Assembly (NCBI RefSeq): GCF_044704955.1
Contig: NC_091992.1
Coordinates: 22,444,001 to 22,508,000, forward strand
Direction: 5' to 3'
Origin: Pristiophorus japonicus
Lineage: Eukaryota
Length of the DNA stretch: 64,000 nucleotides
A program made the position numbers and the translations under genes. The first letter of the stretch is position 1. Each line of letters opens with the position of its first letter. Positions 1 to 64,000 of this stretch are shown piece after piece. The notes below the pieces were generated by a model. It was not told the DNA's origin. It did no database searches and saw only the letters and a program-made list of their open reading frames with translations.

Positions 1-34
1 TCACTGAAAACAAAATAATATGTAACATACATAC

Positions 35-959
35 CTGTACATCCAGGAACAAAATGTGATGCCACAATAAAACTTAGCCCAAAGATGAGATTTTCCAAGA
101 TGCGTGGAGCCATATTTCACAAATAAACAAAGAATCTGTAAAATGCCAGGGAGTGTCGAGTATTCCTGATAAAATTCCAAAGCTAAACAATGATCTAGGA
201 AAAACTGTAAAATTATTAAAATTACTTTAATTATTGTTCGGATATTTTCCAATGGTTCACCTCAGCAGGTATGCTAACAGAGGAATGTCTCAACAAAACT
301 GTAAAGATAGTCACCAGAAACAGTCTTGGACAACTAGATCTGATGCTTTCGTCTCCAAACTTTATATATAATCCTTTAACATAAATGTTTCTTGATGAAT
401 TTTTACAGGGTTAGTAAAGTATATTTAAATTGCACAGTTTATAGCTCCCCATTTTAGTTTTATGGTTTTAATAAGTGAGAATCAATAAAGATTAACTGAG
501 CAAGGACATGAGATTTACCTATGATCAGGTCAACCAAACAAAGCGTTCAGTGTTACTGCAAGGACTATTATATTTATTTTGATAATATGAATTTCTAACT
601 TTGCTCAAAACATTTTTTTACTCATCACAAAAATACAAGTACGGAGTATGTTTTTTATTTTGACATATCGAGGTAAATTGTGTTGTTCAAGTGTATACCA
701 ATGTATGTAATATTAAAGCATGTTCTACTTGAAAATGAATCCCAAATCAGTGCTTTCTCACTGCAAAAGACAATATGAACCAGTCAACAAATTGTTCAGG
801 CTTTTATTTGTCTCTACATCTGCTGTTGCTTCCCTTCAACAATATACCGTGAAACTTGTGAACTCCTTTAGCTTGCAGAAAATAACTGTGATGCACGAAG
901 CTATCTTCGTAATTACAAGTTGGGAGTTTAAGAAATGAATGAATTCCTGAGGAAATGGT
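35..959 (-). CDS. Candidate internal exons (848-959 and 35-194) of an unidentified gene continuing off the left edge
   Basis: Both have pyrimidine-tract AG acceptors and GTAT donors and splice in phase into an open frame TISSGIHSFLKLP...KFHDHCLALEFYQEY...SWMYR; no family recognised. Confidence 0.3.
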
Positions 960-1508
960 CTACAAACAGAAACTGGAGTCGCTGTAAATGTTAATTAAAA
1001 AGGGTAGAAACTCGGAACAAAAATTATATAGATACATTTTAAATGAAAGAATGCGAGATTGAACTCACTTTAATCACATTGGTATTTATGTGGTTAAATA
1101 AGCATTAAAAGGCCTGGAAGGAACAGCATAAAAAGCATTGGATTGAGAAACATCTAATTTGCTTATCAAGGCCACTCCTTCCTAAAAACAATTTATAATC
1201 TGCACAGTCATTTACTTAATCTAAAGAGGATCACAAATAATCACATGTACGACCTCCAGAAGAAAATCTAAGAGGCAGACACTGCATGATATAAATCCAA
1301 CATTTTCTGCATTTCCCTATAAACCACTCAAAATGTAATATGCATGAAACTGACAAGGTTTTAAGTCTGAGAAATAAAATACATTTAAGTGTTTATTTGA
1401 GCTAATCACAATTTTTGCCTTATGAATGTGCATATAGTTGTGGTGTAAATCCTTTAACAGTTGTGGTGCTATAGATGGGCGTTGGATGCAAGACTTTTAA
1501 TTATTAAG

Positions 1509-1692
1509 AATAAAAACAGAGAATGCTGGAAATACTTAACAGGTCAGGCAGCATCTGTGGAGAGAGAGAAACAGAGTTAACGTTTCGGATCGATGATCTT
1601 TAATCAGAAGTTCTGACGAAAGGTCATCGACCTGAAACGTTAATTCTGTTTTAATTTCATATTTCCAACAACTGCAGTGTTTTGCTTTTGTT
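1509..1692. mobile_element. Palindromic Penelope-derived repeat carrying hammerhead ribozyme motifs
   Basis: Inverted arms centred near 1610; related single arm at 12035-12178 and a decayed arm at 13225-13355. Confidence 0.65.
1605..1648 (+). ncRNA. Minimal type I hammerhead ribozyme motif
   Basis: CTGACGA(A) 1613-1620, stem II AGGTC/GACCT, GAAA 1634-1637, palindromic AACGTT in place of stem III, weak stem I. Confidence 0.55.
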
Positions 1693-2268
1693 TTAATTAT
1701 TAAGGTCTTTGTGGTTGTCACACAAACGTTTAATGGATTCAATTGTACTTTGAAACTTAGCGATAAAATTACAGTGGATCCATAGCAGCTGTAATTCTTA
1801 CAACAAAATACAAATAGAGACATTTATAATATCCTCATCTGTTTACAGATGAAAATGAATTTTTTTTTACATTAATTTATGGCAAAGAAAATCAGATGTG
1901 CAAAATATAATCAGAGTCCTTAATACATATTTCAGAACACTTTCCATGAAGGTGGAAAATAACAAAATGGGAGTGGCCCTTTAAGGTTGATTTGCATTAT
2001 GATTAAACACCAGTGACATGTTCAATATGGCAAAATAAGGTCCAGCAACTCCCTTGGCAAATAGTGATCAACATTCCAATGGCAGTTAAATGCTGACATT
2101 TGCTTTAAAGGGACACTCCCATTTCAAAAATTGTTAAAACTAGAGTAATTTTGGTTCCCTTAATCAGGAAAAAAGGAAATTAAAGAGATGCTGTCACTCT
2201 TAAAACATTGTTAGTCAAACTATACTAAGTGACATGGTAATATCACTTGTGTAAGCTGTGGGCCAGGT

Positions 2269-4012
2269 ATAAGAAATAGGAGCAGGAATAGGCCATACGG
2301 CCCCTCGAGCCTGCTCCGCTATTTAATACGATCATGGCTGATCCGATCATGGACTCAGGTCCACTTCCCTGCCCGCTCCCCATAACCCTTTATTCCCTTT
2401 TCGGTTAAGAAACTGTCTATCTCTTAAATTTATTCAATGACCCAGCTTCCACAGCTCTCTGAGGCAGCGAATTCCATAGATTTACAACCTTTTGAGAGAA
2501 GAAATTCCTCCTCATCTCAGTTTTAAATGGGCGGCCCTTTATTCTAAGATTATGCACCCTAGTTCTAGTCTAGAAACATCCTCTCTGCATCCACCTTGTC
2601 AAGCCCCCTCATAATCTTATACGTTTCGATAAGATCACCACTCATTCTTCTGAATTCCAATGAGTAGAGGCCCAACCTACTCAGCCTTTTCTCATAAGTC
2701 AACCCCCTCATCTCCGGAATCAACCTGAATTGCCTCCAAAGCAAGTATATCCTTTCTTAAATATGGAAACCATAACTGTACGCAGTATTCCAAGTGTGGT
2801 CTCACCAATACCCTGTATAACTGTAGCAAGATTTCCCTGCTTTTATATTCCATCCCCTTTGTAATAAAGGCCAAGATTCCATTGGCCTTCCTGATCACTT
2901 GCTGTACCTGTATACTATCCTTTTGTGTTTCATGCACAAGGTCCTGCTGTACTGCAGCACTATGCAATTTTTCTCCATTTAAATAAGAACTTGCTCTTCG
3001 ATTTTTTCTGCCAAAGTTCATAACCACACACTTTCCAACATTATACTCCATCTGCCAAATTCTTGCCCATTCACTTAGCCCATGTCCTTTTGCAGGTTTT
3101 TTGTGTTCTCCTCACACTTTGCTTTTCCTCCCATCTTTGTATTGTCAGCAAACTTGGCTCCAGAGACTTGAGCACTCGGTCCCTTCATCCAAGTCGTTAA
3201 TATAGATTGTAAATAGTTGGGGTCCCAGCACTGATCCCTGCGGCACCCCACTAGTTACTGATTGCCAACCAGAGAATGAACCATTTATCCCGACTCTCTG
3301 ATTTCTGTTAGTTAGCCAATCCTCTATCCATGCTAAGATATTACCCCCAACCCCGTGAACTTTTATCTTGTGTAGTAACCTTTTATGTGGCACCTTGTCA
3401 AATGCCTTCTGGAAGTCCAAATACACCACATCCACTGGTTCCCCTTTATCCACCCTGTTCATTACTTCCTCAAAGAATTCTGGCAAATTTGTCAAACATG
3501 ACTTCCCCTTCATAAATCCATGCTGACTCTCCCTGACTAAATTATGCTTTTCTAAATGTCCTGCTACTGCTTCTTTAATAATGGACTCCAACATTTTCCC
3601 AACCACAGATGTTAGGCTAACTGGTCTATAGATTCCTGCTTTTTGTCTGCCTCCTTTTTTAAATAGGGGCGTTACATTTGCAGTTTTCCAATCTGCTGGG
3701 ACCGCCCCAGAATCCAGGGAATTCTGGTAAATTACAACCAATGCATCCACTAATCCTGCCGTTGCTTCTCCTAGGATGCAAGCCATCAGGTTCAGGGGAT
3801 TTCTCCGCCTTTAGTCCCATTATCCTACTGAGTACCACCTCCTTAGTGATTGTGATTGTGGTAAGTTCCTCCCCCCCCCCCATAGCCCCTTGACTATCCA
3901 CTGTTGGGATATATTTAGTGTCTTCTATCATAAAGACTGGTACAAAATATTTGTTCAGAGTTTCTGCCATTTCCATGTTCCCCATCACTAATTCCCCAGT
4001 TTTGTCTTCGAA
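2269..4012 (-). mobile_element. CR1 LINE, 5'-truncated, degenerate RT
   Basis: ORF2 fragments [31 protein letters not shown]; CR1 3' UTR at left end. Confidence 0.9.
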
Positions 4013-4020
4013 GGAACACC

Positions 4021-4125
4021 GCTCAGTGGCACAGGTGGTAGCACTTTCACTTCTGGGTCAGAAGGTTGTGGGTTCAACTCCTGCTCCAGAGACTTGAGCA
4101 CATAAATCTCAGCTGCCAACACTTC
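4021..4125 (+). mobile_element. SINE tRNA-like head fragment
   Basis: gtcagaaggttgtgggttcaactcc...agagacttgagcac. Confidence 0.65.
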
Positions 4126-4809
4126 AACATTGTTCTGCTGATAGACTTAAATGAGGAAAGACAGAAGGAGGCTTGAGTGGAACATAAACGGCGGCATGGA
4201 CTGGTTGGGCCGAATGGCTGTTTCTGTGCCGTATATCCTGTGTAATTATGATATGCATTGGAACAGAAGTAGGCCATTTAGCCCCTCGAGCCTTTACAGC
4301 CATTCAATGAGATCATAGCTAATCTATACCCTAACTCCATCCACCCGCCTTGGCTCTATATCTATTAATACCTTTGGCTAGCAATGATCTATTGATCTCA
4401 GATTTAAAAATATTAATTGAGCTAGAATCTATTGCTTTTGTGGGAGTGAGTGCCACACTTCTACCCCTTTTTCTGTGAAGAAGTGTTTCCTATGTTCTTT
4501 CCTGAATGACCGAGCTCTGATTTTAAGTTTATGTCCCCTTTTTCTCGACAACCACCTTACCCCCCACCCCAATCAGCGGAAAAAGTTTCTCTCTATCCAC
4601 CCTATCAATTCCTTTCAAAATCCTAAAAATCTCAATCAAATTAAACCTTAATGTTCTATATTCCAGGGAATACAAGCCGAGTGCATACAATTTATCCGCA
4701 GAATTTAACCCTTGGTGCCCTGCTAACATTCTTGTGAATCTGTGCTGCACTGCTTCCAAAGCCCATATATCCTTTCTAAAGTGCGGTGCCCAGAACTGTA
4801 CACAGTACT

Positions 4810-7800
4810 TGTTATGTATTTAACCCTTTGTAACCTGCATGACACCTGACCACCAGAGGGCCCACCTGTTGGAGTCCCAAGGGATCCCAGCATCCCTTGG
4901 AAGCACAGTATATAACCAGGCCACCCACGAGGTACGTGCACTCTGGAATCTTATTAAAGGAGCTAAGATCACACTTGCTCATTACACACAGTATTCAGCC
5001 TCACCCTTTATTGTGAGTGTAACAATTGGCGACGAGGTAACGAACAACCGCACGAAAATGCAAAGAACAGTCGGCATCCTGGAGAAGTTTTCAGAAGGGG
5101 ATGATTGGGAGGCCTTCGTGGAGAGACTCGACCAATACTTTGTGGCCAACGAGCTGGAAGGGGATGAGAATGCTACCAAACGAATGGATATCCTCCTAAC
5201 TGTCTGAGGGGCAACAACCTATGGCTTCATGAAGAATCTCTTGGTCCCGGCAAAACCAACAGAGAAATCTTACGAAGAATTATGTACGCTGGTCCGGGAG
5301 CACCTAAATCCTTCAACAATATACCGTGAAACTTGTGAGCTCCTTTAGCTTGCAGAAAATAACTGTGATGCACGAAGCTACCTTCATAATTACAAGTAGG
5401 GAGATTGCAAAAGTTTCTATAGATATGTAAAGAGAAAAAGGTTAGTAAAGGCAAACATAGGTCCTCTGCAGTCAGAATCAGGGGAAGTCATAACGGGGAA
5501 CAAAGAAATGGCGGACCAATTGAACAAGTACTTTGGTTCGGTATTCACTAAGGAGGACACAAACAACCTTCCGGATATAAAAGGGGTCAGAGGGTCTAGT
5601 AAGGAGGAGGAACTGAGGGAAATCCTTATTAGTCGGGAAATTGTGTTGGGGAAATTGATGGGATTGAAGGCCGATAAATCCCCAGGGCCTGATGGACTGC
5701 ACCCCAGAGTACTTAAGGAAGTGGCCTTGGAAATAGCGGATGCATTGACAGTCATTTTCCAACATTCCATTGACTCTGGATCAGTTCCTATCGAGTGGAG
5801 GGTAGCCAATGTAACACCACTTTTTAAAAAAGGAGGGAGAGAAAACAGGGAATTATAGACCGGTCAGCCTGACATCGGTAGTGGGTAAAATAATGGAATC
5901 AATTATTAAGGATGTCATAGCAGCGCATTTGGAAAGAGGTGACATGATAGGTCCAAGTCAGCATGGATTTGTGAAAGGGAAATCATGCTTGACAAATCTT
6001 CTGGAATTTTTTGAGGATGTTTCCAGTAGAGTGGACAAGGGAGAACCAGTTGATGTGGTATATTTGGACTTTCAGAAGGCTTTCGACATGGTCCCACACA
6101 AGAGATTAATGTGCAAAGTTAAAGCACATGGGATTGGGGGTAGTGTGCTGACATGGATTGAGAACTGGTTGTCAGACAGGAAGCAAAGAGTAGGAGTAAA
6201 TGGGGATTTTTCAGAATGGCAGGCAGTGACTAGTGGGGTACCGCAAGGTTCTGTGCTGGGGCCCCAGCTGTTTACACTGTACATTAATGATTTAGACGAG
6301 GGAATTAAATGTAGTATCTCCAAATTTGCGGATGACACTAAGTTGGGTGGCTGTGTGAGCTGCGAGGAGGATGCTATGAGGCTGCAGAGCGACTTGGATA
6401 GGTTAGGTGAGTGGGCAAATGAATGGCAGATGAAGTATAATGTGGATAAATGTGAGGTTATCCACTATGGTGGTAAAAACAGAGAGACAGACTATTATCT
6501 GAATGGTGACAGATTAGGAAAAGGGGAGGTGCAACGAGACCTGGGTGTCATGGTACATCAGTCATTGAAGGTTGGCATGCAGGTACAGCAGGCGGTTAAG
6601 AAAGCAAATGGCATGTTGGCCTTCATAGCGAGGGGCAGGGAGGTGTTACTACAGTTGTACAGGGCCTTGGTGAGGCCACACCTGGAGTATTGTGTACAGT
6701 TTTGGTCTCCTAACCTGAGGAAGGACATTCTTGCTATTGAGGGAGTGCAGCGAAGGTTCACCAGACTGATTCCCGGGATTGTTGGACTAACCTATCAAGA
6801 AAGACTGGATCAACTGGGCTTGTATTCACTGGAGTTCAGAAGAATGAGAGGGGACCTCATAGAAACGTTTAAAATTCTGACGGGTTTAGACAGGTTAGAT
6901 GCAGGAAGAATGTTCCCAATGTTGGGGAAGTCCAGAACCAGGGGACACAGTCTAAGGATAAGGGGTAAGCCATTTAGGACCGAGATGAGGAGAAACTTCT
7001 TCACCCAGAGAGTGGTGAACCTGTGGAATTCTCTACCACAGAAAGTTGTTGAGGCCAATTCATTAAATATATTCAAAAAGGAGTTAGATGAAGTCCTTAC
7101 TAGTAGGGGGATCAAGGGGTATGGCGAGAAAGTAGGAATGGGGTACTGAAGTTGCATGTTCAGCTATGAATTCATTGAATGGCGGTGCAAGCTAGAAGGG
7201 CCGAATGGCCTACTCCTGCACATATTTTTCTATGTTTCTATGTTTCTAAGGAAAGCATTTTGATGATAAGATATCGGTTCTACATGTGTCAACGATCAGA
7301 GGGCCAGGAAGTGGCGAGTTATGTCACCGAACTAAGGCGCCTCGCAGGACATTGTGAGTTTGAGGGATTCCTAGAACAAATGCTCAGAGACTTTTTTGTA
7401 CTGGGCATCGGACATGAAACAATCCTTCGCAAACTGGTGACTGTAGAAACTCCGAATCTATGTAAAGCCATAACGATAGCCCAGGCATTTATGTCCACCA
7501 GCGACAACACCAAGCAGATTTCGCAGAATAAAGAAGTTTCGGCCAGTGCTGTGCATAAAATAATGGCGGTTTTGAGCAGAAATGTACAGGCAGAGCGTAC
7601 ACGCCGGCTGCTGTGGCCCGACCTCAATTGACCCAGAGTCCGCCATCAACTGTTAATGCGACGCAGTTAACAACATCCTGTTGGCGCTGCGAAGGTGATC
7701 ATCGGCCCCATCAATGCCGCTTTAAGCACTATGCGTGCAATGGGTGCAGAACAATGGGACACCTCCAGCGAATGTGCAGGCGAGCTGCAAACCCTACAAA

Positions 7801-10800
7801 CCACCATGTTGCAGAGGAAGGTCAATCTACAGGCTGAATCGTACTGAAGAGGCAGAAGTGTACAGGGTACACACGTTCACTACGAAATGTCCACCAATAA
7901 TGTTGAAAGTTGAACTGAACGGCAGTTCAGCTATGGAGCTAGACACGGGGGCAAGTCAGTCCATAATGAGTAAAAAGGCCTTCTACAGGCTGTGGGAAAA
8001 TAAGGCACATTCACACCAAACTAAGGACTTGCACCAAGGAACTAATCCCTGTAATTGGCAGTGCAGAAGACAAAGTCTCCTACGACAGAGCAGTACACGA
8101 ACTCCCGCTATGGATTGTATCAGGGGATGGCCCCACGTTGTTTGGCAGAAGCTTGCTGGGAAAAATCCGCTGGAACTGGGATAACATCCGAGCGCTTTCA
8201 TCCGTTGACAACGCCTCATGTACCCAGGTTCTGAGCAAGTTCCCATCGTTGTTCGAGCCAGGCATTGGAAGCGTTTCAGGGGCAAAAGTGCAGATCCATT
8301 TGGTTCCCGGTACGCGACCCATCCACCACAAGAATCGGGCGGTATCGTATATGATGCGTGAAAAAGTAGAAATTGAGCTGGACAGGTTGCAACGTGAAGG
8401 CATCATCACGCCGGTGGAATTCAACGAATGGGCCAGTCCGATTGCCCCGGTACTCAAGGAGGACGGCACGGTTAGAATTTGTGGGGACTATAAAGTAACG
8501 ATTAACCGTTTTTTGCTGCAGGACCAGTACCCGCTACCCAAGGCAGACGACCTATCCGACCTGGCTGGAGGGAAGATGTTCACCAAGCTGGACCTGACCT
8601 CAGCCTACATGATGCAGGAACTAGAGGAGTGTTCGAAAGGCCTCACCTGCATCAACATGCACAAAGGTCTGTTTGTCTACAACCGGTGCCCGTTTGGGAT
8701 TCGGTCGGCCAAGGCGATCTTCCAGCAGAACATGGAGAGCCTGCTAAAGTCGGTGCCTTGTACAGTGGTCTTCCAGGATGACATATTGGTTACAGGTCGG
8801 GACACCATGGGGCACTTGAAGAATCTGGAGGAGGTTCTTAGTCGGTTAGATCGCGTGGAGCTCAGGTTGAAACGCTCGATGTGTGTTTTCCTGGCACAAG
8901 ATGTCGAATTCTTGGGAAGGAGAATCGCAGCAGATGGGATCAGACCCACCGACGCCAAGACGGAGGCCATCGAGAACGCGCCGCAACCACAGAACATTAT
9001 GGAGCTGTGGTCATTCCTGGGACTCGTTTATTATTTTGGTAATTTCCTACCTGGGTTAAGCACCCTGCTAGAACCCCTACATGCGCTACTGCGCAAGGGA
9101 GACAACTGGGTATGGGGTAATTCACAAGAGTCTGCCTTTAAGAAAGCCAGAAATCTGTTGTGTTCTAACAAACTGCTTGTCCTGTATAATCCTTGTAAAC
9201 GATTAGTGCTAGCTTGCGATGCATCGTCATCCGGGTTTGGGTGTGTGCTACAACTGGCTAACGAATCGGGGATTTTGCAACCGGTCGCATATGCGTTCAG
9301 GAGGTTGTCCAAGGCCGAAAGGGCCTACAGCATGGTTAAAAAAGGCTCTGGCGTGCATTTACGGGGTAAAAAAAATGCACCAGTACTTATTTGGCCTCAA
9401 GTTTTAGCTTGAAACTGACCACAAGCCGCTCATATCGCTGTTCTCTGAGAGCAAAGGGATTAATACCAATGCCTCTGCCCGCATCCAAAGATAAGCGCTC
9501 ACGCTGTCGGCATACAACTATGTAATCCGCCACAGACCGGGCACAGAGAACTGCGCAGATACTCTCAGTCGGCTGCCATTGTCCACCACCGGGGTGGAAA
9601 TGGCACAGCCAGCGGACTTGCTCATGGTCATGGAGGCATTCGAGAACGAGAAGTCCCCCGTTACAGCCCACCAGATCAGGACCTGGACTAGTCAGGATCC
9701 TTTACTGTCCTTGGTAAAAAAACTGTGTCCTCCATGAGAGCTGGTCTGGTGTCCCAGTGGAAATGCAGGAGGCGATTAAGCCGTTCCACAGACGCAAAGA
9801 CGAGCTGTCCCTGCAGGCGGACTGTCTATTGTGGGGCAATCACGTGGTCTTGCCCAAGAAAGGCAGAGATATGTTCATTTGTGAACTGCACAGCACCCAC
9901 CCAGGCATCGTAATGATGAAAGCCATAGCCAGATCCCATGTGTGGTGGCCCGGCATCGACTCAGATTTAGAGTCATGCATGTGCCAATGCAACACTTGCT
10001 CTCAGCTGAGCAATGCACCCAGAGAGGCATCGCTAAGTTTGTGGTCGTGGCCATCCAAACCGTGGTCGAGGATTCATGTAGACTATGTGGGCCCGTTCTT
10101 AGGCAAAATGTTTTTGGTTGTCGTGGGCGCTTACTCGAAATGGATTGAATGTGCAATAATGTCTGTAAGCACGTCCACGGCCGCCATTGAAAGCCCACGA
10201 ACCATGTTTGCCACGCACGGCTTGCCCGATGTCAGCGACAATGGGCCGTGCTTCACCAGTACTGAATTCAAGGAACAGGATCAAACATGTCAGGTTCAGA
10301 CCATCAAGCAAAGCTCGAAAAGTGTGTCGGAAGGCTCCCTGCAGACCCGGTTGTCCCAAGTGCTGCTCAGCTACCACACCAGACCCAACTCACTCAACAG
10401 GGCTCCCCCAGCTGAGCTGCTCATAAAAGGGGCGCTCAAAACCAAGGCTCTCTCTTATCCACCCTGATCTCCATAATCACATGGAGGGCAAGCGGCATCA
10501 ACAAAGTGTATACCATGACCGCGCAAATTTGTCACGCGATATTGAGATCAATGATCCTGTGTTTGTGCTCAATTATGGACATGGTCCCAAATGGCTTGCT
10601 GGGTGTTTCAGGTCAAATTGGTCAATGGACTAATGCACAGAAAACATTTGGACCAAATCAAACTGTGGTTCACCAACAGCCACGAACAACCCGAAGAGGA
10701 CACCACCAATTTTGACCCTCCAACACACACAAAAGTGGCGACTAACATCATGGTTGACCACAAAATCGAACTCATCATCCCTATCAGCCCGGCAAGGCTG

Positions 10801-11152
10801 GCTGTCCAACAGCCCGGTGAAGAGCTGACCAACCCACCCACATCCGCATTTGTACCGAGACGATCGACAAGGGAGCGTAAAGCCCCAGATCGTCTCACCT
10901 TGTAAATAAGTGTATTGTTGACTTCACGGGGGGAGTGATGTTATGTATTTAACCCCTTGTAACCTGCATGACACCTGACCACTATAGGGCCCACCTGCTG
11001 GGAGTCCCAAGGGATCCCAGCATCCCTTGGGAGCACAGTATATAACCAGGCCACCCACGAGGTACTTGCACTCTGGAAACTTATTAAAGGAGCTAAGGTC
11101 ACACTTGCTCATTACACAGTACTCAGCCTCACCCTTTATTATGAGTGTAACA
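4810..11152 (+). mobile_element. Ty3/Gypsy LTR retrotransposon A, full length and decayed, containing a nested CR1
   Basis: LTRs 4810-5024 and 10939-11152 (TG..CA, about 10 substitutions); 5-bp TSD GTACT/ATACT; PBS TGGCGACGAGG (tRNA-Ser type); polypurine tract at 10928; gag zinc knuckles, protease LDTGA, RT FQDD, RNase H CDAS, integrase HHCC in PR-RT-RH-IN order; stops and frameshifts. Confidence 0.95.
5404..7246 (+). mobile_element. Young CR1 LINE, 5'-truncated, inserted in Gypsy A gag
   Basis: RT ORF 5881-7149 with KFADDTKL; (CTATGTTT)n tail; gag resumes at 7247. Confidence 0.95.
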
Positions 11153-12374
11153 ATACTCCAGATGTGGTCTAACTGGGGCTTTGTATAGCTGTAGCAAAAC
11201 TTCCTCTTCTTAATATTCTTGCACTCTAGTTTATAAAGGCTAACATTCCATTAGCCTTTTTGATTATTTTTGTACCTGACTACTACATTTTAGTGATCAG
11301 TGTACATAGGCCCTTAAATCTCTTTTGATCTCTACTAATCCTAGCTTTTCACCATTTGAAAAATACTGAGATCTATCCTTTTTTTGGTCCAAAATGGATG
11401 ACTTCACACTTATCTGCGTTGAAATCATCTGCCACAGTTTTGTCCACTCACTTAATCTAACAATGTCTCTTGGTAATGTTATGCTCCCGTCTGCACTGCT
11501 TACTATGCCACCAAGCATTGTGTCATCGGCAAACTTGGATATATGGATCTCTATTGTGTTACTTAAGACATTAATAAATATAGTGAATACAGCACAGATC
11601 CTTGCAGGACACCACTAGTCACTTACTTCCAATCCGAGTACATAGCCATTATCCCTACTCTCTGTCTTCTACTGTCTAACCAGGTCAATAATTTGTCTTC
11701 AATTTCATGAGCTTCAATTTCAGCTAACAATCTCTTATGTGGCACCTTATCGAATGCCTTCTGGTAGTCCGTATAAATTACATCCACAGACATTCCCCTG
11801 TCTAGTACTTTAGTTACTTGCTCACAAATTTCAATTAGGTTCGTTAAACATGACCCACCCTTTACAAATCTATGTTGGCTCTATAATCAGCTCAAATTTA
11901 TCTAAGTGCTCAATTACTCTGTCGTTAATTATAGCTTCCAATAGCTTCCTCATAACAGATATTAAACTAACAGGTCTATCATTTCGTGGTGCAAATCGAA
12001 TCACATGGTTTGTGCACATAACAGCATCATAATGAAAAACAAAAGCAAAATACTGCTGGATGCTCGAAATCTGAAATAAAAACAGAAAATGCTGGAAATA
12101 TTCAGCAGGTCAGGCAGCATCTGTGGAGAGAGAAACAGAGTTAATGTTTCGGGTCGATGACCTTTAATCAGAACTCCAGAAGTCCTACAATGAAATCTCT
12201 AGATTAGAGTTTATTATTCTGGTATCCAGGGATCTTAGCCATTTTAGTAGCTTCAAAATCCCAGGTTTCCCAATCTAAAAACCTCAGAATTTGGTGCATG
12301 CTTTGCTTTGTGAGCTTTTTATGTTTGCCGTGGTGCTTACCTATTCCCCTGTTAGGTTAATGTCACACACTCAA

Positions 12375-13004
12375 GGGCTAGACTTTCCCCAGAGCCCTCA
12401 CAGCCCGACTGCCACCCAGAAAAGACCGCTAAGCTTCAGCAATTAACACCAGTGAAAATTTCCACTAATGAGGTAAGTAATATCAAATGGTTCTTGCACC
12501 AAGATTCTGGGTGGTTACATCTGAAACTAGTGAGAACAGGCAGTTCTTACCTGAATGGGCGGGAAGTTTTTAAAATTTAGTCTGAGGCTGTGGTTGGGCC
12601 TAGGGATGGGGGGGGGAACTTAAAAAATACTTCTTCACCAAAAAAAAGTTTAAAAAAAACATTCCCAAGATAGTTTTAAAGGTAATTGCCGTTTTACAAT
12701 TAAAAAAATAAAAATAAAAAACCTTTAACTTACCTTTCTTTGCAGAGTACTCACTCTACTGCCCTGTTTCAGGCTGCTTCTCGTGGATGGTTTCCTCAGC
12801 GATCTGGACGGGCTTCCATTGAGGCCAATCTTCCGTCCTGGCGCTTTTCTCGACGGTGCACGTGGGCGGTTTGCTCCCCGGCGGTCATTTCGAGATGTGG
12901 GCAGTTCCATTTAAAAAGGGGGAAACTTTCGCCAGGCGATTTCTCTTACAAAAACAGCTGTACCGCCAAGAAAACCGCTGAAAATAGAGCTGATAGTCTC
13001 CCCC
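12375..13004. mobile_element. Harbinger-like MITE, diverged
   Basis: gggctagacttt terminus; shares the aaaactttaacttacctt..tgcaga core with 58708-59280. Confidence 0.45.
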
Positions 13005-16000
13005 TCAGTGACCTTTATATCGCTTTTATTTCTTTGATTTCTCTCTTTATACCACCTTGTCTCCTATACATATCAATTCTGTTATTTAACCATTTCCTAT
13101 TCACACATTGGTATTTATAGGTCATTATATTTCTTTAACCTGTGAATATGGTCGTCGTGTGTTTCACCCCTTCCCTTTGTTCTGTTCCATTTTAAATGCA
13201 ATCATCTGTAATGTCTTTCAGCTTGAATTAAGATTAATACCTGGAACATCAACTGATATCTGTTCTCTCACAGAGGCTGTCTGATATGCCGAGCGTCTCC
13301 AGCATTTACTGATTTTGTTTCAGATTTTCAGCACCTGCAATATTTTGGGTTTTGTTCATTCTGTGAAACATACAAACATACAAACATAGAAAATAGGTGC
13401 AGGAGTAGTCCATTTGGCCCTTCGAGCCTGCACCACCATTCAATGAGTTAATGGCTGAACATGCAACTTCAGTATCCCATTCCTGCTTTCTCGACATATC
13501 CCTTGATCCCCCTAGTAGTAAGGACTACATCTAACTCCTTTTTGAATATATTTAGTGAATTGGCCTCAACAACTTTCTGTGGTAGAGAATTCCACAGGTT
13601 CACCACTCTCTGGGTGAAGAAGTTTCTCCTCATCTCGGTCCTAAATAGCTTACCCCTTATCCTTAGACTGTGACCCCTGGTTCTGGACTTCCCCAACATT
13701 GGGAACATTCTTCCTGCATCTAATCTGTCTAAAGCCGTCAGAATTTTAAACGTTTCTATGAGATCCCCTCTCATTCTTCTGAACTCCAGTGAATACAAGC
13801 CCAGTTGATCCAGTCTTTCTTGATATGTCAGTCTCGCCATCCCGGGAATCAGTCTGGTGAACCTTCGCTGCGCTCCCTCAATAGCAAGAATGTCCTTTCT
13901 CAGATTAGGTGACCAAAACCGTACACAATATTGAAGGTGTGGCCTCACCAGGGCCCAGTACAACTGCAGCAAGACCTCCCTGCTCCTATCGCTATGAAGG
14001 CCAACATGCCATTTGCCTTCTTCATCGCCTGCTGTACCTGCATGCCAACTTTCAATGACTGATGTACCATGACACCCAGGTCTCGTTGAACCTCCCCTTT
14101 TCCTAATCTGTCACCATTCAGATAATAGTCTGTTTTTACCACCAAAATGGATAACCTCACATTTATCCACATTATACTTCATCTGCCATGCATTTGCCCA
14201 CTCACCTAACCTAGCCAAGTCACTCTGCAGCCTCATAGCATCCTCCTCACAACTCACACTGCCACCCAATTTAGTGTCATCCGCAAATTTGGATACTACA
14301 TTTAATCCCCTCGTCTAAATCATTAATGTACAATGTAAACAGCTGGGGCCCCAGCACAGAACCTTGCGATACCCCACTAGTCACTGCCTGCCATTCTGAA
14401 AAGTACCCATTTACTCCTACTCTTTGCTTCTTGTCTGCCAACCAGTTCTCAATCCACATCAGCACACTACCCCCAATCCCATTTGCTTTAACTTTGCACA
14501 TTAATCTCTTGTGTGGGACCTTGTCGAAAGCCTTCTGAAAGTCCAAATACACCACATCAACTGGTTCCCCCTTGTCCACTCTACTGATAACATCCTCAAA
14601 AAATTCCAGAAGATTTGTCAAGCATGATTTCCCTTTCACAAATCCATGCTGACTTGGGCCTATCATGTCACCTCTTTCCAAATGCGCTGCTATGACATCC
14701 TTAATAATTGATTCCATCATTTTACCCACTACCGATGTCAGGCTGACCGGTCTATAATTCCCTGTTTTCGCTCTCCCTCCTTTTTTAAAAAGTGGGGTTA
14801 CATTGGCTACCCTCCATTCCATAGGAACTGATCCAGAGTCTATGGAATATTGGAAAGTAACTGTCAATGCATCCGCTATTTCCAAGGCCACCTCCTTAAG
14901 TACTCTGGGATGCAGACCATCAGGCCCTAGGGATTTATCGGCCTTCAATCCCATCAATTTCCCCAACACAATTTCCCGACTCATAAGGACTTCCCTCAGT
15001 TCCTACTTCTTATTAGACCCTCTGACCCCTTTTATATCCGGAAGGTTGTTTGTGTCTTCCTTAGTGAATACCGAATCAAAGTGCTTGTTCAATTGGTCTG
15101 CCATTTCTTTGTTCCCAGTTATGACTTCCTCTGATTCTGACTGCAGGGGACCTACGTTTGTCTTTACTAACCTTTTTCTCTCTACATATCTATAGAAGCT
15201 TTTGCAGTCCATTTTAATGTTCCCTGCAAGCTTCCTCTCGTACTCTATTTTCCCTGCCCTAATCAAACCCTTTGTCCTCCTCTGCTGAGTTCTAAATTTC
15301 TCCCAGTCCCCGGGTTCGCTGCTATTTCTGGCCAATTTGTATGCCACTTCCTTGGCTTTAATACTATCCCTGATTTCCCTTGATAGCCACGGTTGAGCCA
15401 CCTTCCCTTTTTTATTTTTACGCCAGACAGGGATGTACAATTGTTGTAGTTCATCCATGCGGCCTCTAAATGTCTGCCATTGCCCATCCACTGTCAACCC
15501 CTTAAGTATCATTTGCCAATCTATCCTAGCCAATTCACGCCTCATACCTTCAAAGTTACCCTTCTTTAAGTTCTGGACCATGGTCTCTGAATTAACTGTT
15601 TCATTCTCCATCCTAATCTAGAATTCCACCATATTATGGTCACTCTTCCCCAAGGGGCCTCGCACAACGAGATTGCTAATTAATCCTCTTTCATTACACA
15701 AAACCCAGTCTAAGATGGCCTCCCTCCTAGTTGGTTCCTCGACATATTGGTCTAGAAAACCATCCCTTATGCACTCCAGGAAATCCTCCTCCACCGTATT
15801 GTTTCCAGTTTGGTTAGCCCAATCTATATACATATTAAATTCACCCATGATAATTACTGCACCTTTATTGCATGCACCCCAAATTTCCTGTTTGATGCCC
15901 TCCCCAACATCACTCCTGCTGTTTGGAGGTCTGTACACAACTCCCACTGACGTCTTTTGCCCTTTGCTGTTCCGTAGCTCCACCCATACTGATTCCACAT

Positions 16001-16338
16001 CATCCAAGCTAATGTCTTTCCTTACAATTGCATTAATTTCCTCTTTAACCAGCAACGCCACCCCGCCTCCTTTTCCTTTCTGTCTATCCTTCCTAAATGT
16101 TGAATACCCTTGGATGTTGAGTTCCCAGCCTTGGTCACCCTGGAGCCATGTCTCCGTCATGCCAACCACATTGTATCCGTTAACTGCTATCTGCACAGTT
16201 AATTCGTTCACCTTATTCCGAATACTCCTCGCATTGAGGCACAGAGCCTTCAGGCTTGCCTTTTTAACACACTTTGATCCTTTAGAATTTTGCTGTAAAG
16301 TGGCCCTTTTTGTTTTTTGCCTCGGGTTTCTCTGCCCT

Positions 16339-17812
16339 TGTAAGGGTCAAAAATCCAGTGTTCAAAAAAAAAGACACCCGGTAACAAGGAAACAGAGCAT
16401 GGGACCATTCCATACACCCTTTTAATCGAACTTTGGCCAAGGCAAGCCACAGGAAGAAAGGCAGGCTGGGAAATATGTCTGTGGCCAGACACTATGTGAA
16501 TTCGAGGGCCACAGGCAGGCTGAGAAGCCAGCCAATCCCGGGAAAGTGCATCCTGCGCCGGCCAAGCAGTGAATCGAGCCGGGCCAGAAGCAGGGAAATC
16601 GTCAACCAATGGGGAATACCTGGCCCATTTTGTAAAGAACAGCTTACCTGGATCTAATCAAGGAGATGGGCCTATTACCAGCCCATTACCCATGTACATA
16701 AAGACAATAGGAAAGCCTCACATCTCAGTACATCCCGACCCTGACACAATAGCCAGCCAGATGATTAGGCACCGAGGTGCATAAGAGACAATGCTTTACA
16801 TTTAACACCTCATCCCCGCCTCGACTCAAACAATGAGACATTGATTCAGTTTGGGCACAAAAGGGGCCGGAACTGAACCAGATATAAAGGCAAGAGCAAG
16901 AAGGACACACACAGGTGGAGGAGACGCACAAAAGAAGGACACACACTCGGAAGGAGACACACTCAGACAGAGACAGAGAACTGACGACATCTCAAAGGAA
17001 GAGAGAGGGACTCAGCCTCGCAGCAGATAAAACCTCCAAGGACGACTGGAGAAGCCTGATTTAAGGTGGGACCGACTATACCTGTCAAAAGGGAAACTGT
17101 GAGTATCACCCTGGAGTCTTTTCCCAACTGTCAGCTTAGGCTAGTTAGGTGTAAAGGAGGGGGTGGGTGATAGAGTGGGTGTAAGGATTTTAAACTTGTA
17201 TAAACCTTTCGATGTGCCCGTTCCTCCCAGACCTTTTCTTAGTTCAAGGTGGTTCAACAAGCCAGTGCGTCGACCTTGTATTTCACTTGGTCCACACTTT
17301 GGGGGCTCGTACCAAATATACATGTGTGTATTTGCCTTTGTGTTGTTTTAGCAATGTGACCTTGTTTAAACGCTGGGTTTTAATAAAGTAGGACTTACCT
17401 TAATTTTTCAGGAACATTTCTTGTCTTTTGCATCTCTGAGTGTTTTATTGTGGGAAGCTCACTATCAAACCTAAATTCTGAGGTCAGAACCAGATAGGGG
17501 CACAGGACGCCTCAAAAATGTCATGGTTGCGATTGGATATAAGCGGCCGCAGACATATTGGTGGTATTAAACATATCACTAAGCTGTAATTGGATATAAG
17601 CAGCCGCAGACATATTGGTGGTATCAAATATATCACTAAGCTGTAATTGGGTATAAGCAGCCTCAGTCATATTGGTGGTATCAAACATATCACTAAGCTG
17701 TAATTGGTATAAGCAGGAAAAAGAAAAGATCCACTGGTGATAGCAACTCAAATCACCATAGTCTGAAGGTTGCGCCCGGTCACCAGCAACCGTAGAAGGA
17801 TAAATCCCTACA
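16339..17812 (+). mobile_element. Solo LTR (1474 bp), ERV-like or Gypsy-like
   Basis: TGTAAGGG...CCCTACA termini; 4-bp TSD CCCT (16335-16338 / 17813-17816); TATA-like GATATAAAGG at 16881; AATAAA near 17382; interrupts the CR1 ORF2 N-terminus. Confidence 0.85.
17532..17716. repeat. 57-bp tandem repeat, about 3.3 copies, inside the solo LTR
   Basis: Units start at 17532, 17589, 17646, 17703 (attggatataagc...cactaagctgta). Confidence 0.9.
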
Positions 17813-19211
17813 CCCTCCATTTTTACTCTTCTCCTTTCTGTCTTTTGCTTCTGTCTCCATTTTGTTTCCCTCTGTCGCCCTGCATTGGTTCCCATCCCCC
17901 TGCCATATTAGTTTAACTCCTCCCCAACAGCACTAGCAAACACTCCCCCTAGAACATTGGTTCCAGTCCTGCCCAGGTGCAAACCGTCCGTTTTGTACTG
18001 GTCCCACCTCCCCCAGAACCGGTTCCAATGCCCCAGGAATTTGAATCCCTCCCTGCTGCACCACTGCTCAAGCCACGTATTCATCTGAGCTATCCTGCGA
18101 TTCCTACTCTGACTATCACGTGGCACTGGTAACAATCCTGAGATTACTACTTTTGAAATCCTACTTTTTAATTTACCTCCTAGCTCCCTAAATTCGTCTC
18201 GTAGGACCTCATCCCATTTTTTACCTATGTCGTTGGTACCTATATGCACCACGTTCACCTTCCCTTTTCAGAATGTCCTGCACCCGCTCCAAGACATCCT
18301 TGACCCTTGCAGCAGGGAGGCAACATACCATCCTGGAGTCTTGGTTGCGGCCGCAGAAACGCCTATCTATTCCCCTTACAATCGAATCCCCTATCACTAT
18401 TGCTCTCCCACTCTTTTTCCTGCCCTCCTGTGCAGCAGAACCCGCCACGGTGCCATGAACCTGGCTGCTGCTGCTCTCCCCTGATGAGTCATCCCTCTCA
18501 ACAGTACCCAAAGCGGTGTATCTGTTTTGCAGGGGGATGACCGCAGGGTTCCCCTGCACTACCTTCCTTGCACTGTTCTTCCTGTTGGTCTTCCATTCCC
18601 TATCTGGCTGTGTACCCTTTACCTGCGGTAAGATCAACTCACTAAATGTGCTATTCACGTCATTCTCAGCATCGTGGATGCGCCAGAGTGGATCCACCCG
18701 CAGCTCCAGTTCCGCAACGCGGTTCGTCAGGAGCTGGAGGCGGATACACTTCCCGCACACGTAGTCGTCAGGGACACCGAAGGCAGCCCGGATTTCCCAC
18801 ATGGTACAGGAGGAGCATAACACGTGTCCGAGCTCTCCTGCCATGACTTAACCCCTAGATTAACTTAATTTGGCAACCACAATGCTAAAGGTTACTTACT
18901 GAAATAGAAAAGAAAAAGAAAAGGAAAAGCTACTTACCAATCACCAGCCAATCACTTACCCCTTTGACTGTGACATCACCTTTCGATTTCTTTCTAATTT
19001 TTTGCCTTCTGTTCCTACTGCAGCTGCTCAAGCACGCCTTTTGTAGGCCTCACCAACCCTGCCACAGGAACTCCCACCTCTCGCTGACTCCCCGAGCTCC
19101 TGGTCGCACTGGCCTTTTGTAGGTCTCACCAACGCTGCCGCCGGAACTCCGGCCTCTCGCCTGTCACAACATCCAAATTCTGACTGGGAAACCTAGCAGT
19201 TTGAAGTTGTT

Positions 19212-20374
19212 GGCCTGGAATTTACGGTCAGCAGCGAAGCGACAGCACTCGCCGCTGACCTCAAAGAAAGCTGCCCACAAAAATCTAGCGGTCTCTGTGG
19301 CGTGAATTTCAGCTTCCCCGACCTTTGTTTTGAATCTGGCGCCAAGTCAAGCGAATCTCCAGCCTCCAGCAGCAGTGATGTCATCAAGTAGGCTGAGCAG
19401 CCAATCACATTGAAGAATTCTCAGACAGCAAACCAGGAAGTAAAATGCACAGATTCTAATTTACTTTTTATAAATTTTACAGAGAGCAAAATAAAGATTG
19501 GGGCATACACATAGGATTAAGGTAGAAGTTGAAATATCATAAACAAACTTAAAAAATTATTTTAAAAACCATGAAATTCTTAATCATATTAATGGAAAAA
19601 TTTGGCATTCCACAAATATAAAATTAAGTTTTTCAGGACCAGAACTGTTGTTCAATACGCCATTAAAAACCCAGTTACACCTCTTTCAACAAGGCTTAAC
19701 TTTTTTTTTAGGAGGGAGCAGGGTTTAAGTAGCTATATTCCATTGTAAAAGGGGAAGTTTTCGACATTCAGTGTGATTTCAGTTGACTGCGAGCTCTGGG
19801 GAGTTCCACAGAGCAACCTGTGGCAGAGCAGGGAATGACTGACCGCAAATTCTGGATTTTCTTGTTTATTTGTGCATGTGCTAAATCCTTGGTTGCTGCT
19901 AGTTTCAGAGAAAGAAAGACTTGGATTTATATAGCGCCTTTCACGATCACCGGACATCTCAAAGCGCTTTACAGCCAACAAATACTTTTGGAGTGTAATC
20001 ACTGTTGTAATGTGGGAAACGTGGCAGTCAATTTGCGCACAGCAAGCTCCCATAAACAGCAATGTGATAATGACCAGATAATCTGTTTTTGTTAATGTTG
20101 ATTGAGGGATAAATATTGGCCAGGGCACCGGATATAGCTCCCCTGCGAAATAGTGCCACGGGATCTTTTACATCCACTTGAGAGAGCAGACGGGCCTCGA
20201 TTTAATGTCTCAACTGAAAGATGGCACCTCCAACAATGCAGCGCTCCCTCAGCACTGCACTGGAGTGTCAGCCTAGATTTATGTGCTCAAGTCCCTGGAG
20301 TGCGACTTGAACACAAAAAAATGACAGTGAACGCTGACAGTTTCGCCGTCATTACCCACGGCAAAATCCAGGCC
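19212..20374. mobile_element. Non-autonomous DNA transposon (PIF/Harbinger-like) with a nested SINE
   Basis: TIRs ggcctggaattt / aaaatccaggcc; 3-bp TSD GTT. Confidence 0.7.
19909..20312 (-). mobile_element. SINE of the same family, head truncated
   Basis: Body and tail match 45987-46387. Confidence 0.8.
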
Positions 20375-20789
20375 GTTAAAATGGCTGAAGTCCCTGGTAG
20401 TGGAATCTCAAACTCTAATCTGGAGATTTTAGAGTTGACTTGATCTGCCCCAAAGCTCCTCAATACTACATACTGTTTCTTTACCCCAGCTAATCTTTGA
20501 TATAATCCAATTTGATACCTGCTGATTTCAACGCCGCGAAAATGTTAGTGCGCACACAGAACTATTTAATGCAAACTGTGTAAATATTTAAGAATTACTT
20601 GCATCAAATTAAGTAATTTTTAATAACCAAAATCAATTTGTCATATTTCAGCTATTTGAAGTGATACTCATTTTTGTTTTAAAAATGCATCTCACTCTGA
20701 AGGTTAAATAGCATTTCCTCTAATTAAACGGCGTAGCAATGAGCCTCACTTTTTGTCATCATAAACCTCACTCTTAATATTGGACCTTC

Positions 20790-21034
20790 TTATCATTCCC
20801 AGCGACATGTCCGGAACGTGGTAAAAGATTCATTTATTTTTTTAAAAAACTGATAGAAACAAGTCGCTCCGTGTGCAAGTCTCGGGCTTTGCGGGTAACA
20901 TTTTGCACGCATTTTGCCTGTAGTCGTTTGCTGTTCCTCAGGGAGGTGCTGTACGGCCGAAGGTTTCGTTTTAATCGTGTGCTCACTTCCTACTTCGTCA
21001 GAGAGGGCGACCGCTTGCAGATTGGGAGCTAGCA
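20790..21034. promoter_or_regulatory. CpG-rich promoter region of the methyltransferase-like gene, possibly bidirectional
   Basis: Local CpG enrichment in non-repeat sequence directly 5' of the ATG; ETS-like CACTTCC motif near 20984; no TATA seen. Confidence 0.45.
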
Positions 21035-21334
21035 ATGGAGTCAGATGGTAGCGGTGAAATACAATGGCAAACAGTCCAACAGAGAAAATGCGGGGGTGAA
21101 AACCTGTATTACAAGATGTACTGCGTGAAGATGGAGCAGTTTCCAGCCGACATTCACAGATTTTGCGACCCTGAGTTACAACACGAGCGAAGAAGAGAGC
21201 TGCTTCAGCTATTGAGGGATGTCGAGGAATTGAGTTGCCAAAAGCTGCAAATATTATTTTCTTTTTCTATTCCAAATCTAGAAGCAATTAGCTTTATTGC
21301 AGATTTAAAGCAACCTGTGGTTTCAGCTGGTGCT
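21035..21334 (+). CDS. Methyltransferase-like gene, coding exon 1
   Basis: ATG 21035, 100 codons MESDGSG...PVVSAGA, donor GTAAGT at 21335. Confidence 0.8.
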
Positions 21335-24300
21335 GTAAGTAATATTTAAATTGCAACATGATCGTGTTGTTGCTCCTGCTCAGCGCTGAACGCCCCCTCC
21401 CTGTCACTTGCCTCATGTACAATATCTCGATCATTGGCTGACCTGCCATGGCTACAGATTGAAATAGAAATAAATGCATCAACTCAAAGCAGGCTCAGGT
21501 TAAGCCATTGCAACCAAGCAAGGTGCATTTCAAGAGCACCACAGGAAAAGTTGCACTAAAATTGACAGGCAAAAGTCACAATCCTCGATGTAAATTCTGA
21601 GAACTTTGAAAATGCCATTACATTTTTGTAGTTTTAGAATAAATTGAGCATATTCCCATTGGCCTAGATCATCAATGTTTTGCAGCTCCACCACCACCAT
21701 CCCTTGCTGCTACTGACCATGATATAATGGTCTCTGCCTCAATTACTCTACGTGATAAAACATTTCCTGCTTCAACACTCCTCTGTGCAAAGAAACTCCT
21801 CCAACCATCTCACTCTCTGAAATGATCATTTTAATTTGATGACTTCTTTTCACTGACTGCCAACTGGAGGAACTAGTTTGTTTTTCCATATTGAACTATC
21901 AAAGTTCTTAATTTTAAAAACCTGAAATAAATCTCATGGCCTTTTCTCACCAGCATTGTAGGCATTTTGAGAAGGTAGCATCTCAAGTTAGGAAGAAAGC
22001 CATTTGACACAGTGTAGCTAGACTTCCATAATGATGAAGTACCAAATGAGAGACTCTTACAAAGCAAGATAAAAGACGATGCATGGATTTGATTAGTACT
22101 GAATGGGCTGCCTAGAGGGCTATTGCTGTCATCCCTCCTATTCACGGTGTACATAAATGATCTGGATTTGCAGTCCTAATACAAGATGACTCGGTGTTGG
22201 GGGTGGACTCCCCAGGAAGCATCCAGTAGAATTTGTACCTTGGGTATTCAGTGGTTAATGAAATTCAATATGGACACAAAAGTGCTGCATATTGGAATTA
22301 AAAGTAGGAGCCACATGTACTCCGTGTGTGGAATAAAACTTGCCAAGGGGGAAGTTGAGAGACCTAGGTAGTTGCTAATGATGCCTGAGGGGTGTGAGGC
22401 AGCAACAAAAACAAGTAACTAGGATGCTGGGTTATATTTCAAAATCCGTTGAGTTCAGAGTGCCAAAAGTTATGCTGAAGTTGTACAGTGCCCTGAGTTC
22501 AGGTTATATCTGGATTACTGCAAAACACTTGTGATCACTGTGAAATCGGGTCCATCCAGCCCCCGGGGCCAATGCCAAGGTGAGCTAAGAAGCTGATCCA
22601 TGGTGTTAAGGAGAAGAATTATGGAGGACGACTTGATAAGCTTGAGCTGTTCAGGCTCGAAAAGAGAGATCTCAGAAGGAATTTTATAGGCATATAAGGT
22701 ATATAGATTGAGAGTAAATCCAGACAGTACTTTCAGGGCAGTACACCAAATTTAGAGGGCACAGATTCAGGATTGTAAAAGGCAAGTTTAAGACAGGCGT
22801 CAGGAAGTATGTCTTTATAGAAGCTGGTCAATTGTTGGAACAAATTGTCAGGAAGGATGGTTGAGGTGGGGATGCTAGTTAATTTAAGGAATGCCATACA
22901 CTTTAAAGATTAATATTCTGGAAGGATGAGACAAATGACTGAAGGATTGAACATTATTTGTGATTTTGACACACCATGTTTAATCTCACTTATGAATTTT
23001 TTTATGCAGGGAACAGGATACTGGGAGTATCTGCTTCAGAGCCATGGAGTAGATCTGATATCATTTGATACAAATACTGTTTATCCGTCTGAGATGCGAT
23101 ATTCAGAGATTTTGGTATGTGTTAACACTTTTGCAGAGTGACTAGAGTCATGAGTGAGGGTGGTGGTTTTATCTGTCACTCTGTTTATGTATGAGAGATG
23201 TTTAGATCTATAAAATAACAGATGATTAGGGGTGACTTGCAGACATTTATGCATTTCTTTTTCTGGTTCACATTGATTGCCTTAAATTTTCAAACTACTG
23301 CCTAAGACAACTGTACCTTTGTTTTATCTTTATTTTAGTTGAAAAGAAAAAGCCTAATTTGCCAATAACTCAGATTTTCAAAAAGAAATCTAAGCCCTAA
23401 ACGGACCTGCTTTAACGTAAATTGTAGACTTCATTTCTGCACATAACAATGTCAATCCGCATTTATGTAACGCCTTTAATGGAGTATATCCTCCTGAGGT
23501 GCTTCACAGAGGCCGAGCAGCGGTGGATGAGTTAGGGGAGGTGAACAAAGGCTTTGCCAAAAAGGCACGTTTAAAGGTAGGGAGGAAGTTAGCAAAGCAG
23601 AGGGCTTAAGGGAGAGAGTTCTAGAGTTTGGAGCTAAGACAGCTGAAGATTCTGCTACTGAAGGTAGAGAAAGAGGGCTCGAGTCAAAAGAGCAGATGGC
23701 ACATAGGGTCGGAGGACATTGCAGAGTTAGGGAGGTGTAAATCAGGGAAAGGGATGTGTAAATGAGATGAGGATTTTCAAATAATTACATGAGCGGGAAG
23801 CCATTAGAGACTGGTGAGTTTCGGACTGGTAAATGTCAAGCTGGGCTGGGGTCAGTCTAATGAGGACTAATTTTGCAGGTTCCATTTCGACTTGCTCTTT
23901 TTCTTTGTATAATCAACAACCCCGTTTCTCTTTTTTCCTTTTAATTTTCTAATTTGTGTCAGTAGTGTTTATCTCTCCAACCTGGCCTCTCTTCTGTTCC
24001 ACCTCCTGGCTGTATACTTATAGTCATCCAGTTCAATGTTTATGTGTCTCCTGGTAGTACACCTCTCGGCTTCCAAGTCTGCCTTTCCCTACTACTTTAG
24101 GACCAGATCTGCACATTAACCCAGAACTTTGTAGGGTTCAATAATAAATTATTTTGAATGTTTGGTTTTTACTAACATGATCACATTATGATAAACTTGT
24201 CATTTACAGTTTGCTAAGACTGGTTATAAAAGGCCCAAGTAAGTTGTACTCACACAAGCATTCACTGAACGTTGCATACACTAAAAACATAGGAACAGAA

Positions 24301-27150
24301 GTAATCCATTCAGCTTCTCGAATCCTTTGTGCTATTCAGTCAGCTCACGGCTCAAGTCCATTTTACCTGCCTTTGATCCATATCCCTTGATACCCTTACC
24401 TAATAAAAATCTATCAATTTCAGTCTTGAAAATTTTAATTGACCCAGCAGCCAGTTTTTTTGCAGGAGCGAGTTCACAATTTCCACTACCTTTTGTATAA
24501 AAATTAAAATGTTTTATTTCATTCCAGAATGTCCGGCTTGAATTTTAATATCATGCCTGCTTTTTCTGGATTCCACCATTAGAAGAAATAGTTTCTCTGT
24601 ATCGACCCTATTAAATCCCTTTATTATTTTAAACACCTCAATTAGATCACCCCTCAACCTTCGAAACTCAAGCCAATTTCATGCAACCTGTCCTCATAAT
24701 TTAACCCCTTTGAATCCCGGTATAATTCTGGTTAATCTGCACCGTACCCCCTCTAAGACCAATATACCTTCCCTGATGTGTGGTGCCCACACCTGAATGC
24801 AGTACTCCAGGTGGGGTCTGACCAAGGCTCCGTACAACGGAAGCATTACTTCCTCCCCTTTGTAATCCAGTCTCCTTGAAATAAAGGCCAACAATCCATT
24901 AACCTTTTTCATAATGGTACAGAAGATGTGTTGGGAAGCAATGAATTTTTCCCACACTTTGTAATAGTAAATATAGTAAAATAATAAAACTACTCATCAG
25001 TGAAAGGCCAGTAATGAAATCCCAACACCCCCAAAAATGGATTAAGTGAGTGTTCTTAGAGCAAACGCACTGTCTTGAGCTAGGGAATCAACGCTGGGTC
25101 TTGCAGTGTTCCAGCAAGCTGGCACATTATGGCTGATTTCTAGTTGTTATCTGATTGTAACCTGGACCTCTGTCATACATCTCCTTGTAACTTAATCTAA
25201 AGCTTAATTGGGGGAAGTAGGATTCCTGTCTAACCTGATCGTAGAAGTGTAGTATAAAATTATATATACAGTATTAAAAAAAAGTTTATTATTTATGTCT
25301 TCTATTGTCTAGGCCCAAGCTTTGGAATTCCTTCCCTAAACCTTTCCGTCTCTCTACCTCTCTTTACTCCTTTAAGACGATCCTTAAAACCTGCCTCTTT
25401 GACCACGCTTTTGGTCATCTGCCCTAATTTTTCCTTATGTGGCCCGGTGTCAAATTCTTTTACCTTGTAATATTCCTGTGTAGCACCTTGCGACGTTTTA
25501 CTACGTTAAAGGCACTATATAAATACAAGTTGTTGTTGTTGTATTCAATGATTCTAAATCCACTGGTCTGGTCCCACTGAATTTTCCCAAAAACTATTCT
25601 GCAGCTAGTGTCTGCACACATTTTTATGTACAGCATTATTCAAGTCACGTCCCATTTTCCAACGAGAATACAGTTGTCATTGAATTGGTGTTGATTTCTA
25701 AGACAGAGAGAAATGTACGGCTTGCAGTCACTTTGGAGCTGGAGGTCTAATAGATAACCAGCAGGAGAAAACGAACATTGTAACAAGCCTGGGAGTTGTC
25801 TTTCACACAAGCCAGAAGTGATGAGAGGTAAATATTATTTTCCAAAAAGGGACAATTCAAAATGTGATTCATTGCCTTTGCAATGCCCTGAGGACATGAA
25901 AGGCGCTATATAAATGTAGCCTCACGTTGTTAACTAATTACCTTTAAAGTTTCAATTCAATAAAATGGCTAATGCAGAATATGTAAATTATAGATGATCT
26001 TAATGGGAAAAGAGAATATTGAACATAAATAAACTTTGAATCCATATGAACTTTTGTAAATATGAATTAAATATTAAGTGTAGTTGAAGTGTGCAAATAC
26101 TGAACTGTATCACCAAATTTGACACACATTATTCAATTTATAGATGTTTAAAATTGTTGTCAGGTGACGAAAGCTCTCTGTTATTACTTAACATAATAAG
26201 CTGAGGGAAAAAAGCATTTAATATTAAAGATGATTGTTTTTGTAACTTTAGACCAGTGGTCCTGAAATCCTGGAACAGTTTCCTGACAGAGTGCTTTTTC
26301 TGGCCTGGCCAGACACAGACGGTAAGAAAGGAAGGGTTTCACACTCCTATTCGAGGGAGAATATTCTTTGGCTCAAAGTAATTATTATTCCTTCCCAATG
26401 GCATTCTGAGAAAAATGCCTTAACCTTAAGTATAATAGTCCAAAAGGTTCAAGTGTGGTTTGGCTGGGACATTCTTAGAATTCATAGCAATTAACTGATT
26501 GAAGCTTAGTTGAAACTCGAAGAATCAGAAGTAGCAAGGTGAAACTGTTTTGTACAATGCATTTACAAATTAAGAATTTTAGCAGTAAGATTTTGTTTTT
26601 TGTTGCACAATTTCTTCCTTGATTTCAAGTGCACAACACGATTATCTGAATAGCAAGGGTTGTAATTTATTTAATACATTGAATTGCAATTGTTACTTTT
26701 AATTTTAGCTAATATTAAAATAATGACAAGTGTGTGCAATTTGGTCAGAAAAGCATTTACCAGGAGGAAATAGCTAAAGTGGTTAACAGTCATGAGGTCA
26801 TTTGTAAGTATTGGAAATGGTGCTGCATTTGATAACGTTGTTTTTCTTCTGCAGAGTCTTCGACATTTTCTCTTGATTGTTTGAGCTATTTCAAAGGGAA
26901 CACCATCCTTCATGTTGGGGAGTTACTGGGTGAAACGCTGTCAGCTAATCACTGGGGACAGTCATCGTCTCGTGATTTCCAGCTGGCACTTGCAGAAGAT
27001 TTCTGCTGTCTGAGCAGAATTAAACTTCCAAACTGGCCAGGGCACTTAGATTCCTTCACCATGTGGGAAAGAAAGAGCACTCAACCAGTTGTGTGTGACG
27101 GAGCACATTTTCATTATGTGAACACTAAGTGCCGAGTGTACTTATCATGA
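21035..27150 (+). CDS. Uncharacterised class I (seven-beta-strand) SAM-dependent methyltransferase-like protein, 4 coding exons, 256 aa
   Basis: Exons 21035-21334, 23010-23114, 26252-26321, 26855-27150 all have GT-AG boundaries with matching phases (0,0,1); 771 nt = 256 aa + TGA. Motif I VVSAGA|GTGYW spans the exon 1/2 junction, followed by GVDLISFD, VLFLAWP, ILHVGE and LPNWP..DSFTMWER. CpG-rich region just upstream. Confidence 0.85.
21940..22930 (+). mobile_element. Highly degenerate CR1-like RT fragment in intron 1 of the methyltransferase-like gene
   Basis: WLMKFN..KVLHIG remnant and other RT C-terminal traces. Confidence 0.55.
23010..23114 (+). CDS. Methyltransferase-like gene, coding exon 2
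   Basis: ttttatgcag acceptor; GTGYWEYLLQSHGVDLISFDTNTVYPSEMRYSEIL; donor GTATGT. Confidence 0.85.
24285..24915 (-). mobile_element. CR1 3' fragment
   Basis: ALVRPHLEYC motif and CR1 3' UTR. Confidence 0.75.
26252..26321 (+). CDS. Methyltransferase-like gene, coding exon 3
   Basis: actttag acceptor; TSGPEILEQFPDRVLFLAWPDTD+G; donor GTAAGA. Confidence 0.85.
26855..27150 (+). CDS. Methyltransferase-like gene, coding exon 4
   Basis: tttttcttctgcag acceptor; (E)SSTFSLDCLSYFKGNTILHVGE...CRVYLS*, in phase with exon 3. Confidence 0.85.
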
Positions 27151-27747
27151 GTAATTTCGATAAATTAGACCATGTCATTCTCTATCTGGGAAATGCTGTC
27201 TATCATTTATTTTATTTAATAGGCCGACAAAATAGTAACACTCAAGCTGCCACTTTGAATCAATTTGAAGCAGCAGGATTTATACTTTTGTTGGACTCTT
27301 ACTGAAAAGCAATACATAAATCGAATGCAAACAGACTATGTTTTGGAAAACTAAGATGTTGGAGATGCTGGGAACATAATCCACTGGTGGTTAATGTGCT
27401 TTAAGCCTCATGACCAATTGCCTTTCTATGGTTTATTTCCCAGAACCCAACAACCTGTTCTGCTTGTCTACTGTATTTTATAATCTAGTAGAAAACAAGT
27501 CTGATGAGTCTCTTCAGTCAAGCATTTTAGAAACTATAGAACAAGTGATTGCTCGTGTGCCATTTGAGACAAGGAGAAGGGAAACATTTGATGACTTTTA
27601 TTTGAATATTTTAATAACCCAAGTTATTGCGATGAGATGTTAAATCAATCACAGTACACAGGTTGTTGTTCTATAACAGAACCAAGTGTACTATAGCTTT
27701 CCTCTGCAGCCTCTCTCTGATGCTCTGTTGACGTGTTGGAAAACGGT

Positions 27748-27895
27748 TTACTGCTGGATGCGGCGGAGTGACTGAACCTGGAAGGTCTGGGCATGGGATC
27801 CCCACTCTCTCCAGTGCTTGTATTCTCCAGCATGACGATCACATTCCATGATGTACTGGAAGCCACGATATCCTGGGTACTGGTAGCACACCCAT
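27748..27895 (-). CDS. cryba1l: Beta-crystallin A1-like exon 6 (Greek key 4)
   Basis: [48 protein letters not shown]; minus-strand AATAAA at 27597-27602. Confidence 0.95.
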
Positions 27896-30800
27896 CTGGG
27901 GCAGGAAAAGAGCATACTTTGCATAAATGAACTTTGAATCCATGTTAAGTTTCATAAGTATGATTTAAATATTAATGAAATTGAATATATTAAATAAAAA
28001 GATAATATAAATTTTATTGTTCTGATTCAGCATTTATCTACCAATGAAGCAATGGTACTAAAATCAACCCTTTCAAACCTCCAGGCCCACAACATTCAAA
28101 TGGAAGAAACCAGGGCATATTACTGCAAACAGACAACAATAACTTGTATTTATATAGCACCTTTAATGTAGTAAAACATCCCAAGGCGCTTCACAGGACT
28201 ATTATGAAACAACAAAAATTGACACCGAGCCACATAAGGAGCAATTAGGGCAGATGACCAAAAGCTTGGTCAAAGAGGTAGATTTTAAGGAGCGTCTTAA
28301 AGGAGGAAAAAGTGGAGGAGAGGCTTAGGCAAGGAATTCTGGAGCTTAGGGCCTAGCCAACAGAAGGCATGGCCACCAATAGTTGAGCAATTATAATCAG
28401 GGATGCTCAAGAAGGCAGAATTAGAGGAGCGCAGATATCTTGGGGGGGTTTTGGGGCTGGAGGAGATTACAGAGATAGGGAGGAGCGAGGCCATGGAGGG
28501 ATTTGAAAACAAGATGATAATTTTGAAATCAAAGTGTTGCTTAACTGCGAGCCAATGTAGGTCAGCAAGCACAGGGATGATAGGCGAATAGAACTTGGTG
28601 CAAATTAGGACACGGGCAGCCGAGTTTTGGATGACCTCAAGCTTACGTAGGGTAGAACATGGGAGGCCAACCAGGAGTGCATTGGAATAGTCAAGTCTAG
28701 ACCAAGCGCCAAGGTTTCTAGGGCTGAATTGGCAGGGTCAGAGACTGCAGAAGGCCCTCAGGCACAGCTTGGACACCCCTGCTTTGTTTATTTTTGAACT
28801 AGTTAGAATTGATCAACTAGAATATTTTCTTGAGGCCCAAGGTAAACTATAATTTTAGAAACAGAAAACCTGATATGATCATCATGCCCCTAAATGTACA
28901 AGACTTCACTGAATCCAGCTAAGTTTTCTTCCTTAAACTGCAATAACCCAACTTGACTTTTTTAAAACATGAAAGCACGACTTACGCGCCAGCTTGAATC
29001 TTCATGGATCCAACTTCATTGTTGCACCAGCCCATGGCTTGCAAAGAGGGATAGTCATCACACATCTCCCACTGTCTACCAATGAAGTTTTCCTTCTCGA
29101 AAATGACAATTTTGGATTCTTTATGGTGCTAAAGGAAAATGATAGTCATACATTGAGTACATTTGTAGATGCTGCAATACATTTGCAAATGGACTAAACA
29201 AAGTCAACTTTGAAATAGTAATCACAGTATACCTTTACCATTTAATATTTTGCATATGTCACAAATTTTACCATTCCTTTAACTCGCCTTTTAGAGACTA
29301 AAACTTAACCTTTCCTCGTAGCACACCACTTTACACAGGAGATTAATCTTGCTGCTCCTGTGCTCTTTTAAATTCAGTTACATTGCGGCATAATGACTCC
29401 ATCTAAATACACCATCACAAGCATGGCACGACAAGTGCATTGTAAAGCTTTAACATAACTGCCGCAGACTTCTGGTCTAGATGTACTTTTGAGCACAGTT
29501 AATTTTTCAATTGTGTTGCAACACTAACACCAGATATTGATAATGACATTACTCTACCATTACTGCCAAATCCCTTTCCATGTCTCTGTTCTAATACAGT
29601 TTCTAAAAACTGGTATAAAGACAAAGTCCCAAAAAGGTTAACCATGTAAACTTCTGTTTAATGAGTCACATTATCTTATTTGGTAATATATGTTGCACTG
29701 TCAGTTATGTGGAGTATATGTTATGCTAGCATCAAGCCCTACAGATAATGAATAGTAAACCAACTTACAGCAGAGCAAATGGGGCGGAAGGACATGAGTC
29801 TCTCAGTGTGGTAAGCATTGCTGCCACTCCAGGCGTCCCAGCAGGGGTACTCTCCTTTCTCCAGGATAAATTGTTGCCCAAAGAAGCTGGAATGTTCATA
29901 ACCAGCCCACCTACAAGAAGAAAATTGTTTGTGTCAACTTTTCAAAAATATATATATTTATGTTCTTCCCCCTATTTAAAAATTGAGAAACTCAAATAAC
30001 TCTTAATGTATTATCTATTGGCAATCATTTGCTGATTCATTCATGAGAACTTACACCTGCACAATGATGCAGTAAATATAAGTACTGGCCTGAGGGAGCT
30101 GTGCAGCAATTGCTTCCCCAATGGGGATCTTGAGGGTGCAGTACACCTATTGAGTTAATCTCTCCGGCAATAGTTAAAGTGAGGTTCCATCCTTTAAACT
30201 ACCTAGAACTGATTGAATTCCCCTTGATAAGCAAGATCTGAGATTGTTCTCAGGATAATTCCTTTAAAAGACTCGAGTATGGGATCTGAGTGTGCCCGAG
30301 TCCTTTAGTGTATCGGCCAGTGCTTCCTGCCATCCAGAGTATGCGTCACCTGCTCCTGTCTCAGTCCGAAACCATTACCCAACTGAATCCTACAGCTGTA
30401 ACCACCGAGGCCTGCCCACTGTTGTGACAATAAATTATACCGCACAAATACAATACGCCCAGATTTCCGAGATCTTCGACTTCCCTCCATCTGAACCAAA
30501 CTCCACCCATAAAGCCGGCTGCCTCTGACTCCCAAATACAAGTATCCTCCAATTGCGCTTGTTCGGGAGTGGGGAATCTATCAACGTTGCGACCACATTT
30601 TCAAATGCAGCAAGAAAGTAAGTAATTTTTCTGGTCTTTTAATTGCAATTTTTTTGAACGTTTTAAAACAAAATTATCTTCAATGAGGCCTGCTCCGTAT
30701 TTTCTGTTTCTTTTAAAGCATTTTTGTGGAAAAAGTATAAATCACAGTAAAACAGGAAAAGCTTACCCAATTGCAGATTCCTAGACGTGCTGAGTTTGAT

Positions 30801-31959
30801 GTGCATGAATGATGGTTCAATTAATTGAAATATATTAGCATGGGTTTCGCACTTCCTTGAGTCTCGATTTTTACGATATTTTATGCCCATTTATGGCCAC
30901 TTTAAGTTTGGACGTATTCTAATGGGACTGGGAGGATACTTGGGCATATCTTGACATTGGCAAAATAGGCACAACACCAGGCATATTTTTGGGTCAATCT
31001 TCCGGTTTGCACCCAAGGAGCAAACTCTAGGCCATACTGTCCTGAGATCAAAGCAAGTATTGTGCAGTGTGGGTTGACAGACAGACCTGTCAATCAGCTC
31101 TTTTACATTTTTTGCAATAGGAAAGCCTTTTTAAGGCCCCACCACATGCACATGCCATGGACATTGATGTGACGTGCACACGTTCGCAAACTAGTCTGGA
31201 AATCTGATTTGCTTCATAGAGAAGGCAAAGAATGCTGAGGGGAAGCAAGTTGTTTTCGGGGATTCCTGACGTCCAAGCTCAGTCTGGCTGGAGTTATACT
31301 GTCGCCCGACCACTGGAATTTGGGTGTGAAATCCCCAACTCAAGGGGCTTTCCCTCCCCCAGCTTTAGTGTGTCACTGTCGTGTGAAAACTGCTTTGCAT
31401 CAAAACAAAAAGTATCAGTGCAACTGCACCCTGAAATACATCGATACTGAGTTTAGGTCATAAACGCATGAAGCTGATCTAATTCCCTCCTTCGTTATCA
31501 GTGCCTAAATTAGCCAAACTTGTTGAGAGCAAATAAAAAAATACATTTCTGTGAATTGATTTCTTTGATTTGCAAATGATAGTTGATATTATTTAAATCC
31601 ATGATTGGTTAAGCTTGATAAGGTTTGCTTTGTAATTTGTTTCACAGTAACGGTTCGGGCTGAGTTTTTTTTGCTGTAAATATATGTAAAGGCTGTTGAC
31701 TCACGCTCCGCAATCGACTTTGATGGATCGAATATTGTCAAAACCACAATCCATGATATTCTTGCAGGATGCAGTAAATTCCATCCTCTTGCCCTGGAAG
31801 TTTTCTTGATCATAAACAGTAATCTGCAATAAAAAAACAATATTTACTCGTTTCATGATAAAAAGGACAGTACACAAAAGCAAAAGTTTCAATTCTGATT
31901 AAATATTGTCAAAAAATAAACAGTACCTTGAAAAGCGATGCGGGGTTTGTCTGCGCCAT
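27748..31959 (-). CDS. cryba1l: Beta-crystallin A1-like (acidic beta-crystallin), 5 coding exons, 194 aa
   Basis: Exons 31927-31959, 31705-31823, 29769-29910, 28986-29128, 27748-27895; 585 nt; one Greek key per exon; [56 protein letters not shown]. Family certain; CRYBA1 versus the cryba1-like paralog is inferred from sequence and linkage. Confidence 0.95.
28131..28700 (-). mobile_element. L2 3' fragment
   Basis: LADLHWL..DFKI motif; same tail family at 25308-25541 and 33625-33880. Confidence 0.75.
28986..29128 (-). CDS. cryba1l: Beta-crystallin A1-like exon 5 (Greek key 3)
   Basis: [47 protein letters not shown]; tttag / GTAAGT. Confidence 0.95.
29769..29910 (-). CDS. cryba1l: Beta-crystallin A1-like exon 4 (Greek key 2)
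   Basis: [47 protein letters not shown]; ttgtag / GTAAGT. Confidence 0.95.
31705..31823 (-). CDS. cryba1l: Beta-crystallin A1-like exon 3 (Greek key 1)
   Basis: [39 protein letters not shown]; ttgcag / GTGAGT. Confidence 0.95.
31927..31959 (-). CDS. cryba1l: Beta-crystallin A1-like, coding part of exon 2
   Basis: [11 protein letters not shown]; exon begins at 31983 after tttttag; donor GTACTG. Confidence 0.85.
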
Positions 31960-32206
31960 GTTTGTAGTTCGGAGTTTTTAAATCTAAAAACAAATCACAT
32001 AGCATAATCTCGCTTCATAAGGTGGCAATTCTTAGAAATGTATCAACATTTTATGCATTAAGAACCCGGCCATGCCCCGTATAGTGACTAAATTGGTGCT
32101 ATGAAGTCATTTACGAAGCAGGAATAAACGTCAAATAAATCGAGGCAAATTAGAGGAATTTGAAGTTAAAATGGGATAAAATAAAAATGAGGAACACACA
32201 ACTTAC

Positions 32207-32273
32207 CAGAGTTGATCTGTACAGGGTAGGTTCCAATAACTATTCTGTGTTGAGCTTCATTCTGGTATTTATA
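32207..32273 (-). promoter_or_regulatory. cryba1l: TATA box and short non-coding exon 1 of the beta-crystallin A1-like gene
   Basis: TATAAATA at 32266-32273 (minus strand); donor CTG|GTAAGT at 32206; typical beta-crystallin layout. Confidence 0.7.
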
Positions 32274-33125
32274 GTCAACCATTGAATAGAAAGTGAGAAG
32301 TGAGCGAGTCTGATTCGTGGTCCAGTGAGCAGCAGATACCGTGCACCAACATCCCATTGTTTGTGGCTGATCCCATGGATTTCGGTTTCAACTCTGCAAT
32401 GTGGTATGAGCAGAAAGATTAAAATCTGCATGTCCAGTATATGCATGAATAACCTTTAGCTTAAAAAAAAGTGGAACAAAACCGTGTAGAATACAGTTTA
32501 TTAACAAAAAATAACTGAAAGCAATATGAAAATATTTCACAGTGACCCTGAAATTACACCGTGAAATGCTAGTGAAGTATCGCTAATATATTTGTTTGCA
32601 ATTCATCTCTCCGGTATTTCAGTGAGCCCATTTAGAATAAATGAGTTATTTTTGCTGGTAAAATAGCAGAAAAAGAGGAATGTCAGGCAAACATGGCTAG
32701 CCTTTGACTGCTATTATCTCACGGCCTATACACTTGAAAAAGATTATCACATAAAATTAGGTGTTTGGATTTTCACTGAAAAGCTAAGGTTGTATTTATA
32801 TACATTTCGTATACTTAGAATATTCACATGCACAGTGTCCTGCTCCTGGAGAATATGTTTGAGAGCACGGGTGAGCAATCCACTCTACCCTCCAGTAAAA
32901 TCCCCAGGTATTTCAAAATACACCAAGCAATATTTAACCCAGGGTACTTTAGAGTTATACTGAAGGTGTAGATTTAGGGTTTTGAACTTCTCAAGCACTG
33001 AGTTATCAGGGTTTTAAAAAAGTAAATGCTGCAACTTTTATAAGCAATCAATTAGCTGTCAGAATGATGTTAGTAATTTCAGTTCTTCAAACCAAAATAA
33101 TTTTGTTTTAATGAAAGTAGACAAT

Positions 33126-34974
33126 GGCTTGGATTTTGCAGTAAAAATAATACTGAGGCTATCAGCATTCACCATTACTAAGTATAAATCGGACCGCAAT
33201 TTCCGGCGACCGCACATGTGCTGTTAAAGGTGGAAATCAGGAAGTTGCTGTTCGAGTTGCCCTGCTCTTCCAGAAGCTTCCATATCTCGCCAAGAGATTC
33301 AGCATTGAAACACATGAAGAGCATGAAGTTGCAGTATATACGTGATAGATACCCACTAAACTCGTCAGAAAAAGTTGGGGCCTGTCCATTCCAGTTTAAG
33401 TAATTTTTTAAACAGTGTGATTAATTACTGTCAAATAACCGTTCTGACATTGAAAATTAACTTTTACAAGTGTGGAGTCGCATTCTTTCAGCTTTTAATG
33501 GAGATTTACAAAATGTTAATAAAACCTTTTTTTTAAACTTTTTTTCTTTCTGTCTCTTTTATCTCTCGCTTAATACTATCTTTCTTTCCTTTTATTTTGC
33601 TTTCTGTACACAATTTGGCATTGAATTGGTGGCCATGCCTTCTGTTGCCTAGGCCCCAAGCTCTGGAACTCCCTCCCTAAACCTCTCTGCCTTGCTCTCT
33701 CTCTCTTTCCTCCTTCAAGATCCTCCTTAAAACCTACCACTTTGACCAAGCTTGGGTCACCTGTCCTAATTTCTCCTTATGTGGCTCGGTGTCAAATTTT
33801 TTGTCTCATAATACTCCTGCGAAGCGCCTTGGGACGTTTCACTACATTAAAGGCGCTATATAAATACAAGTTGTGTTGTTGAATTAAATATTCTAACTTG
33901 CACTTCCTGGTTCAGACTCAGCTTGCCTCAGTGAGAATTCTTCAATCTGATTGGTTAAGGAAATACACAATTGCTTACCCTGTATTACATTTTGGTAAGA
34001 AAAATAGGAAGGTCACATATTACTTGGAAAATAAGAATCTAAATGGGGTAGAGGAGCAAAGGAATCTAGGAGTACAAATACACAAATCACTAAAAAATAT
34101 CGACACAGGTTAACAAGACCATAAAAAAAAGCAAACCAAGCACTAGGTTTACTTCCAGGAGGAATAAAATTGAAAAGTTGTGAAGTTATGCTAAACTTGT
34201 ATCGAACCTTGGTTAGACCACATTTGGAGTACTGTGTGCAATTCTGGATCCATATTATAAAAAGGATATAGAGGCACTGGAGAGTGTGCAGAGAACGTTT
34301 ACAAGGATGATACCAGAAATGCGAGGGTATACCTATCGGGAAAGGATGAACAGGCTGGGTCTCACTTCTCTTGAAAAGAGAAGGCTGAGCGGTGACCTAA
34401 TAGAGGTCTTTAAAATTATAAAAGCGATTGATAGAGTAGATACAGGGAGAGTGTTTCCACCTGGGGCGGGGGGGGGGGGGGGAAGAGAGCATAACTAGAG
34501 GCCATCAATATACGATAATCACCAAGAAATCAAATTTGGAATTTAGAAGAAATTTCTTTGCCCAGAGTGTGTTGAGAATATGGAACTTGCTACCACAGGG
34601 AGAGGATAGAGGAAGCGAATAGTATGGATGCATTTAAGGGGCAATTCGATAACTTTATGAGAGAGAAGGGAATAGAGTGTTATGCTGATATAGTTAGATG
34701 AGGAAAGATGAGAAGAGGCTCAAGTGGAGCATAAGCACCAACCGGCATGGACTGGTTGGGCTGAATGGCCTGTTTCTGTGCTGTATATCCTATACAATCC
34801 TCTGTAATCCTATATTCACACAGATCCCAGATGCCCAGTAGAGGGCACTACGCTGTTTTGGCTTACTAATCACCGTAAGTTTCAGTGCAAAAGCCTATAG
34901 AAAGTCTGTGGGCAAGCGTAAATGTAATTAATGGTTTGCGTTGCTCGTTCGCCGCTGACTGCGAAATTTGGGCC
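33126..34974. mobile_element. Non-autonomous DNA transposon (PIF/Harbinger-like) with nested L2 and CR1 fragments
   Basis: TIRs ggcttggattttgcagt / actgcgaaatttgggcc; 3-bp TSD AAT; internally related to 19212-20374. Confidence 0.7.
33975..34815 (+). mobile_element. CR1 3' fragment nested in a MITE
   Basis: SLEKRRLSGDLIEVFKI; 3' UTR similar to 4145-4255. Confidence 0.75.
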
Positions 34975-35149
34975 AATGTTGCATATACAAAGTGAAAATT
35001 CAAACTCATTCAAGAACTCAAATGGGTATTTATCAGCAGAAACAAGCCGGTTTTAAATCTATGAATTAAGATGACAAAATACATTTACCCTGTTGTTTCT
35101 GGCTTCACTGATTGCAATTTTATGTTGCTGTGCTCGTGTGGATGTCGAT

Positions 35150-35493
35150 TGAAAGAAAAACTGCATTTATATAATGCCTTTCATGACCACTGGACAGCCC
35201 AAAGCGCTTTACAGCCAATGAAGTATTTTTTTTTTAAAGTATAATCACTGTTGTAATGTAGGAAATGCAGTAGCCAATTTGCGCTTAGCAAACTCCCACA
35301 AACAGCAAATTGATAATGACCACATAATCTGTTTTCTGTTATGTTGATTGAGGGATAAATATTGGCCAGGACACCGTGGATATCCTCCATGCTCTTCTAA
35401 GAAATAGTGCCATGGGATCTTTTACATCCACCTGAGAGAGCAGATGGGGCCTCGGTTTAATGTCTCATCCGAAAGACGACACCTCCGACAGTA
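35150..35493 (-). mobile_element. SINE of the same family, 5'-truncated
   Basis: Body and tail match 45987-46387. Confidence 0.75.
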
Positions 35494-38227
35494 ATAATTT
35501 ATCTTGTACTATTGCTTGGATCACTAGATCCATGGGACAACACTAATTGAACATTAGTTTTGTCATGTATTCAACTGTCATTGTAATCCATGTATAAACT
35601 GACCTAAGTTGTACACCGTGAGAACACTGACCACTAGGTGGTGAACTTGTGAGAGACACTCCTAACCTGGACTTTCAGGTATAAAAGGGGAAGCTCCACC
35701 CACCTTCATCACTTCAGTGCTGGAATAAAGGTTATTGGTCACAAAGTGACATTCTCTCAAGTATGGGCCGCGTGTGCATTTGTACTGTATAGTCAGGATA
35801 TATCATTGGACAAGCAGCACAGACGAGAGGTACTGTGTTGGTGATGATTGGGACGATTTTATTGAGAGACTACAGCAAAGTTTCGTCAGTAAGGAATGGC
35901 TGGGATAGGATTCGGCCGACAAACGCAGGACTCATCTCCTGACGGTTTGTGGATCCAGGACGTACTCCCTGATGAAGGACCTTCTAGCGCCAGAGAAGCC
36001 GGCGGACAAGACTTTTGAAGAGCTCAGTAAGTTGATCGGGGAACACTTTAAACCGGCAAGCAACATACACATGGCGAGACATTGGTTTTACACGCACCAG
36101 CGGCGAGAAGGGCAATGTGTTCCAGACTTCGTGGCAGACCTCCGGCGACTGGCGAGCCGATGGAAGTTCCCAGATGCATGCAGAGTGGAGATGCTGCAAG
36201 ACTTTTTTTATTGAGGGTATCGGGCACGCTGGGGTTTTCAGGAAACTGATTGGGACCAAAGACTTGACCCTGGAAATGGTGGCTTTGATGGCCCAGACAT
36301 TCATCTCAGGAGAGGAAGAGACCAGAATGATGTTTGACAAAAATCTTGGTTTAAATGCAGCAAATGGACAGGGAGTCAACATTGTTAATGCAGCACACAG
36401 TTCTCCAGGCAGACAAGGGCAATCGGATATGTCCGAGCATGTAGTCGAATCCAAAAAGGGAATTAAACAGAGACAATGGCTAGCTGAACGGCGATTCATG
36501 CCATTGCAAGGGTCAATGCGGCCATCAACACCTGTCAATGGTGCGTTTAAGGACAGTTACAGAGAGAGTCAGAGACGATCGACTGGTAATGGACCTTTTG
36601 TTTTCAACAACGGCTCAAGTTGGAGGTGTGGAGGCAAACACACAGCCAGAGCTTGCAGGTATCAGCAATATACCTGCAGAAATTGCAACATCAGCGGTCA
36701 CTTGGCTAGTACGTGCAGGAAGCCTGCAGCAAGATTGATGTACGAGGAGGACGGGCCCGATGTAAGCCCTACGAGGCCAAATGGACACTGGGGAAAATCG
36801 CTGGAAGCTGAAGTTCAGCAAGTTCATGTGGAGCACATATACAGTTCATCCACCAGGACGCCACCGATAATGATGAAAGTGCTCCTCAATGGCATCCCAG
36901 TATCAATGGAGCTAGATACGGGAGCCAGCCAGTCTCTGATGAGTATCAAACAGTTCGACAAGTTGTGGGTGTCCAAGGCCAGGAGGCTAAAATTATTGCC
37001 GATTGATGCACAGCTACAGACATATACAAAGGAGATCATTCCGGTGCTAGGCAGCGCCACGGAGAACAGGTTGCCACTCTGGATTGTCCCGGGGAATGGT
37101 CCCGCACTGCTGGGGAGGAGTTGGTTTGCTGTCATGAACTGGAATGGGGCGATGTCAATGCAATTTCTTCTGTGGAGCGAATATCATGCTCACAGGTCCT
37201 GGACAAATTTGACTCACTATTTCAACCCGGCATTGGCACTTTCATGGGGACCAAGGTAGTGATTCACATAAACCCGGACGCCAGGCCAGTACACCACAAG
37301 GCCAGAGAGGTGCCATTCGTGATGCGGGAAAAGATAGAACGCGAATTGGACCACCTGCTGAGGGAAGGCATCATTTTGCCAGTCGAAATCAGTGACTTGG
37401 CGAGCCCAATTGTGCCGGTGCTCAAAGCGGATGGGCATGTCCATGTGGTGATTACAAGGCCACCATCAATCGGGTGTCACTCCAAGACCAGTACCCGCTA
37501 CCGAGAGCGGAGGACCTCTTTGCGACGCCATCTGGTGGCAAACCTTTTTCAAAATTGGACCTGACCTCAGCTTACATGACCCAGGAGCTGGCGAGTGAGT
37601 CGAAGAAGCTGACCACCATCACGACATACAAGGGGTTGTTTGAGTACAACAGATGTCCGTTCGGGATTCGCTCGGCCGCCGCAATCTTTCAACGAAACAT
37701 GGAAAGTCTCCTCAAGTCGATTCCAAGGACGGTGGTTTTTCAAGACAACATCCTCATCACGGGTTACGATACTGAAGAACACATCCACAACCTGGAGGAG
37801 GTGCTACGCAGACTGGACCGGGTAGGTCTGCGAGTGAAAAAGGCGAAGTGCGTCTTCCTAGCTCCAGAGATAAAATTCCTGGGGATGAGGGGATCAGACC
37901 TACTGTGTCCAAAATGGAAGCGATCCAGAGAGCACCCAGACCCCGTAACACGACGGAGCTGCATTCATTCCTGGGGCTCTTGAACTATTTTGGTAACTTT
38001 CTTCCCAAATTGAGCACGCTGTTAGAGCCGCTACACGTGTTCCTACGCAAAGGTTGCGAATGGGTCTGGGGGGACAGCCAGGAAAGGGCTTTTGATAGAG
38101 CACGCAATTTGTTATGCTCCAACAATCTGTTAACACTACATGACCCATGTAAGAAACTTGTTTTAACGTGCGATGCGTCATCTTATGGGGTCGGGTGTGT
38201 GTTGCAGCATGTTAATGCCAAGGGTCA

Positions 38228-39300
38228 AGGTTGGCAGACAGGAAGCAAAGAGTTGGAGTAAATGGGTACTTTTCAGAATGGCAGGCAGTGACTAGTGGGG
38301 TAACCGCAAGGTTCTGTGCTGGGGCCCCAGCTGTTTACATTGTACATTAATGATTTAGACGAGGGGATTAAATGTAGTATCTCCAAATTTGCGGATGACA
38401 CTAAGTTGGGTGGCAGTGTGAGCTGCGAGGAGGATGCTATGAGGCTGCAAAGTGACTTGGATAGGTTAGGTGAGTGGGCAAATGCATGGCAGATGAAGTA
38501 TAATGTGGATAAATGTGAGGTTATCCACTTTGGTGGTAAAAACAGACTATTATCTGAATGGTGACAGATTAGGAAAATGGGAGGTGCAACGAGACCTGGG
38601 TGTCATGGTACATCAGTCATTGAAGATTGGCATGCAGGTACAGCAGGCGGTTAAGAAAACAAATGGCATGTTGGCCTTCATAGCGAGGGGATTTGAGTAC
38701 AGGGGCAGGGAGGTGTTACTACAGTTGTACAGGGCCTTGGTGAGGCCACACCTGGAGTATTGTGTACAGTTTTGGTCTCCTAACTTGAGGAAGGACATTC
38801 TTGATATTGAGGGAGTTCACCAGACTGATTCCCGGGATGGTGGGACTGACATATCAAGAAAGACTGGATCAACTGGGCTTGTATTCACTGGAGTTCAGAA
38901 GAATGAGAGGGGATCTCATAGAAACGTTTAAAATTCTGACGGGTTTAGACAGGTTAGATACAGGAAGAATGTTCCAAATGTTGGGGAAGTCCAGAACCGG
39001 GGGTCACAGTCTAAGGATAAGGGGTAAGCCATTTAGGACCAAGATGAGGAGAAACTTCTTGACCCAGAGAGTGGTGAACCTGTGGAATTCTGCACCATAG
39101 AAAGTTGTTGAGGCCAATTCACTAAATATATTCAAAAAGGAGTTAGATGTAGTCCTTACTACTAGGGGGATCAAGGGGTATGGCGAGAAAGCAGGAATGG
39201 GGTACTGAAGTTGCATGTTCAGCCATGAACTCATTGAATTGTGGTGCAGACTTGAAGGGCCGAATGGCCTCCTACTGCACCTATTTTCTATGTTACTATG
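38228..39300 (+). mobile_element. Young CR1 LINE, 5'-truncated, inserted in Gypsy B RNase H
   Basis: RT C-terminal half with frameshifts; CTATGTT tail; Gypsy sequence resumes at tcagttacag. Confidence 0.92.
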
Positions 39301-40266
39301 TCAGTTACAGTTGGTAGCTTATGCCTCCAGAAGTCTGTCCCAGACAGAAAGGGGCTACAGGATGGTAGAAAAGGAAGCGCTTGCATGTGTATATGCAGTA
39401 AAAAAAATGCACCAGTACCTGTTTGGCAGGAAATTTGAGCTGGAGACAGATCACAAACCCTTTACGTCCCTTTTGGCCGACAACAAGGCCATAAATGCAA
39501 ATGCGTCGGCCCGCATACAGAGGTGAGCGCTCACGTTAGCCGCCTATGACTATACAATTTGGCAAAGACCGGGCACTGAAAACTGCGCCGATGCGCTCAG
39601 CAGGCTCCCACTAGCCACTACCAATGGGGCAACCGAGCATGCTGCTGAGATGGTCATGGTTGTTGAAGCTTTCGAAAGCGAAGGCTCACCCGTGACAGCC
39701 CGTCAGATCAAAGTCTGGACTAATAGAGACCCGCTACTGTCTTTAGTCAAGAAATGTGTCCTGAATGGGGACTGGGCAGCCACCTATAGGGCATGCCCTG
39801 AGGAATTTAAACCATTTCACAGGCGCAAGGATGAACTCTCAATTCAAGCCGATTGCCTACTATGGGAGAACCGAGTAGTCATGCCCCAGATGGGCAGAGA
39901 GACGTTCATCCGAGAACTCCACAAGGAGCAGCCGGGCATTGTCATGATGAAGGCAATTGCCAGATCACATGTTTGGTGGCCAGGGATAGATGCAGACCTG
40001 GAACTTTGTGTTCGCAAGTGCAACACGTGTTCCCAGCTGGGCAAGGCGCCCAGGGAAGCCTCGCTTAGCCCCTGGTCCTGGTCCGCCAAGCCATGGTCAC
40101 GCATCCATGTGGACTACGCAGGTCCTTTCATGGGAAAAATGTTTTTGGTTGTAGTAGACGCCTACTCCAAATGGATCGAGCGTGACATTCTCAATTCAAG
40201 CACATCCTCTGCCACGGTAGAAAGGCTACGGGCAATGTTCACCACCCATGATGTACCGGACGTCTT

Positions 40267-43200
40267 AGAAACATAGAAACATAGAAAATAGGTGCAGGAG
40301 TAGGCCATTCGGCCCTTCTAGCCTGCACTGCCATTCAATGAGTTCATGGCTGAACATGCAACTTCAGTACCCCCTTCCTGCTTTCTCGCCATACCCCTTG
40401 ATCCCCCAAGTAGTAAGGACTTCATCTAACTCTCTTTTGAATATATTTAGTGAATTGGCCTCAACAACTTTCTGTGGTAGAGAATTCCACAGGTTCACCA
40501 CTCTCTGGGTGAAGAAGTTTCTCCTCATCTCGGTCCTAAATGGCTTACCCCTTATCCTTAGACTGTGACCCCTGGTTCTGGACTTCCCCAACATTGGGAA
40601 CATTCTTTCTGCATCTAACCTGTCTAAACCCGTCAGAATTTTAAATGTTTCTATGAAGTCCCCTCTCATTCTTCTGAACTCCAGTGAATACAAGCCCAGT
40701 TGATCCAGTCTTTCTTGATATGTCAGTCCCACCATCCCGGGAATCAGTCTGGTGAATCTTCGCTGCACTCCCTCAATACCAAGAATGTCCTTCCTCAAGT
40801 TAGGAGACCAAAACTGTACACAATACTCCAGGTGTGGCCTCACCAAGGCCCTGTACAACTGTAGCAACACATCCCTGCCTCTGTACTCAAATCCCCTCGC
40901 TATGAAGGCCAACATGCCATTTGCTTTCTTAACCGCCTGCTGTACCTGCATGCCAACCTTCAATGACTGATGTACCATGACACCCAGGTCTCGTTGCACC
41001 TCCCATTTTCCTAATCTGTCACCATTCAGATAATAGTCTGTCTCTCTGTTTTTACCACCAAAGTGGATAACCTCACATTTATCCACATTATACTTCATCT
41101 GCCATGCATTTGCCCACTCACCTAACCTATCCAAGTCACTCTGCAGCCTCATAGCATCCTCCTCGCAGCTCACACTGCCACCCAACTTAGTGTCATCCGC
41201 AAATTTGGAGATACTACATTTAATCCCCTCGTCTAAATCATTAATGTACAATGTAAACAGCTGGGGCCCCAGCACAGAACCTTGCGGTACCCCACTAGTC
41301 ACTGCCTGCCATTCTGAAAAGTGCCCATTTACTTCTACTCTTTGCTTCCTGTCTGACAACCAGTTCTCAACCCACGTCAGCACACAACCCCCAATCCCAT
41401 GTGCTTTAACTTTGCACATTAATCTCTTGTGTGGGACCTTGTCGAAAGCCTTCTGAAAGTCCAAATATACCACATCAACTGGTTCTCCCTTGTCCACTTT
41501 ACTGGAAACATCCTTAAAAAATTCCAGAAGATTTGTCAAGCATGATTTCCCTTTCACAAATCCATGCTGACTTGGACCTATCATGTCACCTCTTTCCAAA
41601 TGCGCTGCTATGACATCCTTAATAATTGATTCCATCATTTTACCCACTACTGAGGTCAGGCTGACCGGTCTATAATTCCCTGTTTTCTCTCTCCCTCCTT
41701 TTTTAAAAAGTGGGGTTACATTGGCTACCCTCCACTCGATAGGAACTGATGCAGAGTCAATGGAATGTTGGAAAATGACTGTCAATGCATCCGCTATTTC
41801 CAAGGCCACCTCCTTAAGTACTCTGGGGTGCAATCCATCAGGCCCTGGGGATTTATCGGCCTTCAATCCCATCAATTTCCCGACTAATAAAATTTCCCTC
41901 AGTTCCTCCTCCTTACTAGATCCTCTGACTCCTTTTATATCCGGAAGGTTGTTTGTGTCCTTCTTAGTGAATACCGAACCAAAGTACTTGTTCAATTGGT
42001 CTGCCATTTCTTTGTTCCCCGTTATGACTTCCCCTGATTCTGACTGCAGGGGACCTACGTTTGTCTTTACTAACCTTTTTCTCTTTACATATCTATAGAA
42101 ACTTTTGCAATCCGCCTTAATGTTCCCTGCAAGCTTCTTCTCGTACTCCATTTTCCCTGTCCTAATCAAACCCTTTGTCCTCCTCTGCTGAGTTCTAAAT
42201 TTCTCCCAGTCCCCGGGTTCGCTGCTATTTCTGGCCAATTTGTATGCCACTTCCTTGGCTTTAATACTATCCCTGATTTCCCTTGATAGCCACGGTTGAG
42301 CCACCTTCCCTTTTTTATTTTTACACCAGACAGGAATGTACAATTGTTGTAGTTCATCCATGCGGTCTCTAAATGTCTGCCATTGCCCATCCACAGTCAA
42401 CCCCTTAAGTATCATTCGCCAATCTATCCTAGCCAATTCACGCCTCATACCTTCAAAGTTATCCTTCTTTAAGTTCTGGACCATGGTCTCTGAATTAACT
42501 GTTTCATTCTCCATCCTAATGCAGAATTTCACCATATTATGGTCACTCTTCCCCAAGGGGCCTCGCACAATGAGATTGCTAATTAATCCTCTCTCATTCC
42601 ACAACACCCAGTCTAAGATGGCCTCCCTCCTAGTTGGTTCCTCGACATATTGGTCTAGAAAACCATCCCTTATGCACTCCAGGAAATCCTCCTCCACCGT
42701 ATTGCTTCCAGTTTGGCTAGCCGAATCTATGTGCATATTAAAGTCACCCATTATAACTGCTGCACCTTTATTGCATGCACCCCTAATTTCCTGTTTGATG
42801 CCCTCCCCAACATCACTACTACTGTTTGGAGGTCTGTACACAACTCCCACTAACGTTTTTTGCCCTTTGGTGTTCTGCAGCTCTACCCATATAGATTCCA
42901 CATCATCCAAGCTAATGTCTTTCCTAACTATTGCATTCATCTCCTCTTTGACCAGCAATGCTACCCCACCTCCTTTTCCTTTTATTCTATCCTTCCTGAA
43001 TGTTGAATACCCCTGGATGTTGAGTTCCCAGCCCTGATCATCCTGGAGCCACGTCTCTGTAATCCCGATCACATCATATTTGTTAACATCTATTTGCACA
43101 GTTAATTCATCCACCTTATTGCGGATACTCCTTGCATTAAGACACAAAGCTTTCAGGCTTGTTTTTTTAACACCCTTTGTCCTTTTAGAATTTTGCTGTA

Positions 43201-44361
43201 CAGTGGCCCTTTTTGTTCTTTGCCTTGGGTTTCTCTGCCCTCCACTTTTCCTCATCTCCTTTCTGTCTTTTGCTTTTGCCTCCTTTTTGTTTCCCTCTGT
43301 CTCCCTGCATTGGTTCCCATCCCCCTGCCATATTAGTTTGACTCCTCCCCAAAAGCACTAGCAAACACTCCCCCTAGGACATTGGTTCCGGTCCTGCCCA
43401 GGTGCAGACCGTCCGGTTCCACTCCCCCAGAACTGGTTCCAATGCCCCAGGAATTTGAATCCCTCCCTGCTGCACCACTGCTCAAGCCACGTATTCATCT
43501 GCGCTATCCTGCGATTCCTACTCTGACTAGCACGTGGCACTGGTAGCAATCCCGAGATTACTACTTTTGAGGTCCTACTTTTTAATTTAGCTCCTAGCTC
43601 CTTAAATTCATTTTGTAGGGCTTCATCCCTTTTTTTTAACCTATGTCGTTGGTACAAATGTGCACCACGACAACTGGCTGTTCTCCCTCCCTTTTTAGAA
43701 TGTCCTGCACCCGCTCCGAGACATCCTTGACCCTTGCACCAGGGAGGCAACATACCATCCTGGAGTCTCGGTTGCGGCCGCAGAAACGCCTATCTATTCC
43801 CCTCACAATTGAATCCCCTATCACTATCGCTCTCCCACTCTTTTTCCTGCCCTCCTGTGCAACAGAGCCAGCCACGGTGCCATGAACTTGGCTGCTGCTG
43901 CCCTCCCCTGATGAGTCATCCCCCTCAACAGCACTCAAAGCGGTGTATCTGTTTTGCAGGGGGATGACCACAGGAGACCCCTGCACTACCTTCCTTGCAC
44001 TACTCTTCCTGCTGGTCTTCCATTCCCTATCTGGCTGTGGATCCTTCTCCTGCAGTAAGACCAACTCGCTACACCTGCTACTCACGTCGTTCTCAACATC
44101 GTGGATGCTCCAGAGTGAATCCACCCTCAGCTCCAATTCCGCAACGCGGTCCGTCAGGAGCTGGAGGCAGATACACTTCCCGCAGATGTAGTCGTCAGGG
44201 ACACCGGAAGCGTCCCTGAGTTCCCACATGGTACAGGAGGAGCCTATCACGTGTCCGAGCTCTCCTGCCATGACTTAATCCTTATATACACTTAAATTGG
44301 CAACAACAATGTTAAAATTACTCACTGTTATAGAAGAGAAAAAAGAAAAACTACTCACCAA
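40267..44361 (-). mobile_element. Young CR1 LINE with both ORFs, inserted in Gypsy B integrase
   Basis: TSD TCTT; (CTATGTTT)n tail; ORF1 43333-44271 frameshifted; ORF2 open. Confidence 0.95.
40364..43255 (-). CDS. CR1 ORF2: apurinic-like endonuclease + reverse transcriptase, 963 aa open frame
   Basis: LNARSIRNK, ITETWL, GDFN, SDHN endonuclease motifs; [10 protein letters not shown] and KFADDTKL RT motifs. Confidence 0.9.
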   Translation of the reverse strand: MRKSGGQRNPRQRTKRATVQQNSKRTKGVKKTSLKALCLNARSIRNKVDELTVQIDVNKYDVIGITETWLQDDQGWELNIQGYSTFRKDRIKGKGGGVALLVKEEMNAIVRKDISLDDVESIWVELQNTKGQKTLVGVVYRPPNSSSDVGEGIKQEIRGACNKGAAVIMGDFNMHIDSASQTGSNTVEEDFLECIRDGFLDQYVEEPTRREAILDWVLWNERGLISNLIVRGPLGKSDHNMVKFCIRMENETVNSETMVQNLKKDNFEGMRRELARIDWRMILKGLTVDGQWQTFRDRMDELQQLYIPVWCKNKKGKVAQPWLSREIRDSIKAKEVAYKLARNSSEPGDWEKFRTQQRRTKGLIRTGKMEYEKKLAGNIKADCKSFYRYVKRKRLVKTNVGPLQSESGEVITGNKEMADQLNKYFGSVFTKKDTNNLPDIKGVRGSSKEEELREILLVGKLMGLKADKSPGPDGLHPRVLKEVALEIADALTVIFQHSIDSASVPIEWRVANVTPLFKKGGREKTGNYRPVSLTSVVGKMMESIIKDVIAAHLERGDMIGPSQHGFVKGKSCLTNLLEFFKDVSSKVDKGEPVDVVYLDFQKAFDKVPHKRLMCKVKAHGIGGCVLTWVENWLSDRKQRVEVNGHFSEWQAVTSGVPQGSVLGPQLFTLYINDLDEGIKCSISKFADDTKLGGSVSCEEDAMRLQSDLDRLGEWANAWQMKYNVDKCEVIHFGGKNRETDYYLNGDRLGKWEVQRDLGVMVHQSLKVGMQVQQAVKKANGMLAFIARGFEYRGRDVLLQLYRALVRPHLEYCVQFWSPNLRKDILGIEGVQRRFTRLIPGMVGLTYQERLDQLGLYSLEFRRMRGDFIETFKILTGLDRLDAERMFPMLGKSRTRGHSLRIRGKPFRTEMRRNFFTQRVVNLWNSLPQKVVEANSLNIFKRELDEVLTTWGIKGYGEKAGRGY

Positions 44362-45986
44362 TCTTGGTCAGTGACAATGGCCCGTGCTTTATAAGCATTG
44401 AGTTCCAGGACTTCATCGCAGGAAATGGTATCAACCATGTCAGAACGGCACCGTTCAAGCCGGCCTCAAATGGCCAGGCGGAACGAGCAGTGCAGATAAT
44501 CAAACAGGGGATGCTCAGAATCCAAGGGGGTTCCCTACAAAGCCGCTTATCATGCCTCCTATTGGCCAATAGATCCCGACCACACTCGCTCACAGGGGTT
44601 CCACCCGCAGAGCTGCTAATGAAAAGGACGCTCAAAACCAGGTTATCCCTCATACACCCCACCATGACAGAAATTGTTGAGAGCAGGCGCCAGTTACAAT
44701 GTGACTACCATGACGGGAATGCGACGGCGCGATGTATTGATGGCATTGACCCTGTCTTTGTCCTCAACTACACTGCAGGGCCCAAATGGCTTGCAGGCAC
44801 TGAGATAGCCAAAGAGGGGAATAGGATTCTGGTAGTTAAACTTACCAATGGACAAATCTGCCACAAACACGTGGATCAAACAAAAAGGAGGTTCAGCAAC
44901 CCCATAGAAGAAGCAGAAGAAGAACGCGATGGAGAGTTCACTCCACCACAGGTGACCGAACACCGGAACCAAGTGGAGGAGAGCCCAGTCACTGTGGGCA
45001 GTCCGGACAGGCCTGAGGCACCACAAACAGCAGACAGTCAGGCCAGCGCCCAACAACCGGAGCCCCAACTCAGGGTCTACAAGGGAGTGTAAACCACCAG
45101 AGAGACTTAACCTGTGATCCCAATCAGACTTTGGAGGGGGGAGGTGATGTCATGTATTCAACTGTCATTGTAATCCATGTGTAAACTGCCCTAAGTTGTA
45201 CACCGTGAGAACACTGACCACTAGGTGGTGAACTTGTGGGAGACACTCCTAACCTGGACTTTCAGGTATAAAGGGGAAGCTCCACCCACCTTCATCACTT
45301 CAGTGCTGGAATAAAGGTTACTGGTCACAGAGTGACATTCTCTCAAGTATGGGCCTCGTGTGCATTTGTACTATACAGTCAGGACACATCAAGTTTTGCC
45401 TTTGTTTAGTTTCAATGATTTTCAGTGGAAGACTAACTTCGAGAAATGTTCCATTGGGGTGTCAGTCTGTCATGTTACACCGAGCATTTCTGCTCTGCTA
45501 TCCCATGTTGGCCGCAGCCTCGAATGCACAAAACAATTAATACCTGAACATCACAGAAGTAGTATCACACACTTCTCAAAACACAAGCACTAAATTCAAA
45601 ACACTGACCTGAACTGTGAACACTATAATTGTCCAGAGTTCACAAGGAAGTGAGTATGATGGAGAAAAATCTACCAGCTCCCATTCTTGATCACTAACTT
45701 GTGACTCCTGCTGGAAAGTGTGTATGTGCAGACATAGGGGAGGATTGCACTCGCTGGTAATCTCCCCCCTCCATGATTAAGTAGCCTGCTGACACACCAT
45801 CGAGGCTCACACATAAAGTATGGCCATTTAAGTGAAATACTTGATTATAGCAAGCACCTGTTGAATTATACCCCAATAAATGTTAGTGCCACCAGGAAAG
45901 GAAGGTAAAAATTGGACGGGGATAATTAACAAAAAAAACAAACACATCTTGAGGTTGATTGCATGCAATATTTATGTAGTAAGGGC

Positions 45987-46387
45987 AAAAAAAGACTTGC
46001 ATTTATATAGCATTTTTCATGACCTCGGGGCGTCCCAAAGTGCTTTACAGCTAAGTGTAATCACTATTGTAATATAGGAAATGCGGCAGCCAATTAGGTA
46101 CAGCAAGATCCCACAAGCAGCAATGTGATAATGACCAGATAATTTGTTTTGGTGATGTTGATTGAGGGATAAATATTCGCCAGGACACCAGAGATAACTT
46201 CCCTGCTCATCTTCGAAAGAGTGCCATGGGATCTTTTACGTCTCATCTGAAAGATGGCAGTGTAGCACTCCCTTAGCACTGCACTGGAGTGTCGGCCTAG
46301 ATTTATGTGCTCAAGTCTCTGGAGTGGGACTTGAACCTGCAACCTTCTGACTCAGGCGAGAGTGGTACCCACTGAGCCACGGTTGAC
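45987..46387 (-). mobile_element. tRNA-derived Deu-domain SINE (SacSINE1-like)
   Basis: A box tggctcagtgg, B box ggttcaagtcc, conserved central body, L2-like tail. Confidence 0.8.
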
Positions 46388-46800
46388 ATTGTGATTATTA
46401 TTTGGCCAGTCATTGCCACTAAATAAATGGGACCCTGATATATATCCTGCACATATCATACACGTGATACAATTTAATAATGGCACTTGGAAGCACTTAA
46501 CTCCATGTTGAGAATGCTTTTTTGAGGATTCTTCTGAGTGGTAGAACTATGGGAGCTTAGGTGACTGGCTGTACCACATCGGACAAAGTCAAGAAAAGGC
46601 ATCTCAGCTCAGAGATAAGTGCTATCAAGTGCCATGATAACCTGAGTAGATGGAGCAATGTTCTGACACTACAATTGGCCTTAGTGCTCTGAGTTAGGGT
46701 GTAGAAAAATGGTCAGCATGCCTGTTCCTGAACGCTTACCAACAACTTGAGTGCCTGCCAAAAGTTTGTGCAAGCATGCACTCAGTGTAAAGGCTTAACC

Positions 46801-49800
46801 AATAACTTGTATTTTTAGAATGTCTTTAACATAGAAAAACGTCCCGATGCGGTGCACAAAAGTGTAATTAGACAATCAGTAGCAAGCCAAATTTTGGTCA
46901 AAGAGGTGAGTTTTAAGGAGGATCTTAAAGGACAAGTGAGAGGTGGAGAGACAGAAAGGTTTAGAGAGGGAATAACAGAGATTAGGACCTAGACAGCTGA
47001 AGGAATGGTCGCCAATGGTAGGGCACAGGGATTTCAGGAAGCATAACAGGTCAGAGTGCAAACTTCTCAGAGGGCTGGAGAAGGTAGCAGAGAAGAGGAA
47101 GGTTGAGGCCGTGAGGGATTTGAGCACGAGGATAGGAATTTAAAATCTGAGGCATTGGGGGACCAGAAGTCAATGTCAGCCAGATGACTAACGGATAATG
47201 GGTGAGTGGGACTTGGTGCGGAATAAAATATGGGCAGCAGAGTTTTGGATGAGTTGAAGTGTATGTGGTGTGGAGGATTGGAATCGTTGAGTCTGAATGT
47301 GACAAAGGCATGGAATAGGGTTTTGGCAGCAGGGGCTAAAGCATGGACCGAGGTGGAGGTAGGTAGTCTTTGTGTTTGACAGGATATGAAGTCAGAAGCT
47401 CCGCTCTAGGTCAAAACGAGGTTGCAAACCGTCTGATTCAACAGGAGACATTAGCTGATATGAGGGGTAGAATCGGTGGGACAGAAATGAAGTTTTGTAG
47501 CTGGGGTCAAAGACGATGACTTCGGTCTTGCCATCGTTTAGCTGGAGGAAATTGTGGCTCATCCAGGACTGGATATCAGGCAAGTAGCCTGACAACATAG
47601 AGGTGGTAATGGAGGGCTGGTTGTCAGCAGCATAGATTTGGAACCTGACCCCACGTCTTCAGATGATGTTCCCAAGGGGCAGAATGTTGATGAACTAGAG
47701 AGGCCCATGAATAAATCCTTGAGGTGACGGTGCAGAGGTAGGAAGATAAGACATTTCTGGAGTTGCACTGGTTACGGTTGGATAAGTAAGAGTTGAACCA
47801 AGCAAGGGCAGTCCGAATGAGCTATACAATGGAGGAGAGGCATTGGAGGAAAGTGGTGTGATTGACCATGTCAGAGGCTGGAGAAAGGTTGAGAAGGATG
47901 AGGAGGGATAATGCGCCATAGTCACAGAGGATGTCATTTGTGACTTTGATTAGGACTGTTTCAGTGCAGTAACAGAGGTGAAAACCTGATTGGAGAGATA
48001 TAAACATGCAGTTGCTGGAAAGATAGGCACAGGTTTGGGAAGTGACAACACATTTGATGCTATCAGCGAGGAAAGAGGAGTTCGAGATTTGGCAGTAGTT
48101 TACACGGACAGAGGGGTTAAGGGTGGATTTTTGAGGAGGAGGGTGATAATAGTGGATACGGCAAACTACGAGAGGAGAGAAAACAAACAACATCAACTAG
48201 CATGGGAGCCAGGTTCGGAAGTTGGGTGGTCAGCATTTTAATGGGGTCAAGAGAGCATGAGATGGGTCTCGTGGATAAGATAAGCTTGGAGAGGGCATGG
48301 GGATAGAAATTAGAAAACGATGTGCTCAGGCTAGGGCAAGGGGAAACCTTGGAGGAGGTTTGGTTTGGCGGGGAAGAACATAAGAACATAAGAATTAGGA
48401 ACAGGAGTAGGCCATCTAGCCCCTCGAGCCTGCCCCACCATTCAATGAGATCATGGCTGATCTGGTCGTGGACTCAGCTCCACTTACCCGCCCTCTCCCC
48501 GTAACCCTTAATTCCCTTATTGGTTAAAAATCTATCTATCTTTGACTTGAAAACATTCAATGAGCTAGCCTCAACTGCTTCCTTGGGCAGAGAATTCCAC
48601 AGATTCACAACCCTCTGGGAGAAGAAATTTTTTCTCAACTCGGTTTTAAATTGGCTCCTCCGTATTTTGAGGCTGTGCCCCCTAGTTCTAGTCTCCCCCA
48701 CCAATGGAAACAACCTCTCTGCCTCTATCTTGTCTATCCCTTTCATGATTTTAAATGTTTCTATAAGATCACCCCTCATCCTTCTGAACTCCAAGGAGTA
48801 AAGACCCAGTCTACTCAATCTATCATCATAAGGTAACCCCCTCATTTCTGGAATCAGCCTAGTGAATCGTCTCTGTACCCCTTCCAAAGCTAGTATATCC
48901 TTCCTTAAGTAAGGTGACCAAAACTGCACGCAGTACTCCAGGTGCGGCCTTACCAATACCTTATACAGTTGCAGCAAGACCTCCCTGCTTTTGTACTCCA
49001 TCCCTTTCGCAATGAAGGCCAACATTCCATTTGCCTTCCTGATTACCTGCTGCACCTGCAAACTAACCTTTTGGGATTCATGCACAAGGACCCCCAGGTC
49101 CCTTTGCACCACAGCATGTTGTAATTTCTCCCCATTCAAATAATATTCCCTTTTACTGTTTTTTTTCCCAAGGTGGATGACCTCACACTTTCCGACATTG
49201 TATTCCATCTGCCAAACCTTAGCCCATTCGCTTAACCTATCCAAATCTCCTTGCAGCCTCTCTGAGTCCTCTACACAACCCGCTTTCCCACTAATCTTAG
49301 TGTCATCTGCAAATTTTGTTGCACTACACTCTGTCCCCTCTTCTAGGTCATCTATGTATATTGTAAACAGTTGTGGTCCCAGCACTGATCCCTGTGGCAC
49401 ACCACTAACCACTGATTTCCAACCGGAAAAGGACCCATTTATCCCGACTCTCTGCTTTCTGTTCGCCAGCCAATTCTCTATCCATGCTAATACATTTCCT
49501 CTGACTCCGCGTACCTTTATCTTCTGCAGTAATCTTTTGTGTGGCACCTTATCGAATGCCTTTTGGAAATCTAAATACACCACATCCATCGGTACACCTC
49601 TATCCACCATGCTCATTATATCCTCAAAGAATTCCAGTAAGTTAGTTAAACATGATTTCCCTTTCATGAATCCATGCTGCATCTGCTTGATTGCACTATT
49701 CCTATCCAGATGTCCCACTATTTCTTCCTTAATGATAGTTTCAAGCATTTTCCCCACTACAGATGTTAAACTAACTGGCCTATAGTTACCTGCCTTTTGC

Positions 49801-51290
49801 CTGCCCCCTTTTTTAAACAGAGGCGTTACATTAGCTGCTCTCCAATCCGCTGGTACCTCCCCAGAGTCCAGAGAATTTTGGTAGATTATAACGAATGCAT
49901 CTGCTATAACTTCAGCCATCTCTTTTAATACCCTGGGATGTATTTCATCAAGACCAGGGGACTTGTCTACCTTCAGTCCCATTAGCCTGTCTAGCACTAC
50001 CCCCCTAGTGATAGTGATTGTCTCAAGGTCCTCCCTTCCCACATTCCTGTGGCCTGCAAATTTTGGCATTGTTCTTTTGTCTTCCACTGTGAAGACGGAA
50101 GCAAAATAATTGTTTAAGGTCTCAGCCATTTCCACATTTCCCATTATTAAATCTCCCTTCTCATCTTCTAAGGGACCAACATTTATTTTAGTCACTCTCT
50201 TCCGTTTTATATATCGGTAAAAGCTTTTACTATTTGTTTTTATGTTTTGCGCCAGTTTACTTTCGTAATCTATCTTTCCTTTCTTTATTGCTTTCTTAGT
50301 CATTCTTTGCTGTCGTTTAAAATTTTCCCAATCTTCTAGTTTCCCACTAACCTTGGCCACCTTATACGCATTGGTTTTTAATTTGATACTCTCCTTTATT
50401 TCCTAAGAGGGTGCAGTGGATGTGGCAGAGACTGCAGAATGGATGGTCTCAATCTTAGTGACTAAAAAGTCTAAGAACTCCTCATACTTATTATTGGAGG
50501 TGAGGTAGAAGAGGGTTTAAAGAGACGGTTAATAGTGGAGAAATGAAGTGGGGGTTATCTTTGTTTTTCAGGATGATCCTGGAATAATAAGTGGTTTTGG
50601 CAGAGGAGAGCAAAGCCTTAAAGTGCTTGATGTGGTCCAGTCAGATCTGGCGATGGATAGTTAAACTAATTGTGCATCGGGGTATGCTCAAGACTGCGCC
50701 CCTTGGACTTAAGGGAGGGAAAATGGAGAAACCATCAGGCTGGGAAAGAGCAAGGGGACAAGGGCATAAAAGGTAGAGGTGAAGAAGTGGTTCAGCAGAT
50801 TAACTGCAGAAGTATCGTGGCAAATGGAGGACCAAAGGGTAGAGAGTTGGGAATTTGAAAGTGCAGATGCAAGTGACTTGGAGGAGAATTTTTTCCTGAG
50901 GCGGGTGCAGAAAGAGGATGTGAGTGGTGAGGGATTCAAGGAAGTGGTCATAGATGGCCTTCTCTGTGATTGCGATGATGGGAGTAGAGAAACCATGTGC
51001 AATGGCAAGGTTGAGAGGGTGGCTATGAATATGAGGAGAGTTTATGTGGAGGATGAGCTTAAGGAAGTACAGGAGGTCAGTGAGAGAGCAAGACGAGTTT
51101 AGTTGGAAATCGAAATCACCAAGGATGAAGTTGCTTAGTGCAGAGGCTGAGAGAGGAAACTCAGTGTGATACTTGAATAAGGATTTTAAAGGAGAGGCAA
51201 AAGTGGTGGAATAAGATGAGGTGCTCAAAGGGGGAGAATGTGCCAGAGGAGTAGAGGTAGAAACCAATGTATGATTTGGTGATAAGGGTC
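46801..51290 (-). mobile_element. Degenerate L2-clade LINE split by a CR1
   Basis: LLILLNLSPASDMVNH (LDLSAAFD-like), WMSHNFLQLNDGKTE and LGDFDF fragments; L2-type tail at 46801. Confidence 0.8.
48378..50404 (-). mobile_element. CR1 LINE of a second subfamily, 5'-truncated, 628-aa open RT frame
   Basis: ORF 48474-50360; (TTCTTATG)n tail; TSD AAGA. Confidence 0.92.
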
Positions 51291-51397
51291 ATACCACACT
51301 TATAAATCTTGACCGTTTGGAGGGGGAGAAAAATGCGAGAGAGAAACTGATACTAGTGGAATTGTAAATTGTAACCCAGTGAGGGGTCAACCGGGGA

Positions 51398-51695
51398 CAG
51401 GGCTGGATTAAAGCACAGGCCCAGGGGTCCCAACCAAAGATGGGGCTTCTGGTAAAACTCACCAGACACAGAAAAACAGCATGCAACCGCTGGATCAAAA
51501 TATTCTCGCCTTTAAAAATACTGTCAAGGCGCGGGGGAGGGAGTGAGGCACGTTGGCTGATTTCGTTACAATATAAATACTGATACTTGCTGTTGCAGTT
51601 CACGTGTATGTTTTAATGGATTGGGGGCGGGTGCTATGTGAAAGGGGTCCGAAATGTTTGTGTTCAGGCCCCCAGGAATTCTTAATCCAGCTCTG
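51398..51695. mobile_element. hAT-type MITE
   Basis: TIRs cagggctggattaa / ttaatccagctctg; 8-bp TSD accgggga / accaggga. Confidence 0.75.
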
Positions 51696-51960
51696 ACCAG
51701 GGATGCAGGATTGATATCATTACCACTTCCACATTTAAAACATTGGTTGCAGATTTTAAATAATTAAGGCACAGAAAGTGATGCAGTCTATAATTTGTTA
51801 GTTTGAACAATACATGCTCTCCAAAGGATCGACTTGTGTTCTTGCTAAACGGAAAACTTTTGATGACACTTGCAGCATAAATGAAACAAAAGCCGTACAA
51901 AGCTGTCTACCAGGTCAGCTCTTTGTTTTCGGCTACACTTGCGTCTACTGTAGACTGTAG

Positions 51961-52195
51961 TTTTTGCTGATCTGTGTGATGTGGCAAAGAGAAACAAAGC
52001 AAAGAGCTGCTGTCAGCTTCTGCTGCTTCAGTGCAATGCAGTTTTGTTTTGTTTACCCCTTTATGATCTAACCTGGTTCAAAAGAAAAAAAAAGGCAACA
52101 AGCAAATCCATTGGGTATATAAATAGGATGAGCTGAGGTTTAAACATCACTTTCCATATTTTTTCTTGTCTGGCAAAAGACTGAGCTGTTTTTAG
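51961..52195 (+). promoter_or_regulatory. crybb1l: Proximal promoter, TATA box and non-coding exon 1 of the beta-crystallin B1-like gene
   Basis: TATATAAATA 52116-52125; donor AG|GTGAG at 52196; upstream AT-flanked Maf half-site TTTTTGCTGA (51961), MARE-like TGCTGCTTCAGTG (52021) and Sox-like AACAAAG, as expected for lens promoters (motif match only). Confidence 0.65.
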
Positions 52196-52359
52196 GTGAG
52201 CCATTGGAATACTTTCAAAGGGTTAAACGTATCATCTGGTGTAAAAACTTCATAAAATATGGAAATTAGGGGAAAAAACAAGTTAATGTATGAAATGTAT
52301 TTAGCATCCAAATCAAATAAATTTGTAATATCTTGATTATTATTTTAGCAGTGGCCACA

Positions 52360-52425
52360 ATGTCTCACAGTGGAACTCAGGGTAGCATTGGAAGCCATTC
52401 TGCTTCAGGTCTTCGCAGTAACAGG
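52360..52425 (+). CDS. crybb1l: Beta-crystallin B1-like, coding part of exon 2
   Basis: gccacaATG; [22 protein letters not shown]; donor GTAGGT; tandem tagcag acceptor. Confidence 0.85.
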
Positions 52426-55400
52426 GTAGGTGTATTGGTGTGTTTCGATTTAAATGTTATTAATACTCTATTATTAATATTAGTGTAGGTACAGAGTGCA
52501 GATTAGTGCAAATGAGCATTTACTGCCGTTCCTCGTTATAGAAGCATCTTAACGTGAACTAACTTGTGGGTGGTGAAGAGAAAGTTGGCTTCAGGTGTGA
52601 CCCAGTGCCAGTCCACTTATTGACTGAGTCTACATGGCATGCACAATGGAGTCTTGTAATCATTAAACATTATTATAGTGAAGTACTCTATATTGTACTT
52701 ATTTTGTTTTACTCAGGAAACATTGCAGTATTCATTTGCCTAGGATAATTTTAGCAGACTTGCATTTTCCTGCAAATAATACTAACAGTTTGAAAAGGGT
52801 ACAGGGTGAAATATAATATCCTCGATATTTTTTTATTCCCTCTCATTCCTTGAGTTATGATTGTTCAGAAAGAGCAACCCAATAGTATAGTGCTCAAGTG
52901 ATCATTCTTCATTGGTGAGCTGAGACAGCGAGCATCAGTAGGCTAATTCACCATGAAGTGCTTTGCAGACGGGACCAATCCTGTCCTCAATGATGTCCAC
53001 ACATGCGCACTTTCCAGGAGCAATCATTAGATAACCACCAGGAGTGGGAACCCTGGATAATTTCTTTCTACTCCCTTGCCCAAGGACGGAGATCTCCGCC
53101 AACTGAGCACACCATAGAGGTTGAATGTGAGACCTTCCTGCTCTGTCTGGCTCAATGCCATACAAAGCAGTCATTTACCCAGTGAACCATTATGGTTGCT
53201 GTATATGGTATGCTTATTTGAACTAATGATACAAAGTTAGGTTTTAAGTCTGTGAATTGCAATTCACCGTCAATGCTTCAATTGTATCATGGTGATTGAG
53301 GTTCATTCTTGCCTCTTTTGTTCTTAGATTATCATCTATGAGTGTGAAAACTTCCAAGGTCGCAGGGTGGACATCAACACAGAGTGTAGAAACATCTGCG
53401 ATCGGGGATTCAATAGAGTGGGGTCCATCCGTGTTGAATGTGGCCCGTAAGTGCTTTCTATAATAGTCTAATCATGTGTTCTGGAGTGCAGCTGTGTGCT
53501 AACTTTTCTCATGATGAGACTTTTAGAGTGGCAATATGCTAAACTAGTTTTTTTTTTGGTGTCCTGATTACTTGTGACTGAGCCCATATATAGTCAGTCA
53601 ATAATAAGCCAGGACGATACACATTTCCTTTAGAGTGCATTTGTGCTGCTATATGTACGGGGATCTACAGCTTCTGGAGCTCATGAAGCTCCATCCGATG
53701 TGTGACGTGTACAGCTGCAAGTGTAACTGTGTGTCACAGAATGGTGATCCTCAAATAAGGAGTGTACAACATACTTCTTATACTTAATTATTATGATGTT
53801 TTGTAATTTTGAAGATGAGATCCTTAAATTTTCATTGAACGTAAAGGGAGAGAGTTACACATAAATAAACATGAGTAATACTGAGAATTGAATATGTTAT
53901 GTCCTACTACTGGTTTCTTGATTTATACTACATTACAACAGTGACTACACTTCAGTTGCTGTAAAGCGCTTTGGGACATCCGGTGGTCATGAAAGATGCT
54001 ATATAAATGCAAGTCATTCTTTTTACAGTGGTTGCAGAGGGAGCAGGAGCCATGTGCAACCATACTGTGGTTATTTTAGACTAGCCATTGGGTGCCAGCA
54101 GGATATTTGTGCCATAGTAATAAAATTATATAGTTCTGCTTTAACTTTGTGGAACAAATCTTAAGTGCTTTATGACATTCACTCAAAGGGTTGTGAATCT
54201 TTGGAATTCTCTAGCCCATAGAGCTGTGGATGCTCAGTCGATGAGTATATTCAAGACTGAGATCAACGGATTTTTGGGCACTAAGGCAATCCAGGGATAT
54301 GGGGATAGGGCGGGAAAGTGTAGTTAATGTAGATGTTCAGCCATGACCTTATTGAATGATGGAGCAGGCGCTATGGGCTGAATGATCTGCTCCAGCTCCT
54401 ATTTCTTATATCCTAAAGACTTTGCGACATTTCAGAAGTGGTTACGACCTCATTAAAACAACACCCAGCTCTACCTCACTACCACCTCTCTCGAACCCTC
54501 CACTGATCCTGATTTGTCTCACTGCTTGTCTGAGATCCAGTACCGGATGAGCAGAAATTTCCTCCCAACTAAATATTGGGAAGACCAAAAGCACTGTCTT
54601 CAGTCCCCACCACAAACTCCATTTCCTAGCCAATGACTCCATCCTTCTTCCTGGCCACTGTCTGAGGCTGTATCAAACACGTTCATATCTCCCCCCACGC
54701 CTCCCACCGACGCCCCCCTTCCACCCCCTCTCCACCAACATAGAGTATAAGGAGGCCGGGGTCTGCGTATTCCCCCTACACAGAGCTTAAGGAAGACAGG
54801 GTCTGCTTATTCTCCCCTTGCATAGAGTGTAAGGGAAGCCCTCCCGCCCCACTCACTGCGTATTTGATCCTGAGATGAGTTTCTGACTACATGCCCTCTC
54901 CGTCCCCAAGACCCTCTACTTCCACCTCTAACATTGCCCGTCTCTGTTCAACTCAACTGCTGCTGAAACCCTCATTCATGCCTTTGTTACCTCTAGATGT
55001 GACTGTTCCAATACTAGCCTGCAAACTATTATCCACCCTCCATAAACTGGAGTTCATCCAAAACTCTGCTGCCCATATCCTAACTCACACCAAGTCCTAT
55101 TCACCCATCACCCCTATGCTTATTAACCTACATTGAATCCCAGTCCAGCACTGCCTTGATTTTAAAATTCTCATCCTTGTTTTCAAATCCCTCCACGATT
55201 TCGCCCCTCCCTATCTCTGTAACCGTCTCCAGCCCTACAAAGCTCTGAGATTTCTGTGCTCCTCCAATTCTGGCCTCTTGCGCGTCCCCAATTTTAATTG
55301 CTCTACCATTTGCGACCGTGCCTTCAGCTGCCTAGCCTCTAAGCTCTGGAACTCCCTCCCTAAACCTCTCCACCTCTTTAGCTCTCTTTCCTCCTTTAAG

Positions 55401-58400
55401 ATGCTCCTTAAAACCTATCCTAATAGTTGCATATGTGGCTCAATGTCAAATTTTGTTTGATAATGCTCTATGAAGCGCTTTAGGATGTTTTTCTACATTA
55501 AAGGTGCTATATAAATGCAAGTTTTTGTTGTAATCATGAACTCATTATGCAAAACAAAAACCATCCCATGAAATGATGAAGATATTCAAAGTTGAAGATA
55601 TAAATATAGGTGTTTCATAGATGGAATCTTCACGCATTTTGAAACTGTTTTAAAATGTCATTGTCCAAACTGCTGTATTCTTAATAACCAATGACAAGTT
55701 GCATACTTCCAATTTTGCCAGGTGAAACTTTTAAATTGCAAAATATTTTACAAAGCAGTATCCTGCTTTTTAAAGAATTAAATTAGTTTTATTTTAGCAT
55801 GTGCAAAGGGCAAACCTGATTTTGTTGCAATCATTTGTTTTTCAGGTGGGTGGGTTATGAACAGCAGAACTTCTGTGGTGAGATGTTCATGTTGGAGAAG
55901 GGAGAATATCCTCGTTGGGACTCCTGGTCCAATAGCTATCGCACTGACTGTATCATGTCTTTCAGACCTGTCAAAATGGTAAGCAGAGATTTACTGCAAG
56001 ACCTGATATTGTACTTCTGCAGTGAATTTTAGACCATGAGATATGAATGAATTTGAAATGAACTTATTGCATAAACAATGAGCATAATTTTATTTTTAAA
56101 TAACATTTTTCTATTTGAAATGGATCATCATACAATTCCTGAAAAAAATTTTAAAAATTATAATATAGTATAACATATAACTTTTGTCTTGTAGAATTAA
56201 AAAGCAGGTCTTCGAGGGTGGTAATCTCCGGTGTACTAATTGTCACGGGGACAATCTGATCAGGAACGTAAATGCAGGGCTGAAAGGGTGGTGTGGCAAG
56301 GAGGGGTTCCAGTTTCATGACACATTGGCACCAGTACAGAGACATAAAAAAGGTGTAGCGCTAGGATGGGCTGCATCTGAACCGGGCTGTGACCAAGGTT
56401 CTCGGAGAAAGGAAAAATAGGACTTGGAAAGGATTTTAAACTAGTAAACGGAGAGGGAGGGTTCAGGTGGATATAATAGTAACCTAAAGATAAGAAAAAG
56501 AGGAATGAGAGCAAAAGTCAGAGTACAAAAAGAGGTAACGGTAACAAAAAGCAGGGGTAATGAAAAATAAGTGCACATTAAATTACTTGTACAACAATGT
56601 ACAGAGCATCAGCAACAAAACCAGGGAATTGGAGACAATAATTAGAAGTGAGGAAATAGATCTAATAGGAATAATGGAAATGGCTGCAGACAGGACCGGA
56701 TTGGCAGTTAAATATTACAGGTTATAATGGCCCAGAAATCCAGGTTGGCTGCTTCCCACGGGTGATCAAGTAAAAAACTTTAAAAAGATGCACGGCAACC
56801 TGTTCCTGCTGCACCCATGCGAGTTCCCGGTCCTGAGGCCTCCACTGATTGCACGTCGGAGCGCGTGCACGTCAGGACGTGCGCAGGGCTGGAGCTGCAA
56901 TCACATGGCCATGAGCAGCCAATCAGGTAAAGTATGTTCTCATTCATAATAATGGGATCGCCGTTATTTATAGTTCCCATTATTATGAATGAGAACCCCC
57001 CCCCAGCCACACAAAACATTAATAAAAAATACACTACATATTTAACATTAATTTAAATTAAAGTTATTTATGTATTATTCAAAAAAAATATTTTTTCAAT
57101 TTAAAAAAAAAGTTTTTAAAATTATGCTTTAAAATAAATTTAACATAGTGGGCAGAGTTTTTAAAAATAAAATGTGTTTTTAAAATTTTATTATGTTTTA
57201 AGTGTGTTTTAAAACTCTTACGCCTGTAAAAGTAGGCTATGCGCCTGCTTTTATCAGGCGCAAGAGTTTTCAGGACATTTGCTGGGCAAGATATGGGTAA
57301 ATACCGCAATCTTACCCTTCCAAATGTCCTGGCTGTCGAGATATGGAAGATCTGTCAAGCTCCAGCGATGCCTTCCCGGGTCTGTGTACACACAGTACGG
57401 ACCCCGGAGGCCGGAATTTCTGCCCCATTGTATTTAGACATGATAGGGAAAGAGAAAGGGGTGGTGGGGTAGCTGTATTAATCAAAAATAATATGACAGT
57501 AGCAAGAAAGGACATAACAAAGAAAGAGTTCGGGGCTGAAATTGGTGGACATACCGCCGCGGTCTGCTGACATACTGCCCAAAATCGCAAAATTGATCAA
57601 AAAATACCTACAGACCGCCTGGCGGGAAATTCATCAGCGACATACCGCCGAGCGGTATGCATACTGTCCACCCACACGAAGCACCCTACAGACCAGCCAA
57701 AAGTCCAACATTGGTTGCATACTGTCAACAGACCACCGGAGCTGCACACCGTCTGAAAAAAGGTGGTTTTATGCCAATGTTAAGTCGGCGGAATGTAAAC
57801 TACAATGTTCCTCCTCCCCCAGCGATCTATTCCTCCCCCAGCGATCTATTTCTCTCCCCCACCCCCCCCAAAGATATAGTCCTCCCCTTCCCCCAGAGAT
57901 TGAATCCCATCCCCAGAGAGATCTAATCCTCCCCACCAGAGATCTAGTCCCCCCCCCCCCTACACCCCCCTGAAAAACGGATAAATAAATAAATAACAAT
58001 ATAAGTATTATAAATAAAAACACTGCACAAAACAATTAAAAATCTAAACGTACCTGGAGACACTTATTGCGATCCGACGTCAGCAGTCTCTGGCCTCCGG
58101 ACTGCTTTTCTCGGATCGGGGGGGAGGGGGGTGGGTGGGGCACGGGGGCTGAGGTCGATGGAAGAGCGCGCATGTGCAGAACTCGGGACCCGAAGAGTCC
58201 CGAGTCCCAGGCAACTTACGCTGCACCGCTGGAGCAGACCGTCCATCATACTCCGCTGACGCACCGCTCAGGACCGCCCGGACCAATGTTGTTAGCACTC
58301 CGCCCCAGCGGTATCGGGTGGTGAAGATCGACTGACCACCGCGAGACTGCTGAGAATTGGGCGGTCCACCAAAGTTGGGCCCTATAGAAACAGAATCCAA

Positions 58401-61128
58401 ATGGATTGAGATGAAGGATAGGAAGAGATTGGTTACGCTATTTGGGGTATACTTCAAACAACCAAATAGTGAAAAGGAAGTGGAGGGAGAAATATGTAGG
58501 CAAATGTATGAAATAGTAAAAAGCACAGAATCATAATCATGGGGGATTTCAATTATTGCTAAATAAACTGGCAGGGAGATGGAGTGAAAGGAGAGACGGG
58601 ATGGAGTTTTTACAATGTATACAAGACTTCTTTCGGACCCAATATGTAAGAAGCCTGACAAGGGAGGAAGCACTGTTAGTAATGGGTAATGAACCGAAAC
58701 AGATAAAGGACTTGAAATTCAGCAAAAACAGTATTTTTTGAAAAAAAAACATTTTCGTTTCACTACTGCCGATAGGCTGGATATTCAACCTTTAATTTAC
58801 GCAGCAGTAAAAATCGGCATTACATGAGGATTTGCAGTGCAAACTGCGAATATCGGCAACTTTAGTCTGAGGCCAATAGCGCTGTGAGAGAGGCCTTGAG
58901 AGGAGGGAAAAACACCACAAAAAATATTGGAAAAAAAAAAAATTCACTAAACCCTTACTTTCTAAATCGCTGAAAAAGAATTTAAAAAATAAAAACTTTA
59001 ACTTACCTTTTTGCAGATCTTCATACTTACCGCTGCTGGCAGGGCTGTAACGACAGGTTTTTCTCTGTCAGTATTCTGGGCGCAGAATACGGGTGCGAAG
59101 AGAGACAAATTTTTGGCGAAAATGCTATTTCGGGTCTTGCATGGCGGCGCTCCTCTCCCCAGCGGTACGTGGAAAGCGCCACCGCAAAACGGTGCCTGAA
59201 GTTCCCGCCGACCGGTTTTTTGCCAAATATGGTGAAATATCGCCAAAGACCCGGTCACAAAGTCGCCGAATTTCTAGCCCAAAAGGTGTAGGCGTGGGAG
59301 AACATCTAGGGATTAGTGATCACAACATTATAATGTTTAAAATATACTTTAAATAAAGCCAGAAAAAAATATACTTTTTTTGTACTATGAAATTACTGAG
59401 AATTCTTAAAACTGCCATATCATTACAGGATGGCCAGGACCATAAAATTTGTCTTCATGAATGTGCCAACTTTGACGGAAGAAAAATGGAGATCTGCGAT
59501 GAGGACATTCCCAGCCTGTGGGCCTATGGTTTCCAGGATAGAGTTGCCAGTATTAAAGTCATTGGTGGAACGTAAGTAACAGACTTTTCCTCATAGAACA
59601 CATTTTTAAAATTGGATCTCCCCTTTGGCAAATTCGAACAAAAACTAAAATACCTTTAGTATCTAAAATAAATCATGTCCGTATTCGTTTTATGCAACTT
59701 GCATTTATACGGGACCCTCGTGTAGAAGATTAGCTCAGAACACTGTTCTAGGGGGAAAAGGACAATGCAAAACAGGGAAGGATGTGGGAAGGAAACAAAG
59801 GCATGGCCAAGTATATTTTTGAAGGAAGGGAGAGAAGTTGCAAGCCAAGTTGGATTTCGGGGAAAAATTCAAAAGAGCAGCCATTCATAGTGGCTGAACG
59901 ATCTGCCTCTGAAGATGGGAGTGAAGGGACTAGTAGCTGAGCAGCAACCCAGAATGGAGGTTGCAGACTGGGACATATGACTACAGAAGATCACTACGAT
60001 AAGGTAAAGTAAGACCTGGAAGGATGTGAGAATGAAGGTGAGGACTTTTTAAGGACAAGGTGGTGGGGTACAGGAGTTTGTGTGAGAGAGGACTCATGGC
60101 ACTGTGTCTAGAATATCTGAACTTTATAGAGAATGGATGCTTGAGAATTAATGCTGATATTAATACGCTTCACTTCCAAAGTTTAAAAAAAAATTCCAAT
60201 ACTTGATAAGAAAGCAGATTATCTTATGGTTTGATGATGACCATTTTCTAAAAGGTCAAAAGTTAATTTAAGCAGGAAAACTATGTAGAATAGTCTCTAC
60301 AAGTTATGCAATAGGTCATAAGTACAACATTTATAACATTGTAAAGGTTCATATTTTTTTCTTTAATCCATTTAGTCTATTTTGATAAAGAAAAGTAATT
60401 TTTCACAAAGATTTTTACTTGTTTTAATAAACAGGGAATGTTTTTATACTTCCTGTTGCTGTTGCTTTTCCACCTTCACAAAGTTCCCATCCAACTGGTG
60501 CATAGTCTTTTTCACAGCCACTGTCAGTATCAATCTTTACCAACCAATAGCTATTGTATATCAGTAGATCCCATGTAAATCTTAATAGTTTGTGTGTCCT
60601 TTTTTGGTATTACATGTATATTATATGAAAGCTGTACACCATTTGTACAGGAAACATGCACCGTTTGTACAGAAAATGCAGTTTATGCAGTTGCACTAAT
60701 TTGAGAGCGAGCTATATCAATACTGGTCAATACTGGTTTTTCTATCACCAACAATTTTTCCTGGTTCAAAATCAATTCCTTTCCGACACTAAGCATAGTT
60801 TACAGAATATATGTATATATACACAACTGATACACTAGCAATGAGTGGTTATATTTTATCTGATCTGTACAAGAAGCAGAGGTATTCACTGTATTTGCTC
60901 AGTAATATAATGGAAGACTTGCCCTTTAATCTGTTTTGTTGTCCTTTTGTACTTTTTAGATGGGTTGGCTACGAATACCCAGGCTACAGAGGTTATCAAT
61001 ATGTGCTCGAGTGTGGACCATACAAGCATTGGAATGAATGGGGTGCTCAACAGCCTTTGATTCAGTCCATGCGCCGTGTGAAGGACCAGCAGTGGTACAA
61101 AAGGGGCTGCTTCGAGTTTGTACACTAA
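52360..61128 (+). CDS. crybb1l: Beta-crystallin B1-like (basic beta-crystallin), 5 coding exons, 209 aa
   Basis: Exons 52360-52425, 53328-53446, 55846-55978, 59429-59571, 60960-61128; 630 nt; [31 protein letters not shown] and a C-terminal DQQWYKRG extension are typical of betaB crystallins. Confidence 0.95.
53328..53446 (+). CDS. crybb1l: Beta-crystallin B1-like exon 3
   Basis: [39 protein letters not shown]; ttcttag / GTAAGT. Confidence 0.95.
54430..55530 (+). mobile_element. L2 3' fragment with an internal ~41-bp degenerate repeat (54739-54840)
   Basis: [15 protein letters not shown] motif; gctatataaatgcaag tail. Confidence 0.75.
55846..55978 (+). CDS. crybb1l: Beta-crystallin B1-like exon 4
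   Basis: [44 protein letters not shown]; tttcag / GTAAGC. Confidence 0.95.
56729..57426. mobile_element. Harbinger-like MITE
   Basis: TIRs ggcccagaaatccagg / ccggaatttctgcccc; flanks AAT/ATT. Confidence 0.6.
57532..58382. mobile_element. Harbinger-like MITE
   Basis: TIRs ggggctgaaattggtggac / gtccaccaaagttgggccc; TSD not clear. Confidence 0.6.
58708..59280. mobile_element. Harbinger-like MITE
   Basis: TIRs ggacttgaaattcagc / gccgaatttctagccc; TSD AAA; internally similar to 12375-13004. Confidence 0.6.
59429..59571 (+). CDS. crybb1l: Beta-crystallin B1-like exon 5
   Basis: [47 protein letters not shown]; ttacag / GTAAGT. Confidence 0.95.
60960..61128 (+). CDS. crybb1l: Beta-crystallin B1-like exon 6
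   Basis: [55 protein letters not shown]; tttttag acceptor. Confidence 0.95.
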
Positions 61129-62894
61129 AATAAAACATGCTTCTGGACAGCCATGGGAATAATTTTATTGTTTTCATATCAGGCCCACAGAAATTAAAAA
61201 TCACCTTTCCAGTAACATTGATACATCTGAAGTATTGTTGTATATCATCACTTCGCGTTTTTAAATTATAATGTAATTTTAATGTCCATGACATTATTTC
61301 CTTTTGCTAACAACAAATCTCAATTATCCTAGAGCCATTAAAAAACAATGACATCTAGTTTTAGTCCAGTTTATGTTTCTCAGCTCTCTATCTTCAGAGT
61401 GCATTATGAATACTTTTTTTTTGTGGCCCTGAATATGATTTTGGGAAAATGGGGAATGGATGACCTCCTGCAGTGTGGATGACTCTCCGCTGTATCTTAC
61501 TCAGGGATGCAGACATCTTTAGCAAACCTCGCACACATACCACAACATTCAGTTTTTGTCTCTTTTTCATTTCCATTACTTTCAATATTTGTAACTCATG
61601 TCATTCCTTTTACCAATAAAAGTAATCTCTACTGTCTTACAGAGATAATAAAATTGTAACTTCAACTAGCTGGCCACAGTTTGTTAATTTTATCACACAG
61701 CATGGTTGTTGTCATTCAGGAGTCTTGATGAAACGAACGGTTAATAGCACTTATCTGTAAGTTGTCAATCTACAGGAACTTGCATTTCAACATGTTTTTT
61801 TGTTAACAAAACATTAGAATTTAGTGACTTGTAACTTATGTGACTCACCACGTATCTACCAATTTGGAGAAACATGGGGGTCGTATTTGAACTTTACTGC
61901 CTGGATGTTAAGCTGGGCAGAGTACAGAAAGGGGAAATCTGGCATTGGATTGTACAGAGGTTAACATAACCTGCCTCATTTTCCTTCCATTTATTTCAAC
62001 TGGAAGCAGAGTCAGAACAGCTGTGTTGCCTGCATAAGATCCAACGCACCAGTAAAATTTTGACTTACACAAGTAGTAGCAGTTCCAACTAGATTCTTTT
62101 AATTGACTTTCTGATGAATATAATGTGGGCATGCAACTCCGCGGACCTCTTCTCACTGCAACAATGTGAAAACAGGTAGGGAAGCAGGGAACAGGAGATA
62201 TAAGGAAAACAATCAGAACTTGTATGATTCCAAAAAGCATGCTTTGGCACATCAGATCAAAAAGGTTCTTTCCTAATAGGCAGGCAATCATGTTATTAAT
62301 CTATTTTACCATTCATATGGATAGGACGGGTGAACAGTAGATTTCTGGTCATTCGGTGGGTTTCACATGTTCTTGATATCTAACTTACATATGAAGCAAT
62401 TACCTGCTCTCAAATAAACAGCTTGGCTCTGTGAATAATCTCTGAGTAAATGACACGAGTCCGCAAGTTCTTATGAACTTAAGCTTTCAAAAGCATGAGA
62501 TGATTTCTAGTGCAGCTGGCTTATGAATACGGATATGTAATTTCACTGGTGATATCTTGGTTTTGTATATTGTTCTTTTTTCCCCAGAGGGACAAAGGAA
62601 CTGTCACAATTAATTTTGCTTTAAAATCGTATGAAACCATACAATAAAGAAATTGTATAGTTTGAAGCATTATGGTGGTCTACTCCCTACACAATGGTCT
62701 TAGAAAAGTTTTTGCTGGAAACTATTAATGTAATAAATAAGACAGAAATTGCTTTAATTCACAAACACATTCATTATAGCCTAATTAACATATTTCAATC
62801 AAAAGGAGAGCTGATCAAAATAGGGACATTAGAGTCCATCTGCAGGTGTAGCCTTGAATGAAAATCAATCTGAGGGATCATTTTACATCTCAAG

Positions 62895-63335
62895 ATGAAA
62901 GAAACTCACATTTCTATTGCAAGTTTCACAACATTAGGATGCTCCAAAGCACTTCACAACCAAACTTTGAAGTGCAGTCACTGTGGTAATGTAGGGAAAT
63001 GCGGCAGCCAATTAGTGCAGAGCAAGGCCCCACACATCAATGAGATTAATGAGCAGATAATCTGTTTTAGTGATGCTGGTTAAGGGATAAATGTTGATCA
63101 GGATTTCAAGAGAATTCTGATACTTTTTTTGAATGGTGCCATTGCATCTCTTATCAGCACCTGAGAGGGAAGATGGCCTCTGTTTAACAAATCCTCTGAA
63201 AGATGGAACCTCCAATAGTGCAACACTCCTTCAGTGCTACACTAAAGTAGTTACCTAGATATTATGCTCAAGCCTCTAGAGAGGGGCTTGAACCCACAAT
63301 CTTTGAGAGCGCTACCACTAAGCCAAGGTTAACAT
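62895..63335 (-). mobile_element. SINE of the same family, diverged
   Basis: tRNA-like head, body and tail all recognisable. Confidence 0.7.
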
Positions 63336-63427
63336 CTTAGGATGTCCATGCAAATTGGCAGTATAACTCAGGAGACTACCAAGATCACTAAATATGAAAC
63401 CCCTCCAAGAGGCTGTTGACACATTTT

Positions 63428-64000
63428 GAGGCCACAATTGAGCCTCGCCCCAAACGGGGCAGACCGACTGGATTTGAAAGTTTTTCTCCGGCCCAGGCTA
63501 TGGGGCGCAGAGACTGGAGAAATTCAGGACTCTGAATTTTTTTTTTGCGTCGGTGAGATATTCCGGTCGGGTACGCCCGGACCAGTCACTTGCGCCACAT
63601 TGATAATGTCAGCGCATCGCTGATGCATCACGACGTCTCTCCCCTTCAGTTAAAGGGGAGAACCGCTGCGATCTCTGCATACTTTCAAGTTAGGTCCACT
63701 GGGCCACCAGGGAGGGTTTCGGCTGGGGCAGTGGCCCGGCACCCAAGAGGGGGTACCAGGCTGCCTGTTGGCGGCCCAGCCGAACCCAGGGGCATAATTG
63801 ACTGATCAATCTGGCAGTCGGCCGACAAAAAAAATTAACATGGCGGTTGCAGCAGTGCGCCCTCCCCTTTAAGGGCGGACGGGCCGCCATGCTACGGAGT
63901 GTGTACCGACAGTAAAAGCTGTCGGGGGCACCGACCGGCTCCAGGGCTGCTCCCACGGGGCAATTGTGGAAAGGGGCAATTTCGCGAGTGGGTCTCCGCC
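63428..64000. mobile_element. GC-rich MITE-like repeat running off the window edge
   Basis: Abrupt CpG-rich block with ggccacaattg / caattgtgga inverted motifs; style matches the other MITEs. Confidence 0.4.

Follow-up and report, generated by a model that had tools for sequence, protein, structure and literature searches.

The 64,000-nucleotide stretch of Pristiophorus japonicus DNA analysed here (the window) contains an intact methyltransferase-like gene on the plus strand (21035-27150), whose four exons encode 256 residues without an internal stop. By its predicted fold the product is a class I methyltransferase, conserved but as yet without a name; its Post II motif is atypical and its pattern of apparent loss striking. 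A gene model is already in the databases. The product matches, letter for letter, a UniRef 'uncharacterized protein' of P. japonicus, so the shark gene is already annotated, though without a name. The gene and its surroundings comprise the following features.

20750-21034, no strand assigned: CpG-enriched promoter/5' region (CpG observed/expected 1.33 at 20800-20999 versus 0.45 for the window)
21035-21334, plus strand: exon 1, 300 nt, phase 0, residues 1-100, with the N-terminal helices, the F-S-F-S-I-P motif, strand 1 and SAGA (first half of motif I)
23010-23114, plus strand: exon 2, 105 nt, symmetric phase 0-0, residues 101-135, with GTGYW and the post-I Asp120
26252-26321, plus strand: exon 3, 70 nt, phase 1, residues 136-158, with strand 4 and the Post II motif W154-P155-D156
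26855-27150, plus strand: exon 4, 296 nt including the stop, residues 159-256, with strand 5 (H178-V-G180-E181) and W192-G193
within 26855-27150, plus strand: later part of exon 4, with strands 6-7, L-P-x-W-P, D224, W229 and R231
27151-27895, plus strand: 3' region, covered by one contig of run X1 that continues past exon 4 and reaches the final exon of the convergent cryba-like gene
27751-31826, minus strand: convergent beta-A crystallin-like gene, exons matched by tblastn, 5' end unmapped
52348-61125, plus strand: downstream crybb1l3/beta-B crystallin-like gene, the partner in the read-through models of other cartilaginous fishes

The three introns measure 1675, 3137 and 533 nt and all are bounded by GT..AG. 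The sequence-only reading had proposed a four-exon gene of 256 residues, and its coordinates proved exact, with an open reading frame throughout. It had also described a glycine-rich motif, SAGA GTGYW, cut by intron 1, which is indeed what is seen; the other motifs likewise lie where it had placed them, with ISFD in exon 2, LFLAWP in exon 3, and HVGE and LPNWP in exon 4. Spliced transcripts are represented by Logan contigs of run X1, a run whose kind is not on record, which bridge all three introns at the joints 21334>23010, 23113>26251 and 26320>26854, each GT..AG, with depths of 31, 26 and 73, respectively. The shorter side of these joints is 29-30 letters long, at the edge of the 31-letter rule for bridging. 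An additional joint, 25827>26252, gave an early stop with every acceptor tried and was rejected. Orthologs across the jawed vertebrates are 59-87% identical to the shark protein, which rules out a chance open reading frame. The gene is spliced, intact, conserved and real.

Two crystallin genes lie on the same side of the gene, and in other cartilaginous fishes the annotation joins one of them to it. Database models from Carcharodon, Cetorhinus, Rhincodon, Scyliorhinus torazame, Amblyraja and Callorhinchus splice exon 3 to the first coding exon of the crystallin, and in the Narcine model the join starts inside exon 4, making seven cartilaginous-fish genera in total. These models also indicate that the order of the genes is conserved across cartilaginous fish. 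The same exon 3-crystallin join would stay in frame in P. japonicus; none of the five X1 contigs on 26000-27760 carries it, although contigs cannot prove absence. Weak termination is plausible, since the plus strand has no AATAAA in 27151-30000 and just a single ATTAAA, at 27989. With strands 5-7 missing, a fusion of this kind would have no enzymatic function. For several sharks and rays the databases list the gene as 'beta-crystallin isoform X1', an annotation that the present analysis corrects. Upstream of the gene, the end of one X1 contig, at 20750, coincides with a GT donor on the minus strand, which suggests that a spliced transcript runs in the opposite direction. No TMIGD1-like immunoglobulin exon was found in the 30 upstream frames scanned of the 42 listed.

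The sequence-only reading had assigned the protein to the class I, seven-β-strand fold, and structural modelling bears this out. An AlphaFold2 model of the shark protein, built on a 147-sequence alignment (pLDDT 94.9, pTM 0.92), has class I topology with N-terminal helices ahead of strand 1 and a seven-strand Rossmann-like sheet that includes a terminal β-hairpin; model strands span residues 95-98, 116-120, 149-153, 175-180, 208-215 and 225-231. A wide structural search returned 170 chains at Z of at least 8, and all 50 VIA rows listed have the SAM-methyltransferase fold (Z 9.1-10.8); a Foldseek comparison with the PDB gave generic methyltransferases only, at TM about 0.4. Sequence searches of solved structures found nothing significant (best E 0.041 and 0.015). 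The predicted fold is that of a class I SAM methyltransferase without a close solved relative: the protein resembles the METTL-type enzymes in fold, glycine-rich motif I and post-I aspartate, but no solved relative exceeds about 16% identity and its Post II motif is W-P-[D/P].

The modelled fold is without power to pick a substrate. COMT comes first (Z 10.8-11.5), followed by the RNA methyltransferases Trm14 (10.7) and PH1948 (10.6), which tie with the protein methyltransferases Mtq2 (10.3) and METTL21C (10.1), with identities up to 16% throughout. Several of the protein methyltransferases METTL21A/C/D, Mtq2, FAM86A and PrmA (Z 9.1-10.3) are within 1 Z of the top. METTL21A/C/D, FAM86A (EEF2KMT) and Mtq2/HemK2 align over 141-171 residues and are of similar small size, but they are only 8-16% identical and their Post II motifs are absent from the shark protein. 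The METTL21-type structures (Z 9.8-10.1) are tied with others, and the METTL21D-type chain 7oas matches in sequence at E = 1. A prokaryote-type relative that was also modelled (pLDDT 81) gave the same spread of structural matches across substrate classes.

Conservation was assessed in 35 animal and choanoflagellate proteins and in 129 more distant relatives. The motif I glycine loop follows strand 1 (G99-A-G101-T-G103) and strand 2 ends in an acidic residue, D120. G99, G101, Y104, W105 and D120 are present in 35/35 animal and choanoflagellate proteins and G103 in 33/35; among the distant relatives G99 is kept in 96%, G101 in 99% and D120 in 98%. The motif I acid position, by contrast, is Ser97 in 34 of the 35 proteins versus Glu in 75% of the distant ones. 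W154, P155, D156, H178, G180, E181, W219 and D224 are invariant in all 35, suggesting a constrained pocket. Every one of these proteins is also net negative, with a median charge of -10.

The Post II motif sets the family apart. DxxY after strand 4 is the pattern of METTL21-type lysine methyltransferases and NPPY that of Mtq2/HemK2, whereas [DN]PP[YF] or, more loosely, [DNS]PP[YF] marks amino-methyltransferases such as the N6A/N4C DNA enzymes, METTL5, HemK and Trm14. The shark protein has W154-P-D-T at this position, which is not DxxY. Neither W-P-D, found in animals, nor W-P-P-[YLPH], found in prokaryotes and viruses, fits [DNS]PP[YF]; among 136 prokaryotic and viral loci (13 unparsed) we counted 30 WPPY, 25 WPPL, 15 WPPP and 8 WPPH. 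We know of no family pattern that matches W-P-D or W-P-P-x. A survey of human methyltransferases indicates that the Post II motif tends to go with substrate type, and that DPPY is present in both DNA and protein enzymes (PMC11514484).

The sequence-only reading recognised the motif set from microbial eukaryotes and bacteria, and our searches located relatives there and in viruses as well. The wider family comprises 3,997 clusters at E no greater than 0.001, from phages, giant viruses, bacteria and protists. Its members include haloviruses, jumbo phages, 59 loci in viruses and at least 78 in bacteria or archaea, Plasmodiophora and oomycete-rich clusters, and giant-virus proteins are related by fold, with E down to 3e-13. 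Pfam has no model for the family: Methyltransf_23 stays below threshold (E 0.06 for the shark protein), and none of the four exons matched Pfam singly. NCBIfam yields nothing for the shark protein and weak matches for 147 members (best E 2e-4). PHROG 19090, a phage family listed as of unknown function, does match the shark protein (E 5.4e-13, residues 70-200 against profile positions 37-168 of 191). This family also resembles phiCh1 ORF83, phiH1_425 and HGTV-1 gene 67 ('AdoMet-MTase'); Goslar gp111 and phage Miami gp121 are more distant. The halovirus genes are 28-30% identical to the shark protein over about 63% of its length, and the motifs GxGxGYW, LxLCWP, GE and PxW are held in common. Relative to these, the animal clade carries additional helices at the N terminus and an insert, LLGET..PWGQ, that follows strand 5; it also has WPD where they have WPP, and Ser in place of the motif I Glu. 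No member of the PHROG family is characterised.

What the predicted enzyme methylates can be narrowed down only tentatively. We favour, at somewhat short of an even chance, a protein amine methyltransferase acting on a lysine, an N terminus or a histidine in a basic protein stretch. We prefer this reading because the animal proteins carry a net negative charge, because acids and aromatics make up the conserved residues of the inferred pocket, and because relatives are mostly fused to protein-directed partners. In such an enzyme, a small acidic single-domain protein of predicted class I fold, SAM would be held by G99-x-G101-x-G103 and D120. The substrate nitrogen would enter a pocket formed by W154-P155-D156 after strand 4 and E181 after strand 5, as motif positions suggest, where F77, Y104, W105, W192 and W219 could stack on the methylammonium while the acids bind its positive charge, and the methyl group would then pass to the amine.

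Among relatives, the fusion partners mostly suggest protein substrates. Among 60 long unnamed relatives, SET domains are fused in three (two with the Rubisco-LSMT substrate domain), ankyrin repeats in three, a PrmA-like second methyltransferase in two and JmjC in one. TPR repeats occur in 12 of the 30 long bacterial ORFs scanned, two of which also carry a DUF6782 peptidase. The gene models behind these fusions are unnamed and belong to other lineages; they may be mis-joins, and contexts from other lineages may not apply to animals. In the locus scan, made with alignment A3 (the wide alignment A2 being too diverse for it), no single neighbour gene was conserved across the 137 loci of prokaryotes and viruses, and the clusters that recurred most were chained or shadow ORFs. 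On the other side, the Post II motif fits neither DxxY nor [DN]PP[YF] and the motif I acid is replaced by Ser97, and GIY-YIG and Dus fusions and ABC-transporter and amidohydrolase neighbours point elsewhere.

Those last neighbours would suit a small-molecule O- or N-methyltransferase resembling COMT, possibly with a metal held by the acids after strands 4 and 5, which we consider possible but doubtful. COMT heads both structural searches, taking rank 1 in the wide search (Z 10.8) and the top 10 ranks in the second (Z 11.1-11.5, 165-174 residues aligned), and its best superposition (Z 11.5, rmsd 3.2, 167 aligned) includes the N-terminal helices. The small size, acidity and single domain of the protein also speak for it; eight ABC-transporter genes and four amidohydrolases are among the neighbours scanned upstream of actinobacterial members; and a metabolic or detoxifying enzyme would suit patchy loss. 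However, the lead of COMT over the RNA methyltransferase PH1948 is 0.9 Z, which under the rule of the tool is a tie, as with other unrelated methyltransferases, at 10-14% identity, and the actinobacterial loci are related to one another and hence not independent. COMT binds its Mg through an Asp after strand 4 and an Asp-Asn after strand 5. By motif position the family has A/C153 and G180-E181 at these sites, so the metal ligands appear not to be kept as such. Phage carriage and TPR fusions also fit a small-molecule enzyme poorly.

An N-methyltransferase for bases of RNA or DNA, in which W-P-P-[Y/L] would be a variant form of [DNS]-P-P-[YF], seems unlikely, although the WPPY- and WPPL-type motifs of prokaryotic and viral members and the presence of Trm14, PH1948 and Ta1320 among the tied top structural ranks argue for it. 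Six loci, 5 of the 59 viral and 1 of the 78 bacterial ones, encode a fusion with a GIY-YIG nuclease at the N terminus, and one Dus fusion occurs among the 60 long relatives. PMC1564403 reports nucleases of this type joined to methyltransferases of the NPPY and TrmH kinds, but also warns that such fusions may reflect mobility, and the phage fusions here largely belong to one clade. DNA methyltransferases lie inside five loci (L006, L011, L024, L026 and L064) and directly upstream in phiCh1. Of three tRNA adjacencies, HGTV-1 gene 67 sits inside a tRNA array, and in L037 and L042 a tRNA begins at the stop codon. A general linkage is supported for neither: a tRNA lies within about 5 kb in 9 of the 59 viral loci, 27 of the 49 carrier virus records searched give no match to a tRNA, and N6_N4 methylases are present in 11 of these 49, mostly far from the gene. 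(The 49 were drawn from the 59 viral records, leaving out three near-duplicates, three short contigs, three partial matches and one other.) Tryptophan, moreover, stands in place of the polar residue that contacts the amino group, and the animal enzymes have WPD and without exception a net negative charge, which would be unusual for a protein that binds nucleic acid on its own.

Quite improbable is that the animal protein binds SAM without catalysis, as a sensor or scaffold like SAMTOR. The replacement of the motif I acid by Ser in the animal-choanoflagellate clade would allow it, and SAMTOR, described as a 7BS protein lacking activity, offers a precedent (PMC11514484). By eye, about 8 of 15 bacterial TPR-type ORFs also have signal- or lipoprotein-like N termini, which would put the domain away from cytoplasmic SAM. 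Yet the residues that follow strands 4 and 5 do not vary between phage and shark, as catalysis would predict, and stand-alone carriage by many viruses suits an enzyme.

A profile search of annotated proteins for orthologs gave 490 matches, of which 120 were listed. All 34 vertebrate proteins named among those 120 are from cartilaginous fish, coelacanth, lungfish or amphibians, the last represented by all three orders; none of the 34 is from ray-finned fish, amniotes or jawless fish, and further protein searches found none there either. Invertebrate carriers are Branchiostoma (amphioxus), the hemichordates Saccoglossus and Ptychodera, cnidarians including corals, and Trichoplax, together with five named genera of choanoflagellates. 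Protostomes are not named among the matches, and in one distant Atlas cluster Arthropoda is the commonest of 18 records. As the sequence-only reading had suspected, no one-to-one ortholog in mammals appears among the named matches from annotated proteins. Its suggestion of an ancient enzyme kept in cartilaginous fish and lost elsewhere holds for age and loss, but retention is not restricted to cartilaginous fish. On the annotated proteins, the gene was apparently lost separately in ray-finned fish and amniotes.

Descent was examined in a 95-row tree from a quick IQ-TREE run with midpoint rooting. A long branch (SH-aLRT 99) separates the animal and choanoflagellate proteins, as one clade, from the 25 loci of prokaryotes and viruses, and the supported subgroups (vertebrates 99, cartilaginous fish 95, frogs 100, stony corals 99, octocorals 99) follow the species tree. 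Exon 2 is skipped in annotated isoforms from seven other species; a Stylophora (coral) isoform lacks exactly residues 101-135 and a Branchiostoma isoform diverges at the end of exon 3. Because these breakpoints match the shark exons, all three introns are probably older than the vertebrates. Given one ortholog clade and introns apparently shared with coral and amphioxus, the gene is likely to have been inherited vertically from a pre-animal ancestor with later losses, rather than being a shark relic or an intronised transfer. The other suggestion of the sequence-only reading, horizontal transfer into fish or vertebrates with later intronisation, is, like retention in cartilaginous fish alone, highly improbable: the nearest non-choanozoan relatives, including protists, bacteria and viruses, are about 30-36% identical and the distribution is patchy, but orthologs in lobe-finned fish, amphibians, invertebrate deuterostomes, cnidarians, placozoa and choanoflagellates, a single clade tracking the species tree, and the coral and amphioxus isoforms contradict it, so that transfer at the vertebrate level may be regarded as already refuted by these comparisons. 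A much older transfer, into the animal-choanoflagellate stem, may have occurred.

Literature searches found no paper on the gene or the family, though supplements could list phage members, and no passage retrieved from a study of jumbo-phage DNA and RNA methylases (PMC7824862) matched it. The survey reports that 100 of the 120 human seven-strand methyltransferases are characterised and that the list is nearly complete (PMC11514484); a family apparently lost in mammals and teleosts escapes that effort. We tentatively suggest, as a possible though less than probable reading, an undescribed family whose active-site chemistry, based on W-P-[D/P], is its own. In phages, in giant viruses and in TPR-bearing bacterial proteins that seem to be exported, it would serve to modify proteins of the host. 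In choanoflagellates, corals, sharks and amphibians it would write a protein methyl mark that ray-finned fish and amniotes would have lost separately. In cartilaginous fish the promoter would also drive a conserved read-through fusion of half the methyltransferase to a β-crystallin. The gene is amenable to testing in Xenopus tropicalis (LOC100495598) and Nematostella, and one assay would give a name to about 4,000 clusters across phages, giant viruses, bacteria and protists. The same assay could bring to light a methyl mark and a substrate motif that are both new.

Variant splicing of the central portion of the methyltransferase gene is annotated in database isoforms from other species, and a further variant occurs in contigs of sequencing run X1. 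The segments concerned are:

23010-23114, plus strand: exon 2, encoding amino acids 101-135
25513-25827, within intron 2: extra exon joined to exon 3 in X1 at a depth of 12.6

Exon 2 is skipped in annotated isoforms from three sharks or rays, three amphibians and one coral (family proteins P0002, P0004, P0007, P0015, P0018, P0026 and P0050), with loss of the SAM-binding motifs. The skipping represents either a conserved inactive isoform or a symmetric exon that is easily skipped. The intron 2 segment, when treated as a cassette exon, introduces early stops with all acceptors tried.

At the 5′ side, the match of a 1771-nt X1 contig ends exactly at a minus-strand GT donor (20750), which implies a divergent spliced transcript sharing the CpG-rich promoter with the methyltransferase gene. 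At the other side, the 3′ ends of the methyltransferase and the convergent cryba-like gene adjoin or overlap at 27151-27895, an interval spanned by a single X1 contig and containing poly(A) signals on the minus strand only.

Database gene models from seven cartilaginous-fish genera join crybb1l3 to methyltransferase exons (P0047, P0052, P0071, P0252-P0258, P0260 and P0261), with a splice that spans the antisense cryba gene. The equivalent join in the sawshark, linking 26252-26321 (exon 3) with 52349-52430, keeps the reading frame; it was not seen among the five X1 contigs that lie on 26000-27760. A separate 754-aa model, P0024, contains an INI1 DNA-binding domain and two copies of the family methyltransferase, and is likely a mis-joined duplication.

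Dense remnants of LINE-type reverse-transcriptase and LTR-type retroelements, some of them nested, occupy 2692-18847 and 33900-50400. Among them, between the two crystallin genes, lies:

40364-43357, minus strand: 997-aa frame

Outside animals, several large phage contigs and a single contig from a spirochaete (L006, L011, L012, L024, L026 and L125) encode the family methyltransferase with a GIY-YIG nuclease fused to its N-terminus, and four of these phage loci also contain a DNA methyltransferase. In the fold search (ranks 1-24), giant viruses gave several paralogous matches, and two fish iridovirus proteins matched at E about 2-3e-7, a stronger match than the generic methyltransferase level. 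TPR-methyltransferase fusions are found chiefly in Obscuribacterales/Melainabacteria (L065-L067, L070, L071, L077, L080, L085, L086, L089, L090 and L107), some arranged in tandem and some accompanied by a DUF6782 peptidase. The N-termini of some are signal- or lipoprotein-like, and the fusion proteins look as if they are exported.
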